Below are positions 1 through 34,629 of a stretch of 34,629 nt of DNA, piece after piece. A program made the position numbers and the translations under genes. The stretch spans positions 1-34,629 of the forward strand of contig JADJYZ010000037.1 in NCBI GenBank assembly GCA_016719515.1, written 5' to 3'. Below the pieces are notes generated by a model. The model was given only the letters and a program-made list of their open reading frames with translations. It was not told the origin of the DNA and searched no databases. How positions within the stretch are numbered: position 1 is the first letter of the stretch; every line of letters begins with the position of its first letter. Source of the DNA: Deltaproteobacteria bacterium. GTDB taxonomy: Bacteria; Myxococcota_A; UBA796; CAJQPC01.

Positions 1-67
1 GAGGCGTTGTTCTCGACCGAGAGGGTGCCTTCCACCGAGGAGAGGGCGTCGAGGCCCGAGAGGCTCG

Positions 68-1237
68 TCAGCGCGCCGTTGTCGCGGACATAGATCTCCC
101 CGCCACAGAGGAGAGGGCGTCGAGGCCGGAGAGGCTCGTGAGCGAGCGTTGTTGTCCGCAAAGGCCCCCTTCGACTGTGGAGAGTCCCTCGAGGCCGGAC
201 AGGCTTGTCAGCGCGCCGTTGCCATAGATGTAGAGGTCCCCGGTGACGGAGGAGAGGCCCCCAAGGCCCGAGAGGCTCGTCAGCGCGGGGTTGCTGTAGA
301 CATCGATGGCCACCTCTACGAAGGAGAGCCCGTCGAGGCCCGCCAAGCTCGTCAGCGCGAGGTTGCCCTCGACGAAGACGCCCCAGCTCACCGAGGTGAG
401 GCCCTCAATGCCCGAGAGGCTCGTGAGCGAGGGGTTGTCGAAGACCGCGAGGCTCCCCCCCAACGAGGAGAGGCGCCCAAGCCCCTCGAAGCTCTCCAGC
501 GTCTCATTGCCCGTGATCTCAACGTCCTCGACCACATAGGTGAGGCCATCCAGCCCAGAGAGGCTCGTCAACAATGGATTAGAATCAATGAAGACTCTCC
601 CGTCTACAGTGGTGAGGCCCTCCAGGCCCGAGAGGCTCGTCAGCTTCTGATTGCGGGAGATGTAGACGTCGCCTCCAACGGTGGTGAGTCCCTCAAGCCC
701 ATCGAGGCTCGTCAGCACGTCGTTGAAGAGGATGTAGAGGTCTCCGCCCACTGTGGAGAGGTTCTCAAGGCCGACGAGGTTCGTCAGGTAGGGGCTGACG
801 GGGAGGTTGAGCTTCCCGCCGACGGCGGTGAGACAGCCCAAGGTGGCGACCTCCTCTTGCGTGGCGAGCGAGAGGGCGAGCTGGCCGCTGACGCTCCGCG
901 TACAATACCCCGGGCAGAAGTCCGCAAAATCCCCCATCAGATCTCCCTCAAGCTCATCATGGGGCAGCCACCCCAGCGGGTCTGTGTCGTCACAGTCGTC
1001 TGCGAGCCCGAACCCGTCGCCGTCCCCGTCGTCGTCCAGCGTGCTGGGATCGCAGTCGTTGTCTACGCCGTCGAAGGGCAGCTCTTCGCCGCCTACGGCC
1101 GGGTCGGCGTCGTCGCAGTCCTCCGCCGCGACGAGGCCGTCACCGTCCGCGTCTTGGGGATCGGTCTGGGGGTCGTCCCCCCTCGATGGGTCGGCGCATG
1201 CGGAGAGGAGGAGGGCGAAGGTGAAGGAGAGACGCAT
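68..1237 (-). CDS. LRR-like repeat lipoprotein with MopE-like Asp/Cys metal-binding motif. The 3' end appears frameshifted and the repeat array continues to window position 1 in another frame.
   Basis: The N-terminus MRLSFTFALLLSAC fits a signal peptide plus lipobox. DCDD/DNDCD motifs follow. After those come roughly 22-aa repeats (LTSLSGLEGLTTVGGDVYISRN...). The 5' leader is homologous to that of the next gene. In another frame, positions 1..101 still encode perfect repeat units (GEIYVRDNGALTSLSGLDALSSVEGTLSVENNA). Confidence 0.7.
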   Translation of the reverse strand: MRLSFTFALLLSACADPSRGDDPQTDPQDADGDGLVAAEDCDDADPAVGGEELPFDGVDNDCDPSTLDDDGDGDGFGLADDCDDTDPLGWLPHDELEGDLMGDFADFCPGYCTRSVSGQLALSLATQEEVATLGCLTAVGGKLNLPVSPYLTNLVGLENLSTVGGDLYILFNDVLTSLDGLEGLTTVGGDVYISRNQKLTSLSGLEGLTTVDGRVFIDSNPLLTSLSGLDGLTYVVEDVEITGNETLESFEGLGRLSSLGGSLAVFDNPSLTSLSGIEGLTSVSWGVFVEGNLALTSLAGLDGLSFVEVAIDVYSNPALTSLSGLGGLSSVTGDLYIYGNGALTSLSGLEGLSTVEGGLCGQQRSLTSLSGLDALSSVAGRSMSATTAR

Positions 1238-1366
1238 CGTGGCTCCGACATGATCCGCTCGGCGGGATCAGGAGGTTCATCCTCCCTGAGTCGCCGATCG
1301 GCGCATCCGATCATACAAAATTGTGACTCAAGCGCCAAGCGCCAAGCTCCAGGCGCAGGGGAGGCT

Positions 1367-3928
1367 TTAGCTCGGGCAGGTGCCGAGGTTGTTGTTGTTG
1401 GTCAGCGTGCCGCCAAAGGAGCTGAGCTGGGCGACGAGGGCGTCTACGTCGTCTTCACAGAGGTCGTCATTGTATCGGATCGTGAGGTCTCCGCCCACCG
1501 TGGTGAGGCCGTCGAGGCCCGAGAGGCTCGTCAGCGCGTCGTCGTTCTGAAGGGTGAGGGCCCCGCCCACCGAGGACAGCCCGCTGAGGCCCCAGAGGTC
1601 GGTCAGCGCGGGGTTGTTGAGGATGTACAGGTCTTCGCTCACGGAGCTGACGCCTTCGAGGCCCGAGAGGCTCGTCAGCGCGGGGTGATCTGTGATGTAC
1701 AGGAGCCCGCTCACGGCGGAGAGGCCGCCAAGCGCGGAGAGGCTGGTGAGCGAGGCGTTCGTCTCAAGGTACACGTGCCCGCCTACGGAGGTGAGGCCTT
1801 CGAGGCCCGAGAGGCTCGTCAGCGCGGGGTTCTCGTAGACCGCGAGGTCCCCGCCGAGGGCCGTGAGGCCGTCGAGGCCCATGAAGCTCAGCAGCGCGTC
1901 GTTGCCCACGACGGAGAGGTCGTCGCCAACAAAGCTGAGGCCCTCAAGGCCGGTGAGGCTCGTCAGCCCGTCGCTGCCGTTGATGGTGATCGTCCCGCCC
2001 ACAGAGGACAGGCCATCGAGGCCCGAGAGGTTCGTCAGGCCGTCGTTGTTGTACAGGCTGAGGTCACCCCCGACGGTCAGGACACCTTCTAGGCCCGTGA
2101 GGCTCGTCAGCGCCCCGCTGCTGGTGATGTCGAGCGTCCCGCCCACGCTGGTGAGGCCCGAGAGCGCCGAGAGGCTCGTCAGCGCGGGGTGTGTGCTGAT
2201 GGTGAGATCCCCGCCCACGCCGGTGAGGCCCTCCAGGCCGGTGAGGCTCGTTAAACGAGGGTGGGCGCCGATAATCAGCCGTCCACCGACCGAGGTGAGG
2301 CCCGAGAGGCCCGAGATGCTTGACAGGTTGCTGTTGGAGGTGATCAACAGGCCTCCCGCCAACGAGGTGAGGCCCTCAAGGCCGGTGAGACGCTCCAATG
2401 CGTAGTTTCCGAAGATGTGAGTCTCCCCACCGATGAAGGTCAGGCCCGAGAGCCCCGAGAGGTCTGAGAGCTGATAATTGTAGTCAATGGTGACGTCTCC
2501 ACCCACGGAGGAGAGGTTCTCAAGGCCCGAGAGGGTGGTTATCGTCCTGTTGCTGTACACGATGAGATCCCCGTCGATGGCGGTGAGACAGGTCAAGGCG
2601 GCGACGTCGGTGGTCTTGGCGGCGGAGAGGTCCAGATCTCCGCCGATGCGCCGCTCACAGTACCCCGTGCAGAAGAAGGAGGTGAAGCTGGCGCCCAGAT
2701 CGCCAGAGTACGTGTCAAGGGCCAGCCACCCGAGCGGGTTGGTGTCGTCGCAGTCGTCCGCCACGGCGAAGCCGTCGCCGTCGAGGTCATCGTCGGCGGT
2801 GCTCGGATCACAGTCGTTGTCGACGCCGTCATAGGTGATCTCGACCGCGTCGGGGCTCACCGCCGAGTCGCCGTCGTCGCAATCGTCCGCCGCGACGAGG
2901 CCGTCGCCGTCGAGGTCGTCGTCGGGGGTGCTCGAATCACAGTCGTTGTCGACGCCGTCGTAGGGTAGCTCTGCGCCGCCCACGGTTGAGTCGCCGTCGT
3001 CGCAGTCCGCCGCCGCGACGAGGCCGTCGCCGTCGAGGTCGTCGTCGGGGGTGCTCGAATCACAGTCGTTGTCGACGCCGTCGTAGGGTAGCTCGGCGCC
3101 GCCTACGGTGGAGTCGCCGTCGTCGCAGTCCGCCGCCGCGACGAGGCCGTCGCCGTCGAGGTCGTCGTCGGGGGTGCTCGGATCACAGTCGTTGTCGACG
3201 CCGTCGTAGGGTAGCTCGGCGCCACCTACGGTTGAGTCGCCGTCGTCGCAGTCGTCCGCCGCGACGAGGCCGTCGCCGTCGAGGTCGTCGTCGGGGGTGC
3301 TCGGATCACAGTCGTTGTCGACGCCGTCGTAGGGCAGCTCTGCGCCGCCTACGGCTGAGTCGCCGTCGTCGCAGTCGTCCGCCGCGACGAGGCCGTCGCC
3401 GTCGAGGTCATCGTCGGGGGTGCTCGGATCACAGTCGTTGTCGACGCCGTCGTAGGGTAGCTCGGCGCCGCCTACGGTTGAGTCGCCGTCGTCGCAGTCG
3501 TCCGCCGCGGCGAGGCCGTCGCCGTCGAGGTCGTCATCAGGGGTGCTCGGATCACAGTCGTTGTCGACGCCGTCGTAGGGCAGCTCGGCGCCGCCCACGG
3601 TGGAGTCGCCGTCGTCACAGTCGTCCGCCGCGACGAGGCCGTCGCCGTCGAGGTCGTCGTCGGGGGTGCTCGGATCACAGTCGTTGTCGACGCCGTCGTA
3701 GGGCAGCTCTTCGCCGCCCACGGCGGGGTCGCCGTCGTCGCAGTCGTCCGCCGCGACGAGGCCGTCGCCGTCGCCGTCCTGGGGCTCGGTGTCATCCTGC
3801 TTGTCCTCCGCGGGCTCTTTGTCGCCGCAGGCGGAGAGGAGGCTGAGGGCGAGCGCGGCGGCGAGGAGCGGGCGCATCGGGGCTCCAACGGTGATCCCGT
3901 CGATGGGACCGTGCGTGTACGACACCAT
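1367..3928 (-). CDS. Large surface lipoprotein with eight tandem 41-aa MopE-like putative metal-binding repeats, a Cys-containing cap, about 20 LRR-like 22-aa repeats and a Cys-flanked C-terminal tail.
   Basis: Signal peptide and lipobox (LSLLSACGDKEP). Repeats of the form DGDGLVAADDCDDGDSTVGGAELPYDGVDNDCDPSTPDDDL. A cap with FFCTGYCERR. LRR-like units (LTSLSGLEGLTSVGG-L-I--N). Tail of the form CEDDVDALVAQLSSFGGTLTNNNNLGTCPS. GC3-rich codon usage. Confidence 0.85.
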   Translation of the reverse strand: MVSYTHGPIDGITVGAPMRPLLAAALALSLLSACGDKEPAEDKQDDTEPQDGDGDGLVAADDCDDGDPAVGGEELPYDGVDNDCDPSTPDDDLDGDGLVAADDCDDGDSTVGGAELPYDGVDNDCDPSTPDDDLDGDGLAAADDCDDGDSTVGGAELPYDGVDNDCDPSTPDDDLDGDGLVAADDCDDGDSAVGGAELPYDGVDNDCDPSTPDDDLDGDGLVAADDCDDGDSTVGGAELPYDGVDNDCDPSTPDDDLDGDGLVAAADCDDGDSTVGGAELPYDGVDNDCDSSTPDDDLDGDGLVAAADCDDGDSTVGGAELPYDGVDNDCDSSTPDDDLDGDGLVAADDCDDGDSAVSPDAVEITYDGVDNDCDPSTADDDLDGDGFAVADDCDDTNPLGWLALDTYSGDLGASFTSFFCTGYCERRIGGDLDLSAAKTTDVAALTCLTAIDGDLIVYSNRTITTLSGLENLSSVGGDVTIDYNYQLSDLSGLSGLTFIGGETHIFGNYALERLTGLEGLTSLAGGLLITSNSNLSSISGLSGLTSVGGRLIIGAHPRLTSLTGLEGLTGVGGDLTISTHPALTSLSALSGLTSVGGTLDITSSGALTSLTGLEGVLTVGGDLSLYNNDGLTNLSGLDGLSSVGGTITINGSDGLTSLTGLEGLSFVGDDLSVVGNDALLSFMGLDGLTALGGDLAVYENPALTSLSGLEGLTSVGGHVYLETNASLTSLSALGGLSAVSGLLYITDHPALTSLSGLEGVSSVSEDLYILNNPALTDLWGLSGLSSVGGALTLQNDDALTSLSGLDGLTTVGGDLTIRYNDDLCEDDVDALVAQLSSFGGTLTNNNNLGTCPS
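2790..3780. repeat. Tandem 123-bp (41-codon) near-identical direct repeats, about 8.4 copies, inside the lipoprotein gene.
   Basis: Near-identical nucleotide blocks recur with 123-bp period. An example block is gagtcgccgtcgtcgcagtcgtccgccgcgacgaggccgtcgccgtcgaggtcgtcgtcgggggtgctcggatcacagtcgttgtcgacgccgtcgtagggtagctcggcgccgcctacggtt. Confidence 0.8.
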
Positions 3929-3969
3929 GGAGGCCGCAACAGGCGGGATGGATCACCCCCTCGTGAGGC

Positions 3970-4062
3970 TCAGGAGCTCGGGCAGGTGCCGGATTTTTTG
4001 CCGTTGACCACCGAGCCCGAGAAGGCGGTGAGCCGGGCGAGGAGCGCGTCCACCTCCTCGCC
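3970..4062 (-). pseudogene. Relic 3' end of a third LRR-lipoprotein paralog. It encodes ...EEVDALLARLTAFSGSVVNGKKSGTCPSS followed by a stop.
   Basis: Translation of the minus strand gives a tail homologous to the C-terminus of the 1367..3928 product (EDDVDALVAQLSSFGGTLTNNNNLGTCPS). The upstream residues in the same frame (APPSLRRHPRG, reaching into the poly-G tract) are not repeat-like, and no upstream gene body is attached. Confidence 0.5.
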
Positions 4063-4094
4063 GCGAGGGTGGCGTCGTAGAGAGGGTGGTGCTT

Positions 4095-4112
4095 GGGGGG
4101 GGGGGGGGGGGG
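4095..4112. repeat. Homopolymeric G tract of 18 nt in the upstream region of the lipoprotein gene.
   Basis: The run of G is read directly from the sequence. Confidence 0.9.
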
Positions 4113-4151
4113 CCATCCAGCCCATCGGTCAGCGAAGCCCGTGTTGTTCGA

Positions 4152-4168
4152 GGGGGGGGGGGCCCCCC
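4152..4168. repeat. G11-C6 homopolymer pair.
   Basis: The sequence aggggggggggggcccccctc is read directly. It is 40 nt downstream of the G18 tract. Confidence 0.9.
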
Positions 4169-4271
4169 TCTGCGCGGCGTTGTCAACGCCATGGAGACGC
4201 GGGGCGTGGCGCCTCAACGCCGACCTCCCGTCTCAGCGGGCCGGGGCGCGGGGCCCGCTAAGCCGGAGCCA

Positions 4272-5804
4272 CTACGCAGGCACCCCCGCCGCCACCGTCA
4301 ACGCCGGCCGCGGCGACTCCTCCCCGCGCGCCGCCCGCGCCACGGAGTGCGGCGCGAACTCCGCGAACGCCCGCTTGTAGTCGGCAAACGCGCCCCCCGC
4401 GCGCACGGCGTGCATCACCGCGAGGCCGGTCTGGGCGTCGCCCTGGGCCAACACCGCCTCCACCCAGGCCCAGCGGGCGGAGGTGGCGCGCAGCTCGACG
4501 CGGCCGCGGCTGGGCTTAAACGCCGTCTCCAGGCGCTTGAGGCGGGACTCCACCACCTTGAGGCCCACGAAGCCGTCATTGAGCATGGGCGTGTTGAGCT
4601 TGGGCACGAAGGGCGCCATGCCGATGGCGACGGGGTGGATCGCGCCGAGCTCCAAGGAGAAGCGCACGAGCTCGTCGAGATCGGCGTCGGTCTCGCCGGG
4701 CACGCCGATCATCATGTAGACCTTGAGCACCTTGTAGCGGTGCTCGGCGGCCTGGCGGGCGCAGTCGATGAGGTGCTGCTCGGTGGTGCCTTTGGACATC
4801 TCCCGGCGTAGGCGCTGGCTCGCGGCGTCTGAGGCCACGGTGAGGGTGCTGTAGCCGCCTTGGCGCAGAAGCTCGGCGATGCGGGGCTTGCGGGCCACAC
4901 GGTCGGCGCGCAGGGAGCTGATGCCGACGCCCTTTCCGGCGGCGATCAGCGCCTCTAAGATGGGCACCAGCTCGGGGTGATCGGAGATCGCCGCGCCGAC
5001 GAGGCCCACCCGGGGGGCGTAGTCGGGGACGAGGGAGAGCACGCGGTCGGCGGTGACCAGGCGCATCCCGCCGTTCGTGCTGCGGCGCATCACGCAGAAG
5101 GTGCACTGGCGATGGCAGCCGCGCTCCCCCTCCAGCAGAAACATGCTGGAGAGCTCGGCGTCGGGGGCGATGATGCGGCTGCGGGCGGGGAGCTCGGCGT
5201 CGGAGGCCTTGGCGATGGTGGGCAGGCGGTCGCCGTCGCGGTCGGGCAGGTAACCGCCGGGCAGGGCGGCCACGGCGGCGCGCAGGGCGTCCAAGCCGCC
5301 GGAGATCGCGGCCTCGACGGCGGGCACCACCGTCTCCTCAGCCTCGCCCAAGAGCATGGCGTCGACAAACGGCGCGGCGGGGAGCGGGTTCGAGAAGGTG
5401 AGCGGGCCGCCGAGCAGCACCAGGGGGTCGTAGCCCGTGCGATCTTCGCGGCGGGCGGGGATGCCCGCGAGCTCGAAGGCCGTGAGCATCCCGGCGAGCT
5501 CAAGCTCGTAGGCCAAAGACACGCCGATGATGGGGAAGTCCCGCAGCGGGGTCTGCGTCTCGTAGGTGCACAGGGGCAGGCGGGAGCGGCGCCAGGCGTC
5601 TACGTCGTCGGGTAAAAACGCGCGCTCGACGGCGAACCCGGCGCGGGTGAGCAGCTCGTGAATCCACTGGAAGCCAAGGGACGACATGCCCGCGCGGTAC
5701 GGCGAGGGGTAGAGCAGGGCCACGCGCGCCTGACCGGGGGTGAAGCCCGGCCCACGCTCGCGGGCGAGGCGCTCGACGATCGGCTCGTTGTGCTTCCAGG
5801 GCAT
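4272..5804 (-). CDS. Radical SAM protein with an N-terminal B12-binding-like domain, of the TIGR03960-like uncharacterised rSAM family.
   Basis: CxxxCxxC motif (CHRQCTFC). The N-terminal RVALLYPSPYRAGMSSLGFQWIHELL matches the conserved start of this family. Confidence 0.85.
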   Translation of the reverse strand: MPWKHNEPIVERLARERGPGFTPGQARVALLYPSPYRAGMSSLGFQWIHELLTRAGFAVERAFLPDDVDAWRRSRLPLCTYETQTPLRDFPIIGVSLAYELELAGMLTAFELAGIPARREDRTGYDPLVLLGGPLTFSNPLPAAPFVDAMLLGEAEETVVPAVEAAISGGLDALRAAVAALPGGYLPDRDGDRLPTIAKASDAELPARSRIIAPDAELSSMFLLEGERGCHRQCTFCVMRRSTNGGMRLVTADRVLSLVPDYAPRVGLVGAAISDHPELVPILEALIAAGKGVGISSLRADRVARKPRIAELLRQGGYSTLTVASDAASQRLRREMSKGTTEQHLIDCARQAAEHRYKVLKVYMMIGVPGETDADLDELVRFSLELGAIHPVAIGMAPFVPKLNTPMLNDGFVGLKVVESRLKRLETAFKPSRGRVELRATSARWAWVEAVLAQGDAQTGLAVMHAVRAGGAFADYKRAFAEFAPHSVARAARGEESPRPALTVAAGVPA

Positions 5805-5881
5805 AGACTTCCTGCGAGGGGGGATGTACAGGTTATGAAGGTTCGAGCCCGCGCGCCCGCGCTTGTGAGGATTCTCCCCCT

Positions 5882-6616
5882 ATGCTGTCGTCCCTCGCCG
5901 TGCTGCTCCTGGGTCTAGCCCCCGCTGAGGCCGCGGAGTCCGTCTCCCTCCGTTACCTGCTCGCCGTCGATGGTGAGGTCATCGGGCACCGCGATCTCAA
6001 GATCAACTACCTGCCCACGGACTCCGGCGAGCTGCGGCTCATGGAGTCGTTCACCGAGCTCACCTTCTCCATCGCCGGGCAGCCCTACACCTACAAGCAG
6101 CGCCTCGGCGGCCTGGGCGGCGGCAACTTCAGCTCGGCGATCAGCGACAACGGCACCGGCCGCGAGGTGCAGGCCGTGCGATCCAGCCTCGGCTGGACGG
6201 TCACCGTCGCTGAGGGCAAGACGGCGGAGGTCTACGCCTTGGGCCCCGCGGCCTTTGACCTCACCTCCCTCTCCTTGCTCGATCCCGCCGTGGCCGAGAG
6301 CCTCGCCGGGCGCAGCACGCTCAAGGTGCTCGTCGCCGAGACCGGCGGCGTGATGGAGGGCCCCCTTCGCCAGGCCGCCGACGTGCAGATCAAGCTCGGC
6401 GGCCAGATGATCACCTGCGACGAGTACGTCTGGAGCGTGCCCGAGGGTGAGGTCCGCCTGGACTACGGCCCTGAGGGCCACCTGATGCGCTACACCACCC
6501 GGGTCGCGGGCAAGGTCATCACCGCGACGCTGGACCGCCCTCCCCCGCCGCGCACCTACGGCACGACCATGGACGGGCCGCTGATTCAGTCGAGCGTCGG
6601 CGAAGAGACGCTCTAA
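5882..6616 (+). CDS. Secreted hypothetical protein.
   Basis: Signal peptide MLSSLAVLLLGLAPAEAAES. Non-artefactual composition. Divergent from the rSAM gene. Confidence 0.7.
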   Translation: MLSSLAVLLLGLAPAEAAESVSLRYLLAVDGEVIGHRDLKINYLPTDSGELRLMESFTELTFSIAGQPYTYKQRLGGLGGGNFSSAISDNGTGREVQAVRSSLGWTVTVAEGKTAEVYALGPAAFDLTSLSLLDPAVAESLAGRSTLKVLVAETGGVMEGPLRQAADVQIKLGGQMITCDEYVWSVPEGEVRLDYGPEGHLMRYTTRVAGKVITATLDRPPPPRTYGTTMDGPLIQSSVGEETL

Positions 6617-7581
6617 ACGCCGCTGATCGCCTCCTCAAGGGCCCGGCGCACCTCAACCCGCACCATCTTCTTGCGCCAGGGCGCGGGCCAGACATGCGTC
6701 GAGAGCGGGCTCACCTGCTTATACGCGGCCTCGGCCACGGCCTCGACGCCGCCCGCCTCCCAGGCCTCGGCCACGCCGCCCAGCTCCACCGGGCGCGGGC
6801 CCACGGACGAGACGACCACGCGGGGGCCCCGATCCGGGTCAAAGGCCGCCGCCGTGAGCAAGAGCGGGTAGTCGATGCTGCCCCGGGCGCGCAGCTTGCG
6901 GTGAACCACACGGCCCGCGGGCGGCGGGGGCAAGATCACGGCGGTGAGCAGCTCATCCGGGGCGCGGCGGATCCAGTCGCGGCCGTCGTCGCCATACAGC
7001 GCGGCGACGGCCACCCGCCGGGCGCCCCGCGTAGACACCAGCTCCACCTCGGCGTCATAGAGCAGGAGCCCCGGCGCGGTGTCGGCGGAGTGCGCGGCGT
7101 AACAGCCCTTGCCTTTGGGGGCGACGTGGCAGATCGCCCCCTCGGGCGCGCTGTGGCACTTCAAGCAGCCGCCGAGCGCCCCCCGCCAGAACGTCGACTG
7201 GTTGTACCAGGCGCAGCGGGTGTCGAGCATCAGGTTGCCGCCCAGGGTGCCCATGGCCTGAATCGTAGACGTGGCGATGGTGCGTGTGGCGGCGGCCAAG
7301 GCCGGGTACAGGCTCAACACCCGCACGTCCCGACCCACCGCCCGCAGCGTGACGCCGGCGCCGATGCGTAGGCCGCCCGCCTCGGTGACGGAGATCTCTT
7401 GCAGCGCCGACACCCCACCCAGACGGATGAGCGTCGGCGGGGTGAACAGACCGTACTTCATCGAGGGCAGAAGATCCGTGCCCCCAGCGATGAGCCGGGC
7501 CTGGGGGTGGTCGGTCAGCATCTGCGCGGCGTCGGAGACGGCGCGGGGCGAGAGCACAGAGAAGGTCGGCAGCGGCAGCAT
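6613..7581 (-). CDS. Xanthine dehydrogenase family FAD-binding subunit (CoxM/XdhB-like).
   Basis: The N-terminal LIAGGTDLLPSMK motif is typical of FAD-binding molybdopterin dehydrogenase subunits. It is last in an S-L-M operon. Confidence 0.9.
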   Translation of the reverse strand: MLPLPTFSVLSPRAVSDAAQMLTDHPQARLIAGGTDLLPSMKYGLFTPPTLIRLGGVSALQEISVTEAGGLRIGAGVTLRAVGRDVRVLSLYPALAAATRTIATSTIQAMGTLGGNLMLDTRCAWYNQSTFWRGALGGCLKCHSAPEGAICHVAPKGKGCYAAHSADTAPGLLLYDAEVELVSTRGARRVAVAALYGDDGRDWIRRAPDELLTAVILPPPPAGRVVHRKLRARGSIDYPLLLTAAAFDPDRGPRVVVSSVGPRPVELGGVAEAWEAGGVEAVAEAAYKQVSPLSTHVWPAPWRKKMVRVEVRRALEEAISGV

Positions 7582-7584
7582 AGC

Positions 7585-9903
7585 TCAGGCTCCGTCAAAG
7601 GAGGCGCGGCGGGCCTCACGGTCGCGGCGCTCGATGGCCTTGAGCACACGGTCGGGGGTGAACGGCGCCTCGTTCATCCAGACGCCGCAGGCGTCAAAGA
7701 TGGCGTTGGCGATGGCGGGCACCGTGGAGAGCTGGGGGCCCTCCCCGGCCTCTTTGGCGCCGAAGGGGCCCTCCTTGTCGTTGGACTCCACGATGATCGT
7801 GATGATCTCCGGCGTCTCAAACACCGTGGGGATCTTGTACTCCAAGATCGACGGCGCCCGGTGCAGACCGTGTTTGGTGTAGCTCTGCTCCTCAGCCAGG
7901 GCCTCCCCCACGCCCATGTACACGCAGCCCTCGATCTGGCCCTCCACGATGGTGGGGTTTAAGGCCTTGCCGCAGTCGTGCGCCGCCCAGATGCGCTCGA
8001 CGGTGACGAAGCCCGTCTCCGGGTCTACCACCACCTCGGCCACCTGGGCGGTGAACGAGTACGCCGGAGACGGCCCCACGGACTGGCGGCGAAAGCGGTT
8101 GCCGATCTTCGGGGGTTTGTAGTGCCCCACAAAGCCTAAGGTGCCGTGGCGCTCTTCAGCGAGCTGCACGGCCTCGGCAAAATCGAGGGCCTTCTCTGGC
8201 GCAGACTCGCGGAACACCTTCCCGCCGACCATCACCACGTCCTCGCCGCCGAGCTTCTCCGCCGCCGCCGCCCGCATCACCGCGTAGAGCTGATCCGCGG
8301 CCATCTTGGCGGCGTTGCCCGCGAAGAAGGTCACCCGGGAGGAGTACGAGCCCAGGTCTACCGGCGTGAGCCCGGTGTCGGCCTCCAACACCACACAGTC
8401 GGTCTCGGGGATGCCCAGGCGCCCGGCGACGATGGCCGCGAGCATGTGGTTAGAGCCCTGGCCGATGTCGGCGGTGCCCGAGAGGATCGACACCCGCCCC
8501 GAGCGGTCGGCGCAGATCTGCACGGCGCTCTGGGGCATCTCCGACTGCACGATCGGGTGCAGGGCCCCGCACATATACGCCGAGGTGGCCAGGCCGATGC
8601 CCCGGTTGGGGCCGAGCTTGCCGCGCTTCTCCAAGTACCCCGAGGCGGCGAGCACCTTGTCAACACACTCTTTGAGCGCGACGGACGTGATGCGCAGGCC
8701 GTTGGAGGTCTCTGTGTCGGGCTCCACGCAGTTCTTGAGGCGCAGGGCGTCGGGGCTCATGCCGATGGCGTTCGCGAGCTTGTCGAGGTGAAGCTCCAAG
8801 GCGAAGCGCGGCTGAATCGCGCCGTGGCCTCGTTTGGGGCCGCAGGGCGGGTGGTTTGTGTAGCAGCGGTGGCTCTCAAACTGCCAGTGATCGAGCTTGT
8901 ACGGCAGCGGCAAGAACACGCCGAAGTAGTACGCCGTCACCACGCCGTAGCTGGCGTAGGCCCCGCCCGCGGCCCAGGCCTTAAAGTCGGCGGCGGTGAT
9001 GCGCCCGTCGTTGGTGACGCCCATCTTCAGGGTCATCCGTGTGGGGTGACGGCCTCGGTGGGCGTAGAACACCTCCTCACGGTCGAGGATAAACTTCACC
9101 GGGCGGCCGGTCTTTCGCGCCAAGGCCGCCGCGCACAGCTCGTTGGCGAAGGGGTCGGACTTGCCGCCATAACCCGCGCCCACATCGGGCTTGATCACCC
9201 GCACGTCCTGCTCACGCATCCCCAGCACCTTGGACACGATGCGGTGCAGGTAATGGGGGATCTGTGTAGACGACCAGAGGGTGAGCTTGCCGTCTGGGTG
9301 GGGTTGGGCCAGGGCGACCTGGGTCTCCAGGGGCACATGGGTGGAGCCGGGGTAGTCGTAATTCGACTCGATGATCACATCGGCCTCGGCGAACCCGGCG
9401 GCGGGGTCACCGTATTTCTGGAACACCCGGCGTAAGACGTTTGTGTCGCCTTTGCGGCGGCGCTCGTCATGCAGGAGCGGCTTGTCGGGGTTCAGCGCGT
9501 CCTCGATGGTGAACACGCCCTCTAAGGGCTCGTACTCCACACGGATGAGCGCGGCGGCGCGGCGGGCCGTCTCTTGATCCACGGCGGCCACGGCGGCGAC
9601 CTCGTCCCCGATGAACAGCACCTTGCCCACGGCCAAGGCGTGCTCGTCCTGGGCCACGGGGATGACGCCATACGGCGTGGGGAGATCGGCCCCGGTGAGC
9701 ACGGCGTAGACCCCGGGCAGGGCCAAGGCCGCGCTCACGTCGATGCTCAAGATTCGGGCGTGGGCGTGGGGCGAGCGGTTGAAGGCCCCGTGCAGCATCC
9801 CGGGCAAGGTGAGGTCATCGGTGAAGCGGGCGGCGCCGGTGATCTTGGGCAAGCCGTCGATCTTGCCGCCGCGACGGCCAACAGGCGAATCAGGCTCGCT
9901 CAT
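7585..9903 (-). CDS. Xanthine dehydrogenase family molybdopterin-binding large subunit (CoxL/XdhA-like).
   Basis: 772 aa. Aldehyde oxidase / xanthine dehydrogenase a/b hammerhead and Mo-binding regions. Its ATGA overlaps the upstream 2Fe-2S gene. Confidence 0.9.
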   Translation of the reverse strand: MSEPDSPVGRRGGKIDGLPKITGAARFTDDLTLPGMLHGAFNRSPHAHARILSIDVSAALALPGVYAVLTGADLPTPYGVIPVAQDEHALAVGKVLFIGDEVAAVAAVDQETARRAAALIRVEYEPLEGVFTIEDALNPDKPLLHDERRRKGDTNVLRRVFQKYGDPAAGFAEADVIIESNYDYPGSTHVPLETQVALAQPHPDGKLTLWSSTQIPHYLHRIVSKVLGMREQDVRVIKPDVGAGYGGKSDPFANELCAAALARKTGRPVKFILDREEVFYAHRGRHPTRMTLKMGVTNDGRITAADFKAWAAGGAYASYGVVTAYYFGVFLPLPYKLDHWQFESHRCYTNHPPCGPKRGHGAIQPRFALELHLDKLANAIGMSPDALRLKNCVEPDTETSNGLRITSVALKECVDKVLAASGYLEKRGKLGPNRGIGLATSAYMCGALHPIVQSEMPQSAVQICADRSGRVSILSGTADIGQGSNHMLAAIVAGRLGIPETDCVVLEADTGLTPVDLGSYSSRVTFFAGNAAKMAADQLYAVMRAAAAEKLGGEDVVMVGGKVFRESAPEKALDFAEAVQLAEERHGTLGFVGHYKPPKIGNRFRRQSVGPSPAYSFTAQVAEVVVDPETGFVTVERIWAAHDCGKALNPTIVEGQIEGCVYMGVGEALAEEQSYTKHGLHRAPSILEYKIPTVFETPEIITIIVESNDKEGPFGAKEAGEGPQLSTVPAIANAIFDACGVWMNEAPFTPDRVLKAIERRDREARRASFDGA

Positions 9904-10415
9904 GTGGACCTCCCGTTCATCCGCTCGCGGGCCTGGCGGGCGGCGGCGAGGATCTTCGTGTAGCCCGTGCAGCGGCAGATGTTGGCGCCGAGCACCTCGT
10001 TGAGCTCGGCGTCGGTCGGGTCGGGCCGCTCGTCAAACAGGGCCTTGAGCGCCATGACGAAGCCCGGCGTGCAATACCCACACTGGGCGGCGACCTGCTC
10101 GTGGAACGCGGCCTGGATGGGGTGCAGCGCGCCGCCGACGGCCACACCCTCGACGGTGAGCAGCTCGGCGTCCTGAGCCTCGGCGGCCAGGGTGATGCAC
10201 GAGAGCCGCGGCGCGCCGTTCACCAAGACCGTACACGCGCCGCAGTCGCCGACGTCGCAGCCGTGCTTGGAGCCGGTGAGGCCGAGGTCTTGGCGCAGGA
10301 GGTTGAGGAGCGTGCGGTTCGCCGGGATCAACAGGCGTCTGCGGTCGCCGTTGACCCTCAGCGTGAGGACCAGATCGTCATCGGGCTCGGTGGGCATGGC
10401 CGCCACTATAACCAA
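9900..10415 (-). CDS. (2Fe-2S)-binding small subunit of the molybdenum hydroxylase (CoxS-like).
   Basis: Two Cys clusters, CDVGDCGACTV and CGYCTPGF...CRCTGY. TTG start according to the ORF track. Confidence 0.9.
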   Translation of the reverse strand: MVIVAAMPTEPDDDLVLTLRVNGDRRRLLIPANRTLLNLLRQDLGLTGSKHGCDVGDCGACTVLVNGAPRLSCITLAAEAQDAELLTVEGVAVGGALHPIQAAFHEQVAAQCGYCTPGFVMALKALFDERPDPTDAELNEVLGANICRCTGYTKILAAARQARERMNGRST

Positions 10416-10430
10416 TGGCTTCGGGGGCGG

Positions 10431-12653
10431 TCAGACGCGCTGGGCGCCTCGGGCGCGGCGCAGGCGATCGGACTCGCCTTCAGCGCGGCGGGCGGCGCGC
10501 ACCTCGTCCTCCAAGCGGCGCAGAGCCTCTCCGGCGGCGGAGACCCGGTCTTGCTCACCGATCAGCTCTTGGCGGGCTTTGCGGGCGGCGCCGCCGATGT
10601 CCAGGAGGCGCGCCGCCGTGGCCGTGAGCTTGGACTCCCAGCGGGCGTGCTCCTCTAAGGTGGCCTCGCGGTCGGCCTTGGCGGCGAGCAGCTCGGGGCG
10701 CTCGGTGGGGTCGGGGCGCTGACCGGCCTGCTCCATCGTCTCGACGCGGCGCATGCGGGCCTCGATCTGGGCGAGGTCTTGGGCGATGGCCTCGGGGCGC
10801 AGCTCTTTGAGGCGACCATCCAGGCGATCGGCCTCGGCGGCCAGGTCAGCGGCCTCGGCGCGCAGCTCGACGACGGTGCGGCGTAGGTCGGCCTCGGCGG
10901 GGGTGGGCAGCTCGGCCTGGCCGATCGCCAGCTCTAAGGCGGCGAGGGACTCCTCAACCCGGGCGAGGAGCTGGCCGCCGCGGGTCTTGGGCGGAGGCGG
11001 CGCGACCACCGGGGCGGCGACGTTCGGCGGCGCAGGGGCGGCGGCGGCAGGTTCAGCGGCGGCGGCGCCGCGCTCCACACGCACCTGGGGGCGGCTGGCG
11101 AGCAGCTCGGGCAGACGCTCGGGGGTGACGTGGGCGCGCAGGTCTCGGCCATAGGCCAAGGGCACCTTGTCGGCGTTGCGCCCGGCGTTGGAGGCGGTCA
11201 CCATCACGACGACGGAGATGAGGATCATCACCGGGAGCGCCGCCATGGCCGAGCCGAAGGTGAGCCCCACGGCGATGGCCCACAACACCCACATCGGCCC
11301 GAGCAGGTTGGGCAGGGTGCGCATCACGCGGTTCACCCGGCCATCTTCGTCCTCAGCGCGGCGGCGTTTTTTGGCGACGAAGCCCCGGCTCTCGGCCAAG
11401 GCGGCGAGGTTATCGACGGTGTCTTCGCTCACGCCAGAGACGAGGCGGAAGCGGCGCTGGTCGAGCACGGGGCTCACCAACAGGGCGTCGATGGGCAGCC
11501 CCGCCCGCAGCGCGACGCCGCGGGCGAGGAGCTCGGCGTCGGTGATCTCCGTGGACTCCGCCGTCCACTCTTCAGGGAGCTTGGGCAGGCCGAGCTGCAC
11601 CACCACCTTGTTGATCGCCTCGGCGGCGTAGCGGGCGCTCGTCTTGCCCGCCCGGGCGCTGCGCCGGGCGTGCCTGCGGCTGGCTTGGCTGGAGTGGCGC
11701 AGCTCCAGCTCAAAGCGGCCTTCAGGCAGGGCCAACGGCGCGGGCTCTAAGGTGTAGCTGGGCGGTGGAGGCGGCGGCGGGGGCTCGTCTTTGGGCGGCG
11801 CGCGGCGGTTTTGAGCCCGCGGCGGCGGGGCGACGATGCGCCCACGAAGGGCCTCGGCGACCTCAGCGGCGCCTTGGGGGCGCTCGTCTGGGGAGAGGCG
11901 CAAGAGCGCGTGGATGATGGCGCAGAGGTCGTCCGGCAGCTCAGGGCGCAGGCTGGCGAGGGGCTCGACCTCGCCGGAGAGCTGGCGTTTGAGCACGGCG
12001 GCGGCGTTTGGCCCGGCGAAGGGCGCCCGGCCTGAAGCGGCGTAGTACAGCACCGTGCCCAAGGAGTAGAGGTCGCTGCGGGGGTCGGCGCGCTCGCCGT
12101 CGTAGACCTCGGGGGCGGCGTGCCCGGCGGTGCCCAAGGCCCCGGTGTGCCGGGTGGACTGCCACTGCTCTAGCCGGGCGAGGCCAAAGTCGGTGAGCGT
12201 CGCCACGCCCGCGTCGTCGATCATCACGTTCGCCGGGGTGATGTCGCGGTGCAGCACGCCGGCGCGGTGGGCGGCGGCGAGCACGTCGGCCAGCCGCGCG
12301 CCGATGGCCCGCAGCGCCGTGCCGCCGATGGGGCCTTCAGCGGCCACCCGCTCGGAGAGGGTGCGGCCCGGGTGGTAGGGCATGGACAAGGCGAGGTGCC
12401 CGTCGAGCTCGTGCAGCTCTTGGGCCAAGAGCGCGCCCTCGTGTTTGATGAGCCCCGCCGTCATCACCTCGCGGCGCAGGCGCTCGCGGGTGGAGGCGTC
12501 GCCGACGAGGTGGGCGTGGAGGATCTTCAGCGCGACCCGGGCGCCGCGCACCCGATCTTCAGCGAGCCAGACCGTCGCCATGCCCCCACGGCCCAGCTCA
12601 CCGATGAGCGTGAACCGCTCACCGAGCACCGCGCCCCGGGCCAAGGCGCTCAA
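10431..12653 (-). CDS. Membrane-anchored Ser/Thr protein kinase. It has an N-terminal kinase domain, a Pro-rich linker, TM helices and a C-terminal coiled-coil.
   Basis: Kinase motifs GELGRGGMATVW, VALK, HRDITPANVMID and DFGLA. Hydrophobic segment NLLGPMWVLWAIAVGLTFGSAMAALPVMILISVVVMV. It ends 15 bp upstream of coxS. The start is TTG or GTG and uncertain. Confidence 0.85.
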   Translation of the reverse strand: MSALARGAVLGERFTLIGELGRGGMATVWLAEDRVRGARVALKILHAHLVGDASTRERLRREVMTAGLIKHEGALLAQELHELDGHLALSMPYHPGRTLSERVAAEGPIGGTALRAIGARLADVLAAAHRAGVLHRDITPANVMIDDAGVATLTDFGLARLEQWQSTRHTGALGTAGHAAPEVYDGERADPRSDLYSLGTVLYYAASGRAPFAGPNAAAVLKRQLSGEVEPLASLRPELPDDLCAIIHALLRLSPDERPQGAAEVAEALRGRIVAPPPRAQNRRAPPKDEPPPPPPPPSYTLEPAPLALPEGRFELELRHSSQASRRHARRSARAGKTSARYAAEAINKVVVQLGLPKLPEEWTAESTEITDAELLARGVALRAGLPIDALLVSPVLDQRRFRLVSGVSEDTVDNLAALAESRGFVAKKRRRAEDEDGRVNRVMRTLPNLLGPMWVLWAIAVGLTFGSAMAALPVMILISVVVMVTASNAGRNADKVPLAYGRDLRAHVTPERLPELLASRPQVRVERGAAAAEPAAAAPAPPNVAAPVVAPPPPKTRGGQLLARVEESLAALELAIGQAELPTPAEADLRRTVVELRAEAADLAAEADRLDGRLKELRPEAIAQDLAQIEARMRRVETMEQAGQRPDPTERPELLAAKADREATLEEHARWESKLTATAARLLDIGGAARKARQELIGEQDRVSAAGEALRRLEDEVRAARRAEGESDRLRRARGAQRV

Positions 12654-12729
12654 CCGCGCACCGGAGGCACCCGACCCGAGCTTGTCTGACGCGCCGCTTC
12701 AGTCACTGAGCACTTCCCTCCCCTGCTCC

Positions 12730-13561
12730 CTATTGTGGGGTGGCCGCCGCTGGCAAACCTTTCCCCAAACGGGCCATGGTGACCCACGCGGCGACGTCAT
12801 CGACCTCCCAAGAGTTGTCGGACCCACGCCAGAGCAGGCGGCCGTCACCGTCGAGCACCAGGATGTGCAGGCTGTGGAGGATGTCGCCTTGGCTCTCGAC
12901 CCGGCTGGCCCCGGCGCGTAACAACAGCGTCTTGAGCGCGTCGAGCTCTAAGCGGGCGAAGGTCCACGTGGGCGGGGTTCGCGCCGCGCTCGGCGCCGTA
13001 GGCCTTGAGCACCTCCAGAGAGTCCCGGGCGGGGTCCAGGGTGACGCTCACGATGCGCCCGTGGCCGAGCTGGCCTTGAAGCTCCTTGAGCTTGCTCGCC
13101 AACAAGGGGCAGGCCTCGGGCATGGGGCAAGACGTGAACAAGAAGGTGAGCACCGTCGGCACGCCTTGGCCCGCGCCGATGAGCACCGGGCCGTCCACGC
13201 CGGGCATCGTGAGCGCCGGGAGCTGCTCCCCTTCAGCCAGGGCGATCACCGCGTCGGGGGCCAGGGCCAGGGGCTCCTCGTGGCCGGTGACCTTGGCGCC
13301 GATGATCCGCACCGTGCCGTCTTCAGCGGTCATCAGGTTCGCCTGGATGAGATCCCCAGGGCGAAGCTGCCGGGCGAGGTTGGGATCGACGACGAAGGTG
13401 GTGGCGCCCTCCTCAAAGGCGCCGGGCACGGGGCCGTGCTCCAGCCGCACGCTGTGCTGGCCGACGTCGCGCACCACGCCGTTGACGGAGTAGGTGTCTC
13501 CAGCGACAAAGTTACAGCCGGCCAAGGCGAAGACGGCGATGAGCCCGCGCATCAGAGGCAC
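12730..13561 (-). CDS. SCO1/SenC family copper chaperone lipoprotein. An apparent frameshift near 12964-12980 interrupts it.
   Basis: Lipobox LAGC. Thioredoxin-like CxxxC (FTSCPMPEACP). The conserved C-terminus WTFARLELD...HSLHILVLDGDGRLLWRG lies in the adjacent frame (ORF 12730..12924). Confidence 0.75.
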
Positions 13562-13636
13562 CTCCTGAGGTTGGCAAGCCTATTCACGCGGGCGCGCCGC
13601 GTCGACGGGGCGTCGTGTCGCGGGTAAACTCCTCAG

Positions 13637-13858
13637 ATGCCCGAGTCTCCCGAGATCCCCGCCTCTTTGCCACGACGCGCCCTGCGGCGGGCGGGCAGAG
13701 CCGCGCTCAAGGCTCTGGGCGGCGCGGTGTATTACGCGATCTACCGCGAGCTGCCGAACCCCAACGATCCCGACCCCTACTGGCGTGAGATGCACCCCGA
13801 CCAAGACAAAGGCACGGGGCGCCAAGGTGGGGACTTTGAGCCCCCGCCGGGGATCTGA
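13637..13858 (+). CDS. Small hypothetical protein of 73 aa.
   Basis: The ORF lies immediately upstream (10-nt gap) of the large membrane protein gene. Codon bias is mixed and there is no clear SD. Confidence 0.3.
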   Translation: MPESPEIPASLPRRALRRAGRAALKALGGAVYYAIYRELPNPNDPDPYWREMHPDQDKGTGRQGGDFEPPPGI

Positions 13859-13870
13859 GGTCACACGCTG

Positions 13871-15745
13871 ATGCTCCCGCCGCTGCTGCTGTGGATCGGG
13901 CTCACCGCCTTCGCCCAAGACCCTGGGCCCCTCGTGGGCGACCTCTTGGGGCCGATGCCCCCGGCCACGACGCTTCGGGATGTAGACGTTCACCCGGAGT
14001 ACATCCGGCTGCGCTTCACCACCGACCGCGACTTCATCGTTGAGCTGACCCCACGCCGTGACGGCGCCTCGCCGGTGTGCAGCGGCGGCGGCGCCGATCT
14101 GTACGTGCGCCTCGACCTCGACGCCGATCAAGAGAGCTTCGACTGGGAGCCCCTGCCGCCCATCGTCGATCAGCTCTGCGCCCGGATGGTGGACCACCCG
14201 CCGCGGTTCCCGACCTCGGAGAAGGTGTTGGCCCCCGTCGCGCCGCCGCCGGATCCCGAGCGCCCGGCGCTGCCGTTTCGACCGATGCACGTCGTCGGCG
14301 TCCTCTGGGCGGTGGCGGTCCTCGCCGCCCTGCCGCGGGCGCCCTTGGCCTGGGGGGTGGGCCTCGTCGCGCTCTTGATCCGCCTGGGGCTCTCCCCGCG
14401 CTGGATCCTCGTCGGCGGCGACGCGGCCTATGAGCGCCTGCTCGACGCGAAGGGGCGCGGCGACTCAAACCCCTACTACGGCGACGGCTGGCAAGGGTTG
14501 ATGGGCCTCGTGTACACGCTCCTGGGCGAGCCCAAGACGACGGACTGGGTTCACCTCACGAACCTCGGCTTCTCGGCCTTGACCGTGGTGGCGCTCGTGG
14601 GGCTGATCTCGGCCTTGGGGGGCAGCCCCCTCGCCGCGGGCCTCGCCGGGCTCGTGTTGGCCGCGGCCCCGCTGCCGGTGCGGCTGGCGGCCACAGAGAC
14701 CGACTTTGTGCTCGTCGGGCTCGTGCAGGTGCTCGCGCTCTACGGCGCGGCGCGTGGGGATCGCCGCGGGGCGGCCCTCGCCGCGCTCTCTGTGGGCCTC
14801 TCCGTTCACCTGCGGCCCCTGGGCGGCGCCTTCGCGCTTCTGCCCTTGGGCATGCTCGCCTGGCGGCGCTCGGCCTGGGCCGTCGTGTTGGGCCTGGGGC
14901 TCTGCGCCTGGCGCGCGGTGGAGCTGCTGCCGCTCGTGCGGGAGGGCAGCGGCGTGGGGGTCATCCCCTTCGGTCGGCTCCTAGAGACGGACTTCTGGGT
15001 CAAGCGCCTCAACCCCTTGGGCCGCGCCCCGGCGCTGCACCTCAGCCCCTTGTGGTCGCCGTTGGCGTTGCCGCTCCTCGCCGTCGCCGCGGTGCAGCTC
15101 TCCAAGCCCGAGACCCGCCGCGCCTGGCTCTGGCCCTTGGGCTTGGGCATCGTGCTCAGCGAGCTGCCGTACCTGCCGAAGACCTCTCCCTTCGGCGATC
15201 CCCTGCGGTTTTTGCTCCCGGCGACGGCGATGTGGGCGGGGCTCGCGGGGTTTGGCGCGGCCTTGGCCTGGGAGCGCGGCGCCAAGGCCCGCCTGGTCCT
15301 GGCGGTGGCGGCCCTGAGCTTCGTCCCCCCTTGGCTCAGCGGCCAGCCGCGCTGGACGTGGCAGGTTGAGCACCTGGCCTTCGTCGAGGCCACCCGACTC
15401 GCCCCCGAAGGCGCCGAGGTGCTCTTTGACCCGGCCTTTGACGAGAACGGCAAGATCAGGATGTGGCTCAACACCCGGGGCGGGGCGCGGTGGCGGCCTT
15501 GGGCGCTGGGAGAGACCCCCGCCGAGGGCGCCCTTGTTTACCTCGGCAGCGCCGATCACCACCGGCGTTTAGAGGCTAGCGGCGCCGGGCCGAGCTTGGC
15601 CCAAGGCTGCGCGCTCACGCCGCTGACCACGATGGACCTGCCGCCCGAGACCGACGGCTGGATTGAGCTCGGCGACGCGCCGATCCCCGCCGGGCTCTAC
15701 CGCGTCGGGGCCTGCGGCCAGGGCTCAGGCTCCCCAAACCCCTGA
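13871..15745 (+). CDS. Polytopic membrane protein with an N-terminal periplasmic domain. It may be a GT-C-type glycosyltransferase-like protein.
   Basis: Signal-like N-terminus, then many hydrophobic segments. SD gaggt upstream. GC3-rich. Confidence 0.75.
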   Translation: MLPPLLLWIGLTAFAQDPGPLVGDLLGPMPPATTLRDVDVHPEYIRLRFTTDRDFIVELTPRRDGASPVCSGGGADLYVRLDLDADQESFDWEPLPPIVDQLCARMVDHPPRFPTSEKVLAPVAPPPDPERPALPFRPMHVVGVLWAVAVLAALPRAPLAWGVGLVALLIRLGLSPRWILVGGDAAYERLLDAKGRGDSNPYYGDGWQGLMGLVYTLLGEPKTTDWVHLTNLGFSALTVVALVGLISALGGSPLAAGLAGLVLAAAPLPVRLAATETDFVLVGLVQVLALYGAARGDRRGAALAALSVGLSVHLRPLGGAFALLPLGMLAWRRSAWAVVLGLGLCAWRAVELLPLVREGSGVGVIPFGRLLETDFWVKRLNPLGRAPALHLSPLWSPLALPLLAVAAVQLSKPETRRAWLWPLGLGIVLSELPYLPKTSPFGDPLRFLLPATAMWAGLAGFGAALAWERGAKARLVLAVAALSFVPPWLSGQPRWTWQVEHLAFVEATRLAPEGAEVLFDPAFDENGKIRMWLNTRGGARWRPWALGETPAEGALVYLGSADHHRRLEASGAGPSLAQGCALTPLTTMDLPPETDGWIELGDAPIPAGLYRVGACGQGSGSPNP

Positions 15746-15895
15746 CAGGGATCCGCCTGCCGTCGGGATCTGCGCGAAGTGGGGAGCGAGGCCTGAGCGC
15801 GCCCGCCAAGGCGGACAAAGATTGGCGTTTCTTCAGGCGAGAATGATCCGAACCGATGAGGCGCGTTGTCCTCTGAGGTGAACGGAGGTGCCCCC

Positions 15896-15997
15896 ATGTC
15901 TGAATGGAGAGATCGTCTGCTGCGCTGGCTCGACGGGCTGCTCTTTTTCCCCGAGCCAGAGCCCGCCCGCGTTGAGGCCCGGCGGCCCCGTCGATGA
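15896..15997 (+). CDS. Small ORF of 33 aa (MSEWRDRLLRWLDGLLFFPEPEPARVEARRPRR). It is translationally coupled to the downstream gene.
   Basis: A GGAGG Shine-Dalgarno sits 9 nt upstream of the ATG. The stop overlaps the downstream start as ATGA. Confidence 0.35.
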   Translation: MSEWRDRLLRWLDGLLFFPEPEPARVEARRPRR

Positions 15998-16554
15998 ACC
16001 CTGCCTCGCGTGCTCGCGCAAGGGTCGCGCGGGTGACCGCCGCCCCCCACGACCCGCCCCTGCCCCGCCACTTCCACCGCATCGAGGCCCGGGGCCATGT
16101 GGTGTACTGCCTGAGCCCCTTGGCCCCCGCGGAGCTCGTCCAGGCCGGGGGGCTGCCCCGGGAGGCGATCCTCGGCGTCACCGACCGCGACGTCGGGGAC
16201 TGGGCTTGGGGCCTTCGCCCAAACCAGCTCTTCATGGACCTCTTGACCCGCCTGCTCACCGAGCACGCGGAGCTTGAGCCGACGCTCACCCAGGCCGCCT
16301 TGGCGCTGCGGGTGGGCGTGCTGGAGCTCTGGGACGGCCGCGTCGGCTTCTCCCAGCGCGGTGAAGAGGATCTGCTCGGCTGCTTTCAGGTGCGTGAGGG
16401 TCGGCTGATGCCGCGCTCGTTCAACCCCAACCGGAGCTACACCTTGGTGACCGAGCGAGGCGCCATGCGGCTGCCCGCGCGACTTCAGGCGGCTCTGCTC
16501 GCCGAGCTGCGGTCGCTGCGGGTCTTGTGGCCTGGGCCCTCGACGACGCTCTGA
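15994..16554 (+). CDS. Hypothetical protein of 186 aa.
   Basis: Strong GC3 bias and ordinary amino-acid composition. The antisense ORF 15697..16575 is Arg/Pro-rich and looks like an artefact. Confidence 0.6.
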   Translation: MNPASRARARVARVTAAPHDPPLPRHFHRIEARGHVVYCLSPLAPAELVQAGGLPREAILGVTDRDVGDWAWGLRPNQLFMDLLTRLLTEHAELEPTLTQAALALRVGVLELWDGRVGFSQRGEEDLLGCFQVREGRLMPRSFNPNRSYTLVTERGAMRLPARLQAALLAELRSLRVLWPGPSTTL

Positions 16555-16608
16555 GGCCACCGCGCCGAGGGTCATTTGCGCGGCGTCGGGTTCTCCCCGG
16601 CGTCGCGC

Positions 16609-17562
16609 TCAGGACTCTGGGGCGTCGCTGCCGTTGTGGACGTTCACGATGGTGAGCTGCTCGACGGCGATGCGCACCTGGCCGCTGAGGCGGCGGCGCT
16701 CAAACAGCCGCGCCGCGCCCTCGACGCCCGCTTGGGCCACCTGCTCTCGGGCGCGGAAGAGGTGCAGGGTGAGCAGGCCGGGCTCTAAGGACAACATCCG
16801 CGAGAGCTCATCGGCGTAACGCCAGCCCAGCTCCGCGGGGCGAACCCCGGCGGCGAGATCCTCAAGCCGCGCCCGGGCCAAGGCCAAGGTCACGAGGTGA
16901 TGCACCCGAGAGCTGAGCACGATGGCGCCGCCCCGGTGCTTGATCTCCACATCGACGTGCTCTTGATCTTGGCTCACGCGGAGGGTGAGGGCGATGGTCT
17001 CTAAGCGTGGGCGCAGAGAGGTGTCCCAGGTGGTCGGCAGCTCAGCGCTTCGCGGCGCGACGGGCAAGATGAGGCGCCAAGACTCGTCTCCTAAGACGAG
17101 GCGCTGGCCATCGAGCGCCTCGGACTCCAGGCCCTCGTGCTCGACGATCCAGTGGCCGTCGTTGCCTTCGTAGACGATGGCGAGCATCCCTTCCGCGCTG
17201 GGCAGGCTGAGGATCTCGGCCTCGGACACCCGCAGGAGCTGATCGGCCTCTCGGACCGCCGCCGCGCCTGGGGGGCCGTCGTGGGCGAGCACGAAGCCGC
17301 GGTGGGGGCCGAAGCGCACGCTGACGCCGGCGCTGAGCCCGCGACCGCGGCCGCTCTCCAGGCGCTCGCCGTCTACAAAAGTGCCGTTTCGACTGCCAAG
17401 ATCACGCAGTTGCCACTCTTTGCCGGTCCAGCGTAAAGCGGCGTGCTCAGCGCTGATCTGGCGATCGTCGATGCGCACGGCGCAGTGGCCCGCGCGGCCG
17501 ATGAGCGTGCGCGCGCCGAGGGCGATCAGGGCGTGGTCGTCGTCGGATCGGAGAATTCCCAT
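16609..17562 (-). CDS. FHA domain-containing protein.
   Basis: The N-terminal LIGRAGHCAVRIDDRQISAEHAAL...GSRNGTFVDGERL is a canonical FHA fold signature. Confidence 0.85.
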   Translation of the reverse strand: MGILRSDDDHALIALGARTLIGRAGHCAVRIDDRQISAEHAALRWTGKEWQLRDLGSRNGTFVDGERLESGRGRGLSAGVSVRFGPHRGFVLAHDGPPGAAAVREADQLLRVSEAEILSLPSAEGMLAIVYEGNDGHWIVEHEGLESEALDGQRLVLGDESWRLILPVAPRSAELPTTWDTSLRPRLETIALTLRVSQDQEHVDVEIKHRGGAIVLSSRVHHLVTLALARARLEDLAAGVRPAELGWRYADELSRMLSLEPGLLTLHLFRAREQVAQAGVEGAARLFERRRLSGQVRIAVEQLTIVNVHNGSDAPES

Positions 17563-17749
17563 AGGCGGGAACGTAGCACGCTAGGTCACTCTGAACGCCC
17601 CCAACAGACGCCCTTGAGGGCCTGAACCAATCAAAGTCCGCACGATACCCGCCGAAATCAATTGAAAGAGAGGCGGCGAAGCGCCTGATCTATGCTGCGC
17701 TAGGTTCGCGCGGCGCGTGACCCTGCGACCCCCTCACGGAGAATGACTG

Positions 17750-19222
17750 ATGTCCGGCAACACCTATGTGGTCCTGATTGGTGTCAACGAGTACCCCAAG
17801 CTTGGGGCGGGCGCCTCGCTCAAGGGCTCCTGCAACGACATGCGCCACTGGCTGCGCTTCGCCCGGGTGAGCCTCGGGGTGCCCGGCGAGCAGGTTCAGC
17901 TCCTCACCCACCCGGCCCTTGAGGGCGAAGACGTGCGGCTGCCCAAGGGCCACCACCGCGGCGCGAGCTTGGCCGAGGCGAACGGGGCGATCGACGCCCT
18001 CATCCATTGGCTGCAAGAGAACCCCACGGGCACCGGGCTCATCGTGTACTCCGGCCACGGCGGCCACATCAACCCCGGCGACGACCCCACCGCCACCGAC
18101 TTTGACGGCGACCGCCTCGCCTTGGGCCTCAGCGACGCGGAGATCACCGACGGCACCCTCCGCGGCGCCCTCGTCGTTCAGCAGCTTGACCTGCGCCTCG
18201 CCGCCTTGGGCTTGAACGAGCGCGTGACCTTGGTGATCGACGCCTGCTATGGCGACCTCAACGTGCAGCGTTTTGACCGGGAGCTGATCACCGCCGAGCC
18301 CCAGCCCGACGCCACGACCGGCCTGCGGGTGCTGCTCTCCACCGCCGTCGGCGCGGCCAGCTACGAGGCCTACATCGCCGGTCAGTGGCAGAGCGCCTAC
18401 TCCTTCGCGCTCCTCACCCTGCTCAGCCAGTGGGGCAACGCCCAGGTGGGCGGCGTTCACATCGTCCGGGCGAGCCACCGCGAGCTGACCTTCCGGGCGC
18501 GTGAGCTGCTCAACGTGCTCGGCTACACCGACCAGGCCCCGGCCTTCGCGGGGGCGGCGCGGGCGCTGGACGCCCCGTTCAACAACCCGTCGATCCTTGA
18601 GGTGCCGGTGAGGCCCTCGTGGGTGCCGGACGGCAACCGGAAGATCAAGGAGCTGGGCGGGGACGCTGACGACCTGGGCGTCTGGACGTTGAAGACCGGC
18701 AGCACCATCCTCGCGACGGGGCTGGTGAACAACTCCGGCGCGGCGGTGAGCTTCAACGGCGGCGGCTCGACCATCCAGAACGGCAAGGCGATGTGGTACC
18801 TCCGCAGCACCGGGGCGCCGCAGAGCTTCAGCAGCCTCACGATGGAGTGGCTGGCCCAGACCGCCAGCGGCGGATCGATCTCGTGGAACGTGCCCTCCAA
18901 CCTCACTTATGCCGAGACCGAGGACTACGCGCCGTCGATGACGACGATCACCACGGCCCCGGCGGGCACCTCCTTCGGCAACTTCAGCATCAACGACGCC
19001 AACAGCGACCCCAAGAGCATGTGGGTGTCCGTCGAGGTGACCTCCAACGGCGCGGGCAGCTACAAGGTCAACACCCTCTCGTTCACCGCGACGAGCAGCG
19101 TCACGCCTTACAAGGTCACCCCGTTGCCTCCGCCCGGCTCGAGCTCGGGGAGCTGGACCAAGAACCAGTCCAACATCCCCTTCACCGTCGGCGTGACCTA
19201 CTCCTCCAACACCCTCGGCTGA
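17750..19222 (+). CDS. Caspase-family (peptidase C14) protein with a C-terminal Ser/Thr/Asn/Gly-rich beta-type domain of about 240 aa.
   Basis: His/Cys dyad context, YSGHGG and LVIDACYGD. No signal peptide. The C-terminal half is a low-complexity S/T/N-rich region. Confidence 0.85.
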   Translation: MSGNTYVVLIGVNEYPKLGAGASLKGSCNDMRHWLRFARVSLGVPGEQVQLLTHPALEGEDVRLPKGHHRGASLAEANGAIDALIHWLQENPTGTGLIVYSGHGGHINPGDDPTATDFDGDRLALGLSDAEITDGTLRGALVVQQLDLRLAALGLNERVTLVIDACYGDLNVQRFDRELITAEPQPDATTGLRVLLSTAVGAASYEAYIAGQWQSAYSFALLTLLSQWGNAQVGGVHIVRASHRELTFRARELLNVLGYTDQAPAFAGAARALDAPFNNPSILEVPVRPSWVPDGNRKIKELGGDADDLGVWTLKTGSTILATGLVNNSGAAVSFNGGGSTIQNGKAMWYLRSTGAPQSFSSLTMEWLAQTASGGSISWNVPSNLTYAETEDYAPSMTTITTAPAGTSFGNFSINDANSDPKSMWVSVEVTSNGAGSYKVNTLSFTATSSVTPYKVTPLPPPGSSSGSWTKNQSNIPFTVGVTYSSNTLG

Positions 19223-21570
19223 GGAACGGGCCACACCACCCGCAGCCCCATCGTTAAAAAATGGCGCTCTGGGGTGTTTCCGAAGCGGGTGGCGAGGCGC
19301 TGGGTCATCGGGGGGGAGCCAAAAAAGCCCCCCCGCACCGCGCGGTGGGTGCCCGCATCGGGGGAGTCAACCACCCGGCCATCCTGGATCGGTCCACGGA
19401 CCGACCACCAGTTGCGGCACCAAGTGCGGGCGTTTCCGGCGAGGTCACGCACGCCGTAGGGGCTCTCGTCCGCCTCAAACTCACCGACCGAGAGCAGGCC
19501 CGGCGGCGAAGGAACGGAGCCCAACACCCTCGACCAACGTGGCTCCAGCTCCCGGCCCCAAGGGGTGTACCGCCCGTCCACACCGCGCCCGGCCTTCTCG
19601 ATCTCAAGCTCGTTGGGCAGGTGTCCGCCCATCCAAGCGGCGGCGCGCGCGGCGGCGTCCCACGAGATCGCCGTCACCGGATGATTGACCTCCCCGGGAC
19701 GGCCGAGCACCACACGGTCCCCGCTGCGCACGAGATACTGGTCTTTTATGCTGACCCAGGGCCAACAGCTCTCCACCCCCGCCTCATCCCCAGCGGCGAT
19801 GAGCGCCTCCAAAAACGCCGCGTACTCCCCCAAGGTCACCGGGAAACGCCCCAAGACGAAGCCGTCTACCCACACCCGCTGCCGGGGCAGGCTGTCGGCG
19901 GCGAAGGGGTCTCCGCCGACGATGCAGTAGCCCGGCGGGATGTAGACCTGGTCGTCACGAAGCTCGCCGGGCTCGGGGATCACGATCAGCGCGGGCTCAC
20001 CCCCCTCGGGAGGCACGCCGTCCCAGCGCCCGGCGCGCTCCATGAGCACGGGGTAACGAACGGTGACGCCGTCGGCCTCCAAGGTGACGAGCCAAGATCC
20101 CCGGGGCACGGTCACCTCACGCAGGGGCGTCACGCCGAGGCGCCGCTCGGGCTCGGGCACGAGGCGACGACCCTGCTCGACGAAGCGGTGCAGCCAGGCG
20201 ACGGCGGGCCGGGACGTGCGGATGGACAAGGCGCCGTCGCCCTTGAGGTACGCCGCGTGTCGCCCGCGGTCGTGGCTCGCGAGCAGCAGCTCCGCCCGCT
20301 GCGTCGCCAACGGATCAAGCTGGCGATCGGCGCGCTCCAGCTCGTCGCGGTAGTGGTCGGCGAGGAGCGCGTGGGCCTCGGGAAGCTCGGGATCCCGGTT
20401 GAGCGCGGCGCGGAGATCCTGGTGCCAGGCGACCTCTCGTAAGGTCACCTCGGACTCTAAGGCGGCGGCGCGGTCCTGCATCTCCCAGATGGGCAGCTTG
20501 GACTCGACGGGCGCTTCAGCGCTCAACGACTCCAAGAGCGAGGCGGCGTGGGCCCGAAGCGCCTCGGCCTCCCGCTGGAGCTTGAGGATCCCCGGGCGCT
20601 GGGCCTCGGCGCGGCGCGTCTGGGCGAGGGCCTCGGCGCGGCGCAACGAGCCGTCGAGCCACAACGAGAGCGCCTCGGCCATCGCGCCGGCGTCGGGGTA
20701 GCGGTGAATGGGGTCGGGCATCAGCGCCCGGCCGCAGATGTGGCGCAGCTCGGGGGGGAGCTCCGCGCGCTCGATGGCCTCGGGCCAGCGCGGCGGGTCG
20801 GAGACGAGGCGCCGCCAGATGAGCTTGGGGTCGCCCTCCAGGGGGCCTCGACCGCACAGGACGCTGTGCAGCACGGCGCCCAGACCGTACACGTCCGAGG
20901 CCGGCCCCACCTGATCGTGCTGGCCCCGCGCCTGCTCTGGCGACATAAACGCCGGGGTGCCCAGCACCGCGCCGCCCAAGGTGACGCCCTCGTTCTCCCA
21001 GACCGGCGCCCCGGCGAAGGGCGGCAGCTCCGGCGCGCCGATCCACCGCGCCAGCCCCCAGTCCATCACCCGCACCTCACCGAAGCGCCCCACCATGAGG
21101 TTCGCGGGCTTGAGGTCGCGGTGCAGCACCCCGCGGCTGTGGGCGTACCCGACGGCGTCGCAGATGCTTCGCACCAGGGTGACGAGGCGGTGAACCACGT
21201 CGGGGCCCACGGCCGGGCCGGTGATCATCTCGCCCAGCGTCTTGCCATCCACCAAGGTCATCGTGAACCAGAGGCGCCCGTCAAGAAGCTCTCCGCGGTC
21301 CATCACCGAGACGACGCCGGGGTGCTGCAGCCGCGCCGTGGTCGCGATCTCCCCCAGAAACCTCGCCCGCGCGGCGGCGCTCTCCAGGAGCTCCCAGCCG
21401 AGCACCTTCATCGCCACGGGCACCCGCAGCTTGTGATCCCACACCCGGCGAACCTCCCCCATGCCGCCCCGGGCGATGAGCCCGAGGTCGTGGTACCGCG
21501 CCTCGGGCGACTCAAAGGCCGCCACGGCCGCGGGCTCCCCGTCTGGGGTCCAGGTGGTCTCGTCGTGCAT
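19198..21570 (-). CDS. Ser/Thr protein kinase fused to a C-terminal formylglycine-generating enzyme (FGE-sulfatase/SUMF1-like) domain.
   Basis: Kinase motifs GLIARGGMGEV, AMK, HRDLKPANLMV and DWGLA. The C-terminal region ends RAVRGGFFGS, as FGE does. The likely start is the ATG at 21570 (MHDETTW...). The ORF-track extension to 21702 is Arg/Pro-rich. Confidence 0.8.
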   Translation of the reverse strand: MHDETTWTPDGEPAAVAAFESPEARYHDLGLIARGGMGEVRRVWDHKLRVPVAMKVLGWELLESAAARARFLGEIATTARLQHPGVVSVMDRGELLDGRLWFTMTLVDGKTLGEMITGPAVGPDVVHRLVTLVRSICDAVGYAHSRGVLHRDLKPANLMVGRFGEVRVMDWGLARWIGAPELPPFAGAPVWENEGVTLGGAVLGTPAFMSPEQARGQHDQVGPASDVYGLGAVLHSVLCGRGPLEGDPKLIWRRLVSDPPRWPEAIERAELPPELRHICGRALMPDPIHRYPDAGAMAEALSLWLDGSLRRAEALAQTRRAEAQRPGILKLQREAEALRAHAASLLESLSAEAPVESKLPIWEMQDRAAALESEVTLREVAWHQDLRAALNRDPELPEAHALLADHYRDELERADRQLDPLATQRAELLLASHDRGRHAAYLKGDGALSIRTSRPAVAWLHRFVEQGRRLVPEPERRLGVTPLREVTVPRGSWLVTLEADGVTVRYPVLMERAGRWDGVPPEGGEPALIVIPEPGELRDDQVYIPPGYCIVGGDPFAADSLPRQRVWVDGFVLGRFPVTLGEYAAFLEALIAAGDEAGVESCWPWVSIKDQYLVRSGDRVVLGRPGEVNHPVTAISWDAAARAAAWMGGHLPNELEIEKAGRGVDGRYTPWGRELEPRWSRVLGSVPSPPGLLSVGEFEADESPYGVRDLAGNARTWCRNWWSVRGPIQDGRVVDSPDAGTHRAVRGGFFGSPPMTQRLATRFGNTPERHFLTMGLRVVWPVPQPRVLEE

Positions 21571-21719
21571 GATGAATGCTACAGCGCGGAGGGATCCCCG
21601 GTCAAGGCGGAGGCGCTGCCGCGCCCTTGATGGCCCAGGCGGCGATTGACGCCGGGGGGTGGCGGCGGGCGCCTCGCCGGGTGAGAGTACAGCGTGCCTC
21701 ACCTCCTCTGGAGCCGCTG

Positions 21720-22331
21720 ATGTCGATCCCGGTCCCCCTTCGTTGTGATTGTGGCGCTGTTGCCGGGGAGATCACCGTGAGCCCCGGCGCCGGCAACCAC
21801 TGCGTCTGTTTCTGCGACGACTGCCAGGCCTTCGCCGCCGCCTTGGGCCGCGAGGACGTGCTCGACGCCTGGGGCGGCACCGACATCTACCAGACCGCCC
21901 CTGCGCGTCTGCGCATCACCCAAGGTCAAGACGAGCTGCGCGCCCTGCGCCTCAACCCCAAGGGCCTCGTGCGCTGGTACACCGCCTGCTGCAAGACGCC
22001 CGTGGGCAACATGATGGCCACGCCCCGCTCCCCCTTCGTCGGCGTCATCAGCCGCTTCATCGCCCTGGACGCCGAGGCCCGCGACGCGGCCGTCGGCCCG
22101 GTGACCTCCCACGTCATGGGTCGCTTCGCCAAAGGCGGCTGCCCGCCCCACGCCCACCCCAAGGTGCCGCTCTCGGCGATGCCCGGCATGGCCAAGGTGC
22201 TGCTGCGCACGCTGTTCACCGGCGGCCACAGCCCCTCGCCGTTCATCGTCGATGGCGCCTGGCGGGTTGAGCCCGAGGTGCTGAGCCCCGAGGCCCGGGC
22301 CAAGCTCAGCCCAAGCGCGCCCACGCCTTGA
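21720..22331 (+). CDS. Cys-rich GFA/CENP-V-like zinc-binding family protein.
   Basis: Motifs CDCG...NHCVCFCDDC...WYTACC. SD tggag 9 nt upstream of the ATG at 21720. Confidence 0.65.
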   Translation: MSIPVPLRCDCGAVAGEITVSPGAGNHCVCFCDDCQAFAAALGREDVLDAWGGTDIYQTAPARLRITQGQDELRALRLNPKGLVRWYTACCKTPVGNMMATPRSPFVGVISRFIALDAEARDAAVGPVTSHVMGRFAKGGCPPHAHPKVPLSAMPGMAKVLLRTLFTGGHSPSPFIVDGAWRVEPEVLSPEARAKLSPSAPTP

Positions 22332-22347
22332 TGAGCCCGGCGAGCGC

Positions 22348-23343
22348 CTACTCCGGCGCCTCTCCCCGGCGGCGCCCGCGGGGGGCCGCGCCGACGTGCC
22401 GCCGAAACGCGCGCCGAAACGCCGCGGCGTCCGCGTAGCCCACACGCTCGGCGACGTCCTCCACCGAGGCCTGGGTGGTCTCCAGCAGGTGCGCGGCGTG
22501 GGCGACGCGGATGCGCTGCACGAAGCGCAGCGGCGTCAGCCCGACGCTCCCCTGCACACGACGGGCGAGGGTGCGCGGCGACATGCCCGCCGCCCGCGCC
22601 AGCTCATCCAGCCCGATCTGCCGCCCGAGGTTGGCCACGACCAGCTCCTCGACACGTTTGAGCGCGGGGTCATAGGTCGAGAGGTGGTCGAGCACCATGT
22701 ACCGGCCCTGGGCGGGGCGCGCGTCGAGCACGAGGTACTGGGCGGCGAGGTGGCCCACCGCCGGGGACGCCACCCGCGAGACCACGGCCAGCACAAGATC
22801 GGCGTGGGCGAAGGCCGCCCCCGCGGTGAGGGTGGCGCCGCTCTCCACCACCATCCGGTCGGCGCGCAGATCCACCAACGGGAACCGTCGTTTAAACGCC
22901 GGGATCAGCCACCAGGTCGTCGTCGCGCTCGCGCCGTCGAGCAGGCCCGCCGCCCCCAGAAAAAACGTCGCCGAGCACGAGGCGGCCACCGTGGCGCCGC
23001 GGGCGTGGGCGGCCTGCAGCGCGGCGAGGACCCGCCGCACGTCGGGCCGCGCGAGGGCCCGGTCCACGGCGCCGAGCGTCGGGGTGAACACGCCAGGCAC
23101 GACGACGACGTCACCCGGGCCGAGCAGCTCGGGCTCAAACGCGCCGTCTACGGCCACGGGGCGGCCCAAGAGCGAGGTGACCGGCCCGCCGTCGGCGGAG
23201 ACGACACGCTGGGTGAGGGCGCGGGACGAGCAGGGGCTCGGGGCGAGCCCGGCGCGGACGAGGCGCTGGGCGGCGCCTACGATGTCGAGGCCAAGGCCAA
23301 GCGCCCCCTCCAGCACGTCATTCAGCGCGAGATGCACGATCAT
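22348..23343 (-). CDS. GlxA-family transcriptional regulator with a DJ-1/PfpI-like domain and an AraC-type HTH.
   Basis: The C-terminal AraC HTH reads LDELARAAGMSPRTLARRVQGSVGLTPLRFVQRIRVAHAAHLLETT...VGYADAAAFRRAFRR. Confidence 0.85.
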   Translation of the reverse strand: MIVHLALNDVLEGALGLGLDIVGAAQRLVRAGLAPSPCSSRALTQRVVSADGGPVTSLLGRPVAVDGAFEPELLGPGDVVVVPGVFTPTLGAVDRALARPDVRRVLAALQAAHARGATVAASCSATFFLGAAGLLDGASATTTWWLIPAFKRRFPLVDLRADRMVVESGATLTAGAAFAHADLVLAVVSRVASPAVGHLAAQYLVLDARPAQGRYMVLDHLSTYDPALKRVEELVVANLGRQIGLDELARAAGMSPRTLARRVQGSVGLTPLRFVQRIRVAHAAHLLETTQASVEDVAERVGYADAAAFRRAFRRHVGAAPRGRRRGEAPE

Positions 23344-23462
23344 GGCGGCGACCTCCGGGCCGGAAGGGTCATACGCCAGCGCTCGACGTTTGGCAAGAAC
23401 AGACCGATCATCGTCAATCCCGCCAATGGTCGTGACGCGGCGCCGCCCCTACACTGTCCCCC
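23344..23462. promoter_or_regulatory. Divergent intergenic region between the GlxA/AraC regulator and the hydrolase-GST-cupin operon.
   Basis: A 119-bp gap between divergent starts. The promoter and operator function is inferred from this arrangement. Confidence 0.35.
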
Positions 23463-24305
23463 ATGAACGACGACCCCCTCGACGACTTCTCCCGCCGCGC
23501 CATCACCCTCCAGGCGGTCGAGCGCGCCGTGTACGTCGCCGCCCCACCGGGCGACGGCGTCTTCCCCGCGGTGATCGTGCTCGCGGAGCTCCCCGGCATC
23601 AGCCCCCACGTCGCCCGCTTCGCCCGCTGGGTGCGGGACGCGGGGTTCTGCGTCTACATGCCCTCCTTGTTCGGGAGAGACGGCGCCTGGCCCGAGACGG
23701 CCGCCGGGACGAAGGTGCTGCGGGCGGCCTGCGTCAGCGCCGAGCTTCGGGCCCTCGGCGCCGGTCGGTCGAGCCCGGTGACGAGCTGGCTTGGCGCCCT
23801 GGCCCGCCTCGCCCACGCAGAGCGCGGCGGCCCCGGCGTCGGCGCCGTCGGCATGTGCCTCACGGGCAACTTCGCGCTCTCGATGATGCTGGAGCCCACG
23901 ATGTTGGCCCCGGTCCTCTGCCAGCCCTCCTTGCCCCTCGATGATCCCGCGGGGCTCAACATCGCGCCTGAGGAGCTGGCGACGGTGCGCGCGCGCCTGG
24001 AGGCCGAGGACCTCACCGTGCGCGCCTACCGCTTCGAGGGGGACCGCTTCTGCACCGCCCAGCGCTTCGCCGCGTACCAGGCGGCCCTGGGGCCCCGCTT
24101 CGAGCCCCGGGTGCTGCCGAGCGCCGCCGCCTCGCCCACCCCGCCCCCGTTCTTTCGAGACGTCGTGGCCTGCCCACACAGCGTCGTGACCGCCCACCTC
24201 ATCGACGCCGCCGGGGAGCCCACCCGGGCCGCCCGCGACGAGATCCTGTCGTTCTTGGCCGCGCGGCTGCGCCCCGCCGCGCTGAAGGAGCCCCCCAATG
24301 CTTGA
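23463..24305 (+). CDS. Dienelactone hydrolase family protein.
   Basis: Alpha/beta hydrolase of the DLH type (VIVLAELPGISPHV...GAVGMCLTGNFAL). Confidence 0.8.
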   Translation: MNDDPLDDFSRRAITLQAVERAVYVAAPPGDGVFPAVIVLAELPGISPHVARFARWVRDAGFCVYMPSLFGRDGAWPETAAGTKVLRAACVSAELRALGAGRSSPVTSWLGALARLAHAERGGPGVGAVGMCLTGNFALSMMLEPTMLAPVLCQPSLPLDDPAGLNIAPEELATVRARLEAEDLTVRAYRFEGDRFCTAQRFAAYQAALGPRFEPRVLPSAAASPTPPPFFRDVVACPHSVVTAHLIDAAGEPTRAARDEILSFLAARLRPAALKEPPNA

Positions 24306-24951
24306 GTCACCCGTCGTCATCATCGGCCGCAGCAGCTCCCACTTCACCCGCGTCGCCACCCTGTTCGCCGCCGAGCTCGGCCTGCCCTGGACCCTGGAGG
24401 TGGTCCCCCGCCTGCTCAGCCACGACCCCGCGGACTTCGGCGGGCACCCCGCCCTCAAGCTCCCGACGCTCCTCACCCAAGGGGCGCCCGTCTACGGCGC
24501 GGAGAACATCTGCCGCAAGCTCACCGCCCTCGCCGGGCGCGCCGGAGACCCCACCGTCGTGCTGCCCGAGCACGTCCACGACGACACCGCCCGGAACGCC
24601 CAGGAGCTTATCTGGGTGGCGATGAGCGCCCAGGTCTCGATGCGGCTGTTTAAGCCCGGGGAGGAGCCGCCCACGCCGTACCTGCTCAAGACCCAGGCCG
24701 GGCTCCGGGGCGCGCTGGCCTGGCTCGACGCGCGCCTCGACGACGTCCTCACCGCCCTGCCCACGCCGCGTCAGGTGAGCGTGCTAGAGGTCACCCTGCT
24801 CTGCCTCGTCGATCACCTGCGCTTCTTCCCGACCTTCCCCCTCGACGCCTACCCCCGCCTGTTGGCCTTCGCCGACGCCCAGGGCCGCCGCGAGTCCGCC
24901 CAGCGCACCGTCTTTCATTTTGACCCCCGCCCGCCCAGAGATCCCCGATGA
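24298..24951 (+). CDS. Glutathione S-transferase-like protein.
   Basis: The thioredoxin-like N-terminus (SSHFTRVATLFAAELGLPW) resembles a GST N-domain. The gene overlaps its upstream neighbour by 8 nt. Confidence 0.6.
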   Translation: MLESPVVIIGRSSSHFTRVATLFAAELGLPWTLEVVPRLLSHDPADFGGHPALKLPTLLTQGAPVYGAENICRKLTALAGRAGDPTVVLPEHVHDDTARNAQELIWVAMSAQVSMRLFKPGEEPPTPYLLKTQAGLRGALAWLDARLDDVLTALPTPRQVSVLEVTLLCLVDHLRFFPTFPLDAYPRLLAFADAQGRRESAQRTVFHFDPRPPRDPR

Positions 24952-25424
24952 AGCCCCTCACCCTCCCCGCCCTCGACCCCGCCACCGTCACGCCGCGCAC
25001 GGGCTCGGGCTACCCAGAGCCCTTCCGCTCCCGGGTGCTCCCCCGGGAGAAGCGCGCCCTGGGCGACGCCCTCGGCCTCACCCGCTTCGGCGTGAACCTC
25101 ACGACCCTCGCCCCAGGGCGCGAGTCCTCAATCCGCCATCACCACTCCCACGAGGACGAGCTCGTCTACGTCTTGGAGGGTGAGCTGGTGCTGCGCACCG
25201 ACGCCGGAGAGCAGCGCCTCACGGCGGGCATGTGCGCGGGCTTCCCCGCGGGATCGGGCGACGCCCACCAGCTCGTGAACCGCGGCGACGCCCCCGCCCG
25301 ATTCTTAGAGATCGGCAGCCGCGACCCCGACGACGCCGTCGAGTACCCCGACGACGACCTCGCCGTCCACAAAGACGCCACGGGCGCCTACGTGTTCACC
25401 CGCCGCGACGGCTCCTCGCCCTGA
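24948..25424 (+). CDS. Cupin domain protein.
   Basis: Cupin motifs HHHSHEDELVYVLEG ... GDAHQLVN. ATGA overlap with the upstream gene. Confidence 0.8.
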   Translation: MKPLTLPALDPATVTPRTGSGYPEPFRSRVLPREKRALGDALGLTRFGVNLTTLAPGRESSIRHHHSHEDELVYVLEGELVLRTDAGEQRLTAGMCAGFPAGSGDAHQLVNRGDAPARFLEIGSRDPDDAVEYPDDDLAVHKDATGAYVFTRRDGSSP

Positions 25425-25444
25425 GCGCGTCGGCGCCGGGCCGC

Positions 25445-26551
25445 TCAGCCCAGGCGCTCCAGCTCTTTGATCAGCGCCTGATCCCGCTCGGAGACGAAGT
25501 TGATCACCACGCCCGTGCGCCCCGCGCGGGCCGTGCGACCGGCGCGGTGCAGGTAGTTGTCTACCCGCGACGGCAGGTTGTAGTTGATCACCCGGCCGAC
25601 GTGCTCGATGTCGAGGCCTCGGGCGCCCAAGTCCGTGGCGATGAGCAGGTCCACCTCGCCGTCGCGGAACTTCTTGAGGTTCACCCGGCGCTCGACGCGG
25701 TCCATCTCCCCGCGGAACACGGCGCAGGGCCGCTTGATGCGGGCGAGCTGATAGACCACCTTGTCACACTGCTCGCGGGTGTTGGTGAACAAGAGCGTGC
25801 CGCCCTCGTTCGGCGTGGCCAGCTCGATCTGGAGCTGCTCAAAGCGGCGGCCATCGACGATGCGGCGGTTGATCGTGTGCAGCGTCGAGACCGGGCGGTG
25901 GCTGCCCCGGCTGCGCAGCTCCACGGGCATGTTGAAGGTGCGCTGGGCGAGCCGCGCGACGGGCGGCGGCAAGGTCGCGGTGAACAAGGCGAGCTGGCGA
26001 CCGGCCGGCGTCGCGTTCACCAGATCACCGGCCTGGGGCAAGAAGCCCAAGTCCATGAGCTGATCGGCCTCGTCGAGCACCATCATGCGCACGTCGCCCA
26101 ACGACACGATCTTTCGCTCGACGAGCTGGCCCAGGCGACCGGGCGTGGCCACGAGCACCTCAAAGGCGCCCTTCACGTTCTCCCGGCTCTTGAGCAGGTC
26201 TACGCCGCCAAGGGCCATGCGCACCCGCAGGCGGGTGTCGTGGGTGAACGTCTTAAACACCCGGGCCACCTGCTCGCCGAGCTCGCGGCTGGGCACGAGC
26301 ACCACGGCGCGGGGGGCGCTCTCAGCGGTGACCGGGCTGCCGCTGTCCTCTAAGCTCTTGATCTTGTGGAGGATCGGCAGGGCGTAGGCCAGCGTCTTGC
26401 CGCTGCCCGTCTCGGCGACGCCCACCACCGATCTCCCGGCGAGGAGCTCCGGCATCGCCCGCGCCTGAATCTCCGTGGGCCGGGTGATGCGCTGGGCGTC
26501 GAGGGTGGCCTGAAGGGTGGGCAGCAGCCCAAGCTCATAGAAGCTGTTCAT
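25445..26551 (-). CDS. DEAD-box ATP-dependent RNA helicase.
   Basis: Motifs AETGSGKTLAY, PTRELA-like SRELG, DEAD (VLDEAD), SAT-like and HRAGRTARAG. The start is taken at MNSFYELG (ATG at 26551). The ORF-track start at 26683 would overlap tRNA-Glu. Confidence 0.9.
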   Translation of the reverse strand: MNSFYELGLLPTLQATLDAQRITRPTEIQARAMPELLAGRSVVGVAETGSGKTLAYALPILHKIKSLEDSGSPVTAESAPRAVVLVPSRELGEQVARVFKTFTHDTRLRVRMALGGVDLLKSRENVKGAFEVLVATPGRLGQLVERKIVSLGDVRMMVLDEADQLMDLGFLPQAGDLVNATPAGRQLALFTATLPPPVARLAQRTFNMPVELRSRGSHRPVSTLHTINRRIVDGRRFEQLQIELATPNEGGTLLFTNTREQCDKVVYQLARIKRPCAVFRGEMDRVERRVNLKKFRDGEVDLLIATDLGARGLDIEHVGRVINYNLPSRVDNYLHRAGRTARAGRTGVVINFVSERDQALIKELERLG

Positions 26552-26631
26552 CGAGGCTCCGATCCTGCCCTGGGGTTCGCCACACGTCACGATGCGCCCG
26601 CCGCCGTGACGTGCAGGGCTCCAGAGTACAC

Positions 26632-26660
26632 AACCCCCTCCGACAGACGCCGAAGGGGGT
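26632..26660 (-). terminator. Possible GC-rich stem-loop downstream of the tRNA pair.
   Basis: A 6-bp stem accccc/gggggt with a 16-nt loop. There is no U-tract, so it is weak. Confidence 0.2.
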
Positions 26661-26671
26661 CGTGGGGGAGA

Positions 26672-26749
26672 TGGTGACCCCAACGGGATTCGAACCCGTG
26701 TTAGCGGAATGAAAATCCGCCGTCCTGGACCTGACTAGACGATGGGGTC
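26672..26749 (-). tRNA. tRNA-Glu (anticodon UUC), with CCA encoded.
   Basis: Cloverleaf read by eye: GACCCCATCGTCTAGTCAGGTCCAGGACGGCGGATTTTCATTCCGCTAACACGGGTTCGAATCCCGTTGGGGTCACCA. Confidence 0.9.
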
Positions 26750-26757
26750 GAGGGGTA

Positions 26758-26830
<73 letters not shown>

Positions 26831-26868
26831 ATAGAGCGCAGGCGAAGTAACAGGGGGGGCCGCGCCGG

Positions 26869-28020
26869 TCAACCCGCCGTGCGCTTGAGGCCCGCCTTGG
26901 CCTCCTCGTGATCGGGCTTGAGGGCGAGGATCGCCTTAAACTCGCGGTTGGCGTTCAGCTTCATCGCCAAGGCCTCGTACACGTTCGCCAAGGCCAGCCG
27001 GTACTCAACCACCTGCGGATCCTTGTCTACGGCCTTGCGGAAGTAGGTCAAGGCGCCCTTGTGGTCGTTGCCGTTGGCCTGGATGATCTTGCCCAGGCGG
27101 TAGAAGGGCTCGCCCATCGGCGGATCGAAGCCTACGGCCTGATGGTAATGAAAGAACGCCTCCTTGGTGCTGGAGAAGCTCTCGGCCTTCTTCGCCAGCT
27201 CGATCTGCTTCTCGGCCTGCTGGCGTCGGCCCTTGGCGTCGGCCTCGGTGAAGCGTTTTTTGTACTCCTCGTTGCGCGGGTCAAACTCCATCGCGAGCTT
27301 GAAGTTTCTCGCGGCCTTGGACCACTCGTTCGCGGCGACGTCCGCCTCGCCGAGCTTAAAGAAGCCCCGGGCCTTCTTGAGCCGCTCGATGATCGGGGCC
27401 TTCAAGGCGTCTACGGCGGGGGAGGAGGCCTCTTGGGCTCGGCGGCGGGCTTGGCGGGCGGGCGGCGTCGCGCGGCGGGGTGGCGGCGGCGGCCGGAGGG
27501 TGAACCGCACGGTGTAGGGATCTGCGGTGGCGGCGGCGGCCGGCGACGCGCCGCCCGGACGCCCCACGTTCGGCGGCGGAGGCGGCGGGGGTCGGGCGGG
27601 CGGTGAGCGGGGGCTGGCCCCGGCGGGCGGCGGCGAGGCGGTCGTCGTGACCGGGCGCGGCGGCGCGGGGCTCGGTCGGGCGGTGGCGGCGGCGGCCGGG
27701 GGCTTGGGCTTGGGCTTTCGTTTCTGGGCGGTGACGAGGTCTTGGTCGTACTGGGCGCGGGCGCGCTCGTCCCCCAAGGTGCGATAGGCCTGGTTCACCC
27801 CGGCGAACACGTCCTCCAGCATCTTCTCAAGGCCGCCGAGGTCTTGGCGGTAGTAGCGGTCGGGGTGAAACCGCCGCGAGAGGTTGTGGTAGGCGTTCTT
27901 CAGCGCCGTGCGGTCAAAGTCCTCCGCCACGCCGAGGAGCTCGTAGTGTGTGCCGTCGCGCAGCACCTCGCTGAGCCGGTGCAGCTCGGCCACATCTTCA
28001 GGCTTGAGGCCACCGCTCAT
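26869..28020 (-). CDS. J-domain (DnaJ) protein with a Pro-rich linker and C-terminal TPR repeats.
   Basis: J domain YELLGVAEDFDRTALKNAYHNLSRRFHPDRY with the HPD motif. TPR-like C-terminus. Its ATG overlaps the xer stop as ATGA. Confidence 0.85.
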   Translation of the reverse strand: MSGGLKPEDVAELHRLSEVLRDGTHYELLGVAEDFDRTALKNAYHNLSRRFHPDRYYRQDLGGLEKMLEDVFAGVNQAYRTLGDERARAQYDQDLVTAQKRKPKPKPPAAAATARPSPAPPRPVTTTASPPPAGASPRSPPARPPPPPPPNVGRPGGASPAAAATADPYTVRFTLRPPPPPRRATPPARQARRRAQEASSPAVDALKAPIIERLKKARGFFKLGEADVAANEWSKAARNFKLAMEFDPRNEEYKKRFTEADAKGRRQQAEKQIELAKKAESFSSTKEAFFHYHQAVGFDPPMGEPFYRLGKIIQANGNDHKGALTYFRKAVDKDPQVVEYRLALANVYEALAMKLNANREFKAILALKPDHEEAKAGLKRTAG

Positions 28021-28952
28021 GGAGCCTCCTCGGGGTCAAAGGGTTCAAGTCTGTCTGGCGCCCCGCTCGCCCCGCCCGCGGCCCGCCGCCCGTGGGGGTG
28101 CGCGCTGCGGTGCACCTCCAAGAGCCGCTCCAAAGAGACGTGGGCGTAGCGCTGGGTCGTAGACAAGGAAGCATGGCCAAGCTGCTCCTGAATGGCCCGT
28201 AGATCAGCCCCAGAGGCTAACATATGCGTCGCTGCGCTGTGTCTGAGGGCGTGGGGGTTCACCCGGGGCTGTCCGTTCTTGAGCGCGCTGTCTCCGACGA
28301 TGGTGTGAATCGCCCGCGCAGAGAGCCGACCACCACGGTGGTTCAGAAAGAGCGCCCGGCCCTGGGCGGGGAGCTGGCGCATCCACAGGCCCAGCGCCTC
28401 GGCGGCGGGCGGGCCGAAGGGCACGCGGCGCTCTTTGCGGCCCTTGCCCTTTCGCACCGTGACGAGGAGCTGCCCGAGGTCGATGTCGTCGCGGTCCAAG
28501 GCCGAGACCTCTCCTACACGCAGGCCGGCGCCGTACATCAGCTCCAGGAGCGCCCGGTTGCGGTCGTGCAGCCAGCCCTCTTGAATCGGCGCCTCGACCA
28601 GCGCCGCGGCGTCCTGCTCGTCCAGGTAGCGCGGCACCTTCACCGGCAGGCGGGGGCTGCGCAGGCGCGCGGCGGGGGAGTCGGGGATCAGGCCTTCAGA
28701 GACCATCCACTTAAAGAAGGATCGCAGCGCCGCCACTCTGCGCCGAATGCTGGCGGCGGCGGGCGCGCCTTCAGCCACGGCGGCGAGGTGCTCCCGAAGA
28801 TCCACCAGACGCGCGCTCTGGAGATCTCGTCCGCGCTCCAAAAGGCGCGCCCGCAACGCCGCGAGATCGGCGCCATACGCGCGCAGCGTGTGCTCGCTCG
28901 CGCCCCGCTCAGCGCGCAGAACAAGCAGGTATCGGTCCAGAAGCTCACTCAC
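28017..28952 (-). CDS. Tyrosine recombinase of the XerC/XerD family.
   Basis: C-terminal catalytic region HALRHSAATHMLASGADLRAIQEQLGHASLSTTQRYAHV. The N-terminal SAM-like core-binding domain is present. GTG start with a ggtgag SD. Confidence 0.9.
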   Translation of the reverse strand: MSELLDRYLLVLRAERGASEHTLRAYGADLAALRARLLERGRDLQSARLVDLREHLAAVAEGAPAAASIRRRVAALRSFFKWMVSEGLIPDSPAARLRSPRLPVKVPRYLDEQDAAALVEAPIQEGWLHDRNRALLELMYGAGLRVGEVSALDRDDIDLGQLLVTVRKGKGRKERRVPFGPPAAEALGLWMRQLPAQGRALFLNHRGGRLSARAIHTIVGDSALKNGQPRVNPHALRHSAATHMLASGADLRAIQEQLGHASLSTTQRYAHVSLERLLEVHRSAHPHGRRAAGGASGAPDRLEPFDPEEAP

Positions 28953-29048
28953 AATGACTCACCAGGGTGCGTGACGCGGCCAGGGGCTGGCTTGCTTCCC
29001 CGCTTGCGGCATCCTATACGGCGAGCATGATCTTGGGCCGCGCGGCTC

Positions 29049-32000
29049 ATGTCGGAAGATCTACGGAGCATCATGGGCAAGCCCCTCGTCATCGTCGAGT
29101 CCCCCGCCAAAGCACGCACCATCGAGAAGTTCCTCGGCGCGGGCTACCAGGTCGCCGCGTCCGTGGGCCACATCCGCGATCTCCCCGAGACCGCCGCCGA
29201 CATCCCCAAAGAGTTCAAAGACAAGAAGTGGGCGCGCACGGCGGTAGACGTCGAGAACAACTTCGCGCCGCTCTATGTGCTGACCGAGCGGGGCCGAGAG
29301 CAGGTCAAGACCCTCAAGAAGATGCTCAGCGACGCCGACGCGCTCTACCTCGCGACCGATGAGGATCGTGAGGGTGAGGCCATCGCCTGGCACCTCTTTG
29401 AGGTGCTCAAGCCCAAGGTGCCGGTGAAGCGCCTCGTCTTCCACGAGATCACCGACCGCGCGATCAAAGAGGCCCTGGCCTCGCCCCGGGCCTTAAACCT
29501 CGACCTCGTCCGCGCCCAGGAGACCCGCCGGATCATCGACCGCCTCTACGGCTACAACGTCTCGCCGGTCCTGTGGAAGAAGATCAAGCCGCGCCTGTCC
29601 GCGGGGCGTGTGCAGTCCGTGGCCGTGCGCCTCATCGTCGATCGGGAGCGCAGCCGCATGCGCTTCGTGCCCGGCGCCTGGTGGGATCTCAACGCCACCT
29701 TCGACGCCCAGGCCGGGCGCTGGGCGGCGCAGCTCGTCGAGCTGAACGACAAGCGGGTGGCGAGCGGCCGCGACTTTGAGGCCACCACCGGCGCGCTCAA
29801 GCCCGGCGCCGATCTGGTCCTGCTCAACGCCGAGACCGCCGCGTCGCTGCGGGAGCGCCTGCTCCAGAGCGCGGCCAAGGTGCACAAGGTCCAGCGGAAG
29901 CCCTTCACCGAGCGGCCCTACCCGCCCTTCACCACGTCTACGCTCCAGCAAGAGGCCAACCGCAAGTTTAAGTGGCCCGCCCGGCGCACGATGTCCGTGG
30001 CCCAGCGCCTCTATGAGACCGGCTGGATCACCTACATGAGAACCGACAGCCTGCACCTCAGCGAGCAGGCCATCAGCGCCGCCCGTGGGCTCATCAAGAG
30101 CCAGTTTGGGCCCGACTACGTCCCGAACCAACCCCGGATGTACAAGACGAGCGCCAAAGGCGCCCAGGAGGCCCACGAGGCCATCCGCCCGGCGGGGGAC
30201 GTCTTCCGCAGCATCACGAGCTGCCGCGCTGAGCTTGGTGACGAGGAGGCCCGGCTCTACGAGCTCATCTGGAAGCGCACCATGGCCTGCCAGATGGAGG
30301 ACGCCCGAGGCGAGCGGGTCACCGTCGACACCCTCACCACCACCGCCGCCGGAGAGCGCGCCCTGTTCCGCGCCAACGGCCGCACCTTCTCCTTCGCGGG
30401 GTATCGCCGGGTCTACGTCGAAGACCTCGACGAGGGCGCCTTTGACCTCAGCGACTCCGACACGCTCCTGCCCCCGCTCAAAGAGGGCGACGCGGCCAAG
30501 GCCGTGGAGGTCGGCGCGTCGAGCCACGAGACGTCTCCCCCCGCGCGGCTCACCGACGCCAGCCTGGTGAAAGAGCTGGAGTCCTTGGGCATCGGCCGCC
30601 CGAGCACCTACGCCAGCATCATCGAGACCATCCTCTCCCGGGGCTACGTCTTCAAGAAGGGCACCTCGCTTGTGCCCACCTGGACGGCCTTCGCCGTCAC
30701 CCAGCTCATGGAGACCCACTTCCAAGAGCTCGTGGACTACACCTTCACCGCCACGATGGAAGACGGCCTCGACTCCATCGCCTTGGGTCAAGAGACGCCG
30801 CTTCGCTACTTGTCGTCGTTTTACCACGGTCACGACGCCAACAAGCCGAACAGCGGCCTCACCGAGCAGATCCGCGCCGCCGAGGCCGCCGCCGACCCCC
30901 GCGTCGTGTGCTCGATCCCCCTGGGCACCGTCGATGGGGTGCCTGTGGTGGCCCGCGTCGGCCGCTTCGGGCCCTACATCGAGCTTGAGGACAAGACCCG
31001 CTCTCTGCCCGATGAGCTGCCCCCCGACGAGATGACCGCCGCCGCCGCCGCCGCCTTCGTGCGCAGCGCCCCGGCGGGCCCCACCAAGCTCGGCGACGAC
31101 CCGGCCACGGGCCTCGCGGTGATGTTGTTCAACGGCCGCTTCGGGCCCTACGTGCAGCTCGGCGAGACGTCCGACGACGACAAGCCCAAACGCCAGAGCT
31201 TGCCCAAAGAGCTCACCCCCGCCGAGTGTACCCTCCAGGACGCCATCGCCCTGCTCGCCCTGCCCCGCAACCTGGGCAAGTCCGCCAGCGACGACGACAT
31301 CCTCGTCTTCAACGGCCGCTTCGGGCCCTTCGTGCGCGCCGGGAAAGAGGTCCGGAACATCCCCCCGGGCGTGTCGTTGCTCACGATCAGCCGGGAGCAG
31401 GCCCTGGAGCTGCTCAGCGCCCCCGCCAGCCGCGCGCGCGGCGCCGCCGCGGCCTCCAACCTCGCCGAGCTCGGCGAGAGCCCTGAGGGTCGCCGTGTGG
31501 TCGTGAAGAAGGGTCGTTTCGGCGCTTATGTCACCGACGGCGTCGTGAACGCCACCCTGAAGCGGGGCGTGACCGTCGAGGAGCTGTCTCTGGCCGACGC
31601 GCTGATCCTGCTCAACGAGCGCCGCGACGCCCCTCCGAGCACCAAGTCCCGGGGCCGTGGCGCTCCCCGCCGCGGCGCGCCCAAAGCCGCCGCCGCGCCC
31701 AAGGCCACCGTGAAGAAGGCCGTCGCGAAGAAGGCTGTCGCGAAGAAGGCCGTCGCCGCCGAGGCCAGCGAGGAGGCGCCCAAGCCCACGAAGAAGGCCA
31801 CCGCGAAGAAGGCCACCCCAAAGAAGGCCACCACGAAGAAGGCCCCGAGCGCCGCCGCGAAGGCCGCTGAGGCCACCCCCGAGGCGAAGCCCGCAAAGAA
31901 GGCCGCCGCGAAGGCCGCCGCGAAGGCCGCTGAGGCCCCCTCCGAGGCGAAGCCTGCAGAGAAGGCCACCGCCAAGAAGGCCAGCGGCGCCAAAAAGCCA

Positions 32001-32159
32001 CCGAAGAAGGCCACCGCGAAGAAGGCCACCGCGAAGAAGGCCGCGCCCAAGAAGGCCGCGCCCGAGGCCGCCCCCGCCGTCGCTGAGGCCCCCGCCGCTC
32101 CGGCCAAGCCGAAGACGGTCACCCGCAAAGCCAGCCCCAAGGCGCCCGCCGAGGCCTAA
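29049..32159 (+). CDS. topA: DNA topoisomerase I with four C-terminal GRFGPY repeats and a Lys/Ala-rich basic tail.
   Basis: Toprim start LVIVESPAKA. The active-site region is present. Repeats GRFGPYIELED, NGRFGPYVQLGE, NGRFGPFVRAGK and KGRFGAYVTDG. Tail of AKKA/KKAT repeats from about 31620 to 32159. Confidence 0.95.
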   Translation: MSEDLRSIMGKPLVIVESPAKARTIEKFLGAGYQVAASVGHIRDLPETAADIPKEFKDKKWARTAVDVENNFAPLYVLTERGREQVKTLKKMLSDADALYLATDEDREGEAIAWHLFEVLKPKVPVKRLVFHEITDRAIKEALASPRALNLDLVRAQETRRIIDRLYGYNVSPVLWKKIKPRLSAGRVQSVAVRLIVDRERSRMRFVPGAWWDLNATFDAQAGRWAAQLVELNDKRVASGRDFEATTGALKPGADLVLLNAETAASLRERLLQSAAKVHKVQRKPFTERPYPPFTTSTLQQEANRKFKWPARRTMSVAQRLYETGWITYMRTDSLHLSEQAISAARGLIKSQFGPDYVPNQPRMYKTSAKGAQEAHEAIRPAGDVFRSITSCRAELGDEEARLYELIWKRTMACQMEDARGERVTVDTLTTTAAGERALFRANGRTFSFAGYRRVYVEDLDEGAFDLSDSDTLLPPLKEGDAAKAVEVGASSHETSPPARLTDASLVKELESLGIGRPSTYASIIETILSRGYVFKKGTSLVPTWTAFAVTQLMETHFQELVDYTFTATMEDGLDSIALGQETPLRYLSSFYHGHDANKPNSGLTEQIRAAEAAADPRVVCSIPLGTVDGVPVVARVGRFGPYIELEDKTRSLPDELPPDEMTAAAAAAFVRSAPAGPTKLGDDPATGLAVMLFNGRFGPYVQLGETSDDDKPKRQSLPKELTPAECTLQDAIALLALPRNLGKSASDDDILVFNGRFGPFVRAGKEVRNIPPGVSLLTISREQALELLSAPASRARGAAAASNLAELGESPEGRRVVVKKGRFGAYVTDGVVNATLKRGVTVEELSLADALILLNERRDAPPSTKSRGRGAPRRGAPKAAAAPKATVKKAVAKKAVAKKAVAAEASEEAPKPTKKATAKKATPKKATTKKAPSAAAKAAEATPEAKPAKKAAAKAAAKAAEAPSEAKPAEKATAKKASGAKKPPKKATAKKATAKKAAPKKAAPEAAPAVAEAPAAPAKPKTVTRKASPKAPAEA

Positions 32160-32184
32160 GCCTCACGGCCAAGGCGTCCGCCGC

Positions 32185-32493
32185 TCAAGAGAACAGCAGC
32201 GCCCACTCCCGCTCAAGGAGCTGGCGCTGCGGGTCTCCCAACTTCGCCTCCTGCTCCATGAGCATCGAGGCGACGAGGCGGCGCACGTCGTCGAGGCTCA
32301 CCTGAACGTGGGTGGCGCCTTCAGGCACGAGGGCCTTGGAGATGCTCTCCAAGACCTGCTCAAAGAGGGCGTCGTCCAGATGACCCAGGTCTTGAAGCAG
32401 CTCCAAGAAGCCCAAGGCCTCCGGGGTCAGCTCGACGTGTTGGCTGGGCGAGGTGGAGCGACGCCGGGAAGGACTGGATTTACGAGAGTGCAT
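32185..32493 (-). CDS. Small hypothetical protein of 102 aa, downstream of and overlapping dprA.
   Basis: GC3-biased ORF that overlaps the dprA 3' end by 14 nt. Confidence 0.45.
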   Translation of the reverse strand: MHSRKSSPSRRRSTSPSQHVELTPEALGFLELLQDLGHLDDALFEQVLESISKALVPEGATHVQVSLDDVRRLVASMLMEQEAKLGDPQRQLLEREWALLFS

Positions 32494-33565
32494 AGCGCTG
32501 ATCGGGTAACCGCACTACCGCGCCCGTCAACTCCAGCTTTGTCAGCAGGCCAAGAACCTCACGCAGCGGCGCCTCCAAGCGTGCGGCGATCTCCCCCAGG
32601 CCCCGGGGCGCGTCAAGGGCCATGAGCAGCCGTGAGGCGGGATCGTTGCCCACACGACGCCAGCCCGCGGTGACCTCGACCAGCTCTCGCACACACAGGC
32701 AGCCCTCTGCGATGAGCAACAAACATCCCGCCGAGGCCGGCGCGTCGATGCGCCCCGGCACCGCCCAGACCTCTCGGCTGAGATCCCGCGCGGCCTTCGC
32801 GGTGTGCATGGCGCCGGACTGCAAGGACGCCTCGACCACCACCGTCGCCCGCGCCAAGGCGGCGATGAGCCGGTTTCGTCGTGGGAAGGTGTACTTTGTG
32901 GGCGGATCCCGAGGCGGCAGCTCGCTCACCAGGCTGCCGCCGCCGTTGAGGATGTCTTCATGCAGCCGCCGCGCCTCGGGCCCCGACGCGCGAGAGCAGA
33001 GCCCCTGGCCCAAGATGGCGATCGTCACCCCGCCCGCCTCCAAGGCCCCGCGGTGGGCGCTCTCGTCGATGCCCCGGGCGGCGCCGGAGACGAGCGCCCC
33101 GCCGAGGTTCGCCGCTTGAGCCCCCAGACGCCGGGCCACGAGCCGCCCATACGGCGTACAGGCCCTCGCGCCGACCACGGCGAGCCCAGCGCGATCTCCG
33201 ACCTTGGCCCCCCGCACGCAGATGAGCGCCGGAGGCTGGGCCAAGCCGAGCAAGGACTCGGGGTACAACGGCGAGCCCAAGGTGTAGAAGGGATCGGGGC
33301 TCACCTCGTCGCGCGCGCTGAGCATCTGCTCGACGAGCTTGGGGCGAAACCCAGCGGCCACCAGCTCCGCGCCGCCCGCGCTCAACAGACCCGCCTCACC
33401 GCCGATGTTGTCCAGCAGCACGCGTGGATCAACAGCGTCTGTCGACCGGGCCAACGCGGCCCAGCGACCAGGGATGACATAACTCACGGCTGACTCCCGG
33501 AGACCGGGAGGGGCGACCAGCACGCCGAGGCTTATCCGCGACAGCGCGGGCTGGCCAGGGCACAA
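32480..33565 (-). CDS. dprA: DNA-processing protein DprA (Smf).
   Basis: Rossmann-like DprA core (VVGARACTPYG...SGAARGIDESAHRGAL...PRRNRLIAALA...GAMHTAKAA). The likely start is the GTG at 33499, with a GGGAG SD 6 nt upstream. Confidence 0.9.
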   Translation of the reverse strand: MCPGQPALSRISLGVLVAPPGLRESAVSYVIPGRWAALARSTDAVDPRVLLDNIGGEAGLLSAGGAELVAAGFRPKLVEQMLSARDEVSPDPFYTLGSPLYPESLLGLAQPPALICVRGAKVGDRAGLAVVGARACTPYGRLVARRLGAQAANLGGALVSGAARGIDESAHRGALEAGGVTIAILGQGLCSRASGPEARRLHEDILNGGGSLVSELPPRDPPTKYTFPRRNRLIAALARATVVVEASLQSGAMHTAKAARDLSREVWAVPGRIDAPASAGCLLLIAEGCLCVRELVEVTAGWRRVGNDPASRLLMALDAPRGLGEIAARLEAPLREVLGLLTKLELTGAVVRLPDQRYALS

Positions 33566-33642
33566 CGGCGGGGCGCGGGCAGTTTTTGTGAGCGCCTCAG
33601 CGTGGAGGCGCCCTCACGCCGCTGATCTCACGCCGCTAAATC

Positions 33643-34629
33643 TCACTCCACCGTCATCGACACCGCGTCGCCGACGGCGATGGGGCGGCTCGCGTCGACG
33701 ACGATGGCCGCGGCGTGATCCTCCTCCACCCGGGTGACGACCACACGCCCGACGACCTGATCGGGGATCGCCAGATCCTCGTGATCGACGCCGAAGTTCT
33801 CGTCGCGGTGGTGGATGATGAAGAAGCTGTTGCCCACCCGCAGGCCGTCCGCGCGCCCACGGTCGAGGAAGACCGTCTCGCCTGTGGCCGCGAGCTCGTA
33901 CTGATCGAGGCCGCTGCGGGCGATGATCACGCCGTCGAGATCCCCCTTGGGCGCGGTCGTCGGGAGCTTGGCGGTGACGGGGTAGGCCGGGCCGACACGA
34001 TCCCCGCGGCGCATCTCACGGAAGCTCCGGCGCACGACCGCGGAGACCATCTCATCGGTGGTGTGGACCACCCGAAGCTCGGCGACGACGTGGTAGAGCC
34101 TGCCGTAGCGTAAGTCTTTGGCGTCGGGGTGACGCACCTTGCGGCCCTCGCGGTACACGGCGATCACGTCGCCGCAGGCCACCAGGTCGGGGTCGTCCAT
34201 CCGCAGGTAGACCAGATCGCCCTCGCCGAGATGCGTCGCGCCGGTCTTCGCGTACTTCACCTCGCCCCAGAGCTCCAGCTCATCGGCCAACATCGAGGCC
34301 GTGGTGTAGGTGGCCGCGGGGTAGGCCGAGGTGAAGTTGATGTCGGGGCCACACTCGGGCTCGGAGAGCTCAAAGTCGGCGGCATCGACGATGTAGCCGT
34401 CTTGGGCGCCACCATCGAGCTCAAGCCCCGGAGGGTCCAAGAGCGTGCCAGGGCGGAAGACGATGACGTTGCCGGGGTAGATCCAGTGGGGGTTCGTGAT
34501 GTAGTCGTTGAACGACCACAACCTCGGCCAGTAGCCGGCGTCGCCCATGAACCGCGACGAGATGTCCCACAGGGTGTCGCCCGTCTGGATGACGTAGCGG
34601 TCGGGCGTCGAGTCGCTCAGCTCAACGGC
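33643..34629 (-). CDS. LysM domain-containing protein, 5'-partial. It continues beyond the window end.
   Basis: In frame upstream of the ORF-track Met, the sequence reads ...RYVIQTGDTLWDISSRF-MGDAGYWPRLWSFNDYITNPHWIYPGNVIVF. This is a LysM consensus and it continues to position 34629 without a stop. Confidence 0.75.
   Translation of the reverse strand, partial: AVELSDSTPDRYVIQTGDTLWDISSRFMGDAGYWPRLWSFNDYITNPHWIYPGNVIVFRPGTLLDPPGLELDGGAQDGYIVDAADFELSEPECGPDINFTSAYPAATYTTASMLADELELWGEVKYAKTGATHLGEGDLVYLRMDDPDLVACGDVIAVYREGRKVRHPDAKDLRYGRLYHVVAELRVVHTTDEMVSAVVRRSFREMRRGDRVGPAYPVTAKLPTTAPKGDLDGVIIARSGLDQYELAATGETVFLDRGRADGLRVGNSFFIIHHRDENFGVDHEDLAIPDQVVGRVVVTRVEEDHAAAIVVDASRPIAVGDAVSMTVE

What the first reader, a model, noticed from the sequence alone, without database searches (positions are those of the whole stretch)
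68..3928. Tandem paralogous lipoproteins built from MopE-like Asp/Cys metal-binding repeats and 22-residue LRR-like repeats
Two adjacent same-strand genes share homologous 5' leaders (cgcatcg-ggctcc-ac-gtgatcc-ctcg-gggat), lipoprotein signal peptides and DCDD...DNDCDP motif repeats. Both carry long arrays of LTSLSGLEGLxxVGGxLxIxxN units and a Cys-flanked tail. The first gene has 1.5 metal-motif repeats; the second has 8.4. Together this reads as an expanding surface-protein family: putative Cu/Ca-binding repeats joined to a ligand-binding solenoid, with a non-canonical C-terminal ...GTCPS module. Its function and sorting are not described.
Basis: partly seen in the sequence, partly recalled or inferred. 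Interest (0 to 1): 0.6.

Follow-up and report, generated by a model that had tools for sequence, protein, structure and literature searches.

The report
Stalked solenoid lipoprotein gene pair
Two neighbouring genes of a wastewater myxobacterium-like organism encode membrane-anchored proteins with an acidic, probably calcium-binding stalk and a leucine-rich coil head, a common but unstudied design that varies sharply between close strains.

Summary
The features are real, with corrections. Gene A (1367-3877, minus strand) and gene B (1-1237, cut by the window edge and frame-broken near its 3' end) are paralogous predicted lipoproteins.

Each has:
- a lipobox (LSAC);
- 41-residue Asp/Cys PF11617 "MopE" units (8.4 in A, 1.5 in B);
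- a Cys-containing N-cap;
- a perfectly regular 24-residue solenoid, not 22-residue (16 rungs in A, at least 10 in B), matching Pfam Receptor L domain in the LRR fold class;
- a short Cys-Cys tail.

The "GTCPS module" is not a sorting signal. It is the solenoid's C-terminal cap (helix plus last strand, pLDDT above 90), homologous to caps in thousands of relatives.

Copper binding is unlikely. The units contain no His, Met or Trp, and they match only the crystallographically invisible N-terminus of MopE*. DxDxDG motifs point to calcium.

The architecture is widespread. In Bacteroidota it is mirrored, with the MopE array again lying next to the anchor.

The locus is highly plastic. A strain 97% identical has 9.4 MopE units and 9 rungs, and relics of further paralogs remain.

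Best reading: an anchored stalk presents a variable binding head. This is a new member of a known, uncharacterised kind.

The parts
1367..3877 (-). Gene A, 836 aa from M18 (the ORF is open up to the ATG at 3928). Predicted lipoprotein with a MopE array, N-cap, 16-rung solenoid and C-cap.
   Evidence: ORF. GC3 is 0.88. Pfam PF11617 at 104.5 bits and PF01030 at 59.5 bits. The start was chosen from the leader alignment, GGAGCCCCGATG.
3827..3877 (-). Gene A signal peptide with lipobox: MRPLLAAALALSLLSA|C.
   Evidence: Read directly from the sequence. It has R at position 2, a hydrophobic core, and L-S-A-C. The same start is seen in L001 and L006.
2741..3778 (-). Gene A array of 8 full units plus one half unit of 41 aa: DLDGDGLVAADDCDDGDSTVGGAELPYDGVDNDCDPSTPDD.
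   Evidence: TRF period 123, 8.3 copies, 93% match. Units 1-7 differ at 3-11 of 123 nt; unit 8 differs at about 44. PF11617 matches in 8 stretches. The AF2 model of 3 units has pLDDT 86.7 and almost no regular secondary structure.
2597..2740 (-). Gene A N-terminal cap of the solenoid: NPLGWL...FFCTGYCERRIGGDLDLS...LTC.
   Evidence: 54% identical to B's cap. Conserved in P0017, P0270-P0273 and L004. Aligns to the Cys-rich-to-L2 boundary of IGF1R, E = 0.002.
1445..2596 (-). Gene A solenoid: 16 in-register 24-aa rungs of the form L-x-G-L-t-s-V-G-G-x-L-x-I-x-x-N-x-x-L-T-S-L-s-G.
1367..1462 (-). Gene A C-cap (DDLCEDDVDALVAQLSSFGGTLTNNNNLGTCPS) plus stop codon.
   Evidence: AF2 gives a helix (construct 488-497) and a final strand (505-508) at pLDDT 93-96. 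The same tail is the extreme C-terminus in P0017, P0270, P0347, L004 gene 1 and the L007 ORF. No NCBIfam model of any kind matched at a meaningful E-value.
1238..1366 (-). Intergenic leader of gene B. Contains a heptamer repeat (1329-1356), a sigma70-like site (1338-1310), two short hairpins or palindromes, and GGAGCCACG-ATG.
   Evidence: It is homologous to the leader of L004 gene 1.
1..1237 (-). Gene B. It has a lipobox (MRLSFTFALLLSA|C, 1196-1237), 1.5 MopE units (941-1153), an N-cap and at least 10 rungs. The frame is broken near 158-166, 141-148 and 96-104, and the gene runs off the window start.
   Evidence: PF01030 at 45 bits. The N-terminus is nearly identical to metagenome protein P0275.
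3878..3969 (-). Leader of gene A. Contains the GGTCCC-ATCGAC-GGGATC hairpin and a GGAG Shine-Dalgarno sequence.
   Evidence: Identical in L006 and conserved in two L001 junctions. No Rfam match.
3970..4059 (-). Relic of a third paralog's C-cap (..EEVDALLARLTAFSGSVVNGKKSGTCPSS*). There is no intact gene body upstream of it.
   Evidence: tblastn with A's tail gives 50% identity, E = 2e-7. Translation. L006 keeps a longer relic that includes a rung. Similar tail-leader junctions occur in L001.

Best explanation
Genes A and B encode exported, lipid-anchored envelope proteins built on the plan anchor - stalk - head.

**Inferred steps**
- Sec export, then acylation at the lipobox Cys, then delivery to the outer membrane. 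The +2 residue is Gly or Ala.
- Each 41-aa MopE unit forms one disulfide. It holds Ca2+ through its invariant acidic residues (DxDxDG, DDC-DD, E, D-N-D-C-D, DD). This makes a non-helical, non-sheet "wire" like thrombospondin type-3 repeats.
- The array acts as an adjustable spacer of 1.5 to 9.4 units.

**Shown steps**
- The head is a straight, capped, 24-residue LRR / receptor-L-type beta-solenoid.
- Variability across the rungs of A and B is concentrated in the residues of one strand (x-L-x-I-x-x-N-x-x).

**Inferred function**
The variable face binds an external ligand, such as another cell's surface, prey or a polymer. The locus diversifies by recombination among tandem paralogs, which changes stalk length, rung number and rung sequence.

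The GTCPS tail is the solenoid's disulfide-stapled C-cap. It is not a sorting tag.
For: **Domain identity**
- Pfam PF11617 and PF01030 score above their cut-offs.
- The AF2 solenoid has pLDDT about 98, with the tail folding as a helix plus a last strand.
- LRR and L-domain structures are the best fold matches.
- The N-cap aligns with the start of IGF1R L2.

**Stalk**
- In an alignment of 40 three-unit fragments (the window's own three units plus 39 fragments from homologs), the acidic residues and the two Cys are invariant.
- The AF2 model has pLDDT 86.7 with almost no regular secondary structure.
- The only Foldseek hits, all weak and non-significant, are Ca-binding proteins, chiefly TSP3 repeats in OmpA (5wtl) and thrombospondin (2rhp, 1ux6).
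- PF11617 arrays are fused to many unrelated heads.
- In at least 15 lipobox-type proteins the array lies between the lipobox and the solenoid. In 4 T9SS-type proteins it lies between the solenoid and the C-terminal anchor domain. It is therefore always next to the anchor.

**Variable head and plasticity**
- Per-position entropy of the rungs.
- L006 is 96.8% identical in the flanks but has 9.4 units and 9 rungs, with different distal rungs and a different downstream paralog.
- L004's A-like gene has 1.5 units.
- P0270 has only 3 rungs.
- Relics of tail-leader junctions remain.

**Cap Cys pair**
- Both Cys are present together, or both are absent together (L008, L009, P0328-type tails).
Against: - There is no experimental datum for any close relative.
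- Lipoprotein processing, outer-membrane versus surface location, disulfides and Ca2+ binding are all inferred.
- AF2 does not model ions, and I could not read the model coordinates. The Cys-Cys distances are therefore unchecked.
- The TSP3 similarity is not significant (best E = 0.03, prob 0.12), and Pfam TSP_3 did not match.
- The conserved "LTSLSGLEGL" half of the rung may be kept uniform by gene conversion rather than by function. The entropy contrast is thus only suggestive of a binding face.
- Gene B may be a pseudogene, and the L006 copy of A carries frame breaks. Part of the apparent plasticity could be long-read assembly error.
Confidence: 0.6

Rival explanations
1. Copper (or other transition-metal) capture, as the Pfam name "Cu-binding_MopE" suggests. 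On this view the arrays sequester or deliver Cu at the cell surface.
For: - PF11617 matches.
- MopE* lacking its first 24 residues no longer binds a Cu(II) IMAC column (PMC3423442). The motif aligns to residues 6-43 of MopE*.
Against: - The high-affinity Cu(I) site of MopE* (two His plus kynurenine) lies elsewhere. Residues 1-46 are not seen in the crystal (PMC3423442).
- The window's units contain no His, Met or Trp. Their only Cys pair is spaced like a structural disulfide.
- The same array is attached to lectin, collagen-C, FG-GAP, beta-helix and other heads. This fits a generic spacer better than a metal-uptake function.
- No copper-handling genes lie nearby.
Confidence: 0.07
2. An envelope-architecture or vesicle-modulating lipoprotein rather than an adhesin. 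The solenoid would act on the cell's own outer membrane or periplasm. The comparison is with BtuL of Bacteroides thetaiotaomicron, a lipobox protein with a receptor-L-domain-superfamily repeat region that promotes vesicle release.
For: - The plan of lipobox plus L-domain-type repeats is the same as described for BtuL (PMC13616437).
- Nothing here shows surface exposure.
Against: - Strain-level hypervariability of rung number and sequence, and tandem paralogs with relics, are more typical of proteins facing outward.
- Bacteroidota homologs are T9SS cargo and so are extracellular.
- Homology to BtuL itself was not tested, because no sequence was available to me.
Confidence: 0.2
3. A decaying locus in which one or both genes are non-functional remnants of a once larger array.
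For: - Three frame breaks near the 3' end of B.
- A relic tail upstream of A.
- A truncated A-like gene in L004/L005.
- Frame breaks in the L006 copy of A.
Against: - Gene A is a clean 836-aa ORF with GC3 of 0.88, intact caps and perfect register.
- All of B's breaks sit at G runs. The window also carries G18 and G11 tracts where L006 has mixed sequence, which suggests homopolymer errors of a long-read assembly.
- B's N-terminus is conserved in an independent metagenome (P0275).
Confidence: 0.1

Closest known systems
Receptor L domain (Pfam PF01030; L1/L2 of EGFR, insulin receptor and IGF1R), within the LRR fold class
   Same: - The HMM match is above the cut-off.
- It is a capped right-handed beta-solenoid.
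- The N-cap aligns to the start of IGF1R L2.
- The rung motif has the same flavour: 'L..L..I.G.L.I..N..L'.
   Different: - It is far longer, with 16 uniform 24-aa rungs against about 5-6 irregular ones.
- It is bacterial and lipid-anchored.
- It has no furin-like Cys-rich domain or kinase.
Bacteroidota T9SS cargo proteins with PF01030/PF23952 solenoids, annotated 'T9SS type A sorting domain-containing protein' or 'leucine-rich repeat protein'
   Same: - They have the same rung motif, N-cap and Cys C-cap, at 32-45% identity.
- Some also carry PF11617 arrays.
- They also occur as tandem arrays (L011).
   Different: - They are anchored and secreted through a C-terminal T9SS domain instead of an N-terminal lipobox.
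- The module order is mirrored.
- Their cap has four Cys, against two here.
MopE / 'MopE-related proteins' (PF11617)
   Same: - They share the 30-40-aa D/C motif.
- NCBI names array proteins 'MopE-related'.
- The motif aligns to MopE* residues 6-43.
   Different: - MopE has a single motif ahead of a beta-sandwich Cu(I) domain.
- Here there are 8.4 tandem units, no Cu-site residues and no MopE core domain.
Thrombospondin type-3 Ca2+-binding repeats (thrombospondin; OmpA of Capnocytophaga, PDB 5wtl; TraB of Myxococcus)
   Same: - They have a DxDxDG...D-(N/D)-C motif logic and one disulfide per repeat.
- They lack regular secondary structure.
- They serve as linkers. The literature basis is Dai et al. 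2017, cited in PMC12045341.
- They are the only Foldseek hits of the MopE model.
   Different: - The hits are not significant.
- Pfam TSP_3 does not match.
- The unit length (41 aa) and the second half (E..PYDGVDNDCD) differ.
TraA of Myxococcus xanthus (polymorphic kin-recognition receptor)
   Same: It has the same functional plan as described in PMC12045341: a variable recognition head, a Cys-rich repeat 'presentation stalk', and a lipid anchor on the cell surface.
   Different: - The domains are unrelated (a PA14-like head and beta-hairpin Cys repeats).
- It is anchored by MYXO-CTERM at the C-terminus.
- There is no sequence similarity. This is an analogy only.
BtuL of Bacteroides thetaiotaomicron
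   Same: It is described as having an N-terminal lipobox followed by a repetitive receptor-L-domain-superfamily region. It is a lipoprotein selectively enriched on extracellular vesicles (PMC13616437).
   Different: - No MopE array is reported.
- It is encoded in a B12 operon.
- Homology was not tested here.

Membership tests
Pfam PF01030 Recep_L_domain (LRR fold class) | Whole-protein HMM score above the gathering threshold (21.8 bits) | tested here: met
   A scores 59.5 bits and B scores 45.0 bits.
Pfam PF01030 Recep_L_domain (LRR fold class) | Right-handed beta-solenoid with one short strand per rung, superposable on solved L domains or LRRs | tested here: met
Canonical 22-residue LRR (internalin type) | Period of 22 residues with LxxLxLxxN | tested here: not met
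   The period is 72 nt, or 24 aa, with no indels over 16 rungs. Pfam LRR_4 scores only 12.5 bits, below its cut-off.
Pfam PF11617 Cu-binding_MopE motif | HMM score above the gathering threshold (27 bits) | tested here: met
   A scores 104.5 bits in 8 stretches. B alone scores 13.5 bits, below the cut-off, but its unit is 80% identical to A's.
MopE/CorA copper proteins | Cu(I) site of two His plus Trp-derived kynurenine in a beta-sandwich core | tested here: not met
   There is no His or Trp in the units. The only similarity is to MopE* residues 6-43, which are absent from the crystal structure (PMC3423442).
Bacterial lipoproteins (signal peptidase II substrates) | N-terminal basic residue, hydrophobic core, and lipobox [LVI][ASTVI][GAS]C within about 35 residues | tested here: met
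   By inspection. A (from M18) reads MRPLLAAALALSLLSAC, with Cys at position 17. B reads MRLSFTFALLLSAC, with Cys at position 14, which is short. No dedicated predictor was available.
Bacterial lipoproteins (signal peptidase II substrates) | Actual acylation and cleavage by Lgt/LspA, and localisation | not testable with these tools
   This needs globomycin sensitivity, palmitate labelling or mass spectrometry.
T9SS cargo | C-terminal Por_Secre_tail domain (PF18962 / TIGR04183) | tested here: not met
   It is absent from A and B but present in most Bacteroidota homologs.
MYXO-CTERM / PEP-CTERM type C-terminal sorting tags | Cys- or PEP-containing motif followed by a transmembrane helix and a basic cluster | tested here: not met
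   The protein ends 2 residues after the last Cys, with no hydrophobic segment. The NCBIfam scan at E <= 1 returned only a spurious LpxA hit. The AF2 model places the tail inside the solenoid fold.
Thrombospondin type-3 repeats | Pfam TSP_3 match, or significant fold match to TSP3 structures | tested here: inconclusive
   There is no Pfam TSP_3 hit at E <= 1. Foldseek's best hits are 5wtl, 2rhp and 1ux6, but at E = 0.03-9.5. The DxDxDG motif is present in every unit.

The most novel reading that the evidence does not exclude
The locus could be a recombination-driven polymorphic surface-receptor system. On this reading, tandem paralogs and silent tail-leader relics serve as a cassette reservoir. 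Shuffling them would reset rung number and sequence, and so specificity. Slippage in the 123-nt array would reset stalk length, and so reach. The organism would gain strain-specific recognition of kin, prey or phage, in the manner of TraA but built from entirely different modules.
Probability: 0.2. Interest if true: 0.6.

Novelty: new member of a known kind. Interest (0 to 1): 0.3.

Why it matters
- Both modules are very common in environmental Myxococcota-like bacteria and Bacteroidota, with tens of thousands of cluster representatives. No member with this architecture has been studied.
- The PF11617 motif has no solved structure and carries a misleading "Cu-binding" name.
- MopE arrays lie next to the anchor whichever end carries the anchor. 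That pattern, with the strain-level changes in unit and rung number, gives a concrete, testable model: a Ca2+-stiffened, length-adjustable stalk presenting a variable LRR-type head.
- The finding also corrects two likely annotation traps: "copper-binding" for the array, and "unknown C-terminal sorting module" for the tail.

Tried and rejected
- **Exact-protein look-ups** of gene A with three alternative starts found nothing. The window's own genome is apparently not indexed. The neighbouring radical-SAM protein did lead to related contigs.
- **Rfam** on 1-4400 at E <= 1 found nothing. I found no covariation supporting the leader hairpin. It is conserved as sequence (GATCC..GGATC), so I rejected a structured RNA element as unsupported.
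- **The N-cap profile search** returned only proteins of 185 aa or less, mostly fragments. It could not serve as a family census.
- **The representative search** ranked giant multi-solenoid or multi-MopE proteins first. It gave abundance but not architecture.
- **Regex and phmmer for the tail** among the first 269 fetched proteins found only P0017. Later sets added P0270, P0347 and others.
- **Foldseek of the MopE model** gave no significant match.
- **Model coordinates** are not exposed to scripts, so I could not measure disulfide geometry or stalk length.
- **The terminator scan** found only plus-strand sites, which are irrelevant to these minus-strand genes.
- **Interpretations rejected:** T9SS, MYXO-CTERM or PEP-CTERM sorting of the tail; copper binding; a 22-residue internalin-type LRR.

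Full report
**What is in the sequence**

The region holds two minus-strand ORFs, 1367..3928 (853 aa) and 68..1237 (389 aa). Both have the high third-position GC of real genes in this 70% GC window, 0.88 and 0.83.

Tandem Repeats Finder reports a 123-nt unit in 8.3 copies at 93% match (2744-3773, score 1698). It also reports a 72-nt unit in both genes (1482-2251 and 33-437).

Translated, gene A reads in this order:
- a signal peptide;
- eight 41-aa units DLDGDGLVAADDCDDGDSTVGGAELPYDGVDNDCDPSTPDD plus a half unit;
- a Cys-containing cap (FFCTGYCERRIGGDLDLS...LTC);
- sixteen 24-aa rungs with no indel at all;
- the tail LCEDDVDALVAQLSSFGGTLTNNNNLGTCPS.

Gene B has the same plan with 1.5 units and at least 10 rungs.

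Gene B is not complete. Its frame is broken three times next to G runs (about 158-166, 141-148 and 96-104). The repeat reading continues in another frame off the window's left edge.

Gene A most likely starts at M18 (3877). There GGAGCC-CCG-ATGCG aligns with GGAGCC-ACG-ATGCG of gene B and with four related genes.

**Domain identity**

Pfam assigns the acidic units to PF11617 (A: 104.5 bits, 8 stretches). It assigns the solenoid to PF01030 Receptor L domain (A 59.5 bits, B 45 bits; cut-off 21.8), with a marginal PF23952 LRR_EndoS match. NCBIfam gives nothing meaningful, and in particular no sorting-domain model.

An AlphaFold2 model of A 338-853 was built with 61 further aligned sequences (60 database homologs plus gene B). 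Its mean pLDDT is 90.5, and about 98 across the solenoid, with one short strand per rung.

- Foldseek's best PDB matches are LRR proteins: internalin A, Roco and SHOC2. TM-scores are low, which I take to reflect a difference in overall shape, although I could not inspect the model.
- By sequence, the best PDB match is the Cys-rich-to-L2 boundary of IGF1R, E = 0.002. It aligns FCTGYCERR...LTCLTAIDGDLIV with PCEGPCPKV...LQGCTILKGNLLI.

The solenoid is therefore a periodic LRR-class, L-domain-type fold.

**The tail**

In the model the tail is part of the fold. There is a helix (EDDVDALVAQ) and a final strand (TLTN) at pLDDT 93-96.

Bacteroidota homologs have a recognisably related cap directly after their last rung and before the T9SS domain. 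An example is N..L..C....IC.YL.......I..N..GC.

In lipoprotein-type relatives the same tail is the extreme C-terminus:
- P0017: ...LCDAEVDTLIAQLGAWAGALTRYNNNGSCP
- P0270: ...LCEEEVDDLEVQLTSFSGTVTNTGNTGTCPTE
- P0347: ...LCSTEVDALVVQLTTFTGSLTNSSNIGDCP
- L004 gene 1 and the 470-aa ORF of L007

More distant members keep the helix-strand cap but lack both Cys together (L008, L009, P0328-type). That pattern is what a disulfide pair would show.

No transmembrane segment or basic cluster follows the tail. I conclude that the "GTCPS module" is the solenoid's C-cap, not a sorting signal.

**The acidic units**

The only PDB sequence match is MopE* residues 6-43 (E = 0.005). According to Ve et al. 2012 (PMC3423442), the first 46 residues of MopE* are invisible in the crystal. 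The high-affinity Cu(I) site, two His plus kynurenine, lies elsewhere. Only a Cu(II)-IMAC experiment implicates the first 24 residues.

The window's units have no His, Met or Trp.

I aligned 40 three-unit fragments: the window's own three units and 39 fragments taken from homologs. The invariant or near-invariant positions are D1, D3, D5, G6 (a DxDxDG motif), D12, C13, D15, E24, Y27, D31, D33, C34, T38, D40 and D41.

AF2 models three units at pLDDT 86.7 with almost no regular secondary structure. Foldseek finds nothing significant. Its only hits are Ca2+-binding proteins, chiefly TSP3 repeats: OmpA of Capnocytophaga (5wtl, E = 0.03) and thrombospondin (2rhp, 1ux6). The literature describes these as disulfide-dependent calcium-binding linkers (Dai et al. 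2017, cited in PMC12045341).

Calcium binding is thus the better-supported inference, but it is only an inference.

**How common it is**

- A full scan of 1.84 billion cluster representatives with the whole protein gave 22,587 hits at E <= 1e-3 and 3,454 at E <= 1e-30. These hits match either module.
- The solenoid alone retrieves more than 3,000 proteins. Most are Bacteroidota proteins annotated "T9SS type A sorting domain-containing".
- With the full-length query, PF11617 arrays appear fused to many heads, including collagen-C/fibrinogen, FG-GAP, beta-helix, C-lectin, lamin-tail and PKD. About 18 of the top 120 hits carry both PF11617 and PF01030. NCBI's name for array proteins is "MopE-related protein".

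Module order is informative. In at least 15 lipobox-type proteins the array lies between the lipobox and the solenoid. In the four T9SS-type proteins, and in a Saprospiraceae locus, it lies between the solenoid and the C-terminal anchor domain. The array is always next to the anchor, as expected of a stalk.

**Locus dynamics**

The adjacent radical-SAM protein (4272-5804) is found identically in metagenome contigs.

In L001, synteny at 98% identity stops at window position 4254. About 3.4 kb encoding a PIN toxin-antitoxin pair, a pentapeptide protein and other genes then follow. After that come two "tail relic - leader" junctions flanking an S9-peptidase-like gene, and finally the start of a gene-A ortholog.

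The window itself keeps a relic tail (..EEVDALLARLTAFSGSVVNGKKSGTCPSS*) at 3970-4059.

L006 comes from JADKFE010000010.1, a Deltaproteobacteria MAG. Its isolate label "Rand_18" suggests to me Randers activated sludge. It is 96.8% identical to the window over 5.9 kb, yet it differs in several ways:
- 9.4 MopE units instead of 8.4;
- 9 rungs instead of 16;
- different distal rungs;
- a different downstream paralog.

A wastewater contig (L004) shows another array, in which the A-like gene has 1.5 units and is truncated. P0270 is a 179-aa mini-member with three rungs, sitting in another same-strand array of PF11617 genes.

Units 1-7 of gene A differ at only 3-11 of 123 nt, which indicates recent expansion.

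Across 25 rungs, entropy is high at positions 10, 12, 14, 15, 17 and 18 (x-L-x-I-x-x-N-x-x). It is low elsewhere.

**Leaders**

The leaders of A and B share roughly 45 nt. This stretch includes a GATCC-N6-8-GGATC palindrome 7-10 nt upstream of GGAG. Six related leaders fall into two types that both keep this element.

I found no compensatory changes and no Rfam match. It could be an mRNA 5' hairpin or a protein-binding site, and I leave it open. One sigma70-like site (1338-1310) precedes gene B, against 0.2 expected in shuffles.

**Interpretation**

The best-supported model is an exported lipoprotein. Its acylated N-terminus anchors a Ca2+/disulfide-stiffened stalk of adjustable length, and the stalk presents a capped LRR/L-type solenoid with one variable face. 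The locus diversifies through recombination among tandem paralogs.

The closest functional analogy is TraA of Myxococcus, which has a variable head, a Cys-rich presentation stalk and a lipid anchor (PMC12045341). The domains are unrelated.

The closest experimentally touched bacterial protein with a lipobox plus L-domain-type repeats is BtuL of B. thetaiotaomicron. It promotes vesicle release by an unknown mechanism (PMC13616437). This keeps a non-adhesin envelope role alive as a rival.

Copper capture and pure pseudogene decay are less likely, for the reasons above.

**Verdict**

The family and fold class are correct. The tail and the copper suggestion are wrong. The architecture is widespread.
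- This is a new member of a known but uncharacterised kind. Interest is modest. The strain-level plasticity and the anchor-proximal rule for MopE arrays are the most useful take-aways.

Noticed in passing
window 4095-4112 and 4152-4162: There are G18 and G11 homopolymers (C runs on the gene strand) inside the relic of the third paralog. The 97%-identical L006 has mixed C-rich sequence at the same places (CCCTCCGCCCCATCGCCC). The tracts are either homopolymer artefacts of a long-read assembly or unusual mutations. They are the only runs of 8 or more in the whole window.
   Followed up: partly
window 4254 versus L001 2766-6200: Synteny with a strain 98% identical in this stretch breaks just after the radical-SAM stop codon. 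That strain carries about 3.4 kb with an 86-aa/PIN toxin-antitoxin pair, a 186-aa protein and a pentapeptide-repeat protein. An S9-peptidase-like gene follows, sitting between two tail-leader junctions.
   Followed up: partly
window 1329-1356: A heptamer CAAGCGC repeated four times (GCGCTTG on the gene strand) lies in the A-B intergenic region. It overlaps the -35 hexamer of the only sigma70-like site (1338-1310). Copy-number change could affect gene B expression.
   Followed up: no
window 3890-3915, 1255-1275; L001, L004, L006 leaders: A GATCC-N6-8-GGATC palindrome or hairpin sits 7-10 nt upstream of the Shine-Dalgarno sequence. It is conserved in six lipoprotein-gene leaders of two leader types. 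There is no covariation and no Rfam hit.
   Followed up: partly
L006 4714-7230: The gene-A ortholog in the public MAG JADKFE01 is split by several frame breaks within the MopE array. It also lacks the stop codon after GTCP. This looks like long-read consensus error in a near-perfect repeat, so public copy numbers should be treated with caution.
   Followed up: no
L011 1666-12417 (Saprospiraceae MAG CAZDTI010000029.1): Three consecutive same-strand genes of 1056, 1303 and 1063 aa encode T9SS-type solenoid proteins of the same family. A neighbouring one carries MopE-like units after the solenoid. Tandem arrays are therefore not special to the Myxococcota-like lineage.
   Followed up: partly
window 10431-21702: The context is rich in signalling and cell-fate genes typical of Myxococcota: two Ser/Thr kinases (one fused to an FGE-sulfatase domain), an FHA protein and a caspase-domain protein. 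A xanthine-dehydrogenase-type three-gene set lies at 6613-10430. tRNA-Glu and tRNA-Lys lie at 26672-26831.
   Followed up: no
output: The profile search with a 106-aa query returned only proteins of 185 aa or less. It did not return P0017, which is in the query alignment. The tool appears to limit hit length relative to the query, which biases family censuses made with short queries.
   Followed up: no

Follow-up and report, generated by a model that had tools for sequence, protein, structure and literature searches.

In the 34,629-nt window (i.e., the whole stretch of DNA that was analyzed), two exceptionally long homopolymer tracts lie between a B12-binding-type radical SAM (rSAM) gene and a surface lipoprotein gene, both encoded on the minus strand (Table 1). 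The rSAM gene is conserved across the Myxococcota in the company of unrelated neighbors, and it is unrelated to the tracts. The lipoprotein carries eight 41-aa MopE-type repeats followed by Receptor-L/LRR repeats; a whole-protein homolog search returned distant MopE matches only, and exact-protein look-ups of the lipoprotein (with both of its possible starts) and of the FAD protein found no record. At the DNA level, repeats occupy window positions 2736 to 3896 and 174 to 2469: the 123-nt MopE-type units of the lipoprotein gene are in tandem and number eight or nine, the central six being 92 to 95% identical, and many 72-nt LRR repeats are spread over this gene and the downstream 389-aa gene. 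Three short-read contigs (L001, L002, and L094) end soon after the lipoprotein start, near the onset of the repeats.

The longest ORF of the lipoprotein gene begins at position 3928, but the start is likely the ATG at 3877 to 3875, because this codon is preceded at a distance of 5 nt by GGAG and opens a reading frame encoding MRPLLAAALALSLLSAC, a predicted lipobox signal peptide. An initial reading of the DNA made from its letters alone (hereafter, the sequence-only reading) had described a 343-bp region between the rSAM and lipoprotein genes. The two flanking genes were identified as such, but this length was counted from 3928, so that the region comprises 394 nt (3878 to 4271) when the ATG at 3877 is taken as the start. 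On the sense strand, the order of the elements is the rSAM stop codon (4274 to 4272), two stem-loops, G6C11, C18, a relic gene tail, a 92-nt spacer, and the lipoprotein start.

Table 1. Features of the intergenic region, its flanks, and related loci (coordinates refer to the window unless a contig is named)
Feature	Position	Strand	Description
rSAM gene, B12-binding type	4272..5804	-	Radical_SAM_N2 and Radical_SAM domains; weak TIGR03960 match
Stem-loop 1, past the rSAM stop	4235..4259	-	Predicted; AGCGGGCC-N9-GGCCCGCT
Stem-loop 2	4176..4221	-	Predicted; GGCGTTGAGGCGCC...GGCGTTGACAACGCC; kept in all relic-type assemblies
Tract patch	4060..4172	-	113 nt; probable decayed last LRR unit of the relic; holds both tracts
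G11C6	4152..4168	+	G6C11 on the sense (minus) strand
G18	4095..4112	+	C18 on the sense (minus) strand
Putatively spurious ORF	3970..4125	-	51 codons; C18 read as APPPPPQ
Relic tail	3970..4059	-	Last 29 codons and stop of a paralogous LRR lipoprotein gene; EEVDALLARLTAFSGSVVNGKKSGTCPSS*
Spacer	3878..3969	-	92 nt, directly 5' of the lipoprotein start; GGAG at 3886-3883
Lipoprotein gene	1367..3877 (longest ORF from 3928)	-	Lipobox signal peptide, MopE-type repeats, Receptor-L/LRR repeats
Module copies	3860-4059; L001 6208-6374 and 8364-8494; L004 11548-11741; L042 9971-10149		LRR tail, spacer, and signal-peptide start
SCO1/SenC-like lipoprotein gene	12730-13561	-	Split in two frames; FTSCPMPEACP motif

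The stem-loop next to the rSAM stop is perfect in the window, one pair shorter in L042, and imperfect in L094 and L095 (these assemblies are described below). Hairpins were predicted for both stem-loops and for G6C11, but none of them is followed by a T-run, and a scan for intrinsic terminators on the minus strand was empty in this region. No Rfam family was detected in the intergenic region, even at an E value of ≤1, and a homology search with the plus-strand ORF at 3911 to 4261 gave no match. A repeated element of the REP or MITE type was also considered and rejected, the hairpin region having been found only in the window and in L042. The spacer shows 0 differences over its 92 nt and is invariant in five same-species assemblies, the window included; it holds a conserved GATCCCATCGACGGGA block and likely represents the control region or the 5' untranslated region of the lipoprotein gene.

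Both tracts were found exactly where the sequence-only reading had placed them, and its description of them as lying upstream of the lipoprotein gene also holds, since this gene follows them on the minus strand. The view that runs of such length do not arise by chance was borne out as well. With dinucleotide-preserving shuffles, the expected number of matches was 0.17 for G11/C11 and 0.00 for G18/C18, and no shuffle reached either tract length; the next-longest homopolymer across the window measures 7 nt. In related Myxococcota loci (942 kb), the longest G/C run is 12 nt and abuts an NN gap. On the sense strand, G6C11 begins 103 nt past the rSAM stop, and 39 nt of unique sequence separates it from C18; the two tracts lie 274 and 217 nt, respectively, upstream of the lipoprotein ATG at 3877. 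The G18 run is on the template strand for both flanking genes, and an RNA crossing 4095 to 4112 would carry poly(C). The tract allele of the window can be traced with the k-mers GGTGGTGCTTGGGGGGGG and GGGGGGGGCCATCCAGCCC. Elsewhere in the window, a hairpin-like sequence (G7-AGCC-A6-GC-C7; 19310 to 19334) lies inside a minus-strand Ser/Thr kinase-FGE-sulfatase ORF (19198 to 21702).

We compared the region with its counterpart in four further assemblies of this species; these derive from other samples and strains and diverge from the window by approximately 1 to 1.5%. One is a Nanopore hybrid assembly generated with CANU (L042), and three are short-read-only contigs (L094, assembled with SPAdes; L095 and L096, assembled with MEGAHIT) from three ENA analyses, which were reached via a protein search with the ORF that crosses C18; this search also led to the GenBank entry of the window itself, on a contig of 98,629 nt. 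Both tracts are absent from all four assemblies, in which interrupted, complex sequences (i.e., GGATGCCCTCCGCCCCATCGCCC and GAGGGGCCTC(A/C)CCCTC) are found instead; the two sites common to L042 and L094 to L096 read GAGGGGCCTC(A/C)CCCTC and GGATGCCCTCCGCCCCATCGCCCAG. On the sense strand, C18 replaces the CCCTCCGCCCCATCGCCC of the other four assemblies and G6C11 replaces their GGGGCCTC(A/C)CCC. The sequence-only reading had looked to orthologous loci for a check on its proposal, and the outcome goes against it: the tracts are missing, rather than variable in length, in every one of these assemblies.

The four other assemblies differ from one another by 1 to 2 nt across 160 nt. When the window was aligned with L042 and with L094, 32 columns differed within positions 4060 to 4172 and all of them were private to the window; here, L095 and L096 are of the L094 type. 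Relative to L042, this patch comprises 14 substitutions and 7 indel events. Elsewhere, the window diverges from L094 by approximately 1.5%, and its third-codon-position divergence from L042 is approximately 3%. A second window-private cluster (four substitutions at 3993 to 4008, around a T6 run) is located in the relic tail, and the window, L042, and L094 do not differ over the 53 nt that separate the two clusters. The version in the window probably represents the derived state, because it is further from functional LRR sequences than that of L042 (40 to 41% versus 53 to 55% identity to functional LRR 3' ends).

No further alleles of the tract region were recovered in two pattern scans of metagenome contigs (one tolerant of tract length and one anchored on the flanks; 0 matches). 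As for a donor of the patch, no better match to the sequence between the tracts was found in the window or in the first 83 of the loci compared (approximately 1 Mb of related DNA). A hypervariable segment or diversity-generating mechanism was rejected, given that the other four alleles are nearly identical and that the changes are not adenine specific; no Pfam reverse transcriptase domain was detected among the 26 window ORFs scanned. A bias toward AT-to-GC substitution was likewise discarded, as the substitution spectrum of the patch is not meaningfully different from the background.

The DNA beneath the tracts is, as judged by homology, the decayed relic of a paralogous LRR lipoprotein gene and not a promoter. 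Positions 3975 to 4059 share 74% DNA identity over 85 nt with the 3' end of the lipoprotein gene itself (1369 to 1453). The equivalent position in L004, a sister species, is occupied by an intact LRR gene of 391 aa that ends in ...DAVDALIAQLTTFTGAVVNSKNTGTCPSS*; in tblastn searches, the relic matches the protein of this gene with E values of 3e-11 (window) and 5e-13 (L042). Upstream of the tail, the sequences of L042 and L094 align codon by codon with the last LRR unit found in functional genes (GCGCTGACGAGCTTCGATGGTCTGGATGCCCTC; pattern ...ALTSFDGLDAL). The C18 site corresponds to the "L-T-S-V-G-G" ("L-x-x-V-G-G") codons of this unit, and the G6C11 site corresponds to its "G-G-x-L-x-L" codons (GGGGCCTCACCCTC); in L042, the equivalent of the latter is predicted to form a small GC hairpin. 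In the window, the segments of homology are spread over three frames. We regard the segment as a relic because it is homologous to the 3' ends of the family, because the gene body and a consistent frame have been lost, and because all four allelic changes are nonsynonymous. It resembles known gene relics in variable islets and defense slots in being a 3' paralog fragment, with its frame lost, beside a slot for variable cargo, but such relics normally lack two homopolymers of 17 to 18 nt.

An ORF does run through C18, and GenBank annotates it from its second ATG (4116) as a hypothetical protein (MBK9368453.1, IPN01_19440; MBK9644897.1 in the MAG of L042). It begins with ATG, ends in ...GTCPSS*, lies beside a radical SAM gene, and has an uninterrupted frame in each of the five assemblies (51 codons in the window and 50 in its relatives). 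Thus, one might see in it a genuine small protein, in which C18 would act as a polyproline or frameshift switch and which might even serve as a peptide substrate of the radical SAM enzyme. We give this proposal almost no credence. The ORF tail is the C terminus of the LRR lipoprotein family, and the frame used in the central part of the ORF is not the same in the window as in L042. The differences among the L042, L094, and L096 alleles of the 50-aa ORF are exclusively nonsynonymous (4 of 4, with 0 synonymous), the codons in the frame used by the window end in A or T, unlike those of real genes in this DNA, and the rSAM gene is maintained with unrelated neighbors across the phylum. The ORF is, on these sequence features, almost certainly not a gene, and a precursor of a small peptide or RiPP beside the rSAM gene was excluded by the frame and substitution pattern.

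Comparison of the available contigs indicates that the DNA separating the rSAM stop from the lipoprotein gene is a variable slot. Homology to L001 to L003, in which the rSAM protein is identical, ends at position 4254. Past the rSAM stop, L001 to L003 and L084 carry a toxin-antitoxin pair (i.e., an 86-aa gene and a PIN gene); in L001 to L003, a 186-aa gene also precedes the next lipoprotein module, and a pentapeptide-repeat gene is present in L001 and L002. The slot of L001 spans positions 2777 to 6400. In L004, the slot (7552 to 11632) contains PtuA/PtuB-like genes (a Septu-type ATPase and an HNH protein) in addition to the intact LRR gene. The window, L042, and L094 to L096 have a minimal slot with hairpins and the relic only (4060 to 4254 in the window), in which the rSAM gene and the module that follows are only approximately 200 nt apart. 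Look-ups of the rSAM protein and a 244-aa protein returned only contigs that were of the toxin-antitoxin type or too short. The module itself (approximately 180 to 200 nt, consisting of the 29-codon LRR tail, the 92-nt spacer, and the signal-peptide start) recurs before several secreted-protein genes (Table 1). This recurrence suggests that the control region of the lipoprotein gene may travel within the module, and the tracts start just beyond its upstream edge (4060).

How far the tracts can be trusted depends on the source of the window, which appears to be a Nanopore-first MAG of a Danish activated-sludge R9.4.1 series, since the accession and locus-tag series match (MBK9368453.1/IPN01 for the window and MBK9644897.1/IPO67 for L042). 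In that study (PMC8012365), assembly with CANU was followed by Racon, by Medaka applied twice, and by Racon with HiSeq X data. Accordingly, the patch may be a local consensus artifact created during assembly or polishing, the true sequence being of the interrupted L094/L042 type or another; possible routes are a mixed-strain pileup at the structural-variant slot and the mismapping of paralogous LRR short reads during Racon polishing. We consider such an origin possible, although not probable. It would fit with the privacy of every patch difference to one assembly, with the grouping of the private changes at T6, G18, and G11C6, three places in which the homopolymers of the window are purer, and with the location at a structural-variant slot where strain types co-occur. 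Within 180 nt, the window has both of its extreme tracts, numerous small indels, and the T6 cluster, around an untouched 53-nt island, and this pattern would suit a consensus error linked to homopolymers no less than it would suit evolution. Sister Nanopore MAGs do keep apparent homopolymer indels (e.g., C4 in the rSAM gene of L042 versus C5 in the window, equivalent to position 5127), and in L084, gene calling recovered no more than a 208-aa fragment of the rSAM gene (871 to 1497). The window itself has a split gene: the sequence-only reading had mentioned two frameshifts at G/C runs, of which one was located, in the SCO1-like gene (a frame change between 12924 and approximately 12985, beside AACCCCGCCCAC, at short C runs), and the other was not. 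This gene is either a pseudogene or the product of a 1-nt consensus error. The artifact alternative raised by that reading thus stays a serious rival, given the R9.4.1 source and at least one frameshifted gene. Residual errors in R9.4.1 MAGs (PMC8012365; for homopolymer indels, PMC9262707) share with the present case the data type, the study series, and an anomaly confined to one assembly, but they typically involve 1 to 2 nt and usually shorten a run, whereas the patch combines an 18-nt run with a 6-nt deletion and several substitutions, which are not homopolymer-type errors. R9.4.1 data normally shorten long homopolymers and do not create them. Furthermore, L042, from the same pipeline, reproduces the Illumina sequence at the tract sites, which argues against a systematic conversion of sequence into homopolymers, and dark-cycle poly(G) mispolishing was ruled out for this series because HiSeq X uses four-color chemistry. 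The flanking consensus is also good: the rSAM protein is identical to that of three short-read contigs, and the alignment of 7.5 kb of the window to three relatives contains no frame-breaking indels. On balance, long G:C runs probably exist in the strain, with lengths that are uncertain, and a pure artifact is the less probable outcome, with a chance well short of even. Since they come from a Nanopore R9.4.1 assembly, the precise lengths of the tracts should not be relied on.

If the runs are real, they might act on the lipoprotein gene. In the classical contingency loci of Neisseria, Haemophilus, and Campylobacter, poly(G) or poly(C) tracts lie within ORFs or between the -35 and -10 elements. 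The tracts described here resemble these loci in pairing a G:C homopolymer with a cell-surface gene, but they lie outside any intact ORF or promoter hexamers, and the difference among strains is one of presence in one assembly versus absence in four. A hypermutable switch, in which slippage of C18 or G6C11 or a G-quadruplex formed by G18 on the template strand would make the surface lipoprotein phase variable via read-through or an upstream promoter, has to be weighed against the genetic context; we judge it to be improbable. The tracts (i.e., G18 and G11/C6) are of the length at which simple-sequence repeats are prone to slippage, and in fact far exceed the thresholds; the lipoprotein gene follows on the same strand, and some read-through is conceivable, as no U-tail accompanies the stem-loops past the rSAM stop. 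However, the tracts are embedded in a decayed relic, outside the conserved module that accompanies the paralogous genes, no sigma-70-like hexamer pair was found on the relevant strand in positions 3600 to 4600, and neither tract thus forms the spacer of such a promoter. The only ORF across C18 is a nonconserved relic frame, and related strains with differing tract lengths were not found among L042, L094, L095, and L096. The slipped-strand contingency element proposed by the sequence-only reading thus found no support. The same reading suggested that the G run could fold into a G-quadruplex. Template-strand G-quadruplexes can impede transcription, and G18, which satisfies the rule of four G3+ runs with N1-7 spacing, is predicted to form a three-tetrad structure (ViennaRNA with G-quadruplex energies). 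In contrast, the common allele (GGGCGATGGGGCGGAGGG; runs of 3, 4, 2, and 3), that of L042 included, is not predicted to form one; the motif is not conserved, and gating of the lipoprotein gene by it is unsupported. A close parallel is the C-stretch of the Bordetella pertussis fim2, fim3, and fimX promoters, which controls the phase variation of fimbriae and is likewise a long sense-strand poly(C) upstream of a surface-protein gene in a high-G+C genome (PMC1891110). That stretch lies inside a defined promoter, is conserved with length polymorphism across strains, and alters transcription (PMC1891110), whereas C18 lies 217 nt upstream of the start, in a relic, is missing in the other assemblies, and has no promoter identified nearby. 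In the Bordetella survey, a regulatory role was considered unlikely for intergenic homopolymer tracts farther than 150 nt upstream and most likely for those at 21 to 80 nt from the start codon (PMC1891110); both tracts of the window, at 217 to 274 nt, are beyond the 150-nt mark. One further variant is that we are seeing a contingency locus at its birth, i.e., that the relic has spawned two hypermutable G:C runs, one of them predicted to be capable of forming a G-quadruplex, which now modulate read-through or transcription from an upstream promoter. This appears very unlikely. If it were true, the case would concern an uncultured wastewater myxobacterium, with a housekeeping gene on one side of the runs and a surface LRR lipoprotein gene on the other; to our knowledge, no contingency locus has been described in this free-living predator lineage.

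The explanation that we favor, at roughly an even chance, is that the tracts are a strain-private, derived state in dead DNA, i.e., a real but neutral expansion or recombination patch that does not gate the lipoprotein gene. In the lineage of the window, the slot contains no more than two stem-loops and the LRR relic, in which C-rich remnants of LRR codons may have become purer and longer runs (GGGGCCTCACCC giving rise to G6C11 and CCCTCCGCCCCATCGCCC to C18). The cause would be either slipped-strand expansion in unconstrained sequence or a recombination or gene conversion event that brought in a diverged copy. The control region would correspond to the invariant stretch of approximately 180 nt downstream of the tracts. 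The tracts themselves would be selectively neutral, a view taken from their nonconservation only, and a newly arisen tract could affect expression. In kind, they are nothing new (i.e., a homopolymeric simple repeat in noncoding relic DNA), or else perhaps an assembly error.

Whether the tracts are real or artifactual, what is known about homopolymer-based regulation is unchanged. In the event of an artifact, the case illustrates that Nanopore-first MAGs in GenBank can carry garbled patches that mimic contingency loci, here annotated as the protein MBK9368453.1. If the tracts are real, they would provide a clean natural case of homopolymers arising from C-rich codon remnants once selection has been lifted, with the ancestral state preserved in four assemblies, and they might furnish the material from which a new phase-variable promoter could emerge in the Myxococcota.

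Follow-up and report, generated by a model that had tools for sequence, protein, structure and literature searches.

The minus-strand stretch at 3970-4059 in the 34,629-nucleotide contig analyzed here (the window) is very probably a scar, the non-functional 3′ remnant of paralog A, the gene that heads a tandem array encoding LRR/MopE surface lipoproteins in an uncultured Myxococcota bacterium. Judged from sequence, the relic is the apparent positional orthologue of the 3′ end of paralog A. An earlier note on this DNA had read a lipoprotein tail followed by a stop on the minus strand here, and this was confirmed, with EEVDALLARLTAFSGSVVNGKKSGTCPSS preceding a TGA and matching the C-terminal tail of the downstream lipoprotein, paralog B (CEDDVDALVAQLSSFGGTLTNNNNLGTCPS, 1370-1459). 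The check proposed in that note, a tblastn search of the last 30 aa of paralog B against the whole window, returned the relic site at E = 5.9e-8 with 50% identity over 28 aa (14/28). This was the one tail-like match in the window besides B's own tail, and it covers the conserved cap; the next matches were generic LRR repeats at E >= 0.036. Against the paralog A tail of the relative L001 the relic matched at E = 3e-13 with 66% identity, and its last 88 nt were ~84% identical to the 3′ end of the intact paralog A of L163 (local score 106, compared to 21.6 +/- 2.8 for shuffled sequences). Taking L163 and L001 together, this 88-nt match had 84-86% identity and scores of 106-116, against about 21 +/- 3 in shuffles. 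The tail module of the family, ...[DE][DE]VDAL.A.L..F.G.V.N....GTCPS(S) directly before a stop, is present in the relic, and the lipobox, MopE repeats and Receptor-L/LRR body that precede it in one frame in member genes are absent. The relic forms the 3′ end of a mechanically called 51-aa ORF (3970..4125, minus strand), whose N-terminal part reads a run of 18 C as APPPPPQ. No Pfam family was matched by this ORF and the upstream frames hold only frameshifted LRR traces, so the relic is a fragment and not a member gene.

The same locus was recovered from relatives using the neighboring radical-SAM gene as anchor, and the nucleotide identity of this gene to the window is given as anchor identity (Table 1). 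An intact orthologue was found at the same genomic position in a close relative, as paralog A of L163, which ends ...AVVNSKNTGTCPSS. In L001 a 391-aa stump, whose DNA shares 97% identity with the last 1018 nt of A in L163, begins right after the stop of a PtuB gene, and a single blastn segment (window 4054..3446 to L001 15548..16161, 80.5%) aligns the relic, leader and 5′ end of B with the A tail, leader and B. The proposal that the window holds the relic of a third paralog was therefore borne out, both by the full-length gene with a matching tail in L163 and by the truncated version in L001, which is colinear with the window. Among close relatives with 90-99% anchor identity the locus exists in five states: paralog A intact; A truncated by Septu genes; only 51, 29 or 13 codons of A left; one lipoprotein gene and no relic; and no family member at all. 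The junction of radical-SAM gene, relic, leader and B was reproduced in L161 (assembled with SPAdes), L162 (MEGAHIT) and L039, a Nanopore MAG assembled with CANU (JADKFE010000010, isolate Rand_18-Q3-R56-63_MAXAC.001, contig named 'tig...') whose flanks are 98.6-99.1% identical to the window. Since two of these are short-read assemblies, the junction is not an assembly join. An assembly chimera at the poly-G tract was also considered and rejected, as the flanks on both sides are colinear with the three other assemblies.

Table 1. Features of the window and arrangement of the same locus in relatives (anchor identity to the window in brackets)
Feature or locus	Position	Strand	Description
Probable relic of the paralog A C-terminal tail	3970..4059	minus	29 codons at 3973-4059, EEVDALLARLTAFSGSVVNGKKSGTCPSS; TGA at 3970-3972
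Degenerate trace of the final one or two LRR units of A, frameshifted	4060..4196	minus	Upstream limit uncertain, between 4135 and 4196
G18 homopolymer	4095..4112	plus	C18 when read on the gene strand; lies within the degenerate remnant; ccctccgccccatcgccc in sister strains
G11 then C6	4152..4168	plus	G6C11 on the gene strand; G11 at 4152-4162; sister strains have ggggcctc[c/a]ccc
GC-rich hairpin	4236..4258	minus	GCGGGCC-N9-GGCCCGC, just behind the radical-SAM stop; pairing extends to about 12 bp in the fold
B12-binding/YgiQ-type radical-SAM gene	4272..5804	minus	Conserved anchor; its 3′ end is the left border of the variable region
Leader, relic stop to B start	3881..3969	minus	89 nt; GGAG 6-9 nt before the ATG; same leader after every family tail
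Paralog B, lipoprotein	1367..3880	minus	837 aa from M17; ORF 1367..3928 is 853 aa, true start M17 at 3880
Paralog C, lipoprotein	1..1237	minus	Start MRLSFTFALLLSAC at 1237; runs off the left edge of the window
Window, L039 (98.6%), L161 (99.0%), L162			Radical-SAM gene, about 75 nt to the remnant, relic, leader, B; L162 holds only the last ~30 nt of the radical-SAM gene
L163 (96.5%)	5213-6820		Intact paralog A (535 aa) immediately follows the radical-SAM gene and has a lipobox, MopE repeats, an LRR body and the tail ...CEDAVDALIAQLTTFTGAVVNSKNTGTCPSS
L001 (95.6%)			Radical-SAM stop, ~15 nt, PtuA, PtuB, 391-aa LRR + tail ORF without N-terminus, leader, short paralog B
L081 (97.7%)			PIN toxin/pentapeptide block, relic of ~51 codons ...GLESLRVVGDDVEIGENAALCEDEVDALLAQLTLFSGRGTTTGNTSTCLSS + leader, S9 peptidase gene, 13-codon relic VTNTDNLGTCPNS + leader + lipoprotein start
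L003 (90.7%)			One 512-aa lipoprotein, no relic
L165-L170 (90.6%)			No tail or N-terminal family match; in L165-L167 (downstream flank present) a ~930-nt uncalled gap, then unrelated genes

Across these genomes homology breaks 3-20 nt from the radical-SAM stop, and the cargo found there differs by strain. In L001 a complete Septu pair occupies 11552-14436 in place of the 5′ part of A, with PtuA (497 aa, 11552-13045) and PtuB (464 aa, 13042-14436) identified by PADLOC at 1.8e-39 and 2.7e-29, respectively, and by the Pfam families AAA_21/AAA_15; this adjacent pair of AAA ATPase and HNH-like genes is absent from the window. In L081 the cargo at the same site (2766-6140) encodes a PIN-domain toxin, a 199-aa protein without family match and a 349-aa pentapeptide-repeat protein, none of which was matched in PADLOC. 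In the mechanism that we favor, the ancestor would have carried paralog A directly downstream of the radical-SAM gene, and the few bases after the radical-SAM stop would be a hotspot at which foreign gene blocks, such as the Septu pair or the PIN-toxin block, come and go. Insertion or replacement at this hotspot would have removed A from its 5′ side, by an amount that varies by lineage. In the lineage of the window all of A but roughly the last 230 nt would have been lost, leaving the final 29 codons in frame and the preceding LRR unit or units frameshifted and decaying. The remnant would thus make up most of the intergenic DNA upstream of B, contiguous with the ~90-nt leader, and would encode no working protein. 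We infer this order of events, and likewise that the remnant persists simply because the deletions stopped short of the leader and regulatory DNA of B. The earlier note had taken the site as a footprint of recombination or deletion among tandem paralogs; the five locus states in close relatives agree with a footprint, but its form looks like one of nested 5′ deletions and replacements rather than of simple unequal crossing-over between paralogs. The arrangement resembles the gene remnants (5′-truncated pseudogene stumps) found at genomic and defence-island insertion sites in having a functional homologous neighbor, truncated and intact orthologues, and decay of the upstream frame, and in bordering a region that holds Septu or PIN-toxin blocks in some strains and none in others. 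It differs from such island-border remnants in that no integrase, att site or mobile-element end was identified at the relic locus, and the lineage of the window is now without an island.

One observation that does not sit easily with a remnant of A left in place is that the relic is 84-86% identical to the A of L163 and L001 while the anchor is 96% identical, and a diverged A-like copy may therefore have been its source. The relic might also have arrived by copying, if a segment reaching from inside the tail of another paralog through B had been placed next to the radical-SAM gene. We consider this quite unlikely. Tail and leader units do turn up in various settings, such as behind the peptidase gene of L081, the relic is only about 85% identical to A, and the array is mosaic, the window and L039 sharing 66% identity in the LRR body of B and 99% in the flanks. 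Copying would, however, require more events than deletion in place, the relic lies in the position of A relative to the radical-SAM gene and B, as in L001, and it is closest to the A tail, with 66-72% amino acid identity compared to 50-54% for the B tails. A remnant of A left in place thus remains the preferred reading.

A further observation was made in L081, where the B coding sequence is absent and the leader joins the DNA that follows the B stop in L001 (L081 6300-6410; 96% identical from L081 6401). The removal is clean, between look-alike start (gATGCGCC) and stop (cCTGAGCC) contexts, which, in this single case, points to a microhomology-mediated deletion. The tail and leader unit might more generally be the standard joint for the gain, loss and swapping of LRR-lipoprotein cassettes in this clade, with the tail end, stop context and leader supplying homology or microhomology and the relics arising as by-products. 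The clean removal of B in L081, the occurrence of relics in three contexts and LRR bodies that are mosaic between 99%-identical strains hint at such a joint, an idea to which we give a small chance of being right.

The earlier note had also stated that no repeat body is attached upstream of the relic. This needs a correction, as a frameshifted trace of one or two LRR units, colinear with A, was detected in the sister assemblies. Upstream of the relic L039, L161 and L162 read LRGVDNAAQRG..LPLDQNSSLTSFDGLDALRPIAQHHPLR in a different frame, colinear with LAGLDGLTAVGGDVMIRDNEALTSFVGLERLASVGDDLEIR of A, and tblastn of this extension, ...LTSFDGLDALRPIAQH..., to the last LRR units of A gave E = 3e-4 (306-nt subject). 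At the nucleotide level the extension toward A in the sister assemblies was equalled by 4/500 shuffles, whereas in the window itself it was not above chance (276/500 shuffles reached the score). The homology to A is thus significant in L039 and L161 and not in the window alone, where the extension is undetectable because it is overprinted by two homopolymer tracts. From these alignments, about 230 nt of A appear to survive in the sister strains, the distal 140 nt of them frameshifted. Over 4060-4172 the window and L039 are 69% identical, compared to 97-100% in the flanks, and when the 197 nt that separate the relic from the radical-SAM gene were searched against 160 loci, the only match was in L039.

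The two homopolymer tracts, G18 and G11, are the only homopolymers of more than 7 nt in the 34.6-kb window and lie 215-290 nt upstream of the lipoprotein start; in 1.36 Mb of the loci of relatives there are only three runs of 10 or more. The poly-G tract into which the earlier note has the relic frame run, read as C18 within the 51-aa ORF, is unique to this one assembly. L039, L161 and L162 agree with each other at both tract sites and none carries the runs. In the first of these stretches, 3/5 of the non-C bases of the sister strains match LRR consensus codons. Together with the agreement among the sisters, this indicates that the imperfect sequence is the ancestral state and that the window alone has acquired pure runs. 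The runs could be a real and recent burst of slippage and mutation in one strain, or a local consensus error in a Nanopore-based MAG. The naming of L039 matches the activated-sludge Nanopore/CANU MAG set of Singleton et al. 2021, which was polished with Racon, Medaka and HiSeq X reads (PMC8012365), and the locus-tag series and MAG naming suggest that the window is from the same study. L039 shows many frameshifts in its repeat-rich lipoprotein array and the window shows one, in paralog C. With the window apparently from the same Nanopore/CANU set as the frameshifted L039, an assembly error at G18/G11 is plausible. A two-colour Illumina poly-G artefact was considered unlikely given the use of HiSeq X, if the window is from the same study as L039.

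Long G/C runs near a surface-protein gene bring to mind phase variation, in which the relic and the G18/G11 tracts would form a slipped-strand switch for the surface lipoprotein, or the relic would serve as a silent donor cassette for gene conversion of tails. Poly-G/C promoter tracts upstream of surface-protein genes act as homopolymer contingency loci in Neisseria and Haemophilus, and the rarity of such runs in the window and among its relatives, together with their place a few hundred bases upstream of a lipoprotein gene, is what the window has in common with them. Here, in contrast, the runs occur in one assembly, probably Nanopore-based and from a set in which array frameshifts make assembly error plausible, and no tract length polymorphism was seen among the strain assemblies. 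The three sisters, two of them short-read assemblies, carry imperfect, ancestral-looking C-rich sequence and no homopolymer at either site, so that length variation between strains at a fixed homopolymer, the mark of a phase switch, was not found. Silent partial cassettes for antigenic variation are known as Neisseria pilS, Borrelia vls, Mycoplasma genitalium MgPar and the Anaplasma msp2 pseudogenes; the relic is like them as a promoterless partial copy of a surface protein beside expressed paralogs at a strain-mosaic locus. Such a donor system is recognized by several partial copies of the variable region and mosaic tracts, and neither was found, the relic being a single 29-codon copy of a conserved end cap, and not of a variable part of the protein, with frameshift decay and no conversion tracts. 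The relic is also only 50% identical to the tail of B, which speaks against recent conversion. We therefore hold both a phase-variable switch and a donor cassette to be very unlikely.

Both relics in the long-read assemblies are annotated in GenBank as hypothetical proteins, MBK9368453.1 / IPN01_19440 (window 3970-4116, identical) and MBK9644897.1 / IPO67_07050 (L039 11677-11829). A real small protein of 48-51 aa, as this annotation implies, is extremely improbable in our judgment, even though an ATG-initiated ORF of similar length is present in 4/4 strains and was called by gene callers in several assemblies. Against it, the N-terminal half is frameshifted between the window and the other strains, the peptide upstream of EEVDAL reading APPPPPQAPPSLRRHPRG in one case and PSAPSPSTILYDATPRG/R in the other, and no Shine-Dalgarno sequence was found before either relic-ORF ATG. 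What the strains share is the motif that caps a large LRR domain, with the domain itself missing. Within its 29 codons the window, L039 and L161 differ by about 7-8 changes (V/I, G/S, K/N, S/T, A/T, N/Y, K/N), and every one of them is nonsynonymous. The resulting 8 nonsynonymous to 0 synonymous changes in three strains reveal no protein-level constraint and are compatible with neutrality (P about 0.1 under a 3:1 expectation), though so few changes do not allow a formal test. The relic thus appears to fit a decaying fragment and not a conserved small protein, and both GenBank entries are probably spurious gene calls on gene scars.

Every remnant found is truncated at its 5′ end, and behind each lies the ~90-nt leader that is also present before every paralog. 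This raises the possibility that the relic is retained as DNA, if the tail and leader carried the promoter or operator of the next paralog and only deletions that spare them were tolerated. We regard this as possible but less than probable. In its favor, 4/4 independent truncations (to 391, about 51, 29 and 13 codons) lost the 5′ side and kept the stop and leader, and no orphan N-terminal fragments were found. In addition, the leader survives the loss of the B coding sequence in L081, where it now precedes the S9 peptidase gene, and the 89-nt leader is identical in all four strains (the window, L039, L161 and L162). The last of these carries little weight, as zero differences in 89 nt are expected ~1 time in 3 at around 1.2% divergence and the identity is not significant. 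A scan of 3800-4350 found no sigma-70-like promoter or intrinsic terminator, though myxobacterial promoters may not fit such a scan; the promoter region in which the earlier note places the relic is therefore a presumed one. Moreover, the polarity would also be produced, without selection, by a hotspot anchored on the 5′ side, and, to judge by the 13-codon relic of L081, no more than about 40 nt of tail would have to be kept, which leaves the rest of the window relic unexplained. Because so little tail suffices in L081, the hotspot is favored as the explanation and regulatory selection is a possible addition to it.

The leaders showed no excess RNA structure compared to shuffles (z from -1.0 to +0.4; z = -0.2 for 3881..3969), and an Rfam search over 1-6000 gave nothing at E <= 1. 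Short palindromes are present on the minus strand upstream of the ribosome-binding sites, GGTCCC-ATCGAC-GGGATC before B (3899-3916) and TGATCC-N8-GGATCA before C (1251-1272); their arms are conserved and their loops differ. The ~97 nt after the radical-SAM stop (4175-4271, minus strand) fold into two strong hairpins without a U-tract (-55.9 kcal/mol, z = -2.8), and 1/200 shuffles folded equally well. The alignments with L001, L081 and L163 break off at window 4268, 4254 and 4269, respectively, which is at the GC-rich hairpin of Table 1 or slightly upstream of it.

That the ...GTCPS tail is a conserved module of this family, as had been claimed, was upheld by a wider search. A word-indexed protein search that used the C-terminal 87 aa of B as query gave only 3 matches, and a full HMMER scan was needed. 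A profile of 41 positions built from four tails, scanned with HMMER against 1.84 billion cluster representatives, matched 37 proteins at E <= 1e-3, of which 7 reached E <= 1e-10, and in about 27/37 of them the best tail match ends <=3 residues from the C-terminus. Each LRR domain of the multi-domain proteins P0013 and P0021 is closed by the motif N..LC..[DE]VDAL..L...N.G.CP, after which the next domain starts. The tail, N..LC.[DE][DE]VD.L[VL]AQL..F.G.V.N..N.G.CP, is in this respect like the C-terminal capping motifs of LRR/Receptor-L (PF01030) domains, having two conserved cysteines and closing an LRR domain at the C-terminus or at internal domain ends, and the cysteines and position suggest a disulfide-stapled end cap. 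Compared to known capping motifs, the 51-aa relic ORF has no Pfam family and the structural role is proposed from position and cysteine pattern. Tiny tail-only ORFs with an unrelated N-terminus occur among the matches, namely P0007 (from the window), P0010, P0024 and P0026, indicating that similar scars or frameshift fragments are not rare. P0001 (70 aa) was considered as a further relic and rejected, being part of a longer gene that is broken by a frameshift in another Nanopore MAG. The tail-stop junction GGCACCTGCCCGAGCTCCTGAGCC was also sought as an exact pattern in metagenome contigs, with 0 matches.

The genes downstream of the relic are themselves variable. Paralog B begins with a lipobox (MRPLLAAALALSLLSAC), its ATG preceded by GGAG at 6-9 nt, and contains MopE-type metal-binding repeats (eight; PF11617, 2.6e-30) and a Receptor-L/LRR region (PF01030, 3.6e-16). 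The eight repeats are near-identical units of 41 aa (123 nt) at window 2780-3780 on the minus strand, and their alignment with L039 occurs in several shifted registers, which suggests differences in copy number. The 5′ part of B is 93-95% identical to L039 down to about window 2307; beyond this point, the LRR body (window 1370-2307 vs L039 13621-14054) is at ~66% identity and ~500 nt shorter in L039, and the tails differ. The frame of paralog C breaks near 90-160 (minus strand), where it ends in ...VEGGLCGQQRSLTSLSGLDALSSVAGRSMSATTAR and a stop, and another frame carries a perfect LRR reading, GGEIYVRDNGALTSLSGLDALSSVEGTLSVENN, on to the window edge. Either a real frameshift or an error in the long-read consensus accounts for the break. 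In a third MAG, L171 (JADJIW010000003.1; 396-3843 and 5979 onwards), at least three more paralogs were found beyond the end of the L039 contig, indicating that this lipoprotein family forms arrays of four or more genes.

The feature at 3970-4059 is then an ordinary gene remnant, and close relatives document it well with copies that range from intact through half-deleted to nearly erased. Its significance is mainly one of housekeeping, in that MBK9368453.1 and MBK9644897.1 are probably scars rather than genes, and the poly-G runs beside the relic should not be taken as a phase-variation switch before they are confirmed in reads. The locus is nonetheless a clear small example of fast turnover, in which a surface-lipoprotein array adjoins a defence-island hotspot and strains that are 96-99% identical elsewhere differ, and it may be of use in studies of surface variation or defence-island dynamics in uncultured Myxococcota.

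What the first reader, a model, noticed from the sequence alone, without database searches (positions are those of the whole stretch)
16609..21570. FHA protein, caspase-family protease and Ser/Thr kinase::FGE fusion form a compact signalling cluster with convergently overlapping 3' ends
An FHA (phospho-Thr reader) gene is divergent from a cytoplasmic caspase-family gene. The caspase gene's last 25 bp overlap, on the opposite strand, the end of a kinase fused to a formylglycine-generating-enzyme-like domain. FGE-like domains fused to kinases and caspases are a recurring but functionally unexplained architecture in myxobacteria and cyanobacteria. Here that fusion sits beside a phospho-Thr reader and a caspase. 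That suggests a sensor-kinase, phospho-reader and protease circuit, possibly for regulated proteolysis or cell fate. The overlapping 3' ends allow mutual antisense control.
Basis: partly seen in the sequence, partly recalled or inferred. Interest (0 to 1): 0.6.

Follow-up and report, generated by a model that had tools for sequence, protein, structure and literature searches.

The report
Sensor kinase, FHA regulator, caspase module
A rare but conserved gene unit of uncultured myxobacteria, in which a cytoplasmic sensor kinase probably acts through a phospho-threonine-reading DNA-binding protein to switch on the gene for a caspase-like protease; this is a new wiring of known parts, inferred by computation only.

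Summary
At 16609-21570 lie an FHA gene (-), a Peptidase_C14 gene (+) with an invariant His103/Cys166, and a Hanks kinase fused to an FGE-sulfatase-like domain (-). The last 25 bp of the kinase gene overlap the end of the caspase gene.

The kinase and caspase form a convergent, overlapping pair in at least six lineages, down to 46% and 26% identity. The flanks are unrelated. Their pairwise divergences correlate (r=0.99).

The FHA protein lies beside this pair in four lineages, in four different arrangements. It is replaced by a sulfatase or a sigma-54 activator in two others.

New findings:
- A direct-repeat promoter (YGMAD-N5-YGMAA-N23-TAnnnT) sits upstream of the caspase gene. In 375 kb of held sequence it occurs only next to genes of this FHA family, in five lineages.
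- The FGE-like domain lacks the catalytic Cys pair, has no membrane segment and is not hypervariable.

Best model: sensor kinase, then FHA-wHTH, then the caspase promoter, resembling PknH-EmbR. An immune or cell-death role is not excluded. Antisense control through the overlap is unsupported. This is a new variant of a known kind.

The parts
16609..17562 (-). FHA-wHTH regulator gene ('FHA-X'), 317 aa
   Evidence: Pfam FHA 1.9e-17. The family alignment of 14 sequences is conserved over the full length. The AlphaFold model has pLDDT 81.
17278..17562 (-). FHA domain (aa 1-95); pThr-binding residues Gly22-Arg23, Ser37, His40 and Asn59-Gly60-Thr61 are invariant
17068..17265 (-). Middle all-beta domain (aa 100-165), unassigned
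   Evidence: Secondary structure of the model. No Pfam hit.
17029..17031 (-). Thr178 codon: an invariant Thr (T-T-W-D) in the disordered linker (aa 170-185, pLDDT<50), a candidate phospho-acceptor or FHA-docking site
   Evidence: Thr is conserved in 19 of 19 family members, whereas the surrounding linker varies. The linker is low-confidence in the model. The role is inferred.
16642..16995 (-). OmpR/PhoB-type winged-helix DNA-binding domain (aa 190-307); recognition helix about aa 261-277, including His267
17563..17749 (.). Divergent intergenic region between the FHA-X and caspase genes, with conserved blocks
   Evidence: Alignment of five window-clade loci.
17653..17696 (+). Predicted caspase promoter and operator: direct repeats CGAAA (17653-17657) and TGAAA (17663-17667) with a 10-nt period, then 23 nt, then the -10-like TATGCT (17691-17696). 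There is no -35 at sigma-70 spacing. The caspase ATG is 53 nt downstream.
   Evidence: This is the only match in the window, where shuffles give 0.01. In 25 loci the pattern matches only next to FHA-X genes, in five independent lineages. Control sequences give 0 hits.
17750..19222 (+). Caspase-family (Peptidase_C14) gene, 490 aa
   Evidence: Pfam hit. Family alignment. Exhaustive HMMER finds 387 representatives at E<=1e-3, nearly all 450-530 aa.
17750..18574 (+). Protease domain (aa 1-275) with His103 (18056-18058) and Cys166 (18245-18247); Asp30 and Asp164 lie at the positions of the metacaspase S1-pocket acids
   Evidence: Invariant columns. Motifs are kept in all seven lineages. The alignment to metacaspase-4 covers the GxxND and SGHG motifs. 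The S1 assignment rests on prior knowledge of metacaspase structures.
18575..19219 (+). C-terminal domain (aa 276-490), predicted all-beta, fold unknown; it diverges faster than the protease domain
   Evidence: No Pfam hit. The model failed, pLDDT 37. In L020 this domain is retained alone, without the protease domain.
19198..19222 (.). 25-bp convergent overlap of the caspase and kinase 3' ends
   Evidence: Read from the sequence. Overlaps of 14-62 bp occur in L004, L010, L019, L020 and L023, and of 4 bp in L021. No terminator-like site in 16400-21900.
19198..21570 (-). Ser/Thr kinase::FGE-like sensor gene, 790 aa
   Evidence: Pfam Pkinase and FGE-sulfatase. Orthologues are 54-100% identical, with a large paralogous family at 40-46% identity.
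20671..21498 (-). Hanks-type kinase domain (aa 25-300): Lys55 (VAMK), HRDLKPAN with Asp152, DWG with Asp170, SPE
   Evidence: Motif scan of all orthologues. Coordinates.
19951..20670 (-). Conserved middle region (aa 301-540), no Pfam domain and no membrane segment
   Evidence: 50-62% identity among distant orthologues, as conserved as the kinase domain. Maximum KD19 is 1.23.
19231..19956 (-). FGE-sulfatase-like (C-type-lectin fold) domain (aa 539-780) without the catalytic Cys pair; RGGFFGSPPMTQRLATRFG occupies the place of the active-site loop
   Evidence: Alignment to human FGE 1y1e: Cys336 falls in a gap, Cys341 aligns to Pro and Cys346 to Leu. All orthologues show the same loss. The domain is not hypervariable. 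No template-repeat copy exists in the window.
21576..21605 (-). Sigma-70-like promoter match (TTGACC-N18-TAGCAT) ending 6 nt before the kinase ATG; possibly a leaderless mRNA
   Evidence: Consensus scan: 1 found against 0.3 expected. This is weak evidence.

Best explanation
This is a cytoplasmic Ser/Thr-kinase signalling module whose output is a caspase-like protease.

Proposed steps:
1. The kinase carries a non-catalytic FGE/C-type-lectin-like domain that binds an intracellular ligand. The ligand is probably conserved rather than fast-evolving.
2. Ligand binding activates the Hanks kinase, which autophosphorylates.
3. The FHA-wHTH protein docks on phospho-Thr through its FHA domain and is probably phosphorylated on the invariant linker Thr178.
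4. The regulator then dimerises or opens, and its OmpR/PhoB-type winged helix binds the 10-nt-phased direct repeats at 17653-17667. These take the place of a -35 element.
5. This activates transcription of the caspase gene, whose product carries out the proteolysis.

Shown here:
- the domain identities;
- intact catalytic residues in the kinase and the caspase;
- loss of the FGE Cys pair;
- the winged-helix fold;
- conserved linkage of the genes;
- the promoter motif being confined to FHA-X loci.

Inferred: ligand sensing, the phosphorylation steps, DNA binding, the direction of regulation (activation or repression) and the protease substrates.
For: Linkage:
- The kinase::FGE and caspase genes are convergent and overlapping in the window clade, L004/L009, L010, L011/L019, L021/L022 and L023, with unrelated flanks.
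- Pairwise identities of kinase and caspase correlate at r=0.99 over 21 pairs; kinase and FHA-X at r=0.90 over 10 pairs.
- FHA-X lies next to the pair in four different arrangements. It also lies next to 45-46% kinase::FGE paralogues in Minicystis and Sorangium.

FHA-X as a transcription factor:
- The model has pLDDT 81.
- The pThr-binding residues are invariant, and so is Thr178 in a disordered linker.

Operator:
- The pattern YGMAD-N5-YGMAA-N23-TAnnnT has one match in the window, upstream of the caspase gene, where 0.01 is expected.
- In 375 kb of window plus loci it matches only at five independent FHA-X lineages. Three matches are upstream of the caspase gene (window clade, L004, L019). 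Two are upstream of the gene that follows an FHA-X-kinase operon lacking both FGE domain and caspase (L012, L014). FHA-X is thus the common factor.
- The one lineage with GCAA units (L004) has Tyr where the GAAA lineages have His on the recognition helix.

Kinase and caspase:
- The catalytic motifs are intact in all lineages.

FGE-like domain:
- The Cys pair is absent, there is no membrane segment, and conservation is uniform.

Precedent:
- PknH phosphorylates EmbR (OmpR-type wHTH plus FHA) in an FHA-dependent way and so stimulates promoter binding (PMC4601284).
Against: - There is no experimental or expression evidence of any kind.
- The winged helix is not detected by sequence (Pfam; hhalign probability 2.8%). 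It rests on one model built from 14 sequences.
- The motif was defined after seeing two of its instances. FHA-X loci L010, L016, L017, L024 and L025 show no match.
- Two lineages keep the kinase-caspase pair without a local FHA-X, so transcription through FHA-X cannot be the only link between kinase and caspase.
- L020 keeps only the caspase C-terminal domain. This hints at a direct, protease-independent tie between that domain and the kinase.
- No PP2C phosphatase gene was seen in the window.
- The ligand and the protease substrates are unknown.
Confidence: 0.5

Rival explanations
1. Immune or abortive-infection (conflict) system. The FGE/C-lectin-like domain recognises an invader molecule inside the cell. 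The kinase then activates the pre-made caspase post-translationally, by phosphorylation or through the caspase C-terminal domain, and the protease arrests or kills the cell. FHA-wHTH only amplifies or restrains expression.
For: - FGS/FGE-like domains are proposed as intracellular invader sensors, joined to kinase, FHA and caspase effectors (PMC8195603; PMC7159879). They also serve as sensors of defence STAND proteins (PMC13581612).
- The family is rare and patchy (6 clusters; 7 loci among 185,579 species genomes) and sits in different genomic contexts.
- The kinase-caspase pair persists without FHA-X.
- Kinase::FGE paralogues are many in Sorangium and Polyangium.
- FHA-X also pairs with kinase-STAND-TPR proteins.
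- A reverse transcriptase lies next to the Minicystis paralogue.
Against: - The window is not a defence island. Neighbours include xanthine dehydrogenase, GST, cupin, a DEAD helicase, topA and dprA.
- PADLOC gives only generic kinase-domain hits and nothing for the caspase or FHA-X.
- The FGE-like domain is under uniform purifying selection with no variable region: 64-69% identity in the VR-equivalent stretch among distant orthologues.
- There is no DGR. No RT gene was found among the window genes scanned, there is no template repeat in the window, and none beside the Minicystis RT.
- Synteny is stable within the window clade at 80-100% identity.
Confidence: 0.22
2. Direct protein coupling without transcriptional control. 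The caspase C-terminal domain is the partner, or even the ligand, of the kinase's FGE-like or middle region, so that kinase and protease form one complex. This would be a split version of the known caspase-FGE fusion proteins. FHA-X would be a separate substrate regulating other genes.
For: - The kinase-caspase pair is the invariant core, and its divergences track each other (r=0.99).
- L020 retains the C-terminal domain alone at the same convergent position.
- Caspase-FGE-sulfatase fusions are known, in 33 of 671 bacterial metacaspases (PMC3501461).
- In Sorangium and Minicystis, small proteins of 170-182 aa sit convergent to the kinase in the caspase's position.
Against: - No interaction could be tested here.
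- The C-terminal-domain model failed (pLDDT 37).
- The small partners show no significant similarity to the C-terminal domain (hmmsearch E 0.03-0.17; hhalign probability <1%).
- This reading does not explain the FHA-X-linked promoter motif upstream of the caspase gene.
- The correlation of r=0.99 is also what plain co-inheritance along the species tree would give.
Confidence: 0.15
3. The functional link is antisense, meaning transcriptional interference through the overlapping, terminator-less 3' ends.
For: - The convergent arrangement, with an overlap or near-abutment and no intrinsic terminator, is kept in all lineages that have a caspase partner: 25, 20, 14, 62, 4 and 22 bp.
Against: - The overlap length is not conserved, and the overlapping codons encode the least conserved tails (tail identity 9-43% among distant orthologues; tails printed).
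- Convergent genes are tightly packed throughout this 70% GC window, with a 4-bp overlap at 6613-6616 and gaps of 16-54 bp elsewhere. Tight packing here may therefore be neutral.
- No RNA data are available.
Confidence: 0.08
4. The fusion is a true bifunctional kinase and formylglycine-generating enzyme that matures a sulfatase, as the database names suggest.
For: - The Pfam FGE-sulfatase hit is strong.
- NCBI names relatives 'bifunctional serine/threonine-protein kinase/formylglycine-generating enzyme family protein'.
- A sulfatase gene lies divergent from the orthologue in L020-L022.
Against: - The catalytic Cys pair of FGE is missing in the window protein and in all orthologues, including those next to the sulfatase.
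- No sulfatase was found among the window genes scanned.
Confidence: 0.02

Closest known systems
PknH-EmbR of Mycobacterium tuberculosis (Hanks kinase plus a transcription factor combining FHA and an OmpR-type wHTH)
   Different: - Domain order is reversed: FHA is N-terminal here and the wHTH C-terminal.
- There is no BTAD/SARP domain; an unassigned beta domain and a disordered Thr-bearing linker stand in its place.
- The kinase is cytoplasmic with an FGE-like sensor, not a membrane receptor kinase.
- The target is a caspase gene, not cell-wall genes.
- There is no detectable sequence relationship outside the FHA domain.
OmpR/PhoB response regulators acting at direct-repeat boxes that replace the -35 element (for example PhoB at pho boxes; from general knowledge)
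   Different: There is no receiver domain and no histidine kinase, so input would come through phospho-Thr and FHA. DNA binding has not been shown.
FGS (FGE-sulfatase/C-type-lectin) centred predicted conflict systems, and kinase-CLec DGR targets (Kaur et al. 2020, 2021; Dore et al. 2024; Vallota-Eastman et al. 2020)
   Same: An FGE-like lectin-fold domain sits C-terminal to a signalling or effector domain, in association with a kinase, FHA and a caspase, in bacteria with a multicellular habit.
   Different: - No STAND or MoxR-vWA NTPase, no effector-associated adaptor domains, and no DGR.
- The FGE-like domain is not hypervariable.
- The caspase and FHA are separate genes.
- The output appears to be transcriptional.
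Caspase-FGE-sulfatase fusion metacaspases/orthocaspases (Asplund-Samuelsson et al. 2012)
   Same: A C14 protease is functionally tied to an FGE-like domain.
   Different: Here the tie is by conserved gene adjacency with a kinase::FGE, not by fusion. The protease carries its own unassigned C-terminal domain of about 215 aa, and it is only marginally similar to solved metacaspases (E 0.02).
GarA/OdhI-type intramolecular phospho-Thr switch (FHA binds its own phosphorylated tail)
   Same: An FHA protein has an invariant Thr in a disordered segment (Thr178). GarA and OdhI FHA domains are close structural matches.
   Different: The Thr lies in an internal linker before a DNA-binding domain, not in an N-terminal tail. 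Whether the switch exists here is purely inferred.

Membership tests
Peptidase C14 (caspase/metacaspase/orthocaspase) | Profile match above the curated threshold | tested here: met
   PF00656 at 33.4 bits against a cut-off of 21.4. Divergent relatives L019_500 and L021_502 fall below Pfam detection but are clear BLAST homologues.
Peptidase C14 (caspase/metacaspase/orthocaspase) | Catalytic His-Cys dyad | tested here: met
   His103 (SGHG) and Cys166 (DACY) are invariant in A1 and are kept in six lineages where the N-terminus is available.
Peptidase C14 (caspase/metacaspase/orthocaspase) | Caspase-hemoglobinase fold, and basic P1 specificity of the metacaspase branch | not tested
   No model of the protease domain was made. 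Asp30 and Asp164 align with the metacaspase ND and DxC acids, but this is an inference from prior knowledge.
FHA domain | Profile match and the conserved pThr-binding residues (Arg, Ser, His, Asn) | tested here: met
Hanks-type Ser/Thr kinase | Profile match plus the catalytic Lys, HRD Asp and DFG Asp | tested here: met
   PF00069 at 1.1e-29. VAMK Lys55, HRDLKPAN and DWG (a DFG variant) are present in the window protein. HRDLKPxN is kept in all ten orthologues and paralogues examined, and DWG in nine of them.
Formylglycine-generating enzyme (FGE/SUMF1) | FGE-sulfatase fold or profile | tested here: met
   PF03781 at 1.8e-30. phmmer E 1e-15 to human FGE structures.
Formylglycine-generating enzyme (FGE/SUMF1) | Catalytic (copper-binding) Cys pair, Cys336/Cys341 of human FGE | tested here: not met
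   In the alignment to 1y1e, Cys336 falls in a gap and Cys341 aligns to Pro. All orthologues show the same loss. The domain is therefore FGE-like, not an FGE.
OmpR/PhoB-type winged-helix DNA-binding domain | Fold: N-terminal beta sheet, three helices, C-terminal hairpin | tested here: met
OmpR/PhoB-type winged-helix DNA-binding domain | Sequence-profile membership (Pfam Trans_reg_C) | tested here: not met
   No hit at E<=10 for 12 family members. hhalign against the PhoB C-terminus gives probability 2.8%. This is a structural relative, not a demonstrable Pfam member.
OmpR/PhoB-type winged-helix DNA-binding domain | Binding to direct-repeat DNA | not testable with these tools
   The only evidence is the co-occurrence of a phased direct-repeat promoter with FHA-X genes.
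EmbR/SARP regulators | N-terminal OmpR-type wHTH followed by a BTAD domain (and, in EmbR, a C-terminal FHA) | tested here: not met
   The domain order is reversed and no BTAD is present. The protein resembles EmbR in how it would work but is not a member.
Diversity-generating retroelement target | RT gene, template repeat, and a variable region at the 3' end of the CLec/FGE-like domain | tested here: not met
   No RT gene was found among the window genes scanned. There is no second copy of the last 300 nt of the kinase gene and no hypervariable stretch.
MoxR-vWA ternary or STAND-FGS conflict systems | A vWA plus MoxR pair, or a STAND NTPase, encoded with the FGS protein | tested here: not met
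   None were found in the window or in the related loci that carry the trio.
Catalogued anti-phage defence systems (PADLOC-DB 2.0) | Specific model hits for the components | tested here: not met
   Only generic kinase-domain hits (PD-T4-6, mad6). Nothing was found for the caspase or FHA-X.

The most novel reading that the evidence does not exclude
A minimal bacterial cell-fate or immune switch without an NTPase. A non-diversifying intracellular lectin-fold sensor kinase gates a metacaspase-like executioner in two ways at once. It acts directly through the caspase's private C-terminal domain, which would explain why the pair survives without FHA-X and why that domain survives alone in L020. It also acts transcriptionally through a previously unrecognised family of FHA-to-OmpR-fold transcription factors with their own direct-repeat regulon. 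This would be a prokaryotic analogue of kinase-controlled caspase activation.
Probability: 0.2. Interest if true: 0.75.

Novelty: new variant of a known kind. Interest (0 to 1): 0.55.

Why it matters
Kinase::FGE and caspase::FGE proteins are abundant in myxobacteria and cyanobacteria, and nobody knows what they do. This locus offers a small, fully cytoplasmic case of three genes, and it yields concrete hypotheses that can be tested:
- a specific regulator, the FHA-wHTH protein;
- a specific phospho-site candidate, Thr178;
- a specific operator, 17653-17667;
- a specific regulated gene, the caspase.

The work also defines a family of Ser/Thr-kinase-dependent transcription factors that domain databases annotate only as 'FHA domain protein'. 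Finally, it shows that the FGE-like domain here is a conserved, non-enzymatic sensor rather than a hypervariable one. That bears on whether such modules are immune receptors or ordinary signalling devices.

Tried and rejected
1. Caspase C-terminal domain structure. The model from a 6-sequence alignment gave pLDDT 37, which is unusable, so no fold search was run.
3. Sequence-level detection of the wHTH failed (Pfam; hhalign against PhoB recalled from memory; PDB profile search).
4. DGR hypothesis. There is no template repeat in the window and none near the Minicystis RT.
5. Are the small convergent partners in Minicystis and Sorangium (170 and 182 aa) homologues of the caspase C-terminal domain? 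This is not supported.
6. Shared 9-mers in caspase upstream regions across six lineages: none found. The motif emerged only as a gapped direct repeat.
7. The metagenome scan with the caspase alignment found one near-identical locus only.
8. Matching contig lengths between caspase-family and kinase-family hits, as a proxy for co-location, gave 3 matches out of 20 (P0148/P0035, P0149/P0034, P0147/P0032; against 65). This is suggestive but too indirect to count.
9. PADLOC gave generic kinase hits only.
10. The ORF 11760-13205 (-) in L010 was rejected as spurious. The real gene there is on the other strand (AAA-ATPase_like/PDDEXK_9).

Full report
**1. The observation**

The window is about 70% GC. 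Its closest relatives are metagenome-assembled genomes labelled Myxococcota or Deltaproteobacteria. Third-position GC and ORF lists give three genes:
- 16609-17562 (-), 317 aa;
- 17750-19222 (+), 490 aa;
- 19198-21570 (-), 790 aa from the ATG that relatives also use.

Pfam confirms FHA, Peptidase_C14, Pkinase and FGE-sulfatase, all above the curated cut-offs. The caspase and kinase genes converge and share 19198-19222, 25 bp. The FHA and caspase genes diverge across 187 bp. The caspase has SGHG His103 and DACY Cys166, invariant in the family. None of the three proteins has a membrane-like segment. The description is correct.

**2. Is the cluster more than an accident?**

Word-indexed search found only six caspase relatives. 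A scan of 185,579 species genomes found seven loci, and a metagenome scan found one. Context look-ups and tBLASTn mapping show the three genes together in four gene orders:
- window clade (80-100% identity): FHA(-) <> caspase(+) >< kinase(-);
- L004/L009: caspase(+) >< kinase(-) FHA(-);
- L010: as L004, with an AAA-ATPase_like/PDDEXK_9 gene inserted;
- L011/L019: FHA <> kinase >< caspase.

Against L004 the identities are 57% (kinase::FGE, full length), 46% (caspase) and 52% (FHA protein, full length), while all flanking genes differ.

Searching with the post-kinase part of the kinase showed an orthologue group at 54-100% identity and a large paralogous family at 40-46% (Sorangium, Polyangium, Minicystis, Chondromyces). 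Their contexts are as follows:
- L021/L022, marine (57%): the kinase converges on, and overlaps by 4 bp, a 502-aa caspase homologue with the dyad intact. A sulfatase gene stands where the FHA gene would be.
- L020: the partner is reduced to the caspase C-terminal domain.
- L023 (46%): kinase >< Peptidase_C14 with a 22-bp overlap, and a sigma-54 activator divergent from the kinase.
- Minicystis rosea and Sorangium sp. (45-46%): an FHA-family gene lies within 1 kb of the kinase, and small unrelated convergent ORFs replace the caspase.

Pairwise identities of kinase and caspase correlate at r=0.99 over 21 pairs; kinase and FHA protein at r=0.90 over 10 pairs. This fits co-inheritance without partner exchange, although shared species history contributes to it. 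So the invariant core is the convergent kinase::FGE and caspase pair, and the FHA protein is a frequent third member.

**3. What the FHA protein is**

Its homologues are conserved over the whole 305-320 aa, not just the FHA domain. An AlphaFold model (pLDDT 81) shows four parts:
- FHA domain (aa 1-95);
- a second beta domain (aa 100-165);
- a disordered linker (aa 170-185);
- a beta3-alpha1-alpha2-alpha3-hairpin unit (aa 190-307).

The pThr-binding residues of the FHA domain are invariant. One Thr in the disordered linker (Thr178, TTWD) is conserved in 19 of 19 sequences. The family is not exclusive to this trio. In L012 and L014 the gene directly precedes a 1161-1238-aa Pkinase-AAA_16-TPR protein, and in L016 and L017 no kinase is adjacent.

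**4. A promoter that travels with the FHA-wHTH gene**

The FHA/caspase spacer contains blocks conserved in the window clade. Two of them are CGAAA and TGAAA, 10 nt apart. They are followed after exactly 23 nt by TATGCT, 53 nt before the caspase ATG.

The generalised pattern YGMAD-N5-YGMAA-N23-TAnnnT has one match in the window, where 0.01 is expected from shuffles. In the 25 loci held it matches only at the following places:
- the window clade, upstream of the caspase gene;
- L004/L009, upstream of the caspase gene, with GCAA units;
- L019, upstream of the caspase gene, as a triple repeat;
- L012 and L014/L015, as triple repeats between the FHA-kinase(STAND-TPR) operon and the next gene, which encodes a TSP_3/LamG protein.

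Reversed or complemented control sequences give no match. FHA-wHTH is the only component common to all five lineages. Loci with the kinase-caspase pair but no FHA gene (L021-L023) lack the pattern.

Phased direct repeats in place of a -35 element are the usual site architecture for OmpR/PhoB-type activators (general knowledge). The lineage with GCAA units has Tyr where the GAAA lineages have His on the predicted recognition helix. That is a single covariation, and I treat it only as a lead.

Caveats: the pattern was derived after seeing two instances, and five FHA-family loci (L010, L016, L017, L024, L025) have no match.

**5. The kinase::FGE protein**

The kinase motifs are intact: VAMK, HRDLKPAN, DWG and SPE. 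Aligned to human FGE structures, the domain lacks the catalytic cysteines: Cys336 falls in a gap and Cys341 aligns to Pro. All orthologues share this loss. It is therefore a lectin-fold binding domain, not an enzyme that makes formylglycine, despite names such as 'bifunctional kinase/formylglycine-generating enzyme'.

There is no membrane segment, so any ligand is intracellular. Conservation is even along the protein. The stretch equivalent to a DGR variable region is 64-69% identical among distant orthologues, and no template repeat or RT is present. This argues for a conserved ligand. The middle region (aa 301-540) is as conserved as the kinase domain and has no assignment.

**6. The caspase**

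It belongs to a distinct, deeply divergent C14 branch. Exhaustive HMMER against 1.84 billion representatives finds only 387 proteins at E<=1e-3 and 199 at E<=1e-10. Nearly all are 450-530 aa, and the matches run past the protease domain. The nearest solved structures are metacaspases, at marginal E-values of 0.02-0.09. The ND and DxC acids of the metacaspase S1 pocket are conserved (Asp30, Asp164). This suggests Arg/Lys specificity, an inference from prior knowledge. The C-terminal domain of about 215 aa could not be modelled.

**7. The overlap**

Convergent abutment without a terminator-like site is conserved. The overlap length ranges from 4 to 62 bp, however, and the residues it encodes are the least conserved. 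Convergent genes are tightly packed throughout this window. Antisense control remains possible but has no support.

**8. Interpretation**

The best-supported model (about 0.5) resembles PknH-EmbR (PMC4601284):
1. The sensor kinase binds its ligand and is activated.
2. The FHA-wHTH regulator docks on phospho-Thr and is phosphorylated.
3. The regulator binds the direct repeats.
4. Caspase transcription changes.

The kinase-caspase pair persists without FHA-X, and the C-terminal domain survives alone in L020. An additional direct kinase-caspase link is therefore plausible.

The conflict-system reading (FGS as an invader sensor; PMC7159879, PMC8195603) is not excluded. It is weakened by the housekeeping-like neighbourhood, the lack of PADLOC hits and the non-diversifying sensor.

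**9. Novelty**

All the parts are known. The kinase::FGE fusion and FGE-caspase links are documented. In the literature I searched I did not find:
- the conserved convergent pair of kinase::FGE with a 500-aa caspase carrying its own C-terminal domain;
- the FHA-to-OmpR-fold regulator family;
- the associated direct-repeat promoter.

I rate this as a new variant of a known kind. Interest is moderate (0.55), because everything beyond gene linkage and fold is inference.

Noticed in passing
L008:8001-11821: A near-identical MAG contig (98-100% identity, long-read 'tig' assembly) shows frame breaks inside both the caspase (after aa 130) and the kinase::FGE (about aa 650-704) relative to the window. 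These are probably assembly indels rather than pseudogenes.
   Followed up: no
L004:12903-14141 (-) and L010:6653-7897 (+): A metzincin lipoprotein (HELGHQxGLxH), 47% identical between the two loci, lies next to the trio in both, on different sides. It may be a lineage-specific fourth member.
   Followed up: partly
L010:11802-13463 (+): An AAA-ATPase_like plus PDDEXK_9 gene is inserted between the kinase and the FHA gene. The long antisense ORF 11760-13205 there is spurious.
   Followed up: yes
L024:2679-5941 (Minicystis rosea CP016211): A SWIM zinc-finger protein and a 435-aa RVT_1 reverse transcriptase sit directly upstream of, and co-directional with, a 45% kinase::FGE paralogue. No template or variable repeat was found, so it does not look like a DGR. 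The RT type was not determined.
   Followed up: partly
L020:9396-10055 (-): The convergent partner of the kinase::FGE here is only 219 aa and matches only the C-terminal domain of the L021 caspase homologue. The protease domain is gone.
   Followed up: partly
L020:5523-6977, L021:5547-6977, L022:2012-3442: In the marine lineage a sulfatase gene is divergent from the kinase::FGE, even though the FGE-like domain lacks the catalytic cysteines. A polytopic membrane protein of 468 aa follows it.
   Followed up: no
L012:8001-15344, L014:8001-14476: FHA-wHTH genes directly precede giant Pkinase-AAA_16(STAND)-TPR kinases. A TSP_3/Laminin_G_3 gene follows, preceded by the same triple direct-repeat promoter. 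This is a second kind of module built on the same regulator.
   Followed up: partly
window:21571-21719 and 21576-21605 (-): A sigma-70-like match (TTGACC-N18-TAGCAT) ends 6 nt before the kinase ATG, suggesting a leaderless transcript. The neighbouring DUF6151 gene probably starts near 21720 rather than at 21576, judging by homologue lengths.
   Followed up: no
window:21552-21570 (kinase aa 1-7) and window:17023-17034 (FHA-X aa 177-180): The kinase N-terminus (MHDETTW; MDDETWF in L004; MSDSTWG in L010) and the FHA-X linker (TTWD) share a Thr-Trp motif. Both may be phospho-sites read by the FHA domain.
   Followed up: no
window:10431-12653 (-): A second Hanks kinase (740 aa, with no recognised sensor domain) lies 4 kb away and is syntenic throughout the window clade. 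Its relation to the module is unknown.
   Followed up: no
window:13871-15745 (+) and 15994-16554 (+): Two genes without any Pfam hit (624 aa with a hydrophobic segment, and 186 aa) sit beside the FHA gene and are conserved only in the window clade.
   Followed up: partly
window:68-3928 (-): Two large proteins with MopE-type metal-binding motifs and Receptor-L/LRR-like repeats. They are unrelated to the finding.
   Followed up: no
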